Below are positions 1 to 64,000 of a DNA stretch of 64,000 bases, one piece after another. The notes below the pieces were generated by a model. That model was given only the letters and a program-made list of their open reading frames with translations. It was not told where the DNA came from and did not search any database. The stretch is from Rhizobiaceae bacterium (lineage in GTDB: Bacteria; Pseudomonadota; Alphaproteobacteria; Rhizobiales; Rhizobiaceae), in the NCBI GenBank assembly GCA_049289295.1, contig JBATLL010000070.1:109204-173203 (forward strand). Direction: 5' to 3'. The translations under genes and the position numbers were made by a program. Every line of letters begins with the position of its first letter. Position 1 is the stretch's first letter.

Positions 1-2
1 CA

Positions 3-60
3 GTGATCAGCCTGCCAATGATCAGCCCGCAAATGATCAGCCCGCAAATGATCAGACGGA
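3..60. repeat. Tandem 15-bp repeat, about 3.8 copies, each with a TGATCA palindrome
   Basis: Read directly: gtgatcagcctgcca / atgatcagcccgcaa / atgatcagcccgcaa / atgatcagacgga. The repeat is truncated by the window edge. Confidence 0.8.
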
Positions 61-67
61 GAAATGC

Positions 68-1453
68 GTGAACATTGTCATGAGAAACCCGGTTCTGATT
101 GTTCTTTTACTGCTTGCAGCCCTTGTGCCAGGCCACGGATATGCCGGTCAGGCAGGCATTGCCGCAGATGGTCCCGAGATTCGGTATTTCAAGCTGGATA
201 ATGGCCTTGAGGTCGTAGCCATTCCCGATCACCGCGCGCCGGTCGTCACCCACATGATCTGGTACAAGATCGGGGCTGCCGACGAGCCGCGAGGAAAATC
301 AGGCATAGCCCATTTCCTCGAGCACCTTCTTTTCAAGGGGACCAAAACGGTTCCAGTCGGTGAATTCTCTGCAAAGGTCGCGGAAATCGGCGGACAGGAA
401 AATGCTTTCACTTCGGTGGACTACACCGCCTACTACCAGAAGGTGCCGCCCGAGGCGCTGGAAATGGTCATGGGCTACGAAGCAGACAGGATGGCAAATC
501 TCGTGCTGAAGCCCGAGGATATCGCCACGGAGCGCGATGTCATTCTGGAAGAACGCCGCCAGCGCGTGGATTCAAATCCCTCAGCCATCCTGGGTGAAAC
601 GGTGAACGCCGCCCTCTATGCCAACCACCCCTATTCCATTCCCATCATCGGATGGGAGCATGAGATGGCCGCCCTGACGCTGGAAGATGCCATGACCTTC
701 TACCAGCGATGGTACACGCCGCAAAACGCAGTGCTGATCGTGGCTGGCGACGTCGATCCACAAAAAGTGCTGGAACTCGCGCAAAAAAGCTACGGAAAGA
801 TTGCCGGGCGCGGCGATGGCGAAAAGCAATTTCGACCAAGCGAGCCCAATCTGCCCGGGACCCAGACGGTGACCTATCGTGATCGCCGGGTTTCCGTCCC
901 ATCGATGCGCCGTGTAGTCGCCACGCCGGCCTATGTCAGCGGCAAGGCTGGCGAGGCAGAAGCACTTGATATACTCGCTTCGATCCTTGGCGGAGCCCAG
1001 ACGAGCCGCATTCGCACCGCATTGATGGTCGATAACCCGATCGCATCGAGCGCCGGTGCCTGGTATCAAGGGGGTAACCGCGACTATGGCGAATTCGGCA
1101 TATACATTTCACCAAAACCGGATGTCCCGCTTGAACAGGCAGAGAATGAACTTTTGCAGGTTGTCGAAAAGCTTGTCGTCGAGGGCGTGACCCAGGAAGA
1201 AGTCGACAATGCGCGCGAGAGCCTCATCAAGGCTGCCTTTTTCGAACGCGATAGTCAGACCTCCATGGCAAGACTTTATGGCACGGTCATTGCTACCGGC
1301 GGAACGATTGATGACGTGGCGCAATGGCCGCAAAGACTGGCCGACGTGACCGTCGAGCAGGTCAACGAGGTAGCAAGGAAGTGGCTGTCCGGCGGGCGGC
1401 AGGTTACAGCCTATCTGCTTCCTGAAGCAGCAAACGGAGAAACTCGGCAATGA
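68..1453 (+). CDS. M16 (pitrilysin/insulinase) family zinc metallopeptidase, catalytic subunit, exported
   Basis: 461-aa ORF with a signal-like segment LIVLLLLAALVPGHGYA. Inverted zinc motif HFLEH (HxxEH). GGAGA lies 5 nt upstream of GTG 68; an alternative ATG is at 80. Confidence 0.9.
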   Translation: MNIVMRNPVLIVLLLLAALVPGHGYAGQAGIAADGPEIRYFKLDNGLEVVAIPDHRAPVVTHMIWYKIGAADEPRGKSGIAHFLEHLLFKGTKTVPVGEFSAKVAEIGGQENAFTSVDYTAYYQKVPPEALEMVMGYEADRMANLVLKPEDIATERDVILEERRQRVDSNPSAILGETVNAALYANHPYSIPIIGWEHEMAALTLEDAMTFYQRWYTPQNAVLIVAGDVDPQKVLELAQKSYGKIAGRGDGEKQFRPSEPNLPGTQTVTYRDRRVSVPSMRRVVATPAYVSGKAGEAEALDILASILGGAQTSRIRTALMVDNPIASSAGAWYQGGNRDYGEFGIYISPKPDVPLEQAENELLQVVEKLVVEGVTQEEVDNARESLIKAAFFERDSQTSMARLYGTVIATGGTIDDVAQWPQRLADVTVEQVNEVARKWLSGGRQVTAYLLPEAANGETRQ

Positions 1454-2784
1454 AGCGGTCATCCCTTGTCCATACCGGTTTTTCATTCCTGGCTGCAGCA
1501 CTGCTCTGCCTGTCGACGCTTGGCTTTTCATCCGCAGATGCGCGCGCGGTTGAAATAAGGGAGGTCACCTCACCGGGCGGAATAACTGCCTGGCTGGTCG
1601 AGGACTATTCGGTGCCGATCATTTCAATGGCCGTTTCATTTGCAGGCGGTTCCACGCAGGACCCCCAGGGACGCGAAGGCATGGCTGAACTGATCTCTGC
1701 ACTGTTTGATGAAGGCGCTGGCCCCTATGATTCAAAACAGTTTCAGGCGCGGATAGAAAAACTGGGGATTGATCTTTCCTACTCCGATGCGCGCGATGAA
1801 TTCACGGGTTCGTTGCGGACATTGCGTGACGATCGCGCTCAGGCATTCGAGATGATGCGTCTTTCGCTGTCGGAACTGCATTTCGAAGAGCGGTCCGTGG
1901 AACGCATGCGCGAAGCCGTGCTTGCCAATATCGAGCGCAAGCGCAACAGCCCTTCGTCGAAGTCCTCCGATGCGCTGCGTGAAGCCATGTTCGGCACACA
2001 CCCCTATGGCCGCGAAAGCCAGGGCAAGTCCGAGACGGTTGCGGCAATCAGCCGAGAGGAAATGATCGCCCATTTCAACCGGCTTTTTGCCAGGGACAAC
2101 CTCAAGGTCGGCATCGTTGGCGCGATTTCACCAGATGAAGCGCGCACGATGCTGGACCAGGTCTTCGGCAAGCTCCCGGACAAGGCTGAACTCACGCCTG
2201 TCGACGACATGGTTCCGGAATTCGGCAAGTCCATCCGCATCGATGAGGACATGCCGCAGTCGACCATCACCTTGATCTATCCAGGCGTCAAACGCGACGC
2301 GCCCGATTTCTTCGCAGCCTATCTCGCCAACCACATCCTTGGTGGCGGCACCTTTTCCTCGCGGCTGTACGATACTGTTCGTGAGAAACGCGGTCTTGCC
2401 TATTCCGTCAATTCGACCCTTGCGACCTATCGCCATGCGTCTTTCGTTGCGATCAGCGCTGCGACGCGAGCCGACCGCGAGGAGGAAACCCTTTCCATCA
2501 TGAGATCGGAAACGGAACGACTGGCAAAGGAAGGCCCGACACAGGCTGAACTGGATGCCGCCAAGAAATATGTAATCGGCTCCTACGCCATCAACAATCT
2601 TGATTCCTCGACGCGTATCGCCGGTGTGCTCATCAGTCTCCAGACCGAAAATCTTGGCATAGACTATATTGATACCCGCGCGGCTAAGATTGCAGCCGTG
2701 ACGCTGGACGATGTCCGGAAGGCGGCCAGAAAGCTGTTCTCGGCCACGCCCACCCAGGTTGTGGTTGGCCCGCCAAGGACCTGA
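1450..2784 (+). CDS. M16 family peptidase-like protein, probably the non-catalytic partner
   Basis: 444 aa with a signal peptide. M16 fold by similarity to the upstream gene, but GMAELI replaces HxxEH. ATGA start/stop overlap with the upstream gene. Confidence 0.85.
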   Translation: MKRSSLVHTGFSFLAAALLCLSTLGFSSADARAVEIREVTSPGGITAWLVEDYSVPIISMAVSFAGGSTQDPQGREGMAELISALFDEGAGPYDSKQFQARIEKLGIDLSYSDARDEFTGSLRTLRDDRAQAFEMMRLSLSELHFEERSVERMREAVLANIERKRNSPSSKSSDALREAMFGTHPYGRESQGKSETVAAISREEMIAHFNRLFARDNLKVGIVGAISPDEARTMLDQVFGKLPDKAELTPVDDMVPEFGKSIRIDEDMPQSTITLIYPGVKRDAPDFFAAYLANHILGGGTFSSRLYDTVREKRGLAYSVNSTLATYRHASFVAISAATRADREEETLSIMRSETERLAKEGPTQAELDAAKKYVIGSYAINNLDSSTRIAGVLISLQTENLGIDYIDTRAAKIAAVTLDDVRKAARKLFSATPTQVVVGPPRT

Positions 2785-2817
2785 ACCGTCACCTGGTCGG
2801 TAAAGAGGACAATAACC

Positions 2818-3642
2818 ATGTCGGATGTTGCACTGGTTCTGGGCGGCGGCGGTGCGCGCGGACTATCCCATGTTCATGTGCTGGAAGCCTTTGATGATCT
2901 GGGTGTGCGACCAGCGGTGATCGCAGGATCCTCGATCGGATCGATCATGGGTGCGGCCTATGCGGCGGGAATGAGCGGCGCGGAAATTCGCAACTACATG
3001 GTCGATGTGCTGGGAGACCGGGCGGCAGTTGCGTCGCGGCTCATCAAGTTGCGTCCCGACAGCTTGCGCTCGATCATCGATTCCTTCCCGCGGTTTGGCG
3101 AGCTCAATGCCGAAAAGGTCCTGCGGGCTTTCCTGCCGCAGGCGATACCAGACCGGTTCGACCAGCTCGAAATCCCGCTTCGCGTGACGGCCACGGATTT
3201 TTTCGGCAACGCGCTGACGGTAATAGATAGCGGCGACCTCTACCCTGCAATGGCTGCATCTGCCGCCATTCCTGCCGTCTTCAGGCCGGTCATGATCAAT
3301 GGACGCGTTCATGTCGATGGAGGCATTGCCAGCCCGGTGCCGATCGAACTCGTGGACGGGGAAAACCGGCTGGTTGTTGCCGTTGACGTCGTTGGCATGC
3401 CGGAAGGCAATCCATCGGTGATACCAGGTCGCATCGCGGCTGCCTTTGGCGCAAGCCAGTTGCTGATGCAGTCCGTCATCGACATGAAGCTGAAGCTTCA
3501 CCAGCCCGACCTGCTGATCCGTCCCGCGGTCAATGAGTTTCGCGTTCTGGATTTCCTGCAGGCAGAAAAGATCATCGAGCGCACCAGGCCGACAAGGGCC
3601 GAGACCCGGACACGGCTTGAACAGCTCCTGCTGGCTGTCTGA
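2818..3642 (+). CDS. Patatin-like phospholipase
   Basis: GGGGARG oxyanion motif, GSSIGS (GxSxG) nucleophile and DGG catalytic Asp motif, all present in order. Confidence 0.9.
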   Translation: MSDVALVLGGGGARGLSHVHVLEAFDDLGVRPAVIAGSSIGSIMGAAYAAGMSGAEIRNYMVDVLGDRAAVASRLIKLRPDSLRSIIDSFPRFGELNAEKVLRAFLPQAIPDRFDQLEIPLRVTATDFFGNALTVIDSGDLYPAMAASAAIPAVFRPVMINGRVHVDGGIASPVPIELVDGENRLVVAVDVVGMPEGNPSVIPGRIAAAFGASQLLMQSVIDMKLKLHQPDLLIRPAVNEFRVLDFLQAEKIIERTRPTRAETRTRLEQLLLAV

Positions 3643-5085
3643 TCAGTTTCCGGGAATGGAAGCGGGGCGCACAGTCTTGGCCTTGCGTTGTGCAAGTAGA
3701 GCTTCCTGCCGGGATTGATCGCGTGCCGTGCGTTCCGGCAATTGCCGCAGCACGCGGTAGCAGGCCAGGACGGAAACAATCCCGAACACCACGCTTCCCG
3801 CGCCCCACCCTGCCAGCACACCTTGTGGACCATAGGCAAGACCGACATGGACGAACGGGATGACGCCCAGTGTCGCGCGGCCCCAGTTGAACACGGTCGA
3901 GAGGATGGGATTGCCGAGATTGTTGAAGGCCGCATTGGCCACGAACAGGGCACCATTGAAGATGAAGCTTCCCGCCACGAAAAGACAGAAGAACCGCACG
4001 AGCGACGCCGCATCCCCCGTTGCTCCGAACATCCAGATGATGAAGGGACTGGCGAGCGCCAGCAGCGCCCACATCGCCATCACGTAGACGAAAGTGAAGA
4101 TGAGCGAGTCCCGCATGGTCGCATTGACCCTGTCGAACAGGCCTGCGCCGTAATTCTGGCTCAGTATCGGCCCCACTGCGCCTGAGAGCGAGAATATGGC
4201 TGCAAAGGCCAGCGGCATGATGCGACCCGCAATTGCCCAGCCAGCGACAGCATCGTCTCCGAATGTGGCTATCGCTCCCGTCACATAGGCATTGCCGACA
4301 GGCGTTGCGATCTGGGTAAGGACCGCCGGGCCTCCAATCGCCATGAATGGTCTCAGCATGCCCAGGATCCAGGCCACATCAGGCTTGCGGATCATCCGGT
4401 GAACCCGCCACACGCCATGCCAGCCAACCAGCACCATGATGCACCTGACAATCACGATGGCGATGGCTGCTCCTGTTATTCCAAGGTTCAGCCCGAAAAT
4501 CAGCAACGGATCAATGATTGCGGCAGAAAGGCCCGAGGAAAGCGTGACATACATTGCACGGCGCGCATCGCCGCGCGCACGCAACAGGCCGGACAAGCAC
4601 ATGCCTGCGCCCAGCAGGGGAATTGAAGGAACCACGATCCGCATGAAATGCAGGGCTATGTCGTATGTCTCGCCCTTGGCCCCGATCAGTGACAGGGCGG
4701 GTCCCAGCAGCGGAAACACGACAATGGCAAGCAGGGTGGTGGCTATTACCATGATCGCCAGCGAGCCACCGGCAAACAGGCCGGCGCGTTCAGGATCGCG
4801 TGCGCCGATTGCACGCGCAGTGATCGCCGTCGCGGCAATCGTGAGGCCGATGCACACGGACAGGACGAAGAACATGATCGTCGACGCATAACCGACGGCA
4901 GCCGCAAGCTCCTGCTGTCCGAGCATGGAAATGTAGAACAGGTTGGCGAGATCGACGATGAAGATCGCTATCAGACCAACCGCGCCCGTGGACGACATGA
5001 CGAATACATGGCGCATCGTCGAGCCGAGAGTGAAGGCACCACGGTCGCCATGCGACGGTGCTTTGGGTGGAGATGTATCTGGCAA
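3643..5085 (-). CDS. MATE family efflux transporter
   Basis: 480 aa and about 12 hydrophobic helices. Two-fold repeat architecture typical of NorM/DinF-type MATE proteins. Confidence 0.8.
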   Translation of the reverse strand: MPDTSPPKAPSHGDRGAFTLGSTMRHVFVMSSTGAVGLIAIFIVDLANLFYISMLGQQELAAAVGYASTIMFFVLSVCIGLTIAATAITARAIGARDPERAGLFAGGSLAIMVIATTLLAIVVFPLLGPALSLIGAKGETYDIALHFMRIVVPSIPLLGAGMCLSGLLRARGDARRAMYVTLSSGLSAAIIDPLLIFGLNLGITGAAIAIVIVRCIMVLVGWHGVWRVHRMIRKPDVAWILGMLRPFMAIGGPAVLTQIATPVGNAYVTGAIATFGDDAVAGWAIAGRIMPLAFAAIFSLSGAVGPILSQNYGAGLFDRVNATMRDSLIFTFVYVMAMWALLALASPFIIWMFGATGDAASLVRFFCLFVAGSFIFNGALFVANAAFNNLGNPILSTVFNWGRATLGVIPFVHVGLAYGPQGVLAGWGAGSVVFGIVSVLACYRVLRQLPERTARDQSRQEALLAQRKAKTVRPASIPGN

Positions 5086-5091
5086 GGTTGT

Positions 5092-6918
5092 TCAATGCCC
5101 TGATGCGGGTTCGTCAGTCTGTTCGGGTTCCTCGATGATGCTTCGGGAGCCTTCATCAAGCGCTTCGGCTTCATGCTTGGGTTCCAGAAGTGGCTCCGGC
5201 CTCACAGGTTTCACATGCAGCATGTGCGAACCTGCCATGATTCCTTCGCTCTTCTGTACGATCAGTCTTTCCGCATCGCGCCTTCTGACATCTGCGACCA
5301 GCGATTCGGCTTCTTCTCGTGAACTGCCGAGAGCTTCAAGCATTTTGCCTCCAAGAACAAGCGCGGATTCGAAGGTCTCGCGGATATGGTAGTCCACATC
5401 CATTTTCATCAGGGCGAGCGCGTGCCCGCGATCATAGGCGCGCACATAAAGCAGCTTCTGCGGCCACTGGCGCGAGATGATTTCGACGATCTTGTTTGTC
5501 GCCTCCGGCTTGTGCGTGCAGATTGCGACCAGCTCCGCCTGCTCGATGCCTGCAAGCTTCAGCACATCTGGCCGTGTACCATCGCCGAAATAGATACGAA
5601 AGCCGAAGCGCGATGCATTGCGAATCTGTACCGGATCATTGTCTATTATCGTCACCTCGACGCCGCCCGCCAGCAATGCCTGCGAAGCGACCTGGCCCAT
5701 GCGCGAGAATCCGATAATCAGTACCGGGGAACCTGCACCTTCGAAATCCTCGTCCGGCTCTTCCACCTTTACCCGGTCCAGCACAATCTCTCCCAGCCGG
5801 ATGGAGGCCGGTGTCAGGATCATGGACAGCACCACGATTGAAATCAGGATGGACGAGGCATCGCGGTCGAGGATGCCATAGGAAAGGGCCGCTGAAAAAA
5901 GCACGAACCCGAATTCGCCATGCTGCGTGAGGACGGCCGCAGTGCGTACGCTTGCCGCGTGTGAATTGCCGAACAATCGACCCGGTATGTAGATAAGGAC
6001 CGCCTTGACCGCCATTGCCACCGGCACGCAGATCACGATCACGTACCAGTAGCGCGCGAGCACACCGATATCGACAGACATGCCGACCGCCATGAAGAAC
6101 AGGCCCAGAAGCAACCCGCGAAAGGGCTCGATATCGGCTTCCAGTTCGTGGCGAAAGGTTGAATCGGCAAGCAGAACACCAGCCAGGAATGCGCCAAGCG
6201 CCATGGAGAGGCCCGCGGCCTGCATGAGCATGGCGGAACCGAAAACCACGAGCAGTGCAGCGGCAATCATCACTTCCCGCGCGCCTGTTTTCGCGATCGC
6301 GCGCAGCAACGGATCGAGCAGGTAGCGCCCGGCCAGCATGATTACCGCAATGGCAGCCAGTCCGATCATGAATTCGTTCCAGCCGAGGCCGGTCTCATTG
6401 CGATTTGACAACAATGGTACGAGGGCGAGCAGCGGGACGATGGCAATATCCTGCAGCAGCAGGATTGCGAAGGCCTTCCGCCCGTGCAGGGAATTCGTGT
6501 CTCCGCTCTCCTCCAGCATCTGCAGCGCAAACGCGGTGGAAGACAGGGCAAGGCCGAAACCGGCAATGATCGCCTGGTTGACCCTGTCGAAAAGGAACCC
6601 GGCCAGCAGCGACAGGATCAGCCCGCACAATATCACCTGCATGGTCCCCATGCCGAAGATATCGTAGCGCATCGCCCAAAGCCTGGAAGGCTTGAGCTCC
6701 AGCCCGATGAGAAACAGGAGCATGACGACGCCGAGTTCGGCGAAGTGCAGGATTTCCTCGGCATCGCCGATGAATCCGACGATCGGACCAATCACGATTC
6801 CCGCCGCGAGATAACCCAGAACGGTTGCCAGCCCCATCCGCTTGAACAGGGTGCCCGCAATCACCGCGCCGCCAAGCAGGACGATGGTATCGAGGAACAG
6901 CGGCGGAATGCTTGCCAA
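5092..6918 (-). CDS. kefB: CPA2 monovalent cation:proton antiporter with C-terminal TrkA-N/KTN domain (KefB/KefC type K+ efflux)
   Basis: 608 aa. N-terminal Na+/H+ exchanger-like membrane domain followed by the Rossmann segment VLIIGFSRMGQVASQALLAGGVEVTIIDND. Confidence 0.8.
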   Translation of the reverse strand: MASIPPLFLDTIVLLGGAVIAGTLFKRMGLATVLGYLAAGIVIGPIVGFIGDAEEILHFAELGVVMLLFLIGLELKPSRLWAMRYDIFGMGTMQVILCGLILSLLAGFLFDRVNQAIIAGFGLALSSTAFALQMLEESGDTNSLHGRKAFAILLLQDIAIVPLLALVPLLSNRNETGLGWNEFMIGLAAIAVIMLAGRYLLDPLLRAIAKTGAREVMIAAALLVVFGSAMLMQAAGLSMALGAFLAGVLLADSTFRHELEADIEPFRGLLLGLFFMAVGMSVDIGVLARYWYVIVICVPVAMAVKAVLIYIPGRLFGNSHAASVRTAAVLTQHGEFGFVLFSAALSYGILDRDASSILISIVVLSMILTPASIRLGEIVLDRVKVEEPDEDFEGAGSPVLIIGFSRMGQVASQALLAGGVEVTIIDNDPVQIRNASRFGFRIYFGDGTRPDVLKLAGIEQAELVAICTHKPEATNKIVEIISRQWPQKLLYVRAYDRGHALALMKMDVDYHIRETFESALVLGGKMLEALGSSREEAESLVADVRRRDAERLIVQKSEGIMAGSHMLHVKPVRPEPLLEPKHEAEALDEGSRSIIEEPEQTDEPASGH

Positions 6919-7044
6919 CGCGTCTACCCTTTCTTCTGCGGGAATGATGCCGGCTCAATACTCGCTGCAACGCTTACCGTTGTCAAAGAAAGCAGGCTCC
7001 GCTATGTCCGCCATGATGCGATTGTTGCAGGCTGCGAGGATGAG

Positions 7045-8388
7045 ATGGCGGAAATGATTGACCTGGCACGGCTTCAGAAGGATGCAATGCGGCTTGTTGA
7101 GGCGGCACAGCGCGCCGGTGCCGATCATTGTGACGTCGTTGTCGCCCATGGCCAGTCAGTTGGCATGGATGTTCGCGATGGCAAGGTCGAGAACTCCCGC
7201 CGCGCCGAGGCAGACACGTTTTCCTTGCGCGTCTTCTGTTCGAACCAGGTCGCGAGCGTCAACACCAACACCGCCCTTGAACTGGATGCGCTGGCCGAAC
7301 GTGCCGTTGCCATGGCACGCGTGTCGCCTGAGGATGCCTATCAGGGCCTTGCTCCCGCTGAAGACCTGGCCGCCGGGTTTCCTGACCTCGACCTGTGCGA
7401 CGCAAGTGTTCCTGAAATTGACGATCTGACAAAACGCGCGCTCGCCTGCGAAGAGGCCGGTCTGTCTGTGACAGGCGTGTCGAAGTCGATGGGAGCGTCC
7501 GCCGGGTGGGGGCTTTCCGGCTTCGTGCTGGCGACATCGCACGGCTTCAGGGGCTCCTACAGCGTTTCGCGTCACTCCATGTCCTGCGCGATGGTTGCAG
7601 GCGAAGGCACGTCCATGGAGCGCGATTATGATTATCATTCGGCGGTCCATGGTGATGACCTCGAAGACCCGACCCGGTTGGGGCGCAACGCAGGCGAACG
7701 CGCAGTACGCCGCATTGATCCACGCCAGGTCGACAGTGCCACTGTCCCCGTCCTGTTTGACAAGCGCGTGGCAAGCGGTCTCGTTGCGGCGCTGGCTGGC
7801 GCGATCAACGGTTCTTCCATAGCCCGCAAGACGAGCTTCCTGCGCAACATGATGGGCAAGGCCGTGGCCAATCCCCGCATCACCCTGATTTGCGATCCGT
7901 TGCGCCAGCGAGGCCTGGCTTCACGACCTTTCGATGGCGAGGGCATGGGGCATTCCGCGATGCGCTTTGTCGAGAAAGGTATCCTGAAGGATTGGGTGCT
8001 TGATTGGGCAACCGCAAGGGAACTGGGACTGAGAAGCAATGGCCGCGCGACCAGAAGCGGATCGGGAACCAGCCCGGCGACAACCAACCTTCATCTTGAA
8101 CCCGGGACCGCTTCGCTCGAGGACATGATCGCATCAATCGACAAGGGTCTCTATCTGACGGAAACAATCGGCCATGGCATCAACATGGTGACGGGCGATT
8201 TCTCGAAAGGTGCCTCCGGCTTCTGGATCGAGAATGGCAAGATCGCCTGGCCGGTGGCGGGGATCACAATCGCAGGCAATCTGAAGGACATGTTCGCAAC
8301 GATGGAGCCAGCGAACGACCTCGAGTTTCGTGGCGCGACCAATTCACCGTCCCTGCTGGTCGAGGCGATGACGGTGGGCGGAAAGTGA
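7045..8388 (+). CDS. pmbA: PmbA/TldE metalloprotease-associated protein (TldD/PmbA family)
   Basis: Family-typical N-terminus starting at MAEMIDLARLQKDA and C-terminal GASGFWIENGKI motif. The ORF-track start at 6484 is an upstream read-through that overlaps kefB on the opposite strand. Confidence 0.85.
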   Translation: MAEMIDLARLQKDAMRLVEAAQRAGADHCDVVVAHGQSVGMDVRDGKVENSRRAEADTFSLRVFCSNQVASVNTNTALELDALAERAVAMARVSPEDAYQGLAPAEDLAAGFPDLDLCDASVPEIDDLTKRALACEEAGLSVTGVSKSMGASAGWGLSGFVLATSHGFRGSYSVSRHSMSCAMVAGEGTSMERDYDYHSAVHGDDLEDPTRLGRNAGERAVRRIDPRQVDSATVPVLFDKRVASGLVAALAGAINGSSIARKTSFLRNMMGKAVANPRITLICDPLRQRGLASRPFDGEGMGHSAMRFVEKGILKDWVLDWATARELGLRSNGRATRSGSGTSPATTNLHLEPGTASLEDMIASIDKGLYLTETIGHGINMVTGDFSKGASGFWIENGKIAWPVAGITIAGNLKDMFATMEPANDLEFRGATNSPSLLVEAMTVGGK

Positions 8389-9182
8389 CAGGTCTCGTCC
8401 CCGCAACCCAGGTGCAGCCGGTCATGCTGGACATTGTCGAACGCGCGGGGTCCATTGCGCTTGGCTATTTCGGATCGCAAAATCCCAGTTGGACCAAGGC
8501 GGGCAATTCGCCGGTTTCGCAGGCCGATATCGAGGTAGATACCTTCCTGGCAAAGGCATTGCTCGAAGCCTTTCCCTCGCACGGCTGGCTATCGGAGGAA
8601 TCGGAGGATACCGGTGAGCGCCTCTCGCATCGCCAGATTTTCATCGCCGACCCGATCGATGGAACCCGTGGTTTCCTGGCTGGTGATCCGCATTGGTGCA
8701 TAAGTCTCGCAAGGCTCACGGACGGGCGCCCGGATGCTGCAATTGTCCACTGTCCCGCACTTGGGAGGACCTGGTCGGCTATTGCAGGCAAGGGCGCGAC
8801 CCTGAACGCGGAACCGATCTTGCCGGAACGTGGGAAGGCCATTGCCAGCCTTGCAGGTTCACGAAAGATCAATGAGGCAATCGAGGCGTTCGCACCGGGG
8901 AAATACGCGGTGGCACCCTATTACCCGTCGCTGGCCTACCGCCTAGTCCTTGTTGCCAGCGGCGAAATTGACGGCGCGTATGCCCGCGGTGGCTCGCATG
9001 AATGGGACATCGCTGCGGCAGACCTGATCCTGGAGGAGGCAGGCAGCACACTTGCCTGTGTCGACGGTTCGAGGATCGACTACAACAACAAGAACATCCG
9101 CGCGCCTGCGCTGCTTGCTGCTGGCCCGGGCATGCTGCCGGAACTTCTTGATCTTGCGAAAAGAGGCCGCTTCCTTCAATAG
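8385..9182 (+). CDS. Inositol monophosphatase family protein (IMPase/CysQ-like phosphatase)
   Basis: Motifs WLSEESED, IADPIDGTRGF and WDIAAADLILEEAG. The GTG start overlaps the pmbA stop. Confidence 0.85.
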   Translation: MTGLVPATQVQPVMLDIVERAGSIALGYFGSQNPSWTKAGNSPVSQADIEVDTFLAKALLEAFPSHGWLSEESEDTGERLSHRQIFIADPIDGTRGFLAGDPHWCISLARLTDGRPDAAIVHCPALGRTWSAIAGKGATLNAEPILPERGKAIASLAGSRKINEAIEAFAPGKYAVAPYYPSLAYRLVLVASGEIDGAYARGGSHEWDIAAADLILEEAGSTLACVDGSRIDYNNKNIRAPALLAAGPGMLPELLDLAKRGRFLQ

Positions 9183-9254
9183 GAAGACCTTCGCGCTCCT
9201 CTACCTGCACCAGGCTTCGCTGGAGCGCATGAAAGCGTCACACGGAAAACTGCG

Positions 9255-9512
9255 ATGAGTAAAGAAACCGACCAGTCCAACAAGAACCAGTTGCTGCATC
9301 TCGTCTTCGGCGGCGAACTCGATGATCCATCCACGGTACGTTTCCGCGACCTCGATGCGCTGGATATCGTGGGGATTTTCCCCGACTACAACTCGGCGCA
9401 TCGCGCCTGGAAAGCCAAGGCACAGCAGACCGTGGACAATGCGCATATGCGCTATTTCATCGTTCACATGCACCGCCTGCTTGACCCACATGGCGAAGAC
9501 AAGTCTGACTAG
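9255..9512 (+). CDS. DUF4170 domain protein
   Basis: 85 aa. LVFGGEL...DIVGIFPDY...AWKAKAQQTVDNAHMRYFIVHMHRLLDP matches the small conserved protein found upstream of waaA in Rhizobiales. Confidence 0.7.
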   Translation: MSKETDQSNKNQLLHLVFGGELDDPSTVRFRDLDALDIVGIFPDYNSAHRAWKAKAQQTVDNAHMRYFIVHMHRLLDPHGEDKSD

Positions 9513-9526
9513 GCGATAGCAAGACA

Positions 9527-10285
9527 ATGCTGCCAACCGGCAACCGTGCACCCAAGAACCGCAGGAAGACCCCGGCCTGGATCAAGCGTCCGGGCAAGTT
9601 CCTGTCCGACAGCGGACTGCTCACGGCCTTGGCATCGCGCCTGGGTGTCTGGTACCTCAAACTGGTGTTTCACACCAACGCATGGACGGTTGAACCGGCT
9701 GACGCGTTGGACATCGCAAAACCGCATTTGCCTGTAATTGCCACCGTCTGGCACGGCCAGCATGTACTGCTGCCGGTCATTCCCATCGGCCTCAAGGCTT
9801 CCGTGATGATATCGCGCAGCATTGATGGCGAAATCACCGCACGTATCGCGCAGGCATTCGGGGCAAAACCGATCCGCGCATCGGGTGGACGCGAGCGAGG
9901 CAAGGCGTTGCAGAAAGGTGGAATCAAGGGTTTTCTGGACATGCTCGCGGCGCTTGAACGCGGTGAAAACGTCCTTCAGACCGCAGATGTCCCCAAGGGA
10001 ACGCCGCGCAAGGCCGGTTCGGGAGTGATTCAGCTTGCAAAACATTCCGGCCGGCCCATCATTCCCCTGGCGGTGGCTTCTTCGCGTCGCTGGATCCTGA
10101 AGCGGGCCTGGGACCGCACCACCGTCAACCTGCCGTTTGGAAGGTCGGCCATCTGCATGGGCGAGCCTATCTATGTGCCTGGGGATGCGAATGACCAGGA
10201 ATTGGAAATCCTGCGCGGCAGGCTGGAGACGGAAATGAACAGGATAACGGCCCGCGCCTATGAACTGGGTGGCAATCCCGAATGA
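9527..10285 (+). CDS. DUF374 / lysophospholipid acyltransferase-like protein
   Basis: 252 aa, immediately upstream of waaA with an ATGA overlap. This is the conserved position of DUF374 in alphaproteobacterial lipid A core loci. Confidence 0.7.
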   Translation: MLPTGNRAPKNRRKTPAWIKRPGKFLSDSGLLTALASRLGVWYLKLVFHTNAWTVEPADALDIAKPHLPVIATVWHGQHVLLPVIPIGLKASVMISRSIDGEITARIAQAFGAKPIRASGGRERGKALQKGGIKGFLDMLAALERGENVLQTADVPKGTPRKAGSGVIQLAKHSGRPIIPLAVASSRRWILKRAWDRTTVNLPFGRSAICMGEPIYVPGDANDQELEILRGRLETEMNRITARAYELGGNPE

Positions 10286-11589
10286 GCGATTTCCTGGCAC
10301 GAATGGCGCTTGGAGCGTACCGCCTCGCCGGTTCGCTCAGCTATCCGTTCATGGGACCCTTCCTGGCCCTGCGCGCGCGACGCGGCAAGGAGGATCGCAG
10401 CCGCCGATACGAGCGCTACGGCTATCCCAGTGCTGAGCGCCCCCAGGGTCCGCTGATCTGGTTTCATGCTGCCAGTGTTGGCGAATCGATGGCAGTGCTT
10501 CCACTCGTGGAACATGTGAGCCGCCTTGGCATTTCCACCATCATGACGACAGGCACCGTCACTTCGGCTGAAGTCGTCAAGGAGCGGCTGCCCGCTTCAA
10601 CCTATCATCAGTATGTACCGCTCGACATGACGCGGGCCGTGCACCGCTTCCTCGATCATTGGAAGCCCGATCTCGCTGTCTTTTCGGAATCCGAAATCTG
10701 GCCGACGATCATTCTCGAACTGGGAAATCGCCGGATACCGCAGGTCCTGGTCAATGCGCGCATGTCCGATTCGTCGTTCGCGAAATGGTCGGCAGCAAAC
10801 ACGCTGGCAAGCAAGCTCTTCGAAAAGATGTATCACGTAGTGGCACAATCCGAACTGGATGCGGAACGTTTTCGCGCTCTGGGTGCCCGCCCTGTTTCGG
10901 TTTCGGGAAACCTCAAGGTCGATACCAGCGAGTTGCCCTGTGACGAGAAACTTCTCCAGCTGCTGCTTTCCCAGATTGGCAACAGGCCGGTCTGGATTGC
11001 CGCCAGCACCCATCCCGGAGAGGAGAAGGTTGCGCTGGAAGTTCATCGCATGCTTGAGAGCAAGTTCCCCCGGTTGCTGACCGTGATAGTGCCGCGTCAC
11101 CCCGAGCGCTGCCCGGAAGTGGCGCGCATGCTCCAGGCGACTTCCGCCAAGGTGGTCAACCGCAGTTCCGGCCGGCCCATCACGCCCGATACTTCTTACT
11201 TCCTCGGAGACACGATCGGTGAAATGGGCTTGTACCTGCGCCTGGCCAAGCTGGTTTTCGTGGGACGCAGCCTTATCGGAGAGGGTGGGCAGAATCCTCT
11301 CGAGCCCGCCATGCTTGGGACGGCAATTCTTTCGGGGCGTAATGTCGCGAACTTCCGCGACGCCTATCGCAACCTGCTCGCCAATGGTGGGGCAAGGCTT
11401 GTGCGCGACACCGAAATGCTGGCCGCCAATGTAGATCACCTCCTTCTTCACGAAGATGAGCGAACGCAGATGTCCGTGAACGCGTCCAGGACCGTTGAGG
11501 AAATGCGCGGCGCACTGGGCCTGACCATCGAGATCCTCGATTCGCATCTCTTCCCACTCACGGTGAAGCGGGACCTGGAGGGCATCTGA
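10282..11589 (+). CDS. waaA: 3-deoxy-D-manno-octulosonic acid (Kdo) transferase
   Basis: 435 aa. N-terminal WFHAASVGES motif and a GT-B C-terminal half. Synteny with lpxK. Confidence 0.9.
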   Translation: MSDFLARMALGAYRLAGSLSYPFMGPFLALRARRGKEDRSRRYERYGYPSAERPQGPLIWFHAASVGESMAVLPLVEHVSRLGISTIMTTGTVTSAEVVKERLPASTYHQYVPLDMTRAVHRFLDHWKPDLAVFSESEIWPTIILELGNRRIPQVLVNARMSDSSFAKWSAANTLASKLFEKMYHVVAQSELDAERFRALGARPVSVSGNLKVDTSELPCDEKLLQLLLSQIGNRPVWIAASTHPGEEKVALEVHRMLESKFPRLLTVIVPRHPERCPEVARMLQATSAKVVNRSSGRPITPDTSYFLGDTIGEMGLYLRLAKLVFVGRSLIGEGGQNPLEPAMLGTAILSGRNVANFRDAYRNLLANGGARLVRDTEMLAANVDHLLLHEDERTQMSVNASRTVEEMRGALGLTIEILDSHLFPLTVKRDLEGI

Positions 11590-12629
11590 TGGCTTTGCAG
11601 GAATCGCCTCCCTTTTGGTGGCGCAAGGCTGGCGTGCGTGCTTGGGCTCTGTCGCCTCTGGCCGCGCTCTGGGGCGCGGTGGCAGCCCGCCGGATGGAGC
11701 AGAAGCCATCTGCTTCAGTTCAGGTGCCGGTGCTGTGTGTTGGAAATTTCGTCGCTGGCGGCGCTGGCAAGACGCCTACTGTCCTGGCTCTGGGGAAGGC
11801 TGCGCGCAAGCGCGGTTTGACACCGGGCTTCCTGTCCCGCGGCTATGGTGGGCACCTGCACGGCCCCGTCATGGTTGATCTCGATCATCACAGCGCATCC
11901 GATGTCGGTGATGAGCCCGTCCTTCTGGCGCGACAGGCACCCACCGCGATATCCGCCGATCGGCCTGCGGGTGCGGAACTGCTGGCTGCGCGCGGCTGCA
12001 ATTTCATCATCATGGATGACGGGTTCCAGAACCCGCATCTGCAGAAGGATTTTTCGCTGCTGGTGATTGATTCGGGCCGTGGCGCTGGAAATGGCATGCC
12101 GATACCCGCCGGTCCCTTGCGGGCACCCCTGGGCAGGCAACTGGCCATGGCAAATGGAGTCCTTGTCATCGGCAGGCAATCCGGCGCCGACGCGATCATT
12201 CGTCAGACTGCCCGCCGGGGCAAGCCGGTCTATCTGGCAAACACGGTTGCGATCAGGCCGTCACAATGGAAGAAGCGGCGTGTTGTGGCCTATGCAGGCA
12301 TTGCCGATCCGCTGAAATTCTATGGTACGCTCAAGGATTGTGGAGCAGACATTGCAGCGCGCCGCTCGTTTCCCGATCACCATGTCTTCACCCAGGAAGA
12401 GGTGTGGGAACTGAACGAAAGTGCTTCACGACTGGAAGCCGAACTGGTCACAACCGCCAAGGATATTGCGCGCCTAGAAGGCGGCAGTCATCATCAGCGC
12501 GAACTGGCGGCTTCGTCACTCTGCCTCGAAATAGAGCTGGAGTTCGATGATCCAAGAACGGCTGGCATCATCATCGATGCGACCCTGGCGGCGCATGATG
12601 AACGCATGCTGGCCAGTTCGCCTTCCTGA
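11589..12629 (+). CDS. lpxK: Tetraacyldisaccharide 4'-kinase
   Basis: 346 aa. P-loop GNFVAGGAGKTP. The stop of waaA overlaps the start by 1 nt. Confidence 0.9.
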   Translation: MALQESPPFWWRKAGVRAWALSPLAALWGAVAARRMEQKPSASVQVPVLCVGNFVAGGAGKTPTVLALGKAARKRGLTPGFLSRGYGGHLHGPVMVDLDHHSASDVGDEPVLLARQAPTAISADRPAGAELLAARGCNFIIMDDGFQNPHLQKDFSLLVIDSGRGAGNGMPIPAGPLRAPLGRQLAMANGVLVIGRQSGADAIIRQTARRGKPVYLANTVAIRPSQWKKRRVVAYAGIADPLKFYGTLKDCGADIAARRSFPDHHVFTQEEVWELNESASRLEAELVTTAKDIARLEGGSHHQRELAASSLCLEIELEFDDPRTAGIIIDATLAAHDERMLASSPS

Positions 12630-12708
12630 GACAGATTCCATAAACGCAGGGATTGTTCGCATGCTGGAAGTACGCCGGTCCTGTCGGCCAGAAGGCAAGT
12701 AGCAACCG

Positions 12709-12918
12709 TCAGGCCCCGCCAGTTTCCCGCCTGAAGGATGCGATGGCATCCACATAGGCTTCCTGGCGTTCGACACTCCAGTATTTCAGTTCATCCAGCG
12801 GAATGATGACGTCGGTTACCGCGCAGCGGACGTGCGTGCCCGGTGACAGCACCTGAAAGTCTGCGTCGAGATAGCGGATGCGGGCTTCGCCCGAGCCAGG
12901 TCCTTCGAAACGGTTCAT
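12709..12918 (-). CDS. DUF2093 domain protein
   Basis: 69 aa. RYLDADFQVLSPG...PLDELKYWSVERQEAYVD resembles the conserved alphaproteobacterial DUF2093. Confidence 0.6.
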   Translation of the reverse strand: MNRFEGPGSGEARIRYLDADFQVLSPGTHVRCAVTDVIIPLDELKYWSVERQEAYVDAIASFRRETGGA

Positions 12919-12991
12919 GGCCTTCAGTCCTGAATGGGTACAATTACATGTTCAATATGGCTTCGAGAGGCTGCAGGTCAACCTTGATGGA

Positions 12992-14776
12992 TCATCGACC
13001 GAACAGCCGTTCGATATCCTTCAGCTTGAGTTCGATGAAGGTCGGCCTGCCGTGATTGCACTGGCCAGCGTTCGGCGTGGATTCCATCTGCCTCAACAGC
13101 GCGTTCATTTCATCGGGCTTCAGAAGGCGTCCGGAGCGAACCGAACCATGGCATGCCATTGTGGACGCAATGGCATTCAGGCGCGCGCGCAACCCACCCG
13201 CACCTTTCCAGTCTGCCACCTGGTCAGCGAGATCGCGCACGAGCAGGCCCGCATCCACTTCACCAAGCAGGGCAGGCGTTTCGCGCACGGCCACTGCATC
13301 GGGTCCGAACCTTTCGAGACCCAGGCCAAGTGATGCCAGATCCTCGGCATGTTCGCACAACCGGTTTACATCCTCTTCCGGCAGGTCGACGATTTCGGGA
13401 ATGAGCAGAAGCTGGCTGGCAACGCCCTTGTCCAGGTTCGCCTTGAAGGATTCATACACAAGCCGTTCATGCGCGGCATGCTGATCCACGATCACAAGGC
13501 CGTCCCTGGTCTGCGAAATGATGTAGTTGGCATGTAGCTGCGCGCGCGCTGCACCCAGAGGAAAACTGTCCGCTGCCTCCGTGGTTCCGCTGGTTTCCTG
13601 TCGAGCCGAAGGGGTGGGTGCCTGTTCGAACTCGGCCTGGGATTCCGCCAGTCCGCCAAATGCCGGCGCAGAACCGTTCAGTGGACTGTTCGGCGACGTT
13701 GCCCAGGTTGGAGTATTTGTCCGCCAGATGGAGCCGGGGGTTCCGGCAGAAAATGCGCTCTGCATGGCTGAGGCACGTTCCGTCGATCCCGTCATGCCTG
13801 CATTGGCAATCGCCTGCCGGATGGCGCCAACCACCAGCCCGCGAACGAGTGCGGGATCGCGAAAACGCACTTCGGCCTTGGCCGGGTGTACGTTCACATC
13901 AACCTGATGCGGCTCGACATCGATGAACAGCGCCAGCACCGGATGCCGGTCTCGCGCCATCACATCGGCATAGGCACCGCGCACGGCTCCCAGCAACTGC
14001 TTGTCACGCACGGGCCTGCCATTGACGAAGAAGAACTGGTGCTGGGCATTGCCCCGGTGGAAGGTAGGCAATCCGGTGAGGCCGGTCAGGCGGACACCTT
14101 CCCTTTCCGCGTCGATCTCGAGAGCGTTGGCTACAAAGCCATCGCCCAGAATCTGGGCCAGCCGGCCCGCCTGATCGCCTGAGGCCAGTTCCAGCGTTGA
14201 TCTGTCACTGCCTGCAAGCGTGAAGCGGACATTGGGAAAGGCTATCGCCATTCGTTTGACGATATCGGTGATTGCATTTGCCTCGGCCTGGTCGGACCGA
14301 AGGAATTTCAATCGCGCCGGCGTGGTCATGAACAGATCCCGCACCTCGACAAGCGTACCCCTGGCAAGGGCGGCGGGACTTGGGCCTTCGAGCTGTCCCG
14401 ACGTCACCGATATCTTCCACGCACCATCCTGTGAGTCGGCATGCCTGCTGGTCAGGCTGAGCCGTGAAACCGCGCCGATCGAGGGCAATGCCTCACCGCG
14501 AAACCCCAGGGTACGAATATCGAGAAGATCGTCCGCGAGCTTGGAAGTACAATGGCGTTCGACTGCAAGTACGAGATCCTGTGATAACATGCCCGCCCCG
14601 TCATCCAGCACGCAGATCAGGTTCTTGCCGCCATTTGCAGTCGTGATCTCGATGCGCTGCGCGCCGGCATCAATGGCGTTTTCCACCAGTTCCTTGACGA
14701 TGCTCGCAGGACGCTCAACCACCTCGCCTGCGGCGATGCGGTTTACGACCGATTCTGGAAGACGGACAATGGCCAT
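12992..14776 (-). CDS. mutL: DNA mismatch repair protein MutL
   Basis: GHKL ATPase N-terminus [29 protein letters not shown], with a C-terminal dimerisation/endonuclease domain. The start is taken at MAIVRL, 13 codons inside the ORF-track call. Confidence 0.95.
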
Positions 14777-14947
14777 GCTGATTCCCTGTGCGGGCAAATT
14801 GTTGCATGGGCGCATTCGCAGTCAAACCCGAACTTTCTGCGATTGGGGAAATGGCTGTGCCAATCTCCGGTTCAGCTTGTAACTTGTCCGGCTTTGCGCC
14901 ATTTTGCGGCCAAACCCAGCAATGGGTAACACTTACAGGAGAAAGCA

Positions 14948-16405
14948 ATGCTTGCGAATTCCGATGCCTTCAAGCGTGAAGCAAACCTCATCGGTGGCCA
15001 GTGGGTCCAGGCCGATTCGGGCGAAACCTTGAAGGTGAACAATCCAGCAACTGGCGAGATCATCGGCACTGTGCCACGATCCGGAAAGGCAGAGACCGCG
15101 CGCGCGATTGCTGCCGCTGCAAAGGCCTTCGAGACCTTCCGCAAGACCAGCGCACTTGACCGTTCCAAGATGCTGCGCCGTCTGCATGATGTCATTCTTG
15201 AAAATCAGGAAGCGCTTGCCCGCCTCCTTTCCATGGAACAGGGCAAGTCACTGTTCGAATCACGCGGCGAAGTGGGAATGTCGGCTGCCTACGTCTTGTG
15301 GTTTGCCGAAGAGGCACGCCGCACCTATGGCGACATCGTTCCTTCGCCCTGGGCGGATCGGCGCATTCTCGTCACCAAGGAACCTGTCGGGGTCATTGCC
15401 GCTATCACGCCGTGGAATTTTCCATCGTCGATGCTGGCACGCAAGATCGGTCCGGCGATTGCTGCTGGCTGTACCTGTGTGGTGAAGCCGGCTTCCCAGA
15501 CTCCCTATTCGGGCCTTGCATGGGGCGTGTTGTGCGAGATGGCCGGCATTCCAGAAGGTGTCGTGAACATCGTGACGGGATCGGCTGCCGAGATCGGCGG
15601 CGAGATCACACGCAATCCAACCGTTCGCAAGATCACCTTCACCGGTTCGACGCCAGTCGGAAAGCAGTTGCTCAAGGCTGCGGCTGGAACCGTCAAGAAA
15701 GTATCGATGGAACTGGGCGGCAACGCGCCATTCATCGTCTTCAACGATGCTGATCTGGAACGCGCCGTTCAGGGTGCCATGGCAGCAAAATATCGCAATT
15801 CCGGCCAGACCTGTGTTTGCACGAACCGCTTCCTCGTCCAGTCGAAAATCTACCACAAGTTCGTTGACCGGCTTTCCGAAGAAGCGGCGCGCCTGAAGGT
15901 TGGTAATGGCCTTGAGGATGGCACGCAACAGGGACCGCTCATCGACATGAAGGCTGTCGAATTCATGGAGACCATGATCGCCGACGCGGTAAAGAAGGGC
16001 GGCAAGATCGCAACCGGCGGAAAGCGTCACAAGCTGGGCGGTTCATTCTTCGAGCCGACCGTCATTGCCAACGCAAAACAGCGGATGCGTTTCTCGAAGG
16101 AAGAGATTTTCGGACCGGTGGCACCAGTGTTCAAGTTCCGCACCGAGGAAGAAGCCATCGCCATGGCGAATGACACCGCCTTCGGCCTTGCCTGCTATTT
16201 CTACACGCAGGATCTGGGTCGCGCACACCGGGTCATGGAAGGATTGAAGTACGGCCTGATCGGCGTCAATGAAGGGCTGATCACAACCGTGGAAGCACCA
16301 TTCGGTGGCTTGAAGGAATCCGGCCTTGGCAAGGAAGGCGGACATCAGGGCATCGAGGATTATCTCGACAGCAAATATGTCTGCGTGGGCGGGCTTGGTC
16401 TCTAG
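14948..16405 (+). CDS. gabD: NAD(P)-dependent succinate-semialdehyde dehydrogenase
   Basis: 485-aa aldehyde dehydrogenase. ELGGNAP and catalytic Cys segment GQTCVCTNR. GabD-like N-terminus with GGQW. Confidence 0.85.
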   Translation: MLANSDAFKREANLIGGQWVQADSGETLKVNNPATGEIIGTVPRSGKAETARAIAAAAKAFETFRKTSALDRSKMLRRLHDVILENQEALARLLSMEQGKSLFESRGEVGMSAAYVLWFAEEARRTYGDIVPSPWADRRILVTKEPVGVIAAITPWNFPSSMLARKIGPAIAAGCTCVVKPASQTPYSGLAWGVLCEMAGIPEGVVNIVTGSAAEIGGEITRNPTVRKITFTGSTPVGKQLLKAAAGTVKKVSMELGGNAPFIVFNDADLERAVQGAMAAKYRNSGQTCVCTNRFLVQSKIYHKFVDRLSEEAARLKVGNGLEDGTQQGPLIDMKAVEFMETMIADAVKKGGKIATGGKRHKLGGSFFEPTVIANAKQRMRFSKEEIFGPVAPVFKFRTEEEAIAMANDTAFGLACYFYTQDLGRAHRVMEGLKYGLIGVNEGLITTVEAPFGGLKESGLGKEGGHQGIEDYLDSKYVCVGGLGL

Positions 16406-16408
16406 GCC

Positions 16409-16780
16409 TCAGCCTGAAGCCATCACGATGCCGACAAGGATCAGTGCGCTTCCCATGAAGAAGCGCACTGACAATGGCTCACCGAGCCACCACCAGGCCA
16501 TCATGGGTACGATGACGAAGCTCAGCGCCATGAAGAGATAGGCCGTGGAAAGCGGCACGTTTCTCAGCGCCAGCACCCACCCGATCGTGGCAATTCCGTA
16601 AAGCGCGAGCGCCAGGATGAACAATCCGGCTGCCCGGAAATCATGCAGGAAGGCTTCAAAGCCGGCGGTTCCAAGACGGGTCCCCACGGTCTTGAACAAC
16701 ATCTGCCCGAGCGCGATGATCGACACCACGCACAGGATGATGATGTAGTTCTGGGTTTGTGTCGGCTGCGCCAGGCCCAT
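16409..16780 (-). CDS. Small 4-TM DMT/SMR-like membrane protein (EamA-type half transporter, ArnE/ArnF-like)
   Basis: 123 aa with four hydrophobic helices. Last gene of the GT2-methyltransferase operon. Confidence 0.65.
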   Translation of the reverse strand: MGLAQPTQTQNYIIILCVVSIIALGQMLFKTVGTRLGTAGFEAFLHDFRAAGLFILALALYGIATIGWVLALRNVPLSTAYLFMALSFVIVPMMAWWWLGEPLSVRFFMGSALILVGIVMASG

Positions 16781-16784
16781 TGCA

Positions 16785-17468
16785 TTACACCTTGATGTTT
16801 ACAGCATAGATCAGGTTGACGTCGGGCAGCGGAACTCGCAGAGGCCACCACACGGTCTTCCTGTCAGGGAAGTAGTAGTCGATGAACGTCACCAGATTGA
16901 AGATCGAATTCACATGCTCGCGCGCCATCCAGTAGTCATATTCGAACCCGGCATTCTGGGCCCGTTTGCGCACACCAAGCATCCTGCCAAAACGCCAGGC
17001 AATGCCCGGATCGCATGGCAGTACCAGTGACAGGGTCCCGCCCGGCCGCACCACGCGGGCCCATTCGCGCAATATCGCATGTGGATTTACCAGGTGCTCC
17101 AGAACGTGGGTCGCAATCAGCCTGTCGAACGAATTGTCTTCGAACGACAGGCTGGCTGCATCCTCCACCTTGAACTCGAAACGATTGTCATCGCGGTAGC
17201 GCAGGCGAGCGCGGTCCAGCATGCGCTCGTTATAGTCCGTCACTACATAGCGGTCATATCCGTGGCGAACAGTTGCCGGATGCTGCCCGGAACCCGCACC
17301 GATTTCCACAACGTCGCTGAAATGGTCGTTCGGAGCGAACGCCTTTTCCAGCACCAGATGGGAATGGGCGAGCACCTTCGAGGAAAGGCTCTGTGAGTAG
17401 TTGAGACTGTCATAATTGGCCTCGAACTGCCGCAGATAGCTTTCAAGATTTGGCTCAGCCTTCATCAT
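16785..17468 (-). CDS. Class I SAM-dependent methyltransferase
   Basis: 227 aa. Motif I VVEIGAGSGQH. Methyltransf_11-like core. Confidence 0.85.
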   Translation of the reverse strand: MMKAEPNLESYLRQFEANYDSLNYSQSLSSKVLAHSHLVLEKAFAPNDHFSDVVEIGAGSGQHPATVRHGYDRYVVTDYNERMLDRARLRYRDDNRFEFKVEDAASLSFEDNSFDRLIATHVLEHLVNPHAILREWARVVRPGGTLSLVLPCDPGIAWRFGRMLGVRKRAQNAGFEYDYWMAREHVNSIFNLVTFIDYYFPDRKTVWWPLRVPLPDVNLIYAVNIKV

Positions 17469-17505
17469 TCCGGATTTCTCCCCCAGGGTGTTCTCGCGGT
17501 ACCAG

Positions 17506-18480
17506 TCATTCGCCAGAACGTGTGCGGGTCATGTTGTAGAACATGCGTTTGATCTCGGCCCGCATGCGTCTGATTGAATCAAGGATCACGCCTGCGGTAA
17601 TCGTGAGAATTGAGACGATCACGATGCCGGTGGACAGGATTGCCGTCGGCACTCGCTCGACAAGGCCAGTGCGCCCGAATTCGAGTACCAGAGGCACTGC
17701 AAGCGCCATCGCGAACAGGATACCGGCAACGCCGATCCCGCCGAAGAAGTAGAGGGGCTTGTATTCCTTGAGCAGGACCACGACCGTCTTGAGAATGCGT
17801 GCGCCATCCCTGAACGTGGAAAGCTTGCTTTCCGAGCCCTCCGGGCGATCCTTGTAGGGAAGTGCGATTTCGGCGACCGGCAGGCGCAATTGCGAAGCGT
17901 GCGCCGACAGTTCGGTCTCGATCTCGAAACCGGCGGAAACGGCGGGAAAGCTTTTCACGAAACGGCGCGAAAAGGCCCGGTAACCGGAAAAGATGTCGGA
18001 GAAGTCCTGTCCGAACAGCCAGCTGTAGAGAACGTTGAAAGCCCGGTTGCCCATGGCATGCCCGGCGCGCTGGTGTTTCTCGGTCGCACCAATGCGTGCA
18101 CCAACAGCCATGTCGATGCGCTCCTGCAGAACCTTGTTGATCAGTTGCGTGGCCTGGCTGGCGTCATAGGTATTGTCGCCATCGACCATGACATAGACGT
18201 CCGCATCGATCTCGGAGAACATGCGCCTGACGACATTACCCTTGCCTGGCCGCACTTCGTAGCCGACCACCGCGCCGGCTTCGCTGGCTATGCGCGCCGT
18301 CTCGTCACTGGAATTGTTGTCATAGACATAGACCGTGCAGCCGGGAACATAGGCGTGGAAACTCTCCACGACATCCCTGATCGTAACCGCTTCATTCTTG
18401 CACGGCACGAGTATGGCGATCTGTTTTTCGCGGGCCTTCAGCATCTTCAGTCTCCCTTGTCCGCTTTCTGGATAGTCCAT
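17506..18480 (-). CDS. Family 2 glycosyltransferase with C-terminal TM helices (polyprenyl-phosphate sugar synthase type, ArnC/GtrB/DPM1-like)
   Basis: ILVPCKNEA, DNNSSDET and VDGDNTYD (DxD) motifs. Two C-terminal hydrophobic helices. Confidence 0.85.
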   Translation of the reverse strand: MDYPESGQGRLKMLKAREKQIAILVPCKNEAVTIRDVVESFHAYVPGCTVYVYDNNSSDETARIASEAGAVVGYEVRPGKGNVVRRMFSEIDADVYVMVDGDNTYDASQATQLINKVLQERIDMAVGARIGATEKHQRAGHAMGNRAFNVLYSWLFGQDFSDIFSGYRAFSRRFVKSFPAVSAGFEIETELSAHASQLRLPVAEIALPYKDRPEGSESKLSTFRDGARILKTVVVLLKEYKPLYFFGGIGVAGILFAMALAVPLVLEFGRTGLVERVPTAILSTGIVIVSILTITAGVILDSIRRMRAEIKRMFYNMTRTRSGE

Positions 18481-18567
18481 GAGCCGTAAAAACTAAATTA
18501 ACGATTCGAACCGAAGCTGCCTGTAACGTTGCGGTGGCCTCTGCCGCCGGGAATTCGGACCACTCTC

Positions 18568-20439
18568 ATGACCATGCCAGATCACAACACCCCAAACCGG
18601 GAAGACACATCCTGGACCCGCATTGCCATGTGGACAGTCCTGTTTCAGATCGCCTGGTACTGGCGAGGCCTGATGCAACTGTTCGTGGATGGCGCCATGC
18701 CGGATACCGACGATTTCGTCCGCCTCCAGCAGGTGCGCGACTTCATGTCGGGGCAGGGCTGGTATGATCTCGTGCAGCATCGCATGGATCCGCCATTTGG
18801 CGCAGACCTGCACTGGTCGCGACTTGTCGATCTGCCAATTGCGGGATTGATCTGGTTTTTCAACCTGTTTGCCGAACCAGCACTCGCCGAGCGCATCGTC
18901 CTTCTTGTCTGGCCGACCCTGTTGCTGGTGGCGACCGTGCTGGTTGTCGTGCGCATCTGCCTTGCCCTGGCGCCGCGGCACAATGCACTGTTGAGCGTCC
19001 TGTTCACGGTGACCTGCATAACGGCACTGGTGGAATATGCGCCGGGCCGTATTGATCATCATTCGGTGCAGATACTGCTTTTCTGCCTTGCCCTGCTCGG
19101 TCTGGTGGAAAGCCGCAAGCCGTGGGGCGGGTTGCTGTTGGGCGCATCGATTGCGGCGAGCCTCTCGGTTGGCCTTGAATCAGTCACGCTGTTCCCGCTT
19201 ATGCTTGCCTGGGTGTCGCTTGGCTGGGTATGGGGAAGTGATCGAGGCGGGCGCAATCTGCTCGCGACAGCCATTGGCCTGGCCGTTGCTACCTTGATCC
19301 TCTATCCGCTGAACTATGCGCCCTCCCAATGGCTGGTTGCGCGGTGCGATGCAAACTCTCTTGTCTATCTTTGCGCTAACCTGGCTATTGCCGCCGGGTT
19401 TGCCTTGCTGGCCTGGCAGACCCCCAGGCTGACTCTTGCAGACTGGAAGAAGACTGCCCTGGTCCGCCTCGCATCCGGTGCTGTTCTTGGCGTGGCAATC
19501 CTGGGTGGCCTGCTTGCAGCATTTCCCCATTGTGCGCAGGGTCCGCTCGGCGAAATGGGTAGCGAACTCACCCAGCGCTGGCTGGTACATGTCGCTGAAT
19601 CCATGACAATGATCGATCAGTTGCAGGAGTTTCCCGAACTCTGGTTCTACGGGATCGGCTATTGCACCTTCCTCACGATAATCGGCGCTCTCATCCTGTG
19701 GAAGCGCGGCAGGCAGAACCCGGAAATTGCGGCCGTCTACGCCATTTTCGTCCTCTCCTATCTTTCCTCCTTCCTGCTCTATCGCGGGCTTCGCATCGGC
19801 GTATTTGCCAGCATCCCGATTTGCGTGCTTGCAGCAGAGATCAGCTGGAACTGGCTGCAATCGAAGAATTTCTCCCTGCGACCGTTTCCTGCCATGGTCC
19901 AGACGGCTGTCGTGATCCTGCTTCTGTCGCCGGTATGGCTTACGGCTGGATCCGTTGCCTTTCCCAATCAGCGTTCGCAGGCTGTCGTTACCCAGGCCAT
20001 TGCCGATGCACGGCAAGGCGACGAAGTGCCGGACTGGAAGAAGGAAGAATTCCATGCCATCTGCAACCTGCAAAGCCAGTACGAACGGCTGGGCAGCCTG
20101 CCATCGGCCTATGTCATGGGTGATATAAACTCCGGCGCCGCGATCCTTGCCTTCACCGATCACGCTGTTGTGGGCGGCCCTTACCATCGCAACGGGAAAG
20201 CCATTCTCGATATCATGGACTTTTTCGAAACCGACCTGCAAAAGCCAGAACGTATCGCGCGGGACAGGGCGGTGGACTATGTCGCATGGTGTGATCTTGG
20301 CAGGCCGCTGACACAGGAACAGCTGGCTGGCGACAACCTGGCCGTTCACATTCTCCAGGGCACACAGCCTGCCTGGCTTGAGAAGCTGTCCACGCCGCAG
20401 GAGCGACTTTTCCTCTTCAAGGTGAATTTGCAGCGATAG
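18568..20439 (+). CDS. Large polytopic membrane protein, candidate GT-C (ArnT/PMT_2-like) glycosyltransferase
   Basis: About 623 aa and more than 10 TM helices with a soluble C-terminal domain of about 150 aa. After TM1, the first extracytoplasmic loop reads PDTDDFVRLQQVRDFMSGQGW, which resembles the acidic loop-1 motif of GT-C enzymes. Divergent from the GT2 operon. Confidence 0.6.
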   Translation: MTMPDHNTPNREDTSWTRIAMWTVLFQIAWYWRGLMQLFVDGAMPDTDDFVRLQQVRDFMSGQGWYDLVQHRMDPPFGADLHWSRLVDLPIAGLIWFFNLFAEPALAERIVLLVWPTLLLVATVLVVVRICLALAPRHNALLSVLFTVTCITALVEYAPGRIDHHSVQILLFCLALLGLVESRKPWGGLLLGASIAASLSVGLESVTLFPLMLAWVSLGWVWGSDRGGRNLLATAIGLAVATLILYPLNYAPSQWLVARCDANSLVYLCANLAIAAGFALLAWQTPRLTLADWKKTALVRLASGAVLGVAILGGLLAAFPHCAQGPLGEMGSELTQRWLVHVAESMTMIDQLQEFPELWFYGIGYCTFLTIIGALILWKRGRQNPEIAAVYAIFVLSYLSSFLLYRGLRIGVFASIPICVLAAEISWNWLQSKNFSLRPFPAMVQTAVVILLLSPVWLTAGSVAFPNQRSQAVVTQAIADARQGDEVPDWKKEEFHAICNLQSQYERLGSLPSAYVMGDINSGAAILAFTDHAVVGGPYHRNGKAILDIMDFFETDLQKPERIARDRAVDYVAWCDLGRPLTQEQLAGDNLAVHILQGTQPAWLEKLSTPQERLFLFKVNLQR

Positions 20440-20490
20440 TCTTTGCATCCGCCCCAGTAGCGTGGTAACGCCACTTGCCATTCCATGTAG

Positions 20491-22050
<1,560 letters not shown>

Positions 22051-22065
22051 TCCATCAGTGGAGCA

Positions 22066-22491
22066 ATGCCAATGAAACCGGAAATGATCCTTTGGCCGAT
22101 AATCATGCACGCCCTTGTCACGCTCTGGCTCTATGTCCCGATGAGTGGCGCACGGGTGCGCTCGGTCAAGGAAGGAAAGGTCAAGGGTTCGGTCTACAAG
22201 CTCAATCAGGGTGAACCTGAAGAAAGCCTCCGCTTCACGAACGCAATCCGCAACCAGAATGAAAGCGGTATCATCTTCTATGCCGGGGTTGTTGCAGCCT
22301 ATGCGTCGGGCAATGCCACGATGATTCTGATTGCGCTCGCCTGGGCCTTTGCCATCGTCAAGACCATTCATGTCTGGGTCCATATCTCGACAAACAATTT
22401 GCGCCATCGTCGCCCGATATTCATGGTGGCCTATCTCGCGCTTGTTCTGTTCTGGATCGTGTTCGCCATTCAATTGTCCGGATTGGTCTGA
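22066..22491 (+). CDS. MAPEG family membrane protein
   Basis: 141 aa and 4 TM. MAPEG-like layout. Confidence 0.7.
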   Translation: MPMKPEMILWPIIMHALVTLWLYVPMSGARVRSVKEGKVKGSVYKLNQGEPEESLRFTNAIRNQNESGIIFYAGVVAAYASGNATMILIALAWAFAIVKTIHVWVHISTNNLRHRRPIFMVAYLALVLFWIVFAIQLSGLV

Positions 22492-22493
22492 CC

Positions 22494-23777
22494 ATGCGCC
22501 TCGGTGGGCGGTTGCAGGCCGCTATTGAGATCCTCGACGAAATCAGGATCAGGAACCGGCCTGCATCGGCATCGCTGAGAGACTGGGGCCTTTCGCATCG
22601 CTTTGCCGGGGCAGGTGACCGCTCGGCAATCGGCAATCTCGTCTATGACAGTCTGCGCAAGGCCGCATCGCAAGCCTGGCGGATGAATGATGATTCTGCC
22701 GCTGCGCTCGTCTTTGCCACCCTGATGGTGCAGTGGAACATGTCGGAGGCAGCAATCCGCGAGTCCCTGCAGGACGACCGCTACGCCCCACCGCTTCCCG
22801 ATAGCGCTGGCTTTGCCGCCTTTGCCGCGCGAGACCTCTCTGAAGCGCCTGACCACATCCGAGCCGACGTTCCGCAATGGTGTACGGAGGAATTTCATCG
22901 TGCATTCGGTGCGGAGTGGATTGCGGAGGCCGCAGCGCTTTCCGCCCGCCCTCCGCTGGACCTGCGTGTCAACGCTCTCAAGTCCACGCGCGAAAAGGTC
23001 ATGCGCCAGCTTTCCCGCTTTCATCCTGAACCCGGCTCCCACGCCCCCAATGCCATCCGCATCAATGCCGGTACCGGCGATGGGCGCCTGCCCAACGTCC
23101 AGGCTGAAGCTGGATACCAGAAGGGCTGGTTCGAGATTCAGGACGAAGGAAGCCAGTTGGCTGCATTGCTGACAGGTGCCACGGCGGGCGAGCAGGTGCT
23201 GGATTACTGTGCCGGGGCTGGTGGCAAGACGCTGGCCATGTCTGCCATGATGGAAAATCGCGGCCAGATACACGCTCATGATGCGGACCGGACAAGGCTT
23301 GCGCCAATACACGACCGCCTGAAACGGGCAGGCGCGCGGAATGTTCAGGTCCACACGGCAGGCGGAGACCTGACTGAAATGAACACCCGCATGAACTGCG
23401 TGCTCGTCGATGCCCCTTGCTCGGGCTCGGGAACATGGCGGCGCAGGCCAGACGCCAAGTGGCGGCTTGATCCGGCCAATCTCGAAACACGCCAGCACGA
23501 ACAGGATCAGGTCCTTGATGAAGCCAGCCGTTTCGTGAAACCTGATGGTCGCCTGGTCTATGTCACCTGCTCGATGTTCGCCTCCGAGAACGCCGAGCGG
23601 GCCAGGGCATTCCTTTCGCGCCACCCGGACTTTTCTCCGGTCTCCCTGGAAGAACCCATGTCAGGTCTGTGCGATTCCGCACAATTTGCTCTTGTTGATC
23701 GCACTAGTGTGGCAATGTCACCAGCAAGAACCGGCACCGACGGCTTCTTTGTCGCCGCTTTCGTGCGTACCGGCTGA
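22494..23777 (+). CDS. RsmB/NOP family RNA cytosine-C5 methyltransferase
   Basis: SAM motif DYCAGAGGKT and catalytic DAPCSGSGTWRR. Confidence 0.85.
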   Translation: MRLGGRLQAAIEILDEIRIRNRPASASLRDWGLSHRFAGAGDRSAIGNLVYDSLRKAASQAWRMNDDSAAALVFATLMVQWNMSEAAIRESLQDDRYAPPLPDSAGFAAFAARDLSEAPDHIRADVPQWCTEEFHRAFGAEWIAEAAALSARPPLDLRVNALKSTREKVMRQLSRFHPEPGSHAPNAIRINAGTGDGRLPNVQAEAGYQKGWFEIQDEGSQLAALLTGATAGEQVLDYCAGAGGKTLAMSAMMENRGQIHAHDADRTRLAPIHDRLKRAGARNVQVHTAGGDLTEMNTRMNCVLVDAPCSGSGTWRRRPDAKWRLDPANLETRQHEQDQVLDEASRFVKPDGRLVYVTCSMFASENAERARAFLSRHPDFSPVSLEEPMSGLCDSAQFALVDRTSVAMSPARTGTDGFFVAAFVRTG

Positions 23778-23802
23778 CTGGTAAAATCGGGTTCACGATA
23801 CC

Positions 23803-24495
23803 ATGCAGGCCTTTTTTGAAGCATTTTTTGATCCGGCAAATCTCCCAGGCCATGTTTCCTATGTCCTGCTGATCATTTCCATGCTCATGCGCCAGATGCA
23901 CCTGCTACGCATGGTCGCCGTTTCGGCCGGGATATTCTCCGCGATCTACTACATTTCACTGGGTGATTCCGTTTCCTTCTTCTGGGAATGCGTGTTCACC
24001 CTGGTCAACCTTGTGCAACTGCTCATCCTGTTTATCGAAAACCGGCTCGGCAAGTTTTCCGCCGAAGAACAGATGTTCATCGACACCGCCCTGCACGGGC
24101 TGGAACGCGTCCATGTGCGCCGCCTGCTGAAACTGGGAACATGGAGCGAACTGGCCGACGGGCAGGTGCTCATCAATGAAGACACGGTGCCCGATGGACT
24201 GTTCTTCCTCGTCAATGGCAGTGCGCGCATCGAGCGCAAGAAACGCAAGGTCGGCATGGTCGGCCCTGGCGATTTCCTTGGTGAAATGAGTTACCTGACC
24301 GGCAAGGATGCAACGGCAACGGTGACGAGTGTCACGCCGATCCGCTTCCTGACCTTCGACCGTGAAGCGTTGCGCTCGCATCTGGCGCGCAATATCGAGG
24401 TCCGTCAGGCAATCGAAGCCGGCTTCAACCGCAATCTCGTGGAAAAACTGGTCAATACCAATACCGGAAATCATGTTCGCCCGGAAATGGCGTGA
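23803..24495 (+). CDS. Membrane-anchored cyclic nucleotide-binding domain protein
   Basis: N-terminal 3-4 TM helices followed by a cNMP-binding beta-barrel (GDFLGEMSYLTGKDATATV). No recognisable output domain. Confidence 0.75.
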   Translation: MQAFFEAFFDPANLPGHVSYVLLIISMLMRQMHLLRMVAVSAGIFSAIYYISLGDSVSFFWECVFTLVNLVQLLILFIENRLGKFSAEEQMFIDTALHGLERVHVRRLLKLGTWSELADGQVLINEDTVPDGLFFLVNGSARIERKKRKVGMVGPGDFLGEMSYLTGKDATATVTSVTPIRFLTFDREALRSHLARNIEVRQAIEAGFNRNLVEKLVNTNTGNHVRPEMA

Positions 24496-24504
24496 AACGG
24501 GACT

Positions 24505-24933
24505 TCAGTTGAAATCCAGAATTTCCCGCCGCCAGCCCGACTGTGTACAGCCGGACTTTCTCACGGGTGCCTGGCCTTCCAGATGAATGGGCCCGCCGCT
24601 CGAACCGGCACCCGAACCGTACATGCCTTCGACCGGGAATTCCGCCGGTGCGCAACCGCGCTTGAACACGCGTGCCGTGCCTGCAATGAACTCGTTGCTG
24701 CCATCCGACGAGATGAAGCCGTCGAAGAAGAGCGTGCCGCGACCCACTCCCTGATTGGCAATGCCGGAGCGTGGGCTTTCATACCAGATTTTCAACTCGC
24801 CCAGGCAACGCTCCGCCCGCATCTGCGAACCATTGTGATTGTAGAAATAGGTCTCGCAGTCCGATGCGACAGCAGTTTCGCCGAAGCCCAGTGTTGCAAG
24901 AACCGCGATCGCGGCAAGTACTCTGTTTCTCAT
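24505..24933 (-). CDS. Secreted hypothetical protein
   Basis: Signal peptide MRNRVLAAIAVLATLGFGETAVA. GAGGAG RBS upstream of ATG 24933. No family recognised. Confidence 0.55.
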   Translation of the reverse strand: MRNRVLAAIAVLATLGFGETAVASDCETYFYNHNGSQMRAERCLGELKIWYESPRSGIANQGVGRGTLFFDGFISSDGSNEFIAGTARVFKRGCAPAEFPVEGMYGSGAGSSGGPIHLEGQAPVRKSGCTQSGWRREILDFN

Positions 24934-25093
24934 CCTGGTCTCCTCGGCTGTTCTGTAATGCCAGTGCTGTATCTGGCCGCTGAACCGGCGTGACCGCACG
25001 CCATTTCGCCATCATGGGCAGCAGGCCATATTCCCAGCACCAACGGTCTGTGCCATTGTCCAGTATGCACGAAAGATCAGCGCTGTCAGGCTC

Positions 25094-25549
25094 ATGAACT
25101 CCAGAAACGCCATCATTGCACTGTTTGTGGCCATGACGATTGCAGTCGGGTTTGGTTCAGCATTCCTTGCGCCGGTCACGCAATGGTATTTTGACCTGAA
25201 CAGGCCGGGCTTCACGCCACCGCCCTGGCTGTTCGCGCCAGTCTGGACATTGCTCTATCTCATGATCGGCGCTGCAGGTGGCCTTGTCTGGCTCAAGGCC
25301 CCGCGATCCGCCGCCATGTGGCTATGGTTCGCCCAGTTGGGTCTGAACGGCCTGTGGAGCATCATCTTCTTCCGGATGCGCAATCTCGATCTCGCCGTGC
25401 TCGTGATCCTCGCCCTCATTCTCGTCATACTGGCTTTCATCCGGACAAGCTGGCAGCCCGAAAGGCTTGCTGCCCTGCTGTTTGTTCCCTATGCCCTGTG
25501 GGTCGGCTTCGCGACGCTCCTCAACATATCATTCGCGGCGCTCAACTGA
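25094..25549 (+). CDS. tspO: TspO/MBR tryptophan-rich sensory protein
   Basis: 151 aa and 5 TM. Trp-rich, with PPPWLFAPVWTLLY and WLWFAQLGLNGLWS motifs. Confidence 0.85.
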   Translation: MNSRNAIIALFVAMTIAVGFGSAFLAPVTQWYFDLNRPGFTPPPWLFAPVWTLLYLMIGAAGGLVWLKAPRSAAMWLWFAQLGLNGLWSIIFFRMRNLDLAVLVILALILVILAFIRTSWQPERLAALLFVPYALWVGFATLLNISFAALN

Positions 25550-25552
25550 ACG

Positions 25553-26188
25553 ATGGATGGCCTGGAACGCATAGCGGGCAAGAGCGTCCTGTTCGCCATG
25601 GCTGTGGAAGCCGAATATGGGCCACATCTGCGCCAGCGGTTCGTTCCGCTGATGACCGGTGTCGGACCTGTCGAAGCTGCGGTTTCGATTTCTGCAACCC
25701 TGGCTCGCCTGAAATCGCAGTCAGCCCTGCCTGATCTGGTCGTGTCACTGGGGTCCGCAGGATCTGCGAAACTTGAACAGGCCCAGGTCTATCAGGCGGT
25801 TTCGGTCGCCTATCGTGACATGGATGCCTCGCCGCTTGGTTTTGAAAAAGGGCTTACACCCTTCCTTGATCTTCCCGCCGTCATCGACTTGCCGCTGCAT
25901 ATTGCTGGCGTTCCAGTCGCAACCCTGTCCAGCGGCGCAAACATAGTTTCCGGGGCAGCATATGGTGCAATCGGGGCCGACATGGTCGACATGGAAACCT
26001 ACGCGGTCAAGCGCGCCTGCATGGTCCATGACGTTCCGCTGGTCGGCCTGCGCGGCATATCAGACGGCGCAAAAGAGCTTGCTCATGTTGACGACTGGAC
26101 GCAATATCTGCACGTCGTGGATGAGCGGCTTGCTGCTGCCGTGGATCGCTTGGCCGAAGCCATGGCAACCGGATTTCTCGACGGGTAA
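25553..26188 (+). CDS. Nucleoside phosphorylase-family protein (MTA/SAH nucleosidase-like)
   Basis: 211 aa. PNP_UDP_1-like fold with the DMETYAV segment. Confidence 0.7.
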   Translation: MDGLERIAGKSVLFAMAVEAEYGPHLRQRFVPLMTGVGPVEAAVSISATLARLKSQSALPDLVVSLGSAGSAKLEQAQVYQAVSVAYRDMDASPLGFEKGLTPFLDLPAVIDLPLHIAGVPVATLSSGANIVSGAAYGAIGADMVDMETYAVKRACMVHDVPLVGLRGISDGAKELAHVDDWTQYLHVVDERLAAAVDRLAEAMATGFLDG

Positions 26189-26222
26189 CTGCTTTCCGTG
26201 TCCTGGGAAAGGGGAGTGAAGC

Positions 26223-27218
26223 ATGCCAAGAATTACGCTTGATCTCGACGATCTGGTAGCAAAGGGCAAGCTGTCTCCCGAGGAAGCCGAGCGTCTTTCC
26301 AGCCTCGCGGTCACCGGCGGCGGGCTCACCATTCTCATTCAGGCCCTGACAATTCTGGGGGCGCTTGCCATGGCGGCAGGCGTTATCGTTCTCAAGCCCG
26401 ATCCGACAACGGGCATGGTCCTGGCCGTGCTTGCACTCGGTTTTGCCACCTATCTTCATTATGCTTGGCGCGACAGTCTGTGGGTCCTGGCAAGCGGCAT
26501 TGCGATTGCAGGCACATTCGGATTGGCCGGATCACTGGCCATGCAGATGGACGGTGTCCTGCCGGCCATGGGCATCAACGCGCTCGCCACCCTCATCTTT
26601 CTCGCCGCAGCGCTGGTCTTCCAGTCAAGATTCCTCATTGCCTTTGTTCCCCTTGGCATTGCCGCCATTCTCGGGTCGAATACAGCCTATTGGCACGCGG
26701 CCTATGCGATATTCGTTCGCGAACCCACACTCACGGCCCTGGCATTTGCAGTTCTTGCAATTGGGCTGTTCGCCGCGTCACCAAGGCTGGGCTCGATTGC
26801 TGCCGGCATGGCGACGGTTGCGGCACGCATGTCCTGGATCATCATGAATTTCGGTTTCTGGGTAGGATCGCTCTGGGGCGATTATGTCGGCGAGCATTTC
26901 ATGGTGACTGGCGACAGCTGGGACCAGAATCGCGAGGCGCTCAAAGCATGGCGCGAGGTTGCCCTGTTCATCCCCGACTACATGTTCGTCATCGCATGGG
27001 CACTGGCTTCTGTCGCGACCATCATCCTGTTCCGCAACAACCGCTTTGCGGTCAATGCATCAATCACCTTTCTTGCGATCAATGCATATACACAGTTCTT
27101 CGAGCGTTTCGCCGACAATCCGCTGACACTCATTCTGGGCGGGGCGAGTCTTCTGCTCTTCGCCTTCGGTCTTTTTCATTTCGATCGCTGGGCTTCAGCC
27201 CGCCGCCAGGAACAGTGA
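26223..27218 (+). CDS. Polytopic membrane protein, function unknown
   Basis: 331 aa and about 9 hydrophobic helices after a short soluble N-terminus. Confidence 0.65.
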   Translation: MPRITLDLDDLVAKGKLSPEEAERLSSLAVTGGGLTILIQALTILGALAMAAGVIVLKPDPTTGMVLAVLALGFATYLHYAWRDSLWVLASGIAIAGTFGLAGSLAMQMDGVLPAMGINALATLIFLAAALVFQSRFLIAFVPLGIAAILGSNTAYWHAAYAIFVREPTLTALAFAVLAIGLFAASPRLGSIAAGMATVAARMSWIIMNFGFWVGSLWGDYVGEHFMVTGDSWDQNREALKAWREVALFIPDYMFVIAWALASVATIILFRNNRFAVNASITFLAINAYTQFFERFADNPLTLILGGASLLLFAFGLFHFDRWASARRQEQ

Positions 27219-27288
27219 CGTGGGCCGTCAACAATTGAATCGGCCCATGCCGGATTGCCGCGTTGCGCCGACTCATCTTTTTGCATAA

Positions 27289-28860
27289 ATGCTGGCCATG
27301 ACAAGCAAAGCGCATCCCGACACCGTCCTCATCATCGACTTTGGCTCCCAGGTCACGCAGCTCATCGCGCGGCGCGTGCGCGAGACCGGTGTCTATTGCG
27401 AGATCGTTCCCTTCCAGTCCGCAGAAGCCGGTTTTGCCCGTCTCCAGCCAAAGGCGGTGATCCTGTCAGGCGGTCCGGCCTCGACCACTGAAATGGGCAG
27501 CCCGCGCGCGCCGCAAGTGGTCTTCGACAGCGGGCTTCCGGTGCTCGGCATCTGCTACGGGCAGATGACCATGTGTGTGCAGATGGGCGGCAGGGCGGAA
27601 GGCTCCGACCATCGCGAATTTGGCCGTGCCTATGTCGAGGTGCTGAAGGATTGCCCGCTCTTTGACGGCGTATGGAGCGCGGGCGAGCGCCATCAGGTCT
27701 GGATGAGCCATGGTGACCGCGTGATCGCACTGCCCGAGGGCTTCGAGATACTGGGCCGTTCCGAGGGCGCGCCTTATGCGATTTTCGGCAATCAAGCCAA
27801 AAAGACCTATGGATTGATGTTCCACCCGGAAGTCGTGCACACGCCGGATGGAGCCAGGCTCATTGCCAATTTCGTGCACAAGGTGGCCGGCATCGAAGGC
27901 GACTGGTCCATGGCGGCCTATCGCAAGGAAATGGTACAGAAAATCCGTGACCAGGTTGGCGACGGCAAGGTTATCTGCGCCTTGTCGGGCGGCGTTGACT
28001 CCTCGGTGGCCGCCCTGCTGATCAACGAGGCCATCGGTGACCAGCTGACCTGCATCCTTGTTGACCATGGGCTGATGCGCAAGGACGAGGCCAGGGCAGT
28101 GGTCACAATGTTCGAGGAGCATTACGACCTCAGTCTCAAGCTGGTCGATGCATCCGAACGCTTCATCTCGGCACTGGAAGGCGAAAGCGATCCCGAAAAG
28201 AAGCGCAAGACCATTGGCAGGCTGTTCATCGAGGTGTTCGAGGAAGAGGCAACCGCCATTGGCGGAGCAGCTTTCCTGGCGCAGGGAACGCTGTACCCGG
28301 ATGTCATCGAAAGCGTTTCCTTCACCGGCGGGCCCTCGGTCACGATCAAGTCACACCACAATGTCGGCGGTCTGCCCGAGCGCATGAACATGCAGCTGGT
28401 CGAGCCGTTGCGCGAACTCTTCAAGGATGAAGTGCGCCTGCTTGGACGTGAACTGGGCCTTCCCGACCATTTCATCGCCCGCCATCCATTTCCTGGTCCA
28501 GGTCTGGCGATCCGCTGTCCGGGTGGCATCACCCGCGACAAGCTCCGCATCCTTCAGGAGGCCGACGCGATCTATCTCGATGAGATTCGCAAGGCCGGTC
28601 TGTACGACGCGATCTGGCAGGCCTTTGCCGTGTTGCTGCCGGTTCAAACGGTCGGCGTGATGGGTGATGGGCGGACATACGAGTTTGTCTGCGCCCTGCG
28701 CGCCGTCACCTCGGTCGACGGCATGACGGCCGACTTCTATCATTTCGACATGGATTTCCTCGGCCGCGCCGCAACGAGGATCATCAACGAGGTCCGCGGC
28801 ATCAACCGTGTGGTCTATGATGTAACCAGCAAGCCACCTGGAACCATCGAGTGGGAGTGA
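27289..28860 (+). CDS. guaA: Glutamine-hydrolysing GMP synthase
   Basis: GATase domain (GICYGQM), ATP-PPase motif SGGVDSS and C-terminal dimerisation domain ending PPGTIEWE. Confidence 0.97.
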
Positions 28861-29031
28861 TCCGGGCTTGGCTGGGTCTTCCTCCGCGTTGATCGGAAAT
28901 CTCACAAGCAGCTGATATCATAGATTTTTCCACGGCAATCCACTGGCAGAAAATTGATGCCATCGCGGGGTGGCTGAAATTTCTGACGGTATTTTCGGAA
29001 GCGAACCCACTGAATTCATTGAGAAATCAAC

Positions 29032-29275
29032 ATGAAAACAGCCCTGAAAAGGGCCGACGGTATACTATTGCCGAAAGGAGGCCATATGCTCAACGATACA
29101 GGGTCTAAATATCTGAAATCAAAAGCAAAGCCATACCAGGTGTCCCCGAGCCACCGCTGAATGCGCCTCTTCAGTGCCGAGGCTGGAGGGAGATACGTCC
29201 CATATGGCCGCGTGTTTCAACCCGCTTGGATGGTCGGCCTGACTTCCCTGTCAGCCAGGTTGGCCAACATGCCAA
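29032..29275 (+). pseudogene. Remnant of a P4-type tyrosine integrase N-terminus (DUF4102-like arm-binding region), truncated
   Basis: LNDTGSKYLKSKAKPYQVS resembles the integrase N-terminal LTDxxIRxxKPxxKPYKLSD signature. There is a stop after 42 codons. A possible continuation in another frame (RLFSAEAGGRY...) ends at the neighbouring gene fragment. Confidence 0.45.
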
Positions 29276-29278
29276 TGT

Positions 29279-29527
29279 TCATGATTGCGCGAGCAGCTTG
29301 CCGAGCGCCATTCTGTCTATCGTGTCGACGGCCGTGCGTGGCATGTTCTCGACAGATGTCACTTTCTTCGGAACCTTGAAATCTGCCAGACGTGCTGAAC
29401 ACCAGCTCATGACATCAGCATGTTTCAAATCGGTGGATAGCTCCAGAAAGGCATTAACGGTCTGTGCGTCATTGTCCTCCAGCATGGCTGCCCTGTGACG
29501 GAACACCGCGAAACCCAGCTTTGACAT
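29279..29527 (-). pseudogene. C-terminal fragment of an AMP-forming acyl-CoA synthetase
   Basis: The 82-aa ORF ends ...CSARLADFKVPKKVTSVENMPRTAVDTIDRMALGKLL, the typical AMP-binding C-terminal domain tail. No intact N-terminal domain lies upstream. Confidence 0.6.
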
Positions 29528-29847
29528 CGCGAATCTGCGAGCTGACTGTCGTATGATGCGACGGGTCGCAATCCCGCCCGAACGAATCCTTGATATCGAA
29601 AAGCTCTGCGACTGATATCATCGGGGATCAGCGGCGATTACCTGGTGTTGGCCAGGATGCGGCCCTATCTATGAGGGGCTAACGGGAGGCATGACCATGG
29701 AATGTTTCCGGATTGACGAAAGTGGCTACTCCGCCTTCGAGAACCCGCGCTTGCGCGGGAAGTCCTTGGCCTCTCCGGTGATCCCCAGTCACCCCGAATA
29801 GCCCTCCAGGCACCCCTCCGCAATCGCTCTGGCGGCACGCTTGATTT

Positions 29848-30984
29848 CTAGCCTTTGCCACCATCATTTCCTGGTGGTCCGCCTTCGTCCCCGAGCGCTG
29901 GCACGGCTCCATACTCCCTTTTCTCTTCGGCAAGGATCGGGCCGGGCGCGGGCATCGATACAGGCCCATTCGGCGTGTCGATCGTGATGCGGCGCAGGTG
30001 AGGGTGCCTTGAAAGCCTTTCCATGTCGGCCACCGTGGCAAAGGCAATGTCGGCCTTGAGCAGCGCGGCTTGCACCTGCTTCGCGTCGAACCTGGCGAAC
30101 CCGGCTGCGACAGTCGCATCGGTTTCGCCACGGTTTGCCACCCGCGCAATATTTGTCGCGAACCGCGGATCCTCACCAAGGTCCTCACGCCCCAGAAACG
30201 CCCGGCACAGCTTCACCCATTCGCGATCACTCTGAATGGAAATCAGGATGTCTTCACCGTCCCTGGTCTTGAAGACACCATATGGCGCGATGGAAGGATG
30301 GGCCATGCCGACGCGCCTTGGTGTGTTGCCCGCCTCATGGTTGAGCAGCGGAACTGTCAGCCATTCAGCCATCACGTCGAACATCGAGACCGAAATCGCG
30401 GCGCCGCGCCTGGTTGCCGAACGGCGGATCAGCGCTTCCAGGATCGCCGAGTAGGCTGCTGCCCCAGTGGCGATATCCACGACTGACACGCCAACACGCG
30501 AAGGTTCCGAAGGACCGCCGGTTATCGAGCACAGGCCCGATTCTGCCTGGATCAGCAGGTCATAGGCCTTGCGGTCGACCATCGGCCCGCTTTCGCCATA
30601 GCCGCTGATGGAACAGATGATTAGCGAAGGATAATCCTGCGAAAGCCGCGCAGTGCCAAATCCAAGTCGCTCCATCACGCCATGCCGCAGGTTCTGCACC
30701 AGGACATCGCAACTGGAAATCAACGCTTCCAGTGCTGCCTTGCCTTGGGCGGTGGACAGATCGGCGACCTTCGAGCGCTTGCCCCGGTTGAGCCAGACAA
30801 AGTAGCTCGACTGGCCATTGGCAGCGGTATCATAGCCACGCGCGAAATCGCCTTCCGGGCGTTCGATCTTCACGACATCTGCGCCAGCATCCGCCAGCCG
30901 GGCGGTGCAATAGGGAGCGGCAACCGCCTGCTCGACACTGACGACCTTCAGGCCGTGAAGGGGGGGCGCACTGGGTTCCATCAA
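29848..30984 (-). CDS. Family III (CaiB/BaiF) CoA-transferase
   Basis: N-terminus GLKVVSVEQAVAAPYCTARLADAGADVVKIERPEGD. 378 aa. Confidence 0.9.
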   Translation of the reverse strand: MMEPSAPPLHGLKVVSVEQAVAAPYCTARLADAGADVVKIERPEGDFARGYDTAANGQSSYFVWLNRGKRSKVADLSTAQGKAALEALISSCDVLVQNLRHGVMERLGFGTARLSQDYPSLIICSISGYGESGPMVDRKAYDLLIQAESGLCSITGGPSEPSRVGVSVVDIATGAAAYSAILEALIRRSATRRGAAISVSMFDVMAEWLTVPLLNHEAGNTPRRVGMAHPSIAPYGVFKTRDGEDILISIQSDREWVKLCRAFLGREDLGEDPRFATNIARVANRGETDATVAAGFARFDAKQVQAALLKADIAFATVADMERLSRHPHLRRITIDTPNGPVSMPAPGPILAEEKREYGAVPALGDEGGPPGNDGGKG

Positions 30985-32144
30985 AAAGACCTGGGCAGTC
31001 CGAGAACATGCTCGGCGATGTAGCTGAGTATCAGGTTGGTCGAGATCGGCGCGACCTGATAAAGGCGCGTTTCGCGGAACTTGCGCTCCACATCATATTC
31101 TGCAGCAAAACCATAGCCGCCATGAAATTGCAGGCAGGCATTGGCCGCTTCCCAACTGGCCTTGGCCGCGAGATATTTGGCCATGTTCGCTTCGGTTCCG
31201 CACGGCTGGTTGCTGTCGAAAAGCGCACACGCCCTGAACCGCATGAGGCTAGCCGCCTCAACCTCGATAAAGGCTTCTGCTATCGGGAATTGCACGCCCT
31301 GATTCTGGCCGATCGGTCGGCCGAAAACCATCCGCTCGCAGGCATATTTCGAGACCTTGTCGACAAACCAGTAGCCATCGCCAATGCACTCGGCGGCAAT
31401 CAGCGTTCGCTCGGCATTGAGGCCGGTCAGGATGTATTTGAACCCCTGGCCTTCCTCGCCGATGAGGTTTTCCGCCGGAATTTCGAGATTGTCGAAAAAC
31501 AGTTCGCTTGTCTCGTGATTGACCATGTTGCGAATGGGCCGCATGGTCATCCCGCCTTTCAACGCATCGTGAATATCAACGAGGAAGATCGACAGGCCCT
31601 CGGATTTCTTTTTCACGTCAGCAAGCGCAGTGGTGCGCGCCAGCAGGATCATCAGATCTGAATGCTGGACACGGCTGATCCACACTTTCTGGCCGTTCAC
31701 GACATAACGGTCGCCTTTCCTGACGGCTGTCGTTTTCAACTGGGTTGTGTCGGTACCTGTCGTCGGCTCGGTCACGCCCATCGACTGCAGGCGCAATTCG
31801 CCGGCGGCAATTTTCGGCAGATATCTGAGCCGCTGCTCCTTGGAGCCATGCCGCACCAGCGTGTTCATGTTGTACATCTGGCCGTGGCAAGCGCCGGAAT
31901 TGCCACCGCACCGGTTGATCTCCTCCATGATGACGGAAGCCTCGGCCAGCCCCAGCCCCGAGCCGCCATATTCTTCAGGAATGAGCGCTGCCATCCATCC
32001 CGCTTTTGTCAGCGCATCGACAAATTCTTCCGGGTAGCCGCGCACTTCGTCGACATTGCGATGGTACTCATCCGGAAACCCGGCGCACAGCGCTCGAACC
32101 CCGTCACGAATGTCCTGATATTTCTCAGTTGCCTTCCCGCTCAT
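30981..32144 (-). CDS. Acyl-CoA dehydrogenase
   Basis: About 387 aa. ACAD C-terminus FHGGYGFAAEYDVERKFRETRLYQVAPISTN. The start is taken at MSGKATEKY. 4-nt overlap with the CoA-transferase gene. Confidence 0.9.
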   Translation of the reverse strand: MSGKATEKYQDIRDGVRALCAGFPDEYHRNVDEVRGYPEEFVDALTKAGWMAALIPEEYGGSGLGLAEASVIMEEINRCGGNSGACHGQMYNMNTLVRHGSKEQRLRYLPKIAAGELRLQSMGVTEPTTGTDTTQLKTTAVRKGDRYVVNGQKVWISRVQHSDLMILLARTTALADVKKKSEGLSIFLVDIHDALKGGMTMRPIRNMVNHETSELFFDNLEIPAENLIGEEGQGFKYILTGLNAERTLIAAECIGDGYWFVDKVSKYACERMVFGRPIGQNQGVQFPIAEAFIEVEAASLMRFRACALFDSNQPCGTEANMAKYLAAKASWEAANACLQFHGGYGFAAEYDVERKFRETRLYQVAPISTNLILSYIAEHVLGLPRSF

Positions 32145-32374
32145 CTTCGGTTCCAACCAGTCATTGACGCAACGCCAAACCGCGTTGCAATTCACCGCCA
32201 ACCTGTATGACCCAAACCGATCGCTCCGGCAAACACAGGATTTTCCATTGCCGGCAATTCAGCCTGTACAGCAGCGTGAACATGTTTTCGTAGGCTCGAT
32301 AAGTGATTGCCTATCATCGGCAGACGGTCAGTTTTCCTCTATGCTATTGTCACCTTGAACGGGATTGAACAGAC

Positions 32375-33682
32375 ATGAACCTGATCGGGCAAATCGTTGC
32401 AATGGCATTGCGCCCAGCGCGGGAACTGGCGCCAGAAGCGCTGGCACTGGCGCAATGTTCACTGCTCGACTGGATGGCCTGCGCCATTGCCGGGGCAGAT
32501 GAGCCGGTCGCACGCAACTTGCGCAGGCTGGCCGATCTGGAAGGCGGAAAAGGCACTTCATCGCTGGTTGGTGGCGGCCGTGTTCCAGCGCGAATGGCAG
32601 CTCTGGTCAACGGTGCAACAAGCCATGCGCTCGATTATGACGACACTCATTTTGCCCATGTGGGACATTTGTCTGTCGGGATCTACCCTGCTGCGCTGGC
32701 TGTTGGCGAAGAGACGGGAGCATCGGCTGTCGAGGTTGTTGAAGCATTTCTCGTCGGGGCCGAAGCGGCCGTCCGCATTGGCCTCATCCTTGGCCGATCC
32801 CACTACAATCACGGTTTTCACCAGACTGCGACTGCCGGGGCCTTCGGGGCGGCAATCGCGGCAGGCAGGCTGTATGGACTGGACCCGGCGCAAATGCGCA
32901 ATGCCCTCGGCCTGTGCGCCACCAGGGCTTCCGGTCTGAAATCGCAGTTCGGGACAATGGGCAAACCCTACAATGCCGGTATTGCTGCTTCGAACGGGGT
33001 TGAATGCGCCAGGCTGGCACAGTTCGGTGTGACGTCTGCCGATGATGGCCTTTTTGGCGCGCAAGGGTTTGTGGCAACACACCATGCGGAACCGGTCAGG
33101 GTTGAACTTCCGGGCAGCGAAGTGTTCCTGTTCGAGAACAACAAGTACAAGCTACATGCCTGTTGCCATGGCCTGCATGCCATGATCGAGGCATTGCTGG
33201 GCAACGACGCGCTTCGTCAGGTGGACCTGAGTAATGTCGCCAGCTTCGAACTGCGCACCAACCCGCGCTGGATGAGCGTTTGCGATATCAAGCGACCGCG
33301 CACCGGGCTTGAAGTGAAGTTCAGCTACAATTGGCTTGCAGGCATGACGCTGCGTGGAGAGCAGACCGGAAACGACCGGATCTACACGGACGATATCGCG
33401 CACGACGCGGCTTTGTCGGCCTTTGCGCAAAAGGTCACGGTGGCAGCAGACGACGGGCTGAGCGACCTGGAGGCAAGCAGCATCATTACCCTGAATGACG
33501 GTGCAAGAATCGACGCGTCACACGATCTTGCCGCACCTCTGCCGCACACGGTCCTCGTTGCGCGGCTGCGCTCGAAAGCCGAAGCAATGATTGGCCACAA
33601 GGGCAATGCATTGTGGGAGCAGTTTTCCAATCTCTCGCCTGCAACAGCCGAGAATATCGGCAACGCATTGCGCAATCCGTAA
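32375..33682 (+). CDS. MmgE/PrpD family protein
   Basis: 435 aa. PrpD-type N- and C-domains (LDWMACAIAG, ALDYDDTHF). Confidence 0.85.
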   Translation: MNLIGQIVAMALRPARELAPEALALAQCSLLDWMACAIAGADEPVARNLRRLADLEGGKGTSSLVGGGRVPARMAALVNGATSHALDYDDTHFAHVGHLSVGIYPAALAVGEETGASAVEVVEAFLVGAEAAVRIGLILGRSHYNHGFHQTATAGAFGAAIAAGRLYGLDPAQMRNALGLCATRASGLKSQFGTMGKPYNAGIAASNGVECARLAQFGVTSADDGLFGAQGFVATHHAEPVRVELPGSEVFLFENNKYKLHACCHGLHAMIEALLGNDALRQVDLSNVASFELRTNPRWMSVCDIKRPRTGLEVKFSYNWLAGMTLRGEQTGNDRIYTDDIAHDAALSAFAQKVTVAADDGLSDLEASSIITLNDGARIDASHDLAAPLPHTVLVARLRSKAEAMIGHKGNALWEQFSNLSPATAENIGNALRNP

Positions 33683-33703
33683 CCCGTATCTCGATGTCCG
33701 GCG

Positions 33704-34543
33704 TCACAAAAGCCTGAGGTTCGCCGTCATCGCGGTCACGCCATCGCTTCGCTGTACCTCGCCGGTGCGCTCGCCGTCGCTGGTCCCGGTCACCAGTCGC
33801 ACAGGCGTGGTTGCGAATACCGGAGCCATGGCGCGGTAACGAAATTGCAGGGGCGCTGGCGTGGGATCGCGCATCGCCTCGCAAAGTTCCGTTGCCATCA
33901 AAGGGCCGTGCACGACGAGGTCGGGATAGCCTTCCACAGTGCGGCAGAAATCCCGATCCCAGTGTATCCGGTGGCCATTGTGGGTGATTGCCGAATAGAA
34001 GAACAACTGGCTGTCGGGATGTACGAAATAGCCGTTCGGTATCGGTTCCCAGGCTTCGCGCAGCGGCGTTTCGGGTTCGCCGCGGTCGCGATAGACAATC
34101 GTCTGCTTCTCGCTGATGCAGCGCACGCCTTCCTGTTCGATTTCATGGTCCACAGTGACAAAGCACATGCACCCGGACCTGCCTTCCTTGAAGGCCACAT
34201 CCGCGATTGTCGAACGTCTTTGCGCCGCGACACCAATGCGCAATGGCTGCAGGACGTTGACGTCGCCCGCTGCCCACATGCGGCGATTGAACGGCGCTGC
34301 CGGCAGGAAGATTCCGGTCCGTTCATGCATGTCGTGACCGATGTCTGCTGCCGGAATCGCCTTGTTGAAATAGGCCCAGTGAAAGGTCGGCGGGAGATGC
34401 TCGCCGGGTTCGCCAAGCCCCAGCAGCACTGCCAATTTCGCAGCGGCCTCGCGAGCAAGCATGTCCTTGCTTGTGCGACTGCGCCCTACCGCAGCCTTGC
34501 ATTTGGCAATGATTTGCGGGGTAATCGCGACAGCTTCGCTCAT
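33704..34543 (-). CDS. MaoC-like/double hot-dog (R)-hydratase family protein
   Basis: 279 aa. Size and layout resemble itaconyl-/mesaconyl-CoA hydratase-type MaoC proteins. Confidence 0.7.
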   Translation of the reverse strand: MSEAVAITPQIIAKCKAAVGRSRTSKDMLAREAAAKLAVLLGLGEPGEHLPPTFHWAYFNKAIPAADIGHDMHERTGIFLPAAPFNRRMWAAGDVNVLQPLRIGVAAQRRSTIADVAFKEGRSGCMCFVTVDHEIEQEGVRCISEKQTIVYRDRGEPETPLREAWEPIPNGYFVHPDSQLFFYSAITHNGHRIHWDRDFCRTVEGYPDLVVHGPLMATELCEAMRDPTPAPLQFRYRAMAPVFATTPVRLVTGTSDGERTGEVQRSDGVTAMTANLRLL

Positions 34544-34752
34544 GCAGCTTCATCCGCCATTTCAATCATAAGATTGCGCGCCGATTGCAGGTGCGCCCAT
34601 GCTTGCGCGATCATAGGCCAAAGAAATCAGCCTGGCCAATGCGGCAACCAGTGGCAGGGGAGACACGCAACAGCATTGCGGCTGGAATTGGGTATCTTGC
34701 CACCCATCAATGTCTGGACCACAGTAGGCCAGTGACTGAAATCCCTTCCACA

Positions 34753-35574
34753 ATGCGAGCATTCGTACTGCACGGCCATGGCGGTCTCGATCAACTGCGC
34801 TTTCATGCCGATTGGCCAGTCCCTGCCATTGGTCCCCAGCAGGTGCTTGTGCGGGTCAAGGCCTGCGGTCTCAACAACACCGATATCAACACCCGCACGG
34901 GCTGGTATTCCAAGTCGGTGAGGCAGGGGACGACCGGCGGACCATATGATGGCTCTCTCGAAAATGACGGAGGCTGGGACGGGGGAATTGCATTTCAGCG
35001 TATCCAGGGCGGTGACGTGGCTGGTGTCGTGGCAGCCGTCGGCGCAGAGCTGACCCGCAACTGATCGGCAGGCGTTGCCTGGTGGATACGATCCTGCGGG
35101 ACTGGTCTGATCCCCTGAACCTGGCCACCTCTCCTATCTTGGTTCCGATCTCGATGGCGGGTTTGCCGACTACATGGCGATAGATGCGCGAAATGTCTGC
35201 CCGGTCGAAACCGACTGGACGGACAGCGAGCTTGCTACCATCGCCATTGCCTATTCGACGGCTGAAAACATGCTCAATCGTGCTTCCGTTACCGGGAGCG
35301 ATACCGTCCTGATTCGAGGTGCCTCTGGTGGCGTGGGTTCTGCGCTGGTCCGATTGTCGAACTGGACCTGCGCACCTTTTATCTGCACGACCTGACTTTC
35401 TTCGGAAACACGATCTTCGAGCCGAAAGTGTTTCCAGCACTGGTGCGATACATCGAAGCTGGTGAGATCAGGCCAATGCTGGCAGCAAGTTACCCGCTTG
35501 AAAAGCTCCACGAGGCCCAGCAGGCATTCGTCGAGAAAAATCATGCAGGGAACATCGTGGTGACGATGGAGTGA
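34753..35574 (+). pseudogene. Zinc-type alcohol dehydrogenase/quinone oxidoreductase, disrupted
   Basis: Starts MRAFVLHGHGGLDQL and hits a stop at 35062. Homologous sequence continues in two other frames (LVDTILRDWSDPLNL; GSDLDGGFADYMAIDARNV...GASGGVGSALV). Most of the Rossmann domain is missing. The tail (LTFFGNTIFEP...NIVVTME) is in yet another frame. Confidence 0.8.
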
Positions 35575-35659
35575 CCAGGGACCGGTAACGCAGGCGGGCT
35601 GAAGTTCGTCCATTGTGATGGTGCATCCCCAACCCGCATTCGCAGCGGGAGCACGCTGC

Positions 35660-36973
35660 TCACATTCGCGATGGAAGAAACAGCACCAGCCATGGCATGA
35701 AGACCAGAACTGCCAGACGAAACAGGTCCATGACGAAGAACGGCGTTACGCCCTTGAAGATCGTCGCCAGCGACACGTCGCCCACCACCGAGCGTAGGAT
35801 GAAGACATTGAGCCCTACCGGTGGCGTGATGAGGCTGATCTCCGTCACCACCACCACGATGATGCCGAACCAGACTGCATCATAGCCAAGGCCGGTCACC
35901 AGCGGAAAGAAGATCGGCACTGTCAGCAGCAGCATGGACAGGCTTTCAAACACGCATCCAAGCGCGATGTAGATCAGCAGGACAATCGCCATCACCAGCC
36001 ACGGTGCCAGATTGGCTTCCTGGATTTCCCGGCTGAGTGTTTCGGGCAGGCCCGCATAATTGATGAAATTGGAGAAGATCCAGGCTCCGATCAGGACCGA
36101 GAACAGTTGCGCGGCGGTTATCGCGGTTTCCCTGAGAACCTCAAGCGTTTCGCGCACGCTCAGGCCACCGCGGAAAAGTGCAATGAGGAAGGCTCCCATC
36201 GCGCCCATGCCGGCAGCTTCAGTTGGAGAAAAGGCAAGGTGGATCGGCCAGAAATCGAGCGCTCCATACAAGCCGCCAATCACGAGGAAAAACAGCAGCA
36301 GAACTGCCCACACACCCTTGAGAGCCTCCAGACGTTCAGCGAAGGTGAAACGGCGACCGGCAGGCCCCTGTTCGGGGTTTCGCCACACCGAATATCGAAC
36401 GGCAACGAGATAGAACAGGATTCCGAGGGCACCAGGAACAATACCCGCGATGAACAGCTTGCCGATCGAGGTTTCCGTCAGCAACCCGTAAATGACCAGA
36501 ATGACAGACGGCGGAATGAGAATGCCAAGCGTGCCGCCGGCTGCAATCGAGGCAGCCGAAAGGGAATCGGCATAGCCATATTTGCGCATCTCCGGCATCG
36601 CCACCTTCGACATGGTCGCGGCGGTTGCAAGGGAGGAGCCACAGATCGCGGCAAAGCCACCGCAGGCAACGATGGTCGCCATCGCAAGTCCACCCCTGAA
36701 ATGGCCAAGAAAGGCATTCGATACCTGGTAGAGTTCACGGCTGATGCCGCCCTTGTTGACGAACAGGCCCATCAGGATGAACAGCGGCACGACGGAAAGG
36801 CCATAGTCCTGGCTGGTGTCGATGATCAGCCTTGCCACAAGCGAAATCGCCGCAGTGTAGCTGGTATAATGAATCATGCCGACCATCCCGACAATGCCCA
36901 TCGCAAATGCGATCGGCACGCGGACGAGTACGAGAGCCAGGACAGCGGCAAAGCCGATTATTGATTCAAGCAT
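35660..36973 (-). CDS. dctM: TRAP transporter large permease
   Basis: 437 aa, highly hydrophobic. Overlaps the dctQ stop. Confidence 0.9.
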   Translation of the reverse strand: MLESIIGFAAVLALVLVRVPIAFAMGIVGMVGMIHYTSYTAAISLVARLIIDTSQDYGLSVVPLFILMGLFVNKGGISRELYQVSNAFLGHFRGGLAMATIVACGGFAAICGSSLATAATMSKVAMPEMRKYGYADSLSAASIAAGGTLGILIPPSVILVIYGLLTETSIGKLFIAGIVPGALGILFYLVAVRYSVWRNPEQGPAGRRFTFAERLEALKGVWAVLLLFFLVIGGLYGALDFWPIHLAFSPTEAAGMGAMGAFLIALFRGGLSVRETLEVLRETAITAAQLFSVLIGAWIFSNFINYAGLPETLSREIQEANLAPWLVMAIVLLIYIALGCVFESLSMLLLTVPIFFPLVTGLGYDAVWFGIIVVVVTEISLITPPVGLNVFILRSVVGDVSLATIFKGVTPFFVMDLFRLAVLVFMPWLVLFLPSRM

Positions 36974-37496
36974 TCAGGTCTTTCAGGATTTCAGGGCGCA
37001 CCAGCAGGATCAGTCCGCGCATGATCATGACCAGTGCCGTCACGAATGTCATGATCGCGATGAACCAGCCGATGTAGAAGGTCGGAATGGAGAGATATTC
37101 GGTGAGGTCCCCGTAGCTGCGCGCGCGCTCTGCCAGATCGACAGTCCTGCTCGCCGGAAACACCAGCAGCACACCGCAGGCCAGCGTCACCACTGCATCG
37201 AGCAGGCGCGAAATGCCGAGGGAATCGAGGAACCTGTCCAGCAGGTCAACGCTGATGTGCTGGGCATTGGCGGAAACGACGGGCAGGGCGGAAAAGACGA
37301 TGATCGCCATGGCAATGCGGGTCAGTTCGGTCGCCGCTTCGATCGGCGCGGAAAATGCCGAGCGCATGATGACGTCGGCAAAGGTCAGGATCATCAGAAG
37401 AAACAGGCACAAGGATGCCAGTACCAGCGGAAGCTGCAGGATCCGGGCTGCTATCCTCTGGAAACGGTTCATGCCTTCCTGCCCTCCTGCGTGCAT
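36966..37496 (-). CDS. dctQ: TRAP transporter small permease
   Basis: 176 aa and 4 TM. Lies between dctP and dctM. Confidence 0.85.
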   Translation of the reverse strand: MHAGGQEGMNRFQRIAARILQLPLVLASLCLFLLMILTFADVIMRSAFSAPIEAATELTRIAMAIIVFSALPVVSANAQHISVDLLDRFLDSLGISRLLDAVVTLACGVLLVFPASRTVDLAERARSYGDLTEYLSIPTFYIGWFIAIMTFVTALVMIMRGLILLVRPEILKDLNA

Positions 37497-37534
37497 GGAA
37501 AATGCCGGGGAGCATCGCCCCCCGGCATCCCGGC

Positions 37535-38557
37535 TTACTTGCCGTAGGAAGCCATTTCCGATTTCACCATGTCATAGGCTGCCTGCGCATCGATCCCGAG
37601 CGCTGAAATCTCGCCGATGATCTTTGTGCGCACGCGTTCTGCCATTTCGCCAAATTTGGCCTGGTCAGCATCGCTGGCAGCGACAATCTTGTTGTCAGCC
37701 GCAGCTTCGGTCGCCGCGCGGGCCACCTGGTCACTCTTGTCCCAGACCATGCCCATCATCCGCGAGGCTGGCTCGCCGAACACCTTTTCTTCCAGCGCCT
37801 TGCGGACATTTTCCGGCAATGCGTTGAACTTGTCCTCATTCATGATGACCGCGAAGGCACCACGATAGAACCCGCCAGGCATTTCGTAGACATTCTTGGC
37901 GACTTCATTGAGCTTGAAGCTGATGCGTTCGCCCAGATTCATTGCGACCGCGTCGGCTGCGCCAGAGGCGAGCGTTTCATAGACCTTTGGTGCGGGAACC
38001 TGAATTCCGACAAGGCCGAGTTCAGCACCCACATCGGCGGAAACACCGCCGCCAAGACGGGTCTTCAACCCATTGAGATCACCAAGCGAGGCGATTGGCT
38101 TGTTGGAATGGATCTGGCCAGGACCATGCGTCGTCAGGGCGATGACCTTGGTGCCCTTGTGCTCGTCGACCTTTGCCAGATGCGCTTCGTGCACATGCCA
38201 GTAGGCCACGGAAGCAGCTTCCGCATTGCCTTCGTAACCCGGCAGCTCGATCAGCTTCGTGGCAACAAACCGACCCGGCTGATAGCCGTTGAAGATGATG
38301 GTGATGTCTGCAGCGCCGTCCAGGACGAGGTCCATCTGCGCTGGTGGTGGAGCAAGCCCCATCTTGATTTCTGCAGATACCTGCCCCTCGGTTGCTTCAT
38401 CCATCATCGTGATGAGGCCCTGGAGCATTTCGGTGTTGATCGGATGTGTCGGCGGAAGCCAGCTGGAAATGGTCAGATTGAAATCTGCAGCCAGTGCCGA
38501 AGTGGTTGTCCAAAGCGCCAATGCGGTACCGGCAAGAAGCTTGGTAATGCTGTTCAT
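37535..38557 (-). CDS. dctP: TRAP transporter substrate-binding protein
   Basis: 340 aa. Signal peptide LLAGTALALWTTTSALA. GGAGG RBS 5 nt upstream. Confidence 0.9.
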   Translation of the reverse strand: MNSITKLLAGTALALWTTTSALAADFNLTISSWLPPTHPINTEMLQGLITMMDEATEGQVSAEIKMGLAPPPAQMDLVLDGAADITIIFNGYQPGRFVATKLIELPGYEGNAEAASVAYWHVHEAHLAKVDEHKGTKVIALTTHGPGQIHSNKPIASLGDLNGLKTRLGGGVSADVGAELGLVGIQVPAPKVYETLASGAADAVAMNLGERISFKLNEVAKNVYEMPGGFYRGAFAVIMNEDKFNALPENVRKALEEKVFGEPASRMMGMVWDKSDQVARAATEAAADNKIVAASDADQAKFGEMAERVRTKIIGEISALGIDAQAAYDMVKSEMASYGK

Positions 38558-38609
38558 GCGTTCCTCCCTGTTCTGTACTGCCCGTCGGAATTTCCGGTCA
38601 GTCTCAAGA

Positions 38610-38646
38610 AATATGCAATATCATATAATAATATGCAATGTCATAT
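38610..38646 (-). promoter_or_regulatory. Two 16-bp palindromic operators ATATG-N6-CATAT embedded in a putative TTGCAT-17-CATATT promoter of the TRAP operon
   Basis: atatgcaatatcatat (38611-38626) and atatgcaatgtcatat (38631-38646), with centres 20 bp apart, in an AT-rich gap. On the minus strand the distal palindrome supplies TTGCAT and the proximal one supplies CATATT. Confidence 0.6.
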
Positions 38647-39186
38647 ATTGTGCCCACCTGCACCATTGGCTGCGGCCATTTGACGGACGGAGGCGGGACG
38701 AAGTCGATCATTGGCTTCAAGGTTCTCCAGCAACGCATTGAGCGTCCGCTTGATCTGTGCGCCTGCAGTTCCTTCGAGCGATCCCAGAAGTTCAGCCTCG
38801 TGCTGGCGTGCATCGCTCACCAGACGTTCGGCAAGTTCGCGCCCCTTGTCGGTCAGGAAGATCCGAACGCGGCGTCGGTCCGCAGGATCGTCACGGCGCG
38901 AAACAAGGCCGCGCTCATCCATCTGGATGATGATCTTGGTCAGCCTCGACTGTTCGATCATGGCATAACGCGAAAGCTCGGTTACCATCGAACCGTCCCA
39001 GTCAGTCAGGCAGGCCAGTACCCGCCATTCAGGCACGCGCAGGCCCGATGCACGCACATGCGCATGAAACTGCCCGCTTGCCGCCTCGCTTGCCGCTGCC
39101 AGCAAGTACAACAGGTAATCGGGAACGAATGGCTGGCGCTCCAGCCGTGTCGTGGACAAGTCTCCATGTCCGGTCTTCTTGCCCAT
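38641..39186 (-). CDS. MarR family transcriptional regulator
   Basis: 181 aa from MGKKTGH. Winged-helix core VTELSRYAMIEQSRLTKIIIQMDERGLVSRRDDPADRRRVRIFLTDKG. Confidence 0.9.
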   Translation of the reverse strand: MGKKTGHGDLSTTRLERQPFVPDYLLYLLAAASEAASGQFHAHVRASGLRVPEWRVLACLTDWDGSMVTELSRYAMIEQSRLTKIIIQMDERGLVSRRDDPADRRRVRIFLTDKGRELAERLVSDARQHEAELLGSLEGTAGAQIKRTLNALLENLEANDRLRPASVRQMAAANGAGGHNI

Positions 39187-39248
39187 GGCGTTCCGCTTCT
39201 GTCTGTTGAACCGGCAATATACCGGTTTTTGATCGGGTAAAAACCCCC

Positions 39249-39277
39249 TTGACACGAATTATATGAAAATTCATATT
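39249..39277 (+). promoter_or_regulatory. Putative sigma70 promoter TTGACA-17-CATATT with a third ATATG-N6-CATAT palindrome over the spacer and -10
   Basis: TTGACA at 39249-39254, atatgaaaattcatat at 39261-39276 and CATATT at 39272-39277. Located in the marR / oxygenase-operon divergent region. Confidence 0.55.
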
Positions 39278-39296
39278 TCCTGGCGGAGGGAACCAG

Positions 39297-40256
39297 GTGG
39301 CAGAATCCTTTGATCTCACAATGGTGTCCGCGCGACCGCTGAGCGAGCGCATCCGCGAGATTGTCTTTCGCGCGAGTGGCGCTGCGCGCCTTCCTGGCTG
39401 GTCGCCGGGTGCCCATCTGAAGTTCGCCACACCCGCCGGTGAACGGTGCTATTCGCTCGTTCAGATGGAACCCGGAGACGGGTTCGACGAGCCGCATCAA
39501 TATCGGTTCGCTGTACAGCTTGAGGAGCAGACCGCTGGCGGTTCGCGCCATCTGCACGACCTGAAACCAGGAGACGGAATCAAGGTCAGCGGACCGCACA
39601 ATGATTTTGCCCTGATTGCCGGTGCGTCAGCTGTTCTCGTTGCCGGTGGCATCGGCATTACACCGATCCTTTCCATGGCCAGGGCATTGCTGGCCGCCGG
39701 TACTGCCTTCGAATTCCACTATGCCTGCCGCAACCGCGAGGTCATGGCATATCGCGATGAAATTCAGACGCTGTTCACCAACAGGGCACACCTTCATTTC
39801 GACGAGGAAGCATCGAGCCAGCTGGATCTTGAAGGACTTCTGGGCAGCGCCGAACCCTCAGCCCATGTTTATGTGTGCGGTCCGCGCGGCCTGATAGAGG
39901 CCGTAAAGTCGGCTGCCGTTGCCAGGGGGCTTGCCGGTAGCCAGATCCATTTCGAACTCTTCGCATCGCCTTCCCCCAGCACAGGCGATGAGGCATTCGA
40001 GGTGGTCGTGAATTCGACCGGGCAGGCCTTCAACGTGCCGCCAGGAAAGAGCATTATCGAGGTGCTGGAAGCTTCGGGCCTGGACCTGGTCTATGATTGC
40101 CAGAGAGGCGACTGTGGCATCTGTCAGACAGGCGTGATCGAAGGCGTGCCCGATCATCGGGATGTTGTTCTGAGCGAGGGCGAGCGGCAATCAGGCAAAC
40201 TGATGCAGATCTGCGTCAGCCGGTCGAAGACGCCACGTCTGGTACTGGATCTGTAG
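39297..40256 (+). CDS. PDR/VanB-type oxygenase reductase (FNR-like flavin/NAD domains plus C-terminal plant-type 2Fe-2S)
   Basis: 319 aa. GGIGITP NAD motif and C-terminal CQRGDCGICQ...C cluster. GGAGGG RBS before GTG. Confidence 0.9.
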   Translation: MAESFDLTMVSARPLSERIREIVFRASGAARLPGWSPGAHLKFATPAGERCYSLVQMEPGDGFDEPHQYRFAVQLEEQTAGGSRHLHDLKPGDGIKVSGPHNDFALIAGASAVLVAGGIGITPILSMARALLAAGTAFEFHYACRNREVMAYRDEIQTLFTNRAHLHFDEEASSQLDLEGLLGSAEPSAHVYVCGPRGLIEAVKSAAVARGLAGSQIHFELFASPSPSTGDEAFEVVVNSTGQAFNVPPGKSIIEVLEASGLDLVYDCQRGDCGICQTGVIEGVPDHRDVVLSEGERQSGKLMQICVSRSKTPRLVLDL

Positions 40257-40267
40257 GGAGGATCGAC

Positions 40268-41623
40268 ATGGGAAGATACACCGGTAACCCACAGGCAATC
40301 CGCAATCTGTTTCGCGGCAACGAAGTGCACAGGGACGTCTATATCGACCCGGAAATCTATCGGCTCGAAATGAAGCAGCTGTTTGCAAACGCATGGGTGT
40401 TTGTGGGGCATGACAGCCAGACGCCCAATGCCGGTGACTATTTCAACACAATGGTCGGCGATCAGCCGGTCATTCAGGTTCGCCACAGCGATGGCGAGAT
40501 ACACGTCCTCTACAATCGCTGCCCGCACAAGGGCACCAAGCTCGTCATCGACAGGACAGGCAATACCGGCAAGTTCTTCCGGTGTCCCTATCATGCATGG
40601 TCGTTCAAGACCGACGGCTGCCTGCTCGCCATACCCCTCAGGAAGGGTTACGAAAACACCGGCTTCGAAAAGAGCGCCAGCGGCAAGGGCATGGCTTCCG
40701 TTGGCGCGGTAAAGAACTATCGCGGCTTCATCTTCTGCCGTCTCGCTCCGCAAGGCATCTCGTTCGAGGAATTCTTCGGGGATTCGCTTTCTTCCCTCGA
40801 CAACATGGTCGACCGTTCGCCTGCTGGTCGCCTAGAAATCGCCGGACCACCGCTTCGCTACATGCATCATTGCAACTGGAAGATGCTCGTTGAAAACCAG
40901 ACCGACACCTGCCACCCGATGGTTGCGCATGAAAGCTCTGCCGGCACCGCAGTCAAGCTCTGGGAAGCGCTCGACATGCCGGAAGGCTCCCCGCTGCCGC
41001 CAGCCATGGAAATCATCGCGCCTTTCACCAGCCCGTACGAATTCTTTGAAAAGATGGGCATCAGGACCTGGCCGAACGGGCACGGCCATACAGGCGTGCA
41101 CCATTCCATACACTCCAACTATTCGGCCATCCCCGGTTACCTTGAAAAGCTGACCCAGGCATGGGGCGAGGAAAAGGCCAAAGCGGTGCTCGCCGAAAAC
41201 CGGCACAACACGGTCTACTTCCCGAACATCATGATCAAGGGACCAATCCAGCAATTGCGGGTTTTCCTGCCGCTGGCCGCAAACAAGACGCTGGTCGAAA
41301 GCTATATCTACCGGCTAGTTGACGCTCCCGAGCAGCTCACCGCACGAACCGCCATGTACAACAGGATGATCAACGCGCCGACGTCGATTGTCGGACATGA
41401 TGATCTGGAAATGTACGAGCGCGCACAGGAAGGGCTGGAGGCCGATGGCCTTGAATGGGTCAACATCCAGCGCCTGTACGAGGACAATGAAGACTATTCG
41501 GGCGAGCAGGTGGAAAACGGCACGACCGAGCGCCAGATGCGCAACCAGTTCGACGCCTGGGTGAAGTTCATGGTCGCAGGCATGGACGACAAGGCGGAAG
41601 GAAGGCGGGAGGCGGCCGAATGA
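40268..41623 (+). CDS. Rieske aromatic ring-hydroxylating oxygenase, alpha subunit
   Basis: Rieske motif CPHKG...CPYHAW and mononuclear iron motif DTCHPMVAH. GGGAGG RBS. The start lies inside the longer ORF-track call. Confidence 0.92.
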   Translation: MGRYTGNPQAIRNLFRGNEVHRDVYIDPEIYRLEMKQLFANAWVFVGHDSQTPNAGDYFNTMVGDQPVIQVRHSDGEIHVLYNRCPHKGTKLVIDRTGNTGKFFRCPYHAWSFKTDGCLLAIPLRKGYENTGFEKSASGKGMASVGAVKNYRGFIFCRLAPQGISFEEFFGDSLSSLDNMVDRSPAGRLEIAGPPLRYMHHCNWKMLVENQTDTCHPMVAHESSAGTAVKLWEALDMPEGSPLPPAMEIIAPFTSPYEFFEKMGIRTWPNGHGHTGVHHSIHSNYSAIPGYLEKLTQAWGEEKAKAVLAENRHNTVYFPNIMIKGPIQQLRVFLPLAANKTLVESYIYRLVDAPEQLTARTAMYNRMINAPTSIVGHDDLEMYERAQEGLEADGLEWVNIQRLYEDNEDYSGEQVENGTTERQMRNQFDAWVKFMVAGMDDKAEGRREAAE

Positions 41624-42099
41624 AGATCACCAGGGATCAGCTGATCGACTTTCTCTATGATGAAGCGCGCATGCTCGACGAAGGCCGCTTTGACGAATGG
41701 CTCGCCTTGTGGATGAAGGATGGGCACTACTGGATGCCGCTCGACTACAAGCAGACCGATCCGCTCAATGTCACCTCACTGATGTATGAGGACCTGTTCA
41801 TGCTGAAGTTGCGCGTCGAGCGTCTCAATGGCGCGCGCACCTTTTCCCAGAAACCCAAAAGCCGGTGTCATCATGTCCTGCAGCGACCATTCGTCGACAG
41901 TATGGACGATGCTGACGGGAGATATGTCACAACCACCTTCATGCACTATGTCGAAACCCGCCTGGACGAGCAGTTTCTTCTGGCGCTAACCGCGCACCAT
42001 GAACTGGCACTTGTGGACGGTGCCCTGCGCATCGCCAACAAGCGGGTCGACATTCTCAACTGCGACGCCGCCTTCCGTAATATCCAGCTTCTGCCATGA
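41620..42099 (+). CDS. Ring-hydroxylating oxygenase beta subunit (NTF2-like)
   Basis: 159 aa. ATGA overlap with the alpha subunit. LYDEARMLDEGRFDEWL-type N-terminus. Confidence 0.88.
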   Translation: MKITRDQLIDFLYDEARMLDEGRFDEWLALWMKDGHYWMPLDYKQTDPLNVTSLMYEDLFMLKLRVERLNGARTFSQKPKSRCHHVLQRPFVDSMDDADGRYVTTTFMHYVETRLDEQFLLALTAHHELALVDGALRIANKRVDILNCDAAFRNIQLLP

Positions 42100-43787
42100 T
42101 CGCTGAAAGTGCCTGGGCGGCAACATCTCCCGGTGAGACGGTGTACGAATTGTTCGCCGGGATTGCGGCGCAATTTCCCTCGAGACCGCTTTTCCATGTC
42201 CTCGCGGAGACGGCAGAAAAATACGGCATTGAACCAGGCGAACGCCCATATGCCGACATACTGGGCCTTGCAGATGATCTTTCTGAAAGACTGAAGGCGG
42301 CAGGGTACTGTGCCGGGCATCGCGTCATGCTCCTGCTTGAGAACCGACCGGAACATTTCGTCTGGCTGCTCGCCCTGAACCGGATCGGCGCTTCGGTCGT
42401 GCCGGTGAACCCGGACCTCAGGCACGCCGAACTCGTCTATATGGCAGGCCATTCCCGCCCAGTGCTGATCGTGTCTGTCACTGCACGCATGAATGATCTG
42501 GAAACCGCCGCGCGCGAGGCGGGCCTGGATGCCGCCTGTATCTCCGCAAGCGCAACGGTCCATGACATGCCATTGCCGGTCCCGGGCAGTTCGGGAACCG
42601 TAGCCTTGCGCAGCGCGGACGGTCTGGCGATCTCCTCAGGCGAAGGGTTGGAAGCAGCACTTCTTTACACTTCTGGCACGACCGGCAGTCCGAAAGGCTG
42701 CATTCTCACCAACAACTATTTCCTGGAAGCAGGGCGCTGGTATGCCGGGACCGGCGGCCTGTGTGCGCTGGAAACCGGCGGTGAACGAATGATCACGCCG
42801 CTTCCCGTTTTCCACATGAATGCGCTGGCCTATTCCTTCATGGCAATGGTCAGCGTCGGCGGATGCCTTGTCTGCCTTGACCGCTTTCACCCGGCTACCT
42901 GGTGGGCAAGTGTTCGCGAAAGCCGCGCCACCTGCCTTCACTATCTGGGTGTCATGCCGACCATGCTGATGGGTGCCGAACCCTCGCCATCAGATCGCAA
43001 TCACAATGTGCGCTTCGGGTTTGGCGCGGGAGTTGATCCGAAACTGCATGCCGCTTTCGAAGTTCGCTTTGGTTTCCCGCTGATTGAAGCCTGGGCCATG
43101 ACGGAAACGGGTGCCGGTGCAGTCATTTGCGCCAATCGCCAGCCGCGCCGCGTTGGCGAAAGTTGTCTGGGCAAGATCGAGGGCGGATTGGAAATTCGCC
43201 TTGTTGATGACAGCGGAAACGACAGCGAACTGGGACCGGGCGAATTGCTGGTGCGGCGCATGGGTGATGATCCGCGCCGCGGTTTCTTTTCCGGATATTA
43301 TGCGAACGAGGAAGCCACTGCCCAGGCCTGGCAAGATGGCTGGTTCCATACGGGCGATATCGTGCGCCGTGAGGCTGACGGTTCGGTGTTCTTCGTCGAC
43401 CGGCGCAAGAACGTCATTCGAAGGTCTGGCGAAAACATCGCCGCGGTCGAGGTGGAATCGGTGCTGATGCGCCATCCAGCCATTGCCGCGGCTGCAGTGA
43501 CAGCGGTGCCGGATGCGGTGCGTGGCGACGAGGTATTCGCCTGCATCTTGGTCCGTCAAACCGCTGATCGCAAGGCCGGCAATGCGTTGGCGCGGGAAGT
43601 CGTTTCATGGTGCCTTGCCCAACTCGCCTATTACAAGGCACCGGGTTACATTGCATTTGTAGACGAACTGCCCTTGACTTCGACCCAGAAAATCCAGCGA
43701 GGCGAGTTGAAGGTTTTGGCCGCGCGACTGGTCGGTGATGCTGCAACTGCGGACACAAGAGCGATGAAAAAGCGGACTGCCGCATGA
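42096..43787 (+). CDS. AMP-forming acyl/aryl-CoA ligase
   Basis: 563 aa. Motif LLYTSGTTGSPKGC and C-terminal YKAPGYIAFVDELPLTSTQKIQR. Confidence 0.9.
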   Translation: MIAESAWAATSPGETVYELFAGIAAQFPSRPLFHVLAETAEKYGIEPGERPYADILGLADDLSERLKAAGYCAGHRVMLLLENRPEHFVWLLALNRIGASVVPVNPDLRHAELVYMAGHSRPVLIVSVTARMNDLETAAREAGLDAACISASATVHDMPLPVPGSSGTVALRSADGLAISSGEGLEAALLYTSGTTGSPKGCILTNNYFLEAGRWYAGTGGLCALETGGERMITPLPVFHMNALAYSFMAMVSVGGCLVCLDRFHPATWWASVRESRATCLHYLGVMPTMLMGAEPSPSDRNHNVRFGFGAGVDPKLHAAFEVRFGFPLIEAWAMTETGAGAVICANRQPRRVGESCLGKIEGGLEIRLVDDSGNDSELGPGELLVRRMGDDPRRGFFSGYYANEEATAQAWQDGWFHTGDIVRREADGSVFFVDRRKNVIRRSGENIAAVEVESVLMRHPAIAAAAVTAVPDAVRGDEVFACILVRQTADRKAGNALAREVVSWCLAQLAYYKAPGYIAFVDELPLTSTQKIQRGELKVLAARLVGDAATADTRAMKKRTAA

Positions 43788-44959
43788 AGAATGGCTCGCG
43801 CCAATCCTATGACGGCGCAGTGGTGACTGCGCCCGTCACGATTCCCTACGTACGCTACAGCCAGGAAACGGCGCATTGGTGGATCGCCCGCGCCTTGCGT
43901 GGCGTCCTGGACAAAGCGGGGCTGAGAACCGGCGAGCTCGATGGTTTTTCCGTGTCCAGCTTCACCCTCTTCCCCGACACACCTGTCGGCCTGACCCAGC
44001 ATCTGGGTTTGAGCCCGCGATGGCTCGACTCAATACCGATGGGTGGCGCCAGTGGCGTCGTGGCCATGCGCCGCGCAGCACGCGCCGTCCAGTCGGGCGA
44101 TGCGAGATACGTTGCCTGCGTGGCGGGTGATGCCAACCACATCGACAGTTTTCGCCGGCTGCTTTCGTCCTTTTCGCGCTTTGCGATGGATGCGTCCTAT
44201 CCTTACGGCTATGGCGGCCCAAATGCGAGTTTCGCATTGATCGCAGATGCCCACATGCAGCAATACGGCACCACGCGGGAAGACTTCGCGCGCGTCGCCG
44301 TGGCCCAGCGCGACAATGCGCTGAGGAACCCAGATGCGATCATGAAGACTGCCCTGACGATGGAACAGTTCATGGCTGCACGTCCAATTGCAGACCCGCT
44401 CTGTCTTTTCGATTGTGTGATGCCTTGTGCTGGCGCGGAAGGTTTCCTCGTCATGCGCGAAGACGAGGCGGTCCGCCGCAATTTGCCCTTTGCCAGGATC
44501 GCTGGAACCATCGAGCGCCACAATGCCTTCCCCGACGATCCGATCCAGTTGCGCGGCGGCTGGGCCATGGATGTGGACGAACTCTATGCCATGGCGCAGG
44601 GCAGTCCCGGTGAAATCGATGTTCTCGAAACCTATGACGATTATCCGGTCATCTCCATGATGCAGATGGAGGACCTCGGATTTTGCGCCAAGGGGGAAAG
44701 CGGCAAGTTCGTTCGCGACCATGATCTCACCATTTCGGGCGATTATCCACACAACACTTCCGGTGGACAATTATCGGCCGGTCAGGCTGGTGCGGCAGGC
44801 GGATACCTGGGGATGGTGGAAGCCATACGCCAGGTGACGGGAGAAGCAGGTCCAACCCAGGTGCCCGATGCCATGACAGCCATGGTCTCGGGCTTTGGCA
44901 TGATCAATTATGACCGGGGCCTGTGTTCAGCAGCGGCAATATTGCGGGGTGCGCGATGA
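43784..44959 (+). CDS. Thiolase-fold protein, SCP-x/Ltp-like, apparently lacking the Cys nucleophile
   Basis: 391 aa. NTSGGQLSAGQAGAAGG C-terminal thiolase-like loop. At the nucleophile position (about residue 88) the sequence is MGGASG rather than C-[AS]-[ST]-G. Confidence 0.8.
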   Translation: MKNGSRQSYDGAVVTAPVTIPYVRYSQETAHWWIARALRGVLDKAGLRTGELDGFSVSSFTLFPDTPVGLTQHLGLSPRWLDSIPMGGASGVVAMRRAARAVQSGDARYVACVAGDANHIDSFRRLLSSFSRFAMDASYPYGYGGPNASFALIADAHMQQYGTTREDFARVAVAQRDNALRNPDAIMKTALTMEQFMAARPIADPLCLFDCVMPCAGAEGFLVMREDEAVRRNLPFARIAGTIERHNAFPDDPIQLRGGWAMDVDELYAMAQGSPGEIDVLETYDDYPVISMMQMEDLGFCAKGESGKFVRDHDLTISGDYPHNTSGGQLSAGQAGAAGGYLGMVEAIRQVTGEAGPTQVPDAMTAMVSGFGMINYDRGLCSAAAILRGAR

Positions 44960-46206
44960 GTGAACCCCTTTCCAGGCCGCCGAAGAAAAACCCGCAACTG
45001 CGCCAGAAGGTTGCAACCCTGCCGCCGCTGGCGCGATCCAGGGCAGCCATGGGGCTCACTGCAGCCGCCGCACGTGGTTCCTTCAGCCTCCAGCATTGCA
45101 GCGAATGCGCCACCGTCCAGTATCCACCGCGTGATGCCTGCAGCGCCTGCCTTTGTGTTGATCTGGAATGGCGAGAGACCGACCGGGGCGGCAGCGTTGT
45201 GGCGCAAACCACGATCCATGCCTCGCCCGATCCCTACTATCGCCAGCGCTTGCCGTGGCGCTCGGGTCTCGTGAAACTGGATGCCGGACCATCGATCTTC
45301 TGCCACCTGCATGGCGATGTGCGGCGCGGTGATCGCATAAGCATGGATATCAAGCTCGACAGGGCGGGGCAGGGCGTGATGATCGCGCTGCCAGCCGGGA
45401 GGATGCCGAACATGGAAGACGATCCGCAATTGCGAACGCTCACCGCAAATCCGCGACACCGGCGCGTGCTGGTCACTGACATTCGCGCGCCCTGGGCAGT
45501 GCCGCTGGTGCATGAGCTCATCAAGGCGGGCGCTTCCCACGTCTTTGTCGGCGAGGCGGAAGGGTGGCGGCGCGCCACACCCCATGAAAGCCTGGCTTCG
45601 CTGGAGCAGGTCTCGATCCTGCAGCTTGATGTGACAGACGCCAACTCGGTGAAGAAGCTGGCGGCAGGCATTGGCGGCAAGACAGACATTCTCATCAACA
45701 CCGCGCGCCATGTTCGCCCCGGTGGGGTAGTGGGTGGAGACACGGTCTTTGCCAGGGACGAGATGGAAGTGAACGCGTTTGGCCTTATGCGCCTTGCGCA
45801 GGCATTCGGACCGGCGATGGCATCGCGCACGGATGACGGCATCAACAGCGCCGCGGCATTTGTGAACATACTCTCGGCAAGCGCAATGTCTGCCGAGCCC
45901 GGTTACGGTGCATTCTCGGCCAGCCAGGCGGCAGCCTATTCGATCAGCCAGACATTGCGCGGCGAATTCCGCGCCTCCGGCCTTCGCGTGATGAACGTGT
46001 TTGTCGGACCGACGGATGATGAATGGCACCAGCAGATGCCGCCGCCGAAGGTCGCGCCGCAGGCACTTGCCAAAGCCGTCGTCGATGGGCTGGTTTGTGG
46101 TCTGGAGGATGTCTATTGCGGGGATTTCGCAAAAGACATCGAGGAACGCTGGCGCAGGGACGCCAAGGTGCTGGAGCGTGAACTGACCGGAGGCGAACAT
46201 GGCTGA
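44956..46206 (+). CDS. DUF35 (Zn-ribbon plus OB-fold) protein fused to a degenerate SDR-like domain
   Basis: CSEC...CSAC four-Cys ribbon followed by an OB-fold (aa 40-150). From aa 170 a Rossmann-like domain begins, with VTDIRAPWAVP in place of TGxxxGxG and FSASQ in place of YxxSK. Confidence 0.8.
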   Translation: MSEPLSRPPKKNPQLRQKVATLPPLARSRAAMGLTAAAARGSFSLQHCSECATVQYPPRDACSACLCVDLEWRETDRGGSVVAQTTIHASPDPYYRQRLPWRSGLVKLDAGPSIFCHLHGDVRRGDRISMDIKLDRAGQGVMIALPAGRMPNMEDDPQLRTLTANPRHRRVLVTDIRAPWAVPLVHELIKAGASHVFVGEAEGWRRATPHESLASLEQVSILQLDVTDANSVKKLAAGIGGKTDILINTARHVRPGGVVGGDTVFARDEMEVNAFGLMRLAQAFGPAMASRTDDGINSAAAFVNILSASAMSAEPGYGAFSASQAAAYSISQTLRGEFRASGLRVMNVFVGPTDDEWHQQMPPPKVAPQALAKAVVDGLVCGLEDVYCGDFAKDIEERWRRDAKVLERELTGGEHG

Positions 46207-46981
46207 AATTCTGGCATGCCTGGCCAGCGCGCTGGCAGGCGGCGATGTCGAGATCATCGATCTCACTCACACGCTTGACCCCGATTTTCCTGTAATTGTT
46301 CTGCCGCCGGAATTTGGCCAGTGCGCGCGTTTCCGCATGGAGGAAGTGTCTGCATATGATCATCGCGGACCGGCCTGGAAATGGCACAATATCTCGATGA
46401 ATGAACATACCGGCACGCATTTCGATGCGCCCGTCCACTGGGTTTCCGGACGCGATGTCGCCAATGGCGCGGTGGATGAAATAGACCCGGCCATGTTCAT
46501 CGGACCGGTCGTGGTCCTCGATTGCTCAAAGGGCGCTTCGTCCGACGACGATTTCGAACTGACGCCAAAGATCATCGCCGACTGGGAAGTGCAGCACGGG
46601 AAAATCCCTGCCGGAAGCTGGGTCCTCATGCGCACCGACTGGTCCAGGCGTACTGGCGCTCAATATCTCAACATGCGTGATGACGGCCCGCATTCTCCAG
46701 GCCCCACCCCAGCGGCAATCGAGTGCCTGCTTGAAAGAAACATTCGTGGTTTCGGAACGGAAACCGTAGGCACCGACGCTGGCCAGGGCATGCACTATTC
46801 GCCGCCCTATCCAGCCCACCATCTGCTGCACGGTGCCGGAAAATACGGCCTGCAATGCCTGAAGAACCTCGATCGCCTGCCGCCGACTGGCGCTATTCTC
46901 GTCGCTCCACCGCTCAAGATCAAAGGGGGGACAGGTAGTCCCTTGCGTGTTCTTGCAATCACGCCAGCAAGAGGGAAATGA
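46199..46981 (+). CDS. Cyclase-family metal hydrolase (kynurenine formamidase / isatin hydrolase fold)
   Basis: 260 aa. Signature HTGTHFDAPVHW. 8-nt overlap with the upstream gene. Confidence 0.85.
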   Translation: MAEILACLASALAGGDVEIIDLTHTLDPDFPVIVLPPEFGQCARFRMEEVSAYDHRGPAWKWHNISMNEHTGTHFDAPVHWVSGRDVANGAVDEIDPAMFIGPVVVLDCSKGASSDDDFELTPKIIADWEVQHGKIPAGSWVLMRTDWSRRTGAQYLNMRDDGPHSPGPTPAAIECLLERNIRGFGTETVGTDAGQGMHYSPPYPAHHLLHGAGKYGLQCLKNLDRLPPTGAILVAPPLKIKGGTGSPLRVLAITPARGK

Positions 46982-47712
46982 GCCGCATGACCAGCCATAC
47001 AGCCCTGATAACCGGAGCCAGCAAGGGTATAGGCGCGGATCTTGCACAAAGGCTGCTCGAACGCGACTACACGGTGATCAACCTGTCCAGAAACGCGGCA
47101 GGATTCAGCCATGACAGGCTGGTCAACGTCACCTGCGATCTGCTTGACCCGCAGGATGTTGCCAGCGCAGCGGCCGCAATAGCAGCAGAACACGAGGTTA
47201 CCCACCTGGTGCACAATGCCGGCCTGGTCTGGCCGAAGCTGATAGAAGATGCCGAGCCACAGGACATTACCGGTCTGGCGCAATTGCATCTTGGTTCGGC
47301 ATTGACCTTGCTGAAGGCAGTCCTGCCGGCAATGAAGCACAGGAAGTTTGGCCGCGTCCTGTTCAACGGATCGCGCGCTGCACTTGGTGTCCCGACCCGG
47401 ACCGCCTATTCCGCGACAAAGGCGGGAATGATGGGTATGGCGCGCACATGGGCCCTGGAACTGGCACCCCATGGCATCACCGTCAACGTCGTAGCACCTG
47501 GCCCGATCCAGACGGACAATTTCTGGGGCATCATCGAAAAGGGCAGCGAAAGGGAAGCAGAACTGGCAAGACGCTTGCCTGTCGGACGCCTGGGAACTGT
47601 TGGCGATGTCACGAATGCATTCCTGTTTTTCTGCGATCCCGCGAGCGGCTTCGTGACCGGCCAGACATTGTATGTCTGCGGTGGTGCCAGCATCGGCGCG
47701 ATGGCGCTCTAG
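46978..47712 (+). CDS. Short-chain dehydrogenase/reductase (canonical)
   Basis: ITGASKGIG cofactor motif and YSATK catalytic motif. ATGA overlap with the upstream gene. Confidence 0.9.
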   Translation: MSRMTSHTALITGASKGIGADLAQRLLERDYTVINLSRNAAGFSHDRLVNVTCDLLDPQDVASAAAAIAAEHEVTHLVHNAGLVWPKLIEDAEPQDITGLAQLHLGSALTLLKAVLPAMKHRKFGRVLFNGSRAALGVPTRTAYSATKAGMMGMARTWALELAPHGITVNVVAPGPIQTDNFWGIIEKGSEREAELARRLPVGRLGTVGDVTNAFLFFCDPASGFVTGQTLYVCGGASIGAMAL

Positions 47713-47861
47713 CAGATTTTTACTGGCCTGCCTTTGCGAAGCCACGCAAAATTCCCGCAGGGTTGATTGCGCCACCCAGGCGGGCAATTGGCACATTTTC
47801 GCTTGCTTATCGAAACTTATCGGGGATGATGGAGCAAGAAGTTAGCCTGGGAAGGGAATGC

Positions 47862-48659
47862 ATGACAGGCAGTGAAGTTGTCGAGGCCAGGCGCAATGGC
47901 GTTTCGACGCTTGATGTAGTCGATCTACACAAGTCCTACGGCGAGCTGGAAGTTCTCAAGGGCGTATCCATGAGTGCGAAGGAAGGCGATGTGGTTTCCA
48001 TCATCGGCTCCAGCGGCTCGGGCAAGAGCACCTTCCTGCGCTGCATCAATCTTCTGGAACAGCCGACAAGGGGCACCATTCGCCTGCAAGGGGAGGATCT
48101 GCGCTTTCGCTCGTCAGCCTCTGGAATGGTCCCCGCAGACAAGAAGCAGGTCCAGCGGTTCCGCGCCCAGCTCGGCATGGTCTTCCAGAGCTTCAATCTG
48201 TGGCAGCACATGACGATCCTCCAGAATGTCATAGAGGGGCCCGTCCATGTGCTTGGCGTACCCAAGGCCGAGGCCGTGGAACGCGCCGAGAAGATACTCG
48301 ACCGCGTCGGCCTGTTGGACAAGCGGGACCAGTTTCCCGCCTTCCTGTCAGGTGGTCAGCAGCAGCGCGCAGCCATTGCACGCGCGCTGGCGATGGAACC
48401 CAAGGTCATGCTTTTCGACGAACCCACCTCTGCACTCGACCCGGAACTGGTCAGTGAGGTGCTCAAGGTCATTCGCACGCTGGCTGAGGAAGGTCGCACG
48501 ATGATCCTCGTCACGCATGAAATGAAATTTGCCCGCGATGTCTCGACGGATGTCATTTTCCTGCATCAGGGCAAGGTTGAGGAACAGGGGCCACCCGCCC
48601 AGGTTTTCAACAACCCGGCAAGCGAACGCTGCCGGGCGTTTGTACAATCCGTACACTGA
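47862..48659 (+). CDS. Polar amino-acid ABC transporter ATP-binding protein
   Basis: Walker A GSSGSGKST, signature LSGGQQQR and Walker B MLFDEPTSALD. The start is taken at MTGSEVV; the upstream part of the ORF-track call overlaps the SDR gene. Confidence 0.9.
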   Translation: MTGSEVVEARRNGVSTLDVVDLHKSYGELEVLKGVSMSAKEGDVVSIIGSSGSGKSTFLRCINLLEQPTRGTIRLQGEDLRFRSSASGMVPADKKQVQRFRAQLGMVFQSFNLWQHMTILQNVIEGPVHVLGVPKAEAVERAEKILDRVGLLDKRDQFPAFLSGGQQQRAAIARALAMEPKVMLFDEPTSALDPELVSEVLKVIRTLAEEGRTMILVTHEMKFARDVSTDVIFLHQGKVEEQGPPAQVFNNPASERCRAFVQSVH

Positions 48660-48679
48660 TAACAAGAGGGAGACAGTTC

Positions 48680-49447
48680 ATGAAGAAACTGACTGTAGTG
48701 CTGGCCGGTGCCGCAATGGCAATGGCCTTTGGCCTTCAGATCGCCGCCGCCGATGTGAAGATCGGCTTTGCTGCGGAAAACTATCCACCATTCACCGACA
48801 AGGGCGCGGATGGAAAATGGGTCGGCTGGGAAGTTGAAATCCAGCAGGCACTTTGCGCCGCCATGGATGAGAAATGCGAGATCGTGGAAGTGGCATGGGA
48901 TGGCATCATTCCCGCACTTCTGGCCAAGAAGATCGACGGCATCGTCGCCTCCATGTCGATCACCGAGGAGCGCATGCAGACGATCAATTTCTCTGACAAG
49001 TATTACAACACGCCTGCCGTGATTGTGGCACCGAAGGATTCAGCAATCAGCGGCGATCCGGCATCGGTCAGCGGAAAGATTCTCGGTGTTCAGGTTTCGA
49101 CAGTCCACCAGAACTATGCCGAAAAGCACTTCGGCGGCGCGACGGTCAAGACCTACAATACCTTCGATGAGCACAACCAGGACCTCGTCGCAGGTCGTGT
49201 TGATGGCGTGGTGGGCGACTCGATCGCTTTTCAGGATTTCCTCAAGAGCGAAGCTGGCGCCTGCTGCGAAGTGAAGGGCGAACTCAATGACGTGGCCGTG
49301 TTCGGTCCTGGCGTAGGCGTCGGACTGCGCAAGGAAGACACCGAATTGCAGGCCAAGATCAACGCGGCGATCAAGAAGATTCGCGAAGATGGCACCTATG
49401 ACGCCATTTCCAAGAAGTACTTCGACTTCAACATCTACGGCGACTGA
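48680..49447 (+). CDS. Polar amino-acid/opine-type ABC substrate-binding protein (family 3)
   Basis: 255 aa. Signal peptide MKKLTVVLAGAAMAMAFGLQIAAA. LAO/octopine-nopaline-binding-like layout. Confidence 0.88.
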   Translation: MKKLTVVLAGAAMAMAFGLQIAAADVKIGFAAENYPPFTDKGADGKWVGWEVEIQQALCAAMDEKCEIVEVAWDGIIPALLAKKIDGIVASMSITEERMQTINFSDKYYNTPAVIVAPKDSAISGDPASVSGKILGVQVSTVHQNYAEKHFGGATVKTYNTFDEHNQDLVAGRVDGVVGDSIAFQDFLKSEAGACCEVKGELNDVAVFGPGVGVGLRKEDTELQAKINAAIKKIREDGTYDAISKKYFDFNIYGD

Positions 49448-49458
49448 TCGTCGGCGGT

Positions 49459-49489
49459 TCCGGCCAGGGGGCATTGTCCTTCCTGGCCG
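49459..49489 (+). other. Intercistronic 9-bp GC stem-loop between the binding-protein and permease genes
   Basis: ccggccagg-N13-cctggccgg is a perfect inverted repeat with no T-tract. It may act as an mRNA-stabilising hairpin. Confidence 0.5.
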
Positions 49490-49529
49490 GTCATCCCCCT
49501 GAATTCATACCCGCCAGGACCGCATCTGG

Positions 49530-50243
49530 ATGGACCGTGCAATAGAACTCCTGTCTTTGACACCGCCTGGCTGGGGCGGCAACCTGCTGCGCGGGTTGGC
49601 GAGCACGATCCAGATCGCTCTGGGTGCCTATGCGCTTGGTTTGATGCTTGGCCTGGCTGGTGCGTTTGGAAAGATCTATGGCGGGCGCGTGCTGCGCACC
49701 GCACTTGAGGTCTATACTACCCTGATACGGGCCATACCCGAGCTCGTGCTGATCCTTTTCCTTTATTATGCCGGAACGGACGCGCTAAACATCCTGCTGG
49801 AAAGCATGGGCTTTGAGCGCATCGACATCAGCGGCCTTTGGGCCGGCATCTATGTGCTGGGCTTTGTCCAGGGGGCCTATTCGACCGAGGTGCTGCGCGG
49901 GGCCATTCTCGCGGTTCCTCCGGGCCAGATCGAAGCGGCGCGCGCCATCGGCATGTCGGGCTTGAAGACCCACTGGCGCATCGTCATTCCAGCAATGTTA
50001 CCCTTCGCACTGCCGGGACTTGCCAATCTGTGGCTGATCGTGACCAAGGATACCGCACTTCTGGCGGTCGTCGGTTTCAGTGAACTGGCCCTTGAGACGA
50101 AGCAGGCTGCCGGTTCAACGCGCGCCTACTTCATGTTCTACATGGCCGCCGGTGCGCTCTACCTGGCACTGAGTCTGTTCTCGACCTTCCTTTTCAACAT
50201 GGTGGAACGTCACTTCCGCCGTGGCCAGCCGGCCCAGGGGTAG
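49530..50243 (+). CDS. Amino-acid ABC transporter permease (HisQ-like)
   Basis: 237 aa and 5 TM. EAA-type loop EAARAIGMSGLKTHWRIVIP. Confidence 0.9.
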   Translation: MDRAIELLSLTPPGWGGNLLRGLASTIQIALGAYALGLMLGLAGAFGKIYGGRVLRTALEVYTTLIRAIPELVLILFLYYAGTDALNILLESMGFERIDISGLWAGIYVLGFVQGAYSTEVLRGAILAVPPGQIEAARAIGMSGLKTHWRIVIPAMLPFALPGLANLWLIVTKDTALLAVVGFSELALETKQAAGSTRAYFMFYMAAGALYLALSLFSTFLFNMVERHFRRGQPAQG

Positions 50244-50247
50244 CGCC

Positions 50248-50940
50248 ATGCAATGGTACTGGCTCCCCGAATATGCGCCGATGTTTCTCCAGGGCCTGTG
50301 GCTCACGATCCAGTTGCTGGTCCTGTCGATTGTCATTGGCATGGCACTTGCCATCCCCATCGGCCTTGTCCAGGTGACCGGTCCCTGGCCGCTTGCATGG
50401 CTGGCGCGCGGCTTCTGCATCGTCATTCGCGGCACCCCGCTGTTGGTGCAATTGTGGCTGATCTACTATGGCGTCGGCTCGCTCTTTCCCTCGATTCCCG
50501 GCATTCGAGAAAGTTTCCTCTGGCCTATCCTGCGTGAAGCCTTTCCCTATGCCATTCTCGCCTTTTCGCTCAGCGTGGCGGGCTATGAGGGTGAAATCAT
50601 GCGTGGCGCGTTTCGTGGCGTCCCCAAGGGAGAACTCGAAGCAGCGCGCGCTATCGGCATGTCGTCCTTCAAGCTGTTGTATCGGATCTGGCTGCCCCGT
50701 GCCTTGCAGAATGTTTTCCCGACACTGGCCGGCGAATTCATCCTCACCCTCAAGGCAACACCTCTGGCTGCCACCATCACGGTCTTCGAAGTCTATGGCA
50801 TCGGCTCGATCGTGCGACAGGAAACCTATCGCATCTATGAACCGCTGCTGGTTGTCGGCTTCATCTACCTGTGCCTGTCAGGCATCATGATTCTCGGCTT
50901 TCGCTATCTTGAAAATCGAATTCCAAAAAGAGCGCTTTGA
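50248..50940 (+). CDS. Amino-acid ABC transporter permease (HisM-like)
   Basis: 230 aa from MQWYWL. Loop EAARAIGMSSFKLLYRIWLP. Confidence 0.9.
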   Translation: MQWYWLPEYAPMFLQGLWLTIQLLVLSIVIGMALAIPIGLVQVTGPWPLAWLARGFCIVIRGTPLLVQLWLIYYGVGSLFPSIPGIRESFLWPILREAFPYAILAFSLSVAGYEGEIMRGAFRGVPKGELEAARAIGMSSFKLLYRIWLPRALQNVFPTLAGEFILTLKATPLAATITVFEVYGIGSIVRQETYRIYEPLLVVGFIYLCLSGIMILGFRYLENRIPKRAL

Positions 50941-51743
50941 TGTTTCCCGGAAAACTGTCATTCGAATTCACCCACGCAATCGCGCGGCGTCCCTCGCGGT
51001 CGGTGACCGGTGGCCTTCGCGCAGTGGACACCGGTGCGCCTGACCTTGATTCATTCCTCGATCACCACGAGACCTATGTTGCTGCATTGCGCTCAACCGG
51101 TGCACTGGTCAGCGTTCTTGACGAACTGGAGGATTTTCCCGACTCGGTCTTTGTCGAGGATACCGCGCTTTGCCTGCCGCAAGGTGCCATCGTCATGCGA
51201 CCGGGAGCGCCGTCGAGACTTGGTGAAGCTGCAGCAATGGCGCCGCACCTGCAACATTTCTTCAAGGATGTGCGCTTCATCAAGGAACCGGGTTTCATTG
51301 AAGGCGGCGACATTCTGGTGACAGGCACCGAGATTCTCGTTGGTCGCTCCTCGCGCACGAATGCGCAAGGGATTGCCCAGCTGGGCGACTTGACCGAGGA
51401 CTGGGGCATTCCGGTGCGAGAGGTCATCACGCCTCCGGGCGTGCTGCATTTCAAGACCGACTGTTCCCTGCTTGATGCGGAGACAATCCTGTCGACGCCG
51501 CGCCTCGATGCCTCCGGCTGCTTTTCGCGCTACCGTGTTATTCACACCGCGCCAGGCGAGGAAGCAGCAGCCAATGCCATCCGCTTCAACAATCTGGTGC
51601 TGATGGCAGATGGATTTCCCGGCACCGCCGAAGCGCTCGAAAAGGCCGGTTACACCGTGAAGCGTATCCCCAACACGCAAGCTGCAAAGCTTGACGGCGG
51701 CATGTCCTGCCTGTCCTTGCGTTTCTCGTTGCCCCGATCCTGA
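50937..51743 (+). CDS. Dimethylarginine dimethylaminohydrolase-like / amidinotransferase-superfamily hydrolase
   Basis: 268 aa. DDAH-like N-terminus FTHAIARRPS. C-terminal catalytic Cys context DGGMSCLSLRF. ATGA overlap with the permease gene. Confidence 0.75.
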   Translation: MMFPGKLSFEFTHAIARRPSRSVTGGLRAVDTGAPDLDSFLDHHETYVAALRSTGALVSVLDELEDFPDSVFVEDTALCLPQGAIVMRPGAPSRLGEAAAMAPHLQHFFKDVRFIKEPGFIEGGDILVTGTEILVGRSSRTNAQGIAQLGDLTEDWGIPVREVITPPGVLHFKTDCSLLDAETILSTPRLDASGCFSRYRVIHTAPGEEAAANAIRFNNLVLMADGFPGTAEALEKAGYTVKRIPNTQAAKLDGGMSCLSLRFSLPRS

Positions 51744-51788
51744 GATGACCTTCAAACCGGGTATCCAGCAAGGGGCCGGAGTCCTGCC

Positions 51789-52691
51789 ATGAAAATGGAA
51801 CTGTCCGGCAATGCCCGAGCTGCCTTGCTTGCGCTGGTCGCCTCCGCCATTCTCAGCTTCATTGACAATTTCGTGGCAGGCGTGGCGCAGGAAGCGGGCC
51901 TGTGGCAATTCCATGTCACTAGGACTCTGATGGCGGTTCCACTGCTGTTTGTTGGCGCGCGCCTTCTCAAGGTGCCGACCATGCCCCACAATCCAAAACG
52001 CCTGCTGATCAGAAGCGTGATCCTTGCCGCTGGTCTGATGGCCTATTTTGCCGCCCTTGGTTTCCTGCCAGTTGCACAGGCCGGGGCGGGGCTCTTCAGC
52101 GCCCCGATATGGGTCCTCATTCTCAGCGCAGTGATTTTCGGGCGCAGGCTGGGCCTTGTGCAGATACTGGCCACATTGGGCGGGTTTGCCGGTGTGCTGC
52201 TGGTTCTGGGCATTGATGTGCGCGCCATTTCCCCGCTGTCGCTCTTCCCGCTTCTCTCCGGCCTGTTTTACGGTCTGGGCATGATGATCACGCGGTACTG
52301 GTGCTCGCGCGAGAGTCCGGCCGCACTCGCAATGGGCGTCTTTCTGGTCATGGGATTGTTCAGCCTCGTCATGTTGGTGGTGCTGACGATCTGGCCGGTG
52401 TCGGACACGCAATTCCTGTTGCGCGGGTTCGAGCCGATTTCCGGTGTGTTCCTGTGGCTGACGCTTATCCAGGCTGTGGGTGCGGTGATTGCGGTCTCGC
52501 TGATCTCGCAAGCCTACCGCATTGGCGATCCGCCGTTCGTGGCCGTCTTCGAATATTCCTTCCTCGTGTTCGCTGCCCTTTGGGCATTCATTTTCTGGGG
52601 AAGGGGGCTGGACATGGCTGCACTTGCAGGAATTGGGATCATCATCGTCTGCGGCACCTATGTCTCACTGCGTGGTGCAACGCAGCGCTGA
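51789..52691 (+). CDS. DMT superfamily (EamA) transporter
   Basis: 300 aa and about 10 TM in two EamA-like halves. Confidence 0.85.
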   Translation: MKMELSGNARAALLALVASAILSFIDNFVAGVAQEAGLWQFHVTRTLMAVPLLFVGARLLKVPTMPHNPKRLLIRSVILAAGLMAYFAALGFLPVAQAGAGLFSAPIWVLILSAVIFGRRLGLVQILATLGGFAGVLLVLGIDVRAISPLSLFPLLSGLFYGLGMMITRYWCSRESPAALAMGVFLVMGLFSLVMLVVLTIWPVSDTQFLLRGFEPISGVFLWLTLIQAVGAVIAVSLISQAYRIGDPPFVAVFEYSFLVFAALWAFIFWGRGLDMAALAGIGIIIVCGTYVSLRGATQR

Positions 52692-52706
52692 CATCCGATT
52701 GACCGA

Positions 52707-53333
52707 TCAATGGTGCTGCCAGTCGTCCGGATTGGCCGAATTGCCCGGAGACAGGCCGAGAACATCGCCCTTCGTGTCGCAACCAAGCCCCATCACCGTG
52801 CGATTGGCATAGGCGAAATAGGCCGTGACCTGATTGATTTCGAGTATTTCCCCGTCATCATAACCTTCGCGGCGCAACCGCTCGATCATTGCTTCATTGA
52901 CGCTCTGGGGCGCACTGGTCAGCGCTCTGGCATAATCAAGGGCGGCGATTTCCTTCGGTTGCAGCGGGGCCTTTTCAGGTTCGCCATCAACCATCGCTTT
53001 CCTGAGCTGGAGCGCGTGCTCATCATCGCGCATCAGCCTCTTCAGGCCGGCAAAATGATGCTCCTCGCAATAGTCGCAGCCGTTGAGAATGCTGACCCAC
53101 ACACCAATCGTTTCCAGAAACCACTTCGGAACCTTGTTGGCGGAATTATGCAGCACATGCTTGTAGAGGGCCATATGGCCCTCCATCGAGTGCGGGCGAA
53201 GCGAATGCGCCATCATGATGTTGTCGACATTGTTTCCCGGTCCCTTGATGCGGTCATACAATTCCCGCAGGCGACCGGTGGCCGCCGTATAGTCTATGGT
53301 CTTGATCCACGGCATGACGCTTCGCTCCTTCAC
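52707..53333 (-). CDS. Carboxymuconolactone decarboxylase (CMD/AhpD-like) family peroxidase-related protein
   Basis: 208 aa. CDYCEEHH (CxxC) core motif. Confidence 0.75.
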   Translation of the reverse strand: MKERSVMPWIKTIDYTAATGRLRELYDRIKGPGNNVDNIMMAHSLRPHSMEGHMALYKHVLHNSANKVPKWFLETIGVWVSILNGCDYCEEHHFAGLKRLMRDDEHALQLRKAMVDGEPEKAPLQPKEIAALDYARALTSAPQSVNEAMIERLRREGYDDGEILEINQVTAYFAYANRTVMGLGCDTKGDVLGLSPGNSANPDDWQHH

Positions 53334-53379
53334 GGCGAACGAAGCGCCAACCTGTGTTGCCAGTCAAGCGCCCTGGCGT

Positions 53380-55077
53380 TTATTTCGCAAGCCACAGCAT
53401 GTCGGCTGAATGCGCCTTTGGTCCGGCATCCTCACCGATCAGGAGCGACCCATCCGAAAGGGCGAGAATATTGTCGGGATTGGCCGGCCGACCTTCCTCG
53501 CAACGCCCTTCAGAAGTGATCTTGCCAATCACATGCGGTTCGATGCGTGTGATCGAATAATCCGCGCCGGTGACGGCCTTGTAGGTGCCGCCGCACTTTT
53601 CGGCATTGAGTGCGATGTCACCGCCCTTTGACGTATCGATCTCGCCCGTCGACCAGTCCTTCAGGCCCCAGCTCTTGTCCATGGTGAAGGCAATGCCCGA
53701 TGCCGCGATATAGACCGTGTTGCCTGACGCCGTGACGCCTTCAAGCTTGTCCCATTCATTGGTGGCACCCATCGCTGCAGCTGTCCTGCGCGATTCCAGG
53801 AATGCTGCACGAGCATCCTTTGCCGTGCCGGATGCATGCGCGCGGATTTCATCGTCACTGATGTAATTGGTGGCGCCATCCTTGTAGTCGCTGACCTGGA
53901 CATTGTCATAGGTGCTGATCCAACCGGCAATTTCCTCTTCGCTGGCATGGCCCAGTTCGATCCAGCTGACATCAAAACCAGCCTTGTGCGGATCATCCTC
54001 CTTGTCCTGCACCAGTTTGGCGGCATACAGGGTTCCCGAGCTCAAATCCCCCTTGCGATCGGCGACGAACTTGAAGAACACGCCGCCCGAAGCGGTATTG
54101 TATTTCTTGTCGCTGTAGATGGCCGAGTCATCGTCGCTCATGTAGAGCGTCCGCATGTCCGGCATGACTGCAGCCGTTTCATGGCTCAGGCGCCCGGTCG
54201 CATAACGCTTCACCAGTTCCTCGCCCGAACTGCTGGCCGCGCCATTGATTTCAATCAGGTAGCCATAGCGGTAGGGATTGGCCATGCGCCCCAGATATTT
54301 GGCCATGTTCTTCGGCTTGATATAGGTAATGTCGTTGCCCTTCTGGAAACTAGCGCGCTCATCCTCGTCATGATTGTCGGGATGGTTCCAGACGGCTGTG
54401 TTGTAGTAGAAATATTCCTCCGACAGGATCGGTGTGCCCCATGGCGTGACAATGCCTGAACACAGGACGAAACCGCCATCGACAGAAGACAGGTCCAGCA
54501 TTCTGGAAGCAGACAGATCCGCCTGCCATTTGCCATCAACCCTGTTCAGGAGCACCTTGCTCACGGCACTGGCGCCATCGCGGCCAGCACCTTCCCATGC
54601 CGTATAGAGATAGGCAGTATTGGCGCCGACCGGAATGAAACCGTTGAAGTCTGGCGTGTTGGATACGTACATCAACGCGCCGGCCGCATCGTAGACACCG
54701 CCAAAAACCTGGCCTGAGCCAAGCGTTTCACCGGCCTTGACCAGCGCTACATATTCTCCCATCGCCACCGAAACGCCGCTCCGGCTTCCTTCTGGAGGAA
54801 CTTCCATGCCAGGGCTCGAGATTTTCGAACTGTCGAAACCCTCGATATAGCCAACGATTGCCGGAGGCGCATCATCGCGCAGCATGTCCTTGCCGCCGGG
54901 GTGCTGCGCATTGAGAAACAGATCACCAAGTCCATTGATCGAAACGCCGGTGACTTCTGCGCCATCCGGCATCGTGGCGATGCGCGTCAACGCGACTTCA
55001 GCGGCCAGGGGATAGGCCGATGGCATGGCGCAAATCGTCAGGGCAAGGGTGAGTGATGCTAATGAACTGCGCTTCAT
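53380..55077 (-). CDS. PhoX/DUF839 family secreted beta-propeller phosphatase-like protein
   Basis: 565 aa. Signal peptide MKRSSLASLTLALTICAMPSAYPLAA. DUF839-like C-terminus NPDNILALSDGSLLIGEDAG. GGAGG RBS. Confidence 0.7.
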   Translation of the reverse strand: MKRSSLASLTLALTICAMPSAYPLAAEVALTRIATMPDGAEVTGVSINGLGDLFLNAQHPGGKDMLRDDAPPAIVGYIEGFDSSKISSPGMEVPPEGSRSGVSVAMGEYVALVKAGETLGSGQVFGGVYDAAGALMYVSNTPDFNGFIPVGANTAYLYTAWEGAGRDGASAVSKVLLNRVDGKWQADLSASRMLDLSSVDGGFVLCSGIVTPWGTPILSEEYFYYNTAVWNHPDNHDEDERASFQKGNDITYIKPKNMAKYLGRMANPYRYGYLIEINGAASSSGEELVKRYATGRLSHETAAVMPDMRTLYMSDDDSAIYSDKKYNTASGGVFFKFVADRKGDLSSGTLYAAKLVQDKEDDPHKAGFDVSWIELGHASEEEIAGWISTYDNVQVSDYKDGATNYISDDEIRAHASGTAKDARAAFLESRRTAAAMGATNEWDKLEGVTASGNTVYIAASGIAFTMDKSWGLKDWSTGEIDTSKGGDIALNAEKCGGTYKAVTGADYSITRIEPHVIGKITSEGRCEEGRPANPDNILALSDGSLLIGEDAGPKAHSADMLWLAK

Positions 55078-55142
55078 GGTAACCTCCTGCTACGTGAAGC
55101 AGAAGGTTAACCCCGAAATCGACTGAACTCGAATCGTTTTTG

Positions 55143-55412
55143 TCAGTCGTAGTCGGTGTCCACATCCGTCCTGACATAGACGAGCTCGCAAACATTGCCG
55201 TGCTCGTAGATCCAGGCTTCCTTGTCTTTCAGGAAGAAGCGCCTGTCCGGCGGAAAGGCAACCGGATCCAGCTCGTCAATATCCATGATGAGTTCATCCA
55301 TCATCCTGGCATAGTGATCTGCCTCGCGAGCGTCTTTCTCGCCAGGATGCGAGTGGAACTGTTCATTGCTGACAATGTGCATGCGTGCGTACCCCGTACG
55401 AATCGCCTTCAT
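55143..55412 (-). CDS. Small acidic hypothetical protein
   Basis: 89-aa ORF with no recognised family and a weak RBS. An alternative start is MHIVSNE. Lies downstream of the intrinsic terminator at 55481-55511. Confidence 0.4.
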   Translation of the reverse strand: MKAIRTGYARMHIVSNEQFHSHPGEKDAREADHYARMMDELIMDIDELDPVAFPPDRRFFLKDKEAWIYEHGNVCELVYVRTDVDTDYD

Positions 55413-55480
55413 TGCCTGTGATTCTGTCTGCGTTTGGTAAGCAGTTGGTTAATGCCGGGATAGAGTGGGATGCAGGCCAG

Positions 55481-55511
55481 AAAAAAGGCCGCCCCCTTGC
55501 GAAGGGCGGCC
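55481..55511 (-). terminator. Rho-independent terminator (minus strand)
   Basis: The minus strand reads GGCCGCCC-ttcgcaagg-GGGCGGCC-TTTTTT: a perfect 8-bp GC stem, a 9-nt loop and a U6 tail. Confidence 0.8.
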
Positions 55512-55705
55512 TGCATCCTCAACGGTCCCAGGGGCGTGTTCGGACCAGGGAGGAATACCTTGCTGTCCCGGCACCATGCCGGGCACGGGAAACGGTTCAA
55601 ACCATTCGCCGCAACACACGGGACACCAACATTGTCCCCCAGTGCAATGTCGGCACCGCCCGCATGAGGCCGGTCAACTTCCCTCAATCTAAGGGGGGCT
55701 GGGGC
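55512..55705 (-). ncRNA. Candidate structured RNA (trans sRNA or 5' leader) ending at the terminator; the 5' end is not defined
   Basis: No credible ORF. Three further hairpins: 55626-55653 (9 bp, with a G-U pair only on the minus strand), 55567-55583 (7 bp) and 55524-55546 (5 bp). An unpaired CCUCCC (55548-55553) sits between hairpins. Confidence 0.35.
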
Positions 55706-55868
55706 AACTGGAATGTGTGTTTTCCCACAACGCGCGAAAAATCCTCAGCCGGTTCAGGGCCAGACTGCACGCCCCGCTTTCGAGAATTTAACTTGAAAAT
55801 TCCATTTTTCGCGTGTCAAAGCATGCGGGTCCCCGTCGGGACGATCCGATTTCTGACAGGAAACGCGC

Positions 55869-57170
55869 GTGTTTCATTCCTTTTTTCCCAGACCAAAGCT
55901 TTTCATCCTGTCATTCATGGCCTGGTGCGTTGTCACCATGGGCCTTTGGTACAACGGGGCCAAACTTTGGGGCGGCCTGATCGGCCTGCCACCGATGGAG
56001 GGTGCTGAGGAAGTCGGTACCGTCTACTATTTCTTCACCCCGGACATGCTGTGGTTCTACGTCTACTATGTCCTGGCGATCATACCCTTTGCGCTTTTCT
56101 GGTTCTATTTCGCGCCTCACCGCTGGCAGCGCTGGTCGATTCTGGGAACATCCTTCATCCTTTTCACGACCGCCTTTTCGGTTCAGACCAGTGTCGCGCT
56201 GAACAATTGGCGCGGTGTGTTCTTCGACATGGTTCAGCAGGCTCTGACTGGCGACACAAAGGGCACTGTTCCGGCCGCCGATATCTTCAAGGGCCTGTTT
56301 GATTTCATCTCCATTGCGTTCGTCTATATCGGCGTCCTGGTCGTCACCCGCTTTATCGTCAGCCACTATATTTTCCGCTGGCGCACGGCGATGAACGAGT
56401 TCTACACGGAGAACTGGAGCAAGCTGCGCCATGTTGAAGGTGCTTCACAGCGCGTGCAGGAAGACACGATGCGATTTGCCGAGACCGTGGAAGATCTCGG
56501 AGTCAGCGCGCTCGACGCCGTCCTGACCCTGATCGCCTTCCTTCCAATTCTCTACAGGTTGGGCGCGCAGGTCACGTCGCTGCCGTTTGTCGGTGAAGTT
56601 CCCCAGCCCCTTGTTGTTGCCGCGATCATCTGGTCGGTCTTTGGCACCATCCTTCTCGCTGTTGTCGGCATCAAGTTGCCGGGCCTCTATTTCAACAATC
56701 AGAAGGTCGAGGCAGCGTACCGCAAGGAACTCGTCTACGGTGAGGATGATACGCAGCGCGCCAGGCCTCCGACACTCTACCAGCTGTATGAAGGGGTGCG
56801 CCGCAACTATTTCAGGCTCTATTTCCATTACGCCTATTTCAACGTGGCGCGCTATTTCTATCTCCAGACCGATAGCGTCATTGCGGTGGTCCTCCTGGTT
56901 CCCACCATTGCGGCGGGTGCCATTACCTTCGGCTTCTTTCAGCAGACCCTGTCGGCATTCAACCAGGTGACGAACTCATTCCAGTATCTGGTCAATTCCT
57001 GGGGTACGATCGTCGAGCTGCTGTCGATCCACAAGCGCCTGAAACAGTTCGAGATGGCCATCGACGGCATTCCCGTACCAGCGTCCGGTTCACAGGACCT
57101 GGCAGACATGGGCACGATTGCCGCTTCAGTCGAAAGCGGCAAGGAAGAAGTCAAGCCCCTGGCGGAGTGA
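55869..57170 (+). CDS. bacA: SbmA/BacA family peptide transporter (no ATPase domain)
   Basis: 433 aa. Strong by-eye match to SbmA/BacA blocks FRWRTAMNE, QRVQEDTMRFAE, VEAAYRKELVYGEDD and RRNYFRLYFHY. GTG start with AGGAA RBS. Confidence 0.88.
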   Translation: MFHSFFPRPKLFILSFMAWCVVTMGLWYNGAKLWGGLIGLPPMEGAEEVGTVYYFFTPDMLWFYVYYVLAIIPFALFWFYFAPHRWQRWSILGTSFILFTTAFSVQTSVALNNWRGVFFDMVQQALTGDTKGTVPAADIFKGLFDFISIAFVYIGVLVVTRFIVSHYIFRWRTAMNEFYTENWSKLRHVEGASQRVQEDTMRFAETVEDLGVSALDAVLTLIAFLPILYRLGAQVTSLPFVGEVPQPLVVAAIIWSVFGTILLAVVGIKLPGLYFNNQKVEAAYRKELVYGEDDTQRARPPTLYQLYEGVRRNYFRLYFHYAYFNVARYFYLQTDSVIAVVLLVPTIAAGAITFGFFQQTLSAFNQVTNSFQYLVNSWGTIVELLSIHKRLKQFEMAIDGIPVPASGSQDLADMGTIAASVESGKEEVKPLAE

Positions 57171-57182
57171 GCGTGGCGGTCG

Positions 57183-57512
57183 TTACGCGCATTTGATGCA
57201 GCGCTCCGCCATGGGGTCGATTTCCAGGCGGCCCGGTGCGATTTCATCGTCGCACTGGGTGCAGTAGCCATAGTCACCAGCATCAATGCGACGAAGCGCA
57301 AGTTCGATACGCGCCAGTTCATTCTGCCTGCGTCTTTCCTGGGCCTGCGCCATTGCCTGCGCCTGCATGGCATCCATGCGCGACAGCCGACCGACTGACT
57401 GCTGGTCGAGTTCAACCGTTTCACGCGCATCCGCCGCCAAAGCGGATTCCGCTTCAATTTCCTGACGCTTCCTGCCCAGCGCCCCGCGTACCTTGTCCAG
57501 ATCGACAGCCAT
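57183..57512 (-). CDS. TraR/DksA family C4 zinc-finger protein
   Basis: 109 aa. A coiled-coil followed by CTQCDDEI...CIKCA. Confidence 0.85.
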   Translation of the reverse strand: MAVDLDKVRGALGRKRQEIEAESALAADARETVELDQQSVGRLSRMDAMQAQAMAQAQERRRQNELARIELALRRIDAGDYGYCTQCDDEIAPGRLEIDPMAERCIKCA

Positions 57513-57605
57513 ACATTTCTGTCCATGCCATGTTCGACATTAAATATGGCAGCCTCTGGCGCGTGATGCTACCTTCGCAGCCAACTGGAATTGGGGAGTT
57601 CAAGC

Positions 57606-58184
57606 ATGGGAATGGCGATTCTACTGGCCGGTCTGGTGATCTTTCTGGGAATTCACTCCGTACGCATGCTGGCACCGCAATGGCGCCTGGCACGCATTGC
57701 ATCGATGGGCGAAGGGCGCTGGAAAGGCCTGTACACGCTGGTTTCGCTGGTTGGCCTCGTGCTGATTGTCTGGGGCTATTCCCAGGCACAGCCGCTTGCC
57801 CCGGTTCTCTATGTCACGCCGTTCTGGATGGTGCACCTCGCCGCTCTGCTGATGATTTTTGCCTTCATTTCCATGATGGTTTCAAATCTGAAGCCCGGCA
57901 GGCTGAAGCCGATGCTCAAGCACCCGCTGCTTCTGGCTGTGAAGATCTGGGCTTTTGCGCACCTGCTGGTCAATGGTGACCTGGCATCGGTGATTTTGTT
58001 CGGTTCCTTCCTGGCCTATGCAGTTTGGAACCGGATCGCGGTCAAGCGGCGCGGTGATCCGATCCCGGCAGCCGGGCCGGTGCGCAATGATGTGATTGCG
58101 ATCATTTCCGGTCTGGTCATTTATGCCCTTTTCATCTGGAAGGTGCACGAATGGGTCGCTGGAGTTCCGGTACCGATTGCATAA
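57606..58184 (+). CDS. NnrU family membrane protein
   Basis: About 192 aa and 5-6 TM. NnrU-like LFLGIHS... and HPLLLAVKIWAFAHLLVNGD. GGGGAG RBS before ATG 57606. Confidence 0.8.
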   Translation: MGMAILLAGLVIFLGIHSVRMLAPQWRLARIASMGEGRWKGLYTLVSLVGLVLIVWGYSQAQPLAPVLYVTPFWMVHLAALLMIFAFISMMVSNLKPGRLKPMLKHPLLLAVKIWAFAHLLVNGDLASVILFGSFLAYAVWNRIAVKRRGDPIPAAGPVRNDVIAIISGLVIYALFIWKVHEWVAGVPVPIA

Positions 58185-58264
58185 GGGACAGTCTTTCCGC
58201 TAAAAGGCCTGCGACGCCGCGGTCCTGAAAGGGCCGCGCCCAATTTCGAACGGAAAGACGCTTC

Positions 58265-58936
58265 ATGTCCGACGACAGTTTCATTCGCGAGGTGGACGAG
58301 GAACTCCGCCAGGATCAGTTCAAGTCCCTGTGGAACCGTTTCGGCAACATCATCATTGCCGTCGCCGTGCTGATCGTTGTTGCGACCGGTAGCTATCGCT
58401 TCTGGGAAAATTACACGAGCAAGCAGGCTGCCGCTTCCGGCGACGCCTTCCTTTCCGCCATCGACCTTGCCGCACAGGGCAAGCAGGACGACGCCATTGC
58501 CAAGTTCGATGAACTGGCAAAATCGGGACACGGCCAGTATCCGGCGCTCGCCAGGCTTCGTGTTGCCGGCGAAAAGATCGCGCGTGGCGACGCTGCCGGC
58601 GCTATAGCGGATTTCGATGCGCTGGCTGGCGATGGTGCGATCCCGGAGCCATTGCGCTCGGTTGCTTCCCTTCGCGCAGGAATGGCGGCAGTCGACACCG
58701 AAACCTACGAGCAGGTGAAGGCTCGCCTTGAGAGCCTGGCAGCGGCCGGCGGTCATTATCGTCACCTCGCCCGCGAGGCCCTTGGACTGTCAGCACTCAG
58801 GAATGGTGCGGATCAGGAAGCGCTCGTCTGGTTCCAGTCAATCGTCGACGATGCCGGTTCAGCAGGCAATGTGCGCACGAGAGCCACCATCATGCTGGAT
58901 CTGTTGGCAGGACGCGGCGTCAAATCCGCCGGATAA
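58265..58936 (+). CDS. Membrane-anchored TPR-like protein (YfgM/UPF0070-like), upstream of der
   Basis: 223 aa. N-terminal FIREVDEELRQDQ, a single TM and a helical-repeat C-terminus. Conserved position 5' of der. Confidence 0.65.
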   Translation: MSDDSFIREVDEELRQDQFKSLWNRFGNIIIAVAVLIVVATGSYRFWENYTSKQAAASGDAFLSAIDLAAQGKQDDAIAKFDELAKSGHGQYPALARLRVAGEKIARGDAAGAIADFDALAGDGAIPEPLRSVASLRAGMAAVDTETYEQVKARLESLAAAGGHYRHLAREALGLSALRNGADQEALVWFQSIVDDAGSAGNVRTRATIMLDLLAGRGVKSAG

Positions 58937-59009
58937 TCCCGCCATACTGGCCATTGATATCACCCTGTAGCTGCCCGATTGCGGAGGCGGCACCGAACTG
59001 GATCGGATC

Positions 59010-60440
59010 ATGAGTTTCAAGGTTGCCATCATCGGTCGCCCGAATGTCGGCAAGTCCACCTTGTTCAACCGACTGGTGGGCAAGCGCCTGGCGCTGGTCG
59101 ATGATACGCCGGGTGTGACGCGCGACCGTCGGCTGGCGGACGGTTCGATCGGTGGGTTGCAGTTTCAGGTCATCGACACGGCAGGTCTTGAAGAAGCGGC
59201 TGGCGGTTCACTCGAAGCGCGCATGCGGGCCCAGACCGAAACCGCGATTGGCGAAGCCGATGTCTGTCTTTTTCTCATCGATGCACGCGCCGGACTGACG
59301 CCCGCTGACCAGACTTTTGCCAATCTACTGCGCCGCTCGGGAAAGCCGGTCATAGCCGTTGCCAACAAGCTCGAGGGCAAGGCTGGCGAACCGGGATACT
59401 ATGAAGCCTTTTCGCTTGGCTTCGGAGATCCCGTGCCCTTGTCCGCCGAACACGGCACCGGCCTGGCGGACCTCCACGATGCGCTGGTCGCTGTTGTCGG
59501 CATGGATGTTGCCTATCCCGAAGAAGAAGAGGAATGGCACGTCAAGCCCGAATCCCAGGATGATGACGCGCCTTTCGACGAGGATTTCGAGGAGGAAGAG
59601 CCGGAAGTCGATTTTTCGCGCCCGCTCAGAATCGCCGTGGTTGGCCGACCCAATGCAGGGAAATCGACGCTCATCAACCGCATGATCGGGCAGGACCGCC
59701 TGCTGACCGGGCCTGAAGCGGGCATCACGCGCGATTCGATTTCCGTGGACTGGGAATGGAAAGGCCGCCCTATCAAGCTTTTTGACACTGCTGGCATGCG
59801 CAAGAAGGCCAGGGTGCAGGAGAAGCTGGAAAAGCTCTCCGTCGCCGATGGACTGCGCGCCCTGCAGTTTGCCGAAGTGGTGATCGTCCTGCTTGATGCG
59901 AACGCGCCATTCGAAAAGCAGGATCTGCAGATTGCTGATCTCGTAACGCGTGAAGGTCGCGCGCCGGTAATTGCACTGAACAAATGGGACATGATCGACG
60001 ATCGCCAGGCTGCACTGGAAGAAATGCTGGAAAAGGCCGAACGCCTGCTGCCCCAGATCAAGGGCATGAAGGTAGTGCCGCTTTCAGCGCAGACCGGTGA
60101 CGGACTGGCGAAACTGATGGAAGCGGTCTTCGAGGTTCACAAGGCCTGGAACCGGCGCATTTCGACAGCGCGGCTCAACCGTTGGCTCGATACTGTTCTT
60201 TATCATCATCCACCACCGGCAGTGGCAGGGCGTCGGATCAAGATCAAGTACATGACACAGGTGAAGTCACGCCCGCCGACCTTCATGGCATCGTGCACCC
60301 GCCCCGATGCCTTGCCCGAATCCTACACGCGTTATCTGGTCAATTCGCTGCGCGAGGAATTCGACCTGTGGTCCGTGCCCGTGCGCCTGCATATGCGCAA
60401 GGGTGACAATCCCTTTGCAGGCAGAGCTCGCAAGCGCTGA
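59010..60440 (+). CDS. der: Ribosome-biogenesis GTPase Der (EngA)
   Basis: Two G domains ([14 protein letters not shown] and [14 protein letters not shown]), an acidic linker and a KH-like C-terminus. Confidence 0.95.
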
Positions 60441-60551
60441 GCGCAAGTTAACTTTCTGGAAACAACTTGGCCCGGAATGACCCTATTCCCGCCCGATTCC
60501 TGCCCTGTTGACCCGTAGAACTGACATCCGGTTCACCTCGGGGACATCACA

Positions 60552-61871
60552 GTGGCTGCATTAACCGCTTCGAAACGAGCTGTTTACTGCCTGTCAAGGT
60601 TAACGAACTACCGTGCAGGAAGTTCCGGTCATGAACCGGACAAGAACCAGTCAGATTTGTTTGTTCGGAGTAGCGCATTGCGTATTTCTGACCGCTTGAG
60701 GCCTTCCCTTCATGGGAAGGCTGCTCGCCTGGCCTATCCGCTCGCTGTTGGATTGGCTGTATTCGTGACCTATCCGTCGATCATCGCCTATCAGGATGTG
60801 GCGCAGCTTTCGAGCGAGCCTGTCCAGAACAGGTGGTTGGCCAACATGGCTCAGGCCCCCGGCCAGAGCCTTGCGAACATCAGTGGCGGATCAACCTTCG
60901 TTCTGGCTGCTGCGTCAGACGACGAACCAAACCCCGGCATCGACCCGATCATCACGGGTACGTCGAAGCCTGCTGGCGAGACGTCGCCAGTCAGGCCGGA
61001 AATCCTCGAAGGGGTGCCGGGGCCGAAGAAACCTCAGAAGATCAACCGCTCCCAGATGGGTGACCGGGTGCTGTCTTCTGCGCCCGTAAGCCCACCAGTG
61101 CGCTTTTCGGCAGGATCGGTCATGGAGCGGCACTCCATGTTCGGCCCACTGAAGCTGGACAAGCGGTTCGAACTGGCTTTCGTCAAGGCTCGACCGGCGG
61201 ACGACGCCTATCAGGTGGCAAGCCTGTTCCACCAGAAGGAAGATCCGCTGAAAAAGGCGATCGAGGCTGACGTGCCGATTGTCGTTGCAAGCCTGATCGA
61301 GGAATCCATCCCCAACATCCTGTCTTATGGCGCGCAGGAGGAAGTGCTTCGTTCGCCTTTCGCCGCAGTGCTGGATGACACGCAGCCCATTTCGCTCATT
61401 CCGCGACTTGGCAAGGGTGACCACCAATGGGCAGCCGAGCCGCTGCCTCTGTCCACATTTTCGGACCGTGAACAGAACTGCCTGACGGCAGGTATCTATT
61501 TCGAGGCGCGCGGTGAGCCGGTTCGCGGCCAGGCTGCGGTTGCACAGGTGATTCTCAATCGGGTAAAGAACCCTGCATATCCCGACACGATATGCGGCGT
61601 TGTCTACCAGAACAAGGAATGGCGTAACCGTTGCCAGTTCTCCTTCGCCTGCGACCGAATCAAGGACAGGGTGAACGACTCCAAACGATGGGAAATCGCC
61701 CAGTATGTGGCGCGCGAAACAACGGAAGGCCGTATCTGGCTGACCGAAGTCGGTTCCTCGACCCATTATCACGCCACCTATGTGAAGCCGAAATGGGCAA
61801 GCCACATGAAGAAAGTCGGCCGCATCGGCCTTCACATCTTCTACCGCACCTTTGGCGGCGGCTGGAGCTGA
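60552..61871 (+). CDS. Cell-wall hydrolase (SleB/Hydrolase_2 domain) with N-terminal membrane anchor
   Basis: C-terminal CLTAGIYFEARGEPVRGQAAVAQVILNRV...STHYHATYVKPKW. The GTG start is uncertain. Confidence 0.8.
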   Translation: MAALTASKRAVYCLSRLTNYRAGSSGHEPDKNQSDLFVRSSALRISDRLRPSLHGKAARLAYPLAVGLAVFVTYPSIIAYQDVAQLSSEPVQNRWLANMAQAPGQSLANISGGSTFVLAAASDDEPNPGIDPIITGTSKPAGETSPVRPEILEGVPGPKKPQKINRSQMGDRVLSSAPVSPPVRFSAGSVMERHSMFGPLKLDKRFELAFVKARPADDAYQVASLFHQKEDPLKKAIEADVPIVVASLIEESIPNILSYGAQEEVLRSPFAAVLDDTQPISLIPRLGKGDHQWAAEPLPLSTFSDREQNCLTAGIYFEARGEPVRGQAAVAQVILNRVKNPAYPDTICGVVYQNKEWRNRCQFSFACDRIKDRVNDSKRWEIAQYVARETTEGRIWLTEVGSSTHYHATYVKPKWASHMKKVGRIGLHIFYRTFGGGWS

Positions 61872-62039
61872 GCGGCACTGTCTCTGCCACCGAATTGCCT
61901 GACGCATTGCGCCGCCTGGACAGGGATCGGCTGAGTCTGCCCTGAATCGCTGCGCCAATTGTGCAAGGCGCATTGTCGCAGACTACCCCCTGAATGGAAA
62001 ATCATTGAAAACCAATGAGTTGGCTCTCAACCACACTGC

Positions 62040-62068
62040 TTGACAGTGGGGAGGGGCAAAACTATGTT
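62040..62068 (+). promoter_or_regulatory. Putative sigma70 promoter of the atp F0 operon (TTGACA-17-TATGTT)
   Basis: TTGACA at 62040-62045 and TATGTT at 62063-62068, about 50 nt upstream of atpI. Confidence 0.4.
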
Positions 62069-62118
62069 GCGCGCGACCTTGCAGGGGTGCCAATTGAGCG
62101 CTCAGGCAGCGGGTTTCC

Positions 62119-62565
62119 ATGGAGTTCCCAGTGGCTGACAAGGACCCTCTTTCGGGTAGAAAAAGCGACGGGAGCAGTTCCGGTAAACCGGAATTATCCG
62201 AAGAAGAGCTTGAACGACGGCTCAAGAAGCTGGATGACAGGCTTGACCGGCAATTGGAGGAAAAACGTCTCAGGACGGCGACCAGACCGGACAATACCGG
62301 AATGGCGAATGCCTTGAGACTGTCCACCGAGTTCGTTTCGGCGGTACTGGTGGGCGCAGCGTTGGGCTGGGGAATCGACAAGATGACCGGCTTTGCGCCC
62401 TGGGGGATGATCATTTTCCTCCTGTTGGGATTTTGTGCAGGCGTTATCAACGTCCTGCGCGCGGCAGGGCAGATGTCCGACCCGCACCGGATGGGCTTGA
62501 AGGAACGCGAGGCGCAGGCAAAAAGCCAGACGCCGGATGCGAACGACGAAGACGAAGAAGACTGA
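62119..62565 (+). CDS. atpI: ATP synthase protein I (AtpI)
   Basis: 148 aa. Charged N-terminus followed by two TM helices (FVSAVLVGAALGWGID..., IIFLLLGFCAGVINV). Lies directly 5' of atpB. Confidence 0.8.
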   Translation: MEFPVADKDPLSGRKSDGSSSGKPELSEEELERRLKKLDDRLDRQLEEKRLRTATRPDNTGMANALRLSTEFVSAVLVGAALGWGIDKMTGFAPWGMIIFLLLGFCAGVINVLRAAGQMSDPHRMGLKEREAQAKSQTPDANDEDEED

Positions 62566-62610
62566 AGGTTCTGGCAGCCAGATGGCGCCGCAGACAAGGG
62601 AATTGACACG

Positions 62611-63360
62611 TTGGCGAACGATCCGATTCACCAGTTTCAGATCAACAAGCTAATTCCGCTGGATTTCAACGGGATTGATCTGTCATTCACCAATTCGTCC
62701 TTGTTCATGGTGGCAACCGTTGCTGCTGCTGCAGGCTTTCTGATCTGGGCGACCGGTGGACGCGGCCTCATCCCGACCCGGATGCAGTCGATCGCGGAAA
62801 TGGCCTATGAATTCGTTGCGTCGACCTTGCGCGATGCGGCGGGCAGCGAGGGGATGCGGTTCTTCCCGTTCGTCTTTTCGCTGTTCATGTTCGTGCTGGT
62901 GGCGAACCTGTTCGGCATGTTCCCCTACTTCTTCACCATCACCAGCCACATCATCGTGACCTTTGCCCTGTCCATGCTCGTGATCGGCACCGTTGTTGCC
63001 TATGGTTTCTGGAAGCATGGCCTGCATTTCCTCGGGCTTTTCGTGCCCAATGGCGTGCCTGGTGCGCTCGTCCCACTGGTTGTGCTGATCGAAGTGATTT
63101 CCTTCCTTTCGCGTCCCATCAGCCTTTCGGTGCGTCTGTTCGCAAACATGCTGGCAGGCCACATCACGCTGAAAGTGTTCGCCGGCTTTGTCACCAGCCT
63201 TTCAGCGCTTGGCGCGGTTGGAATTGGTGGCGCGATTCTGCCGCTCGCCATGACCGTGGCGTTGACCGGCCTCGAATTCCTGGTCGCTTTCCTGCAGGCA
63301 TACGTCTTTGCCGTCCTGACCTGCATGTATCTCAACGACGCGCTACACCCCACACACTGA
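62611..63360 (+). CDS. atpB: F0F1 ATP synthase subunit a
   Basis: 249 aa. N-terminal ANDPIHQF and the conserved [10 protein letters not shown] segment. Confidence 0.95.
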
Positions 63361-63444
63361 GGCGTGGCAGCAGGAAGAAACTCACCGGCCATACTGGCCA
63401 AACCGTAAACCGAATTGAAAATCTGGAACTCAAGGGAGTTTGAA

Positions 63445-63672
63445 ATGGAAGCGGAAGCAGCAAAGTACATCGGCGCTGGAATTGCATGCCTTGGAATGGG
63501 CGGCGCGGGCATTGGCCTCGGCACGATCTTCGGCAACTACCTGGCAGGCGCACTGCGCAACCCGTCAGCAGCAGATGGCCAGTTCGGCCGCCTGATCTTC
63601 GGCTTCGCCGTTACCGAAGCTCTGGGCATCTTCTCGCTGCTCGTTGCCCTTCTCCTCCTCTTCGCCGTTTAA
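63445..63672 (+). CDS. atpE: F0F1 ATP synthase subunit c
   Basis: 75 aa from [10 protein letters not shown]. Hairpin protein carrying the proton-binding Glu in AVTEALGIF. Confidence 0.95.
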
Positions 63673-63688
63673 TCCCGGTAAATTCATC

Positions 63689-63724
63689 GCGGCGGCTTCC
63701 TGTTTTGCCGCCGCGCGCCCTTTT
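63689..63724 (+). terminator. GC hairpin with short T-tract between atpE and atpF' (possible attenuator or mRNA stabiliser)
   Basis: gcggcggc-N10-gccgccgc followed by gcgccctttt. It lies inside an operon, so termination is at most partial. Confidence 0.35.
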
Positions 63725-63736
63725 GAGGAGGGAGCG

Positions 63737-64000
63737 ATGATCATCTCAAATGCCTGGGCAGCTTCCTCGGAAGACCAGTCTGGTACGCACACGAGCACCG
63801 GTGAAACCGGCACAACCCACACTGAGACCGGCGTGGCGGGCGATGCGGCGCATGGCGGTGGCCATAGCGGTGCGTTCCCACCCTTCGATCCGGCGGGTTT
63901 TGCCTCGCAGTTGCTTTGGCTCGCGATCACTTTCGGGGTTTTCTACCTGCTCATGGGCAGGGTAGCCATTCCCCGCATCGCATCCATTCTGGAAGTCCGG
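63737..64000 (+). CDS. atpF: F0F1 ATP synthase subunit b' (partial, runs off the window)
   Basis: N-terminal extension followed by [27 protein letters not shown], the typical membrane anchor of b/b'. GGAGG RBS. Confidence 0.85.

Follow-up and report, generated by a model that had tools for sequence, protein, structure and literature searches.

The closest described system is the iad operon of Variovorax paradoxus CL14, which degrades indole-3-acetic acid (IAA) (Conway 2022, PMC9613470; Ma 2023, PMC10374108; Jiang 2025, PMC12633357). Its purified oxygenase IadCDE converts free IAA, with a Kd of ~17 μM for the binding of the free acid to IadD/E, and IadF-J did not bind IAA (PMC10374108). The oxygenase was reported to be a monooxygenase, with the second oxidation being completed by the SDR protein IadJ, and an iadF deletion mutant builds up C10H9NO4, which was assigned as dioxindole-3-acetate (PMC12633357). 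The iac system (Pseudomonas putida 1290 type), which also catabolizes IAA aerobically and has a MarR repressor, employs other enzymes (iacA/iacE etc.) and ends in catechol rather than anthranilate (PMC9613470). Two steps of the iad pathway are poorly understood, and the operon sequence presented here helps to settle how they work. The present analysis adds retro-aldolase features of IadG, a probable role of IadH as its DUF35 partner, and a conserved palindrome at iadC and the TRAP genes.

A probable iad regulon on a Rhizobiaceae chromosome

We analysed a 64,000-nucleotide stretch of DNA (the window) from a Hoeflea-like member of the Rhizobiaceae. Its region 35660-47712 is very probably an iad regulon of the marine alphaproteobacterial type, and the operon in it is an ordinary member of an already described kind, the bacterial operons that break down auxin via isatin. 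Eight plus-strand genes occupy positions 39297-47712. ORF listing, translation and a junction script confirmed the layout from which a preliminary description of this DNA had proposed one coupled operon, with start/stop overlaps at six of the seven junctions (4-nt ATGA overlaps at 41620, 42096, 43784, 44956 and 46978, and an 8-nt overlap at 46199). The seventh junction, iadC-iadD, is an 11-nt gap that holds the ribosome-binding site GGGAGGA. For the Rieske alpha gene the start codon is ATG 40268, and the longest-ORF start at 40097 was rejected. The unit reaches further upstream, into a divergent MarR gene (38641-39186, minus strand) and TRAP genes (35660-38557, minus strand), and the locus is chromosomal, flanked by housekeeping genes.

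Comparison with the Variovorax iad products, as suggested in the preliminary description, showed that IadC-J match V. paradoxus iadCDEFGHIJ gene for gene, collinearly and over their full length, with 43-63% identity. The complete collinear set CDEFGHIJ was found in 48 of 80 related loci, 35 of which also carry the divergent MarR gene. The earlier family label, ipf-type, was not borne out and should be replaced by iad; the guess that IAA is the substrate gains from this orthology and from the IadD pocket, IadR and IadI matches described below. A ring-cleavage dioxygenase was not found by Pfam in the scanned ORFs of at least 200 aa (most, not all, of those in the window), in agreement with its earlier reported absence. 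Every function given here is transferred from orthologues of 43-79% identity.

Substrate of the oxygenase and order of reactions

The oxygenase system is encoded by the first three genes. The product of iadC (39297-40256, plus strand) is a PDR/VanB-type NADH reductase with flavin, NAD and plant-type 2Fe-2S parts (Pfam NAD_binding_1 and Fer2; 43% full-length identity to V. paradoxus IadC). It is followed by iadD (40268-41623, plus strand), the predicted IAA-specific Rieske oxygenase alpha subunit (Pfam Rieske and Ring_hydroxyl_A; PDB 9o71_A, 4.3e-167, and 7yls_B, 2.3e-166), and iadE (41620-42099, plus strand), the beta subunit (Pfam Ring_hydroxyl_B; PDB 7yls_A, which is IadE, 2.1e-44; 51% identity to V. 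paradoxus IadE). IadD is 54-56% identical to Variovorax IadD, and all FeS and Fe ligands and eight of the nine IAA-pocket residues are kept, invariant across 81 clade members. Leu211 of the Variovorax pocket is Gln in all 81, so the specificity of IadD could be shifted. This substitution, and the presence of a TRAP system in place of the IAA-specific IadK2, would fit an iad-like operon that in this marine lineage serves a different indole or aryl acid, such as phenylacetate, a halogenated auxin or an indole metabolite of algae. We regard that as improbable, since the eight pocket residues are the same as in the IAA-bound Variovorax structure and the isatin hydrolase further downstream requires a skeleton of the indole-3-acetate type.

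The CoA ligase gene iadF (42096-43787, plus strand) encodes an AMP-forming enzyme (Pfam AMP-binding and AMP-binding_C; 56% identity to V. paradoxus IadF) that would act on dioxindole-3-acetate, and iadJ (46978-47712, plus strand) encodes a classical SDR (Pfam adh_short_C2, 3.5e-42; motifs TGASKGIG and YSATK; 53% identity to V. paradoxus IadJ). In the ipf system, CoA activation comes before oxygenation. The protein families of that system recur in the present operon (a CoA ligase, Rieske alpha and beta subunits, a thiolase-fold protein and DUF35), and the preliminary description had adopted the same order: ligase first, then the Rieske oxygenase on IAA-CoA or another aryl-alkanoyl-CoA, and finally clipping of the side chain. 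We consider this order very improbable. It is contradicted by the orthologous purified IadCDE, which transforms free IAA (IadD/E Kd ~17 μM), and IadF does not bind IAA (PMC10374108); moreover, the acid that accumulates in the iadF deletion mutant is already doubly oxidised (PMC12633357), which places CoA activation after oxygenation. The polar pocket residues Lys322 and Arg329, which could hold a free carboxylate, are invariant in the present clade and also speak against a CoA ester as substrate. Oxygenase activity on the free acid thus overturns the earlier reaction order and leaves the substrate call unaffected.

In the order that we favour, with oxygenation first, IadCDE (reductase and Rieske alpha3beta3) would oxidise the pyrrole 2,3-bond of free IAA, as shown for the Variovorax orthologues. 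After hydration, IadJ would serve as the dehydrogenase that finishes dioxindole-3-acetate formation, a role transferred from Variovorax, where it was shown by genetics and isotope tracing (PMC12633357). IadF would then make the CoA thioester of dioxindole-3-acetate, in line with the Variovorax mutant phenotype.

Removal of the side chain and hydrolysis of isatin

The product of iadG (43784-44959, plus strand; Pfam Thiolase_C_1; 63% identity to V. paradoxus IadG) has a thiolase fold without the nucleophilic Cys and is a putative retro-aldolase of a YDDY type. Among solved structures it comes closest to two aldolases, CtSal (9myr, 4.4e-47) and TcLtp2 (6ok1_A, 3.8e-33). Gly88, Y284-D-D-Y287, Gln329 and Gln334 are invariant in 61 of 61 homologues, and the nucleophilic Cys of thiolases is Gly in all of these as well as in Variovorax IadG. 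In alignments, the YDDY motif stands opposite YDCY in CtSal and YDHF in TcLtp2, and IadG has both of the Gln residues found in CtSal. Tyr284 may act as the base; IadG has no counterpart of Tyr344, the other catalytic Tyr in Ltp2, or of CtSal Cys304, so that naming Asp286 as the likely acid is a guess.

Pfam confirmed the protein families given in the preliminary description, except that the sixth gene, iadH (44956-46206, plus strand; Pfam zf-ChsH2, OB_ChsH2_C and adh_short), does not encode a bare DUF35 protein. Its 416-aa product joins DUF35 (C4 zinc ribbon and OB; residues ~36-130) to a domain with the whole SDR fold (adh_short, residues 184-358), the same architecture as in V. paradoxus IadH (51% identity). 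The DUF35 part matches ChsH2(DUF35) (6ok1_B, 6.7e-7), and its zinc ribbon C-x2-C-x10-C-x2-C is invariant in 57 of 57 homologues. The SDR motifs are degenerate: T-D-A-R-x-P-x-A stands in place of TGxxxGxG, 41 of the 57 homologues have Phe where the catalytic Tyr should be, and the Lys is missing from all 57 of the clade. From these features we infer that IadH is the DUF35 partner, or scaffold, of the aldolase IadG.

The Variovorax preprint reads IadG and IadH differently, as a ketothiolase and an alcohol dehydrogenase (PMC12633357). The acetyl group would then be removed reductively to give dioxindole (C8H7NO2), and IadI would be a broad amidase acting on dioxindole instead of isatin. Consistent with this, Variovorax without IadI accumulates C8H7NO2, the formula of dioxindole, and not isatin (C8H5NO2), and C8H7NO2 also accumulates in a strain expressing iadCDEFGH+JK2 (PMC12633357). 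V. paradoxus IadH also retains the SDR lysine (FSASK). In our structure model of IadH (pLDDT 82) the SDR fold is complete, with a TM of 0.88 to its nearest structural relative 5u4s, an NADP binder, and IadH could thus conceivably take part in redox chemistry. Nevertheless, we find this reading unlikely, because of the eroded SDR motifs of IadH and the Gly that replaces the nucleophilic Cys throughout the IadG family. In addition, the hydroxyl of dioxindole-3-acetyl-CoA is tertiary and therefore not oxidisable to the 3-keto form that thiolysis requires. CtSal, which has the same Gly as IadG, is incapable of thiolysis (PMC12329534), and the C8H7NO2 could come from unrelated reductases acting on accumulated isatin.

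The character of IadI points in the same direction. The iadI gene (46199-46981, plus strand; Pfam Cyclase; 58% identity to V. paradoxus IadI) encodes a predicted Mn-dependent isatin hydrolase of the cyclase fold, with PDB matches to isatin hydrolase A (5nnb/5nna, 6e-143). It is 79% identical over 252 aa to this enzyme of Roseibium aggregatum (LaIHA), which was crystallised with isatinate bound and is itself 100% identical to the iadI product encoded in that species' own syntenic operon (L037:15810-16565). The HxGTHxDxPxH motif is kept in 61 of 61 homologues. Both the isatin hydrolysis and the retro-aldol cleavage to isatin and acetyl-CoA that had been put forward earlier are supported, the former by the identity to LaIHA and the latter by the Gly and YDDY of IadG, its closeness to Sal and Ltp2, and the DUF35 partner. 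In the retro-aldol route, IadG seated on the DUF35 part of IadH would cleave the tertiary beta-hydroxyacyl-CoA, and IadI would convert the isatin to isatinate, as shown for LaIHA. Conversion of isatinate to anthranilate would follow, by steps encoded outside the window.

Regulation and uptake

Upstream of the operon lies iadR (38641-39186, minus strand), a predicted MarR-family repressor (Pfam MarR) whose most likely start is ATG 39186, the listed ORF running to GTG 39255. Its best solved relative is MarR_3CDH of R. pomeroyi (2.7e-47), an IadR that binds IAA with a KD of 0.24 μM, tighter than any other MarR tested (PMC9613470). The equivalents of the IAA contacts Ser28, His32, Arg46, Tyr15 and Trp45 are kept; the retained Ser/His/Arg triad, which contacts the IAA carboxylate, supports the MarR control suggested in the preliminary description. 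Relative to MarR_73, two indole-contacting residues differ (Ala18 to Tyr and Val65 to Tyr), which might be taken as a further sign of a substrate other than IAA, but the tightly binding MarR_3CDH belongs to the same clade and shares Tyr 18 (PMC9613470).

A promoter-like site precedes iadC (39249-39277, plus strand; TTGACA-17-CATATT, agreeing with the consensus at 10 of 12 positions), its end lying 20 nt ahead of the start codon; its TTGAC box and spacing are conserved among related intergenic regions. The -10 hexamer is overlapped by a perfect palindrome, ATATGAA-AA-TTCATAT (39261-39276), and ATATGAA-N2-TTCATAT is the putative IadR operator. Of 75 related loci, 44 have the motif at most 150 nt upstream of iadC, and just 7 matches lie elsewhere in 1.53 Mb. 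Two more operator-like palindromes, ATATGCAATATCATAT (38611-38626) and ATATGCAATGTCATAT (38631-38646), each with 2 mismatches to ATATGAANNTTCATAT, lie 54-89 nt upstream of dctP and overlap promoter-like hexamers on the minus strand. The window thus has 3 matches in total, against 0.07 expected, and 12 of 25 related loci have the motif upstream of dctP. Homology and comparative conservation suggest that IAA-bound IadR would leave the palindrome over the iadC -10 hexamer and the two sites upstream of dctP.

The TRAP genes are dctM (35660-36973, minus strand; large membrane subunit; Pfam DctM, 4.5e-95), dctQ (36966-37496, minus strand; small membrane subunit; Pfam DctQ, 1.7e-17), which is syntenic with iad genes, and dctP (37535-38557, minus strand; solute-binding protein; Pfam DctP, 2.8e-27; best solved relative 4p56_A, 6.6e-57). 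Homologues of dctM (77-84% identity) adjoin iadR/iadC in the Hoeflea, Oricola, Lutimaribacter and Ruegeria marisflavi loci, and of the 48 loci with a complete iad set, 21 have a DctP homologue of at least 50% identity. Judged by this adjacency and synteny, DctPQM probably imports the auxin, an aromatic acid, and IAA uptake through it would be the first step of the pathway.

Comparison with known systems

The V. paradoxus CL14 operon agrees with the present one in its eight genes and their order, the DUF35-SDR fusion in IadH, the IadG YDDY/Gly features and a MarR with the IAA-carboxylate triad. It differs in its pocket Leu211 (Gln here) and in an IadR of only 34% identity. Unlike in V. paradoxus, the indolepyruvate-oxidoreductase-like iadA/iadB, by which Conway et al. 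recognised iad-like loci (PMC9613470), the ABC binding proteins IadK2/K3 and a second Rieske pair were not found in the window, which has a TRAP transporter instead; visual inspection of the region between iadR and iadA of V. paradoxus (L081) revealed no clear copy of the palindrome. None of the genes seen here is of the iac type. To the ibuprofen genes ipfABDEF of Sphingomonas Ibu-2 the likeness is by protein family, along with the shared logic of taking an acyl-CoA side chain off an aromatic acid; the iad oxygenase uses the free acid as its substrate, the ligase acts only once that acid has been oxidised, and IadJ and IadI are additional.

With the steroid retro-aldolases Sal-Shy(DUF35) and Ltp2-ChsH2(DUF35), IadG and IadH share the thiolase fold with Gly for the nucleophilic Cys, a Y-D-x-aromatic motif, the Gln pair of CtSal and a fused C4 zinc-ribbon/OB DUF35; a catalytic role of the Tyr that opens the motif, the DUF35 protein as obligate partner and a beta-hydroxyacyl-CoA as substrate would be shared as well. 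The third motif residue is Asp in IadG, whereas it is Cys in Sal and His in Ltp2; the DUF35 of IadH sits at the N-terminus, with an SDR-like domain rather than a MaoC hydratase as its fusion partner, and the IadG substrate would be a non-steroid.

The nearest loci are the marine ones of Roseibium/Labrenzia aggregata, Ruegeria pomeroyi (megaplasmid), Sulfitobacter (plasmids) and Hoeflea, whose IadD proteins are 74-87% identical to the present one. No palindrome match was found in the R. pomeroyi megaplasmid copy. The locus is plasmid-borne in Roseibium, Sulfitobacter and R. pomeroyi and chromosomal here, and the TRAP genes, upstream here, lie downstream of iadJ in Roseibium. The arrangement of MarR, CDEFGHIJ and TRAP genes and the promoter/operator motif are held in common.

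Operon layout and identity

Eight plus-strand genes, iadCDEFGHIJ, occupy positions 39297-47712 of the window. Their description as a series with overlapping junctions was borne out by ORF listing, translation and a junction script: start and stop codons overlap as ATGA at 41620, 42096, 43784, 44956 and 46978 and by 8 nt at 46199, and the iadC-iadD junction is an 11-nt gap with a GGGAGGA ribosome-binding site. [quoted passage not shown] The genes are iadC (39297-40256; PDR-type reductase, 43% identity), iadD (40268-41623; Rieske alpha subunit, 54%), iadE (41620-42099; oxygenase beta subunit, 51%), iadF (42096-43787; CoA ligase, 56%), iadG (43784-44959; thiolase-like, 63%), iadH (44956-46206; DUF35-SDR, 51%), iadI (46199-46981; cyclase fold, 58%) and iadJ (46978-47712; SDR, 53%). 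The start of iadD is the ATG at 40268; the longest-ORF start would be 40097.

Pfam returned the domains named in the preliminary description, with one amendment: the DUF35 unit of the sixth gene product is fused to a complete SDR-fold domain. This protein, IadH (416 aa), carries zf-ChsH2 and OB_ChsH2_C (residues ~36-130), followed by adh_short (184-358). None of the eight proteins scored above an NCBIfam equivalog cut-off, which accounts for the generic names given by automatic annotation. A terminator scan gave no convincing intrinsic terminator after iadJ, the RNA fold of 47705-47865 was no better than that of shuffled sequences (z = +1.07), and Rfam and tRNA scans found nothing in the window.

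Searches against solved structures were decisive for the identity of the operon proteins. The alpha subunit matched Variovorax IadD (9o71_A, 4.3e-167; 7yls_B, 2.3e-166), after which the next matches were ordinary ring-hydroxylating oxygenases at ~1e-40, and the beta subunit matched IadE (2.1e-44). The divergent MarR-type repressor IadR (38641-39186, minus strand) gave 3CDH, a MarR protein of R. pomeroyi, as its best match (2.7e-47), followed by the IadR structures of Variovorax and Bradyrhizobium; its identity to the V. paradoxus MarR is 34%. Jiang et al. (PMC12633357) describe the Variovorax core as a reductase (iadC), the large and small Rieske subunits (iadD/E), an acyl-CoA synthetase (iadF), a 'thiolase' (iadG), an 'alcohol dehydrogenase' (iadH), a 'kynurenine formamidase' (iadI) and a dehydrogenase (iadJ). 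The gene order in the window is the same and all matches to the V. paradoxus locus are collinear; Variovorax IadH likewise has 416 aa with DUF35 and SDR domains. The operon is therefore a further member of the known, well-studied auxin-degradation system. As anticipated, no ring-cleavage dioxygenase was present among the window ORFs scanned, nor were anthranilate-degrading genes, and the window does not encode the steps beyond isatinate.

Substrate and order of reactions

The preliminary description had proposed IAA as the candidate substrate under MarR control, and the IadD pocket, the IadR contacts and the isatin-hydrolase type of IadI all support this. Ma et al. (PMC10374108) reported Cys85, His87, Cys106 and His109 as [2Fe-2S] ligands of IadD, His216, His221 and Asp377 as iron ligands, and Asn210, Leu211, His216, His221, Phe251, His311, Lys322, Arg329 and Tyr362 as the IAA pocket. 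In the window IadD all metal ligands and eight of the nine pocket residues are identical, the sole change being Leu211 to Gln, and these residues (with Gln at 211) are invariant across 81 clade members. For the repressor, the IAA contacts described by Conway et al. (PMC9613470) in MarR_73 are Tyr15, Ala18, Ser28, His32, Trp45, Arg46 and Val65. The expected divergent MarR gene retains Tyr15, Ser28, His32, Trp45 and Arg46, including the IAA-coordinating Ser28, His32 and Arg46; its position 18 is Tyr, as in 3CDH, which binds IAA at 0.24 uM (PMC9613470).

The same description had modeled the pathway on the ibuprofen (ipf) operon, with CoA activation first and the oxygenase acting on the thioester. 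Data on the Variovorax orthologues contradict this order. Purified IadC together with IadD/E transforms free IAA, and IadD/E binds IAA with a Kd of ~17 uM while IadF-J show no IAA binding (PMC10374108). In isotope-tracing experiments IadCDE introduced a single oxygen from O2, after which hydration and dehydrogenation by IadJ yielded dioxindole-3-acetate; this acid accumulates when iadF is deleted (PMC12633357). These orthologue data imply that the ligase IadF acts on the oxidised product; by analogy, CoA ligation is taken to follow oxygenation here, with the oxidised acid as the predicted IadF substrate. In a tblastn search of plasmids with IadG, no ipf-bearing record occurred among the best 40 matches listed, which were iad-type and more distant.

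A candidate retro-aldolase for side-chain removal

The side-chain step of the iad pathway has been assigned by annotation only, to a ketothiolase and an alcohol dehydrogenase (PMC12633357). In the PDB search, the best solved relatives of IadG were the steroid retro-aldolases CtSal (9myr, 4.4e-47) and TcLtp2 (6ok1_A, 3.8e-33), with true thiolases ranking behind. In the alignment Gly88 of IadG takes the place of the nucleophilic Cys of the 7yvy thiolase, where CtSal likewise has Gly, and the nucleophile position is Gly in all 61 IadG homologues; for a CtSal-type enzyme with Gly at this position thiolysis is impossible (PMC12329534). Tyr284, equally invariant (61/61), corresponds in the alignment to the catalytic base of TcLtp2 (Tyr294) and of CtSal (Tyr302). 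It lies in a YDDY motif that is found in every one of the 61 homologues and also in Variovorax, whereas Sal has YDCY and Ltp2 YDHF in its place. Gln329 and Gln334 are the counterparts of Sal Gln347 and Gln352, but the known general acids, Cys304 of Sal and Tyr344 of Ltp2, are absent: Asp286 takes the position of Sal Cys304 and Ltp2 His296, and Gln334 that of Ltp2 Tyr344. Because these two residues stand at known general-acid positions, we regard YDDY as a third variant of the motif.

Dioxindole-3-acetyl-CoA is a tertiary beta-hydroxyacyl-CoA, and its oxidation to a 3-ketoacyl-CoA is impossible. Retro-aldol cleavage would for this reason be the direct route, with IadG and IadH predicted to convert dioxindole-3-acetyl-CoA into isatin and acetyl-CoA. 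The retro-aldol step suggested earlier also gains support from the closeness of IadG to CtSal and TcLtp2, its Gly in place of the nucleophile and its DUF35 partner. In the open-access literature searched, we found neither dioxindole-3-acetyl-CoA nor a retro-aldol step in IAA catabolism.

Among 72 near-full-length neighbours of IadG (50%-identity cluster representatives) none has Cys at the nucleophile position, and 33 carry YDDY, down to ~29% identity, so that the motif marks a wider uncharacterised clade beyond IadG itself. Many of the representatives P0247-P0345 are 29-47% identical to IadG, Cys-less and YDDY-bearing, and others read YDCF/YDCY, YDAF or YDSF. Judged from these residues, P0247-P0345 suggest a large set of uncharacterised, probable CoA-ester aldolases annotated as thiolases.

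The partner gene iadH adjoins iadG with an ATGA overlap; Sal and Ltp2 likewise have DUF35 partners. The IadH N-terminus matches ChsH2(DUF35) (6ok1_B, 6.7e-7) and forms a canonical zinc ribbon, C-x2-C-x10-C-x2-C, whose cysteines (C48, C51, C62 and C65) are invariant in 57/57 homologues. The SDR-like domain lacks the cofactor motif TGxxxGxG, reading T-D-I-R-A-P-W-A where the clade consensus is T-D-A-R-x-P-x-A. Phe replaces the catalytic Tyr in 41 of the 57 homologues, and the catalytic Lys is lacking in all 57 (Gln, Asn or others); Variovorax IadH differs in that it has kept the SDR Lys, though not the Tyr. The fold itself is intact (model pLDDT 82; TM 0.88 to 5u4s). On these motif losses the domain may be a catalytically dead scaffold, a 'pseudo-SDR', although its nearest structure, 5u4s, is an NADP complex.

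Probable isatin hydrolysis by IadI

Isatin released by IadG-IadH would be the exact substrate of IadI. In the PDB search IadI matched Mn-dependent, cyclase-fold isatin hydrolases (5nnb, 6.4e-143; 5nmp, 2.5e-98; 4j0n, 1.8e-84) and kynurenine formamidase at 2e-8 only. The isatin hydrolysis previously proposed for the cyclase-fold protein is supported by its 79% identity to isatin hydrolase A (LaIHA) and by an invariant metal motif, HxGTHxDxPxH. Furthermore, the iadI product of Roseibium aggregatum IAM 12614 (locus L037, 15810-16565) has the same sequence (100% identity) as the crystallised enzyme, isatin hydrolase A (5NNA/5NNB), and its gene sits inside a complete syntenic iad operon; nothing in the literature searched connected the isatin hydrolase structures with the iad pathway. 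A compound C8H7NO2 has been seen in Variovorax without IadI (PMC12633357); other enzymes could have formed it by reducing isatin. For two steps assigned in the literature only by annotation, the sequence evidence points to a retro-aldolase and an isatin hydrolase, which is a testable correction.

Promoter, putative operator and proposed TRAP uptake

A sigma-70-like promoter, TTGACA-17-CATATT, lies at 39249-39277 and ends 20 nt before iadC. An inverted-repeat search of 39120-39320 had been empty with a minimum arm of 8 nt, and an operator-like palindrome with 7-nt arms came to light only through comparison of 46 aligned orthologous intergenic regions. Conserved among them are a TTGAC box and, after it, ATATGAA-N2-TTCATAT, a sequence overlapping the -10 hexamer. 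In the window the palindrome is perfect at 39261-39276, and two copies with two mismatches each (38611-38626 and 38631-38646) lie 54-89 nt upstream of dctP, giving three matches against 0.07 expected. Across 80 loci it was found upstream of iadC in 44/75 loci and of a close dctP in 12/25, with seven occurrences elsewhere in 1.53 Mb; the association with dctP includes Roseibium, where the TRAP genes are downstream of iadJ. The iad locus on the R. pomeroyi megaplasmid lacks the palindrome, and no copy stood out by eye in the iadR-iadA region of Variovorax; the palindrome is therefore clade-specific rather than universal to iad. Upstream of iadC in locus L055, from a metagenome-assembled genome (MAG) named Rhizobiaceae bacterium, two operator-like palindromes, ATACATGAAAATTCATGA and TATATGATTTTTCATATT, stand in tandem.

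The TRAP transporter genes dctPQM (35660-38557, minus strand) are adjacent to iadR. The best solved relative of the binding protein DctP is 4p56 (6.6e-57), and this and several lower matches are proteins that we take to be binders of aromatic acids. We infer that IadR controls both the iad operon and a TRAP system for auxin uptake, which together form its regulon. Neither a TRAP-linked iad locus nor an IadR regulon with TRAP genes was found in the open-access literature searched. Candidates for an auxin-responsive promoter and an auxin uptake system in marine hosts are thereby provided by the operator, which is conserved, and by the TRAP genes regulated together with iad.

Distribution and neighbourhood

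The window belongs to the chromosomal core and carries mutL, guaA, guaB, lpxK, kdtA and der. A 'Rhizobiaceae bacterium' MAG encodes a protein with 100% identity to its IadH, and Hoeflea alexandrii and H. olei are the closest species representatives by IadD (86-87% identity). There are at least 588 IadD relatives among species-representative genomes, from which 80 loci were kept for comparison. A complete collinear CDEFGHIJ was present in 48 of the 80; among these 48, a divergent MarR gene accompanies the operon in 35 and a close DctP is encoded in 21. Plasmid copies of the locus also exist in Roseibium, Sulfitobacter and R. pomeroyi, and there are many of them in the first two genera. Loci of the marine type are thus very common in marine Alphaproteobacteria, which bears on algal-bacterial auxin signalling.

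In nine of the 80 loci (L005, L018, L028, L029, L034, L035, L051, L053 and L072), including those of Bradyrhizobium sp. ORS 111 and Gemmobacter lutimaris, iadCDE is directly followed by iadJ without iadFGHI. IAA could there be inactivated to dioxindole-3-acetate without side-chain removal, or iadFGHI may reside elsewhere in the genome.

Two flanking clusters were rejected as parts of the system, each being syntenic with iad in 0/80 loci. Upstream, 29848-34543 encodes a family III CoA-transferase (minus), an acyl-CoA dehydrogenase (minus), an MmgE/PrpD-family protein (plus) and a MaoC-like dehydratase (minus), and resembles a C5-dicarboxylate (itaconate/methylsuccinate-type) CoA pathway. Downstream, the rejected genes (47862-50940) are those of a polar-amino-acid ABC transporter (ATPase, binding protein and two permeases), followed within 47862-52691 by a small amidinotransferase/arginine-deiminase-fold protein (50937-51743) and an EamA-type exporter; this stretch follows iadJ immediately, no clear terminator separating the two, and is not conserved beside iad elsewhere. 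A PhoX-type alkaline phosphatase (53380-55077, minus strand) and an SbmA/BacA-family transporter (55869-57170, plus strand) are unrelated to iad.

Comparison with known systems

The operon itself adds one more genome to the known iad loci. With V. paradoxus IadA and IadB as tblastn queries, there was no match to these iorA/iorB-like proteins in the 64-kb window, and no homologue of the ABC solute-binding proteins IadK2/K3 was found there. Conway et al. used iadA/iadB as markers for calling iad-like loci (PMC9613470). In Variovorax both genes, and IadK2/K3 counted with them, are unnecessary for converting IAA to anthranilate (PMC12633357), and because of this dispensability we consider iadA/iadB a marker rather than a functional requirement.

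Altogether, we lean, with some reserve, towards regarding IadG-IadH as a new branch of the Sal/Ltp2 retro-aldolases, one with a non-steroid substrate, a YDDY motif, a dead-SDR DUF35 partner and isatin and acetyl-CoA as products; the pathway would be fed in marine Alphaproteobacteria by an auxin-specific TRAP transporter under IadR control. If so, the published 'ketothiolase plus alcohol dehydrogenase' assignment for iad would be corrected, and proteins of the Cys-less YDDY type may form a wide family of CoA-ester aldolases. In its uptake genes the locus differs from the Variovorax iad system, in that the TRAP transporter DctPQM occupies the neighbouring position, as against the ABC-type IadK2 of Variovorax.
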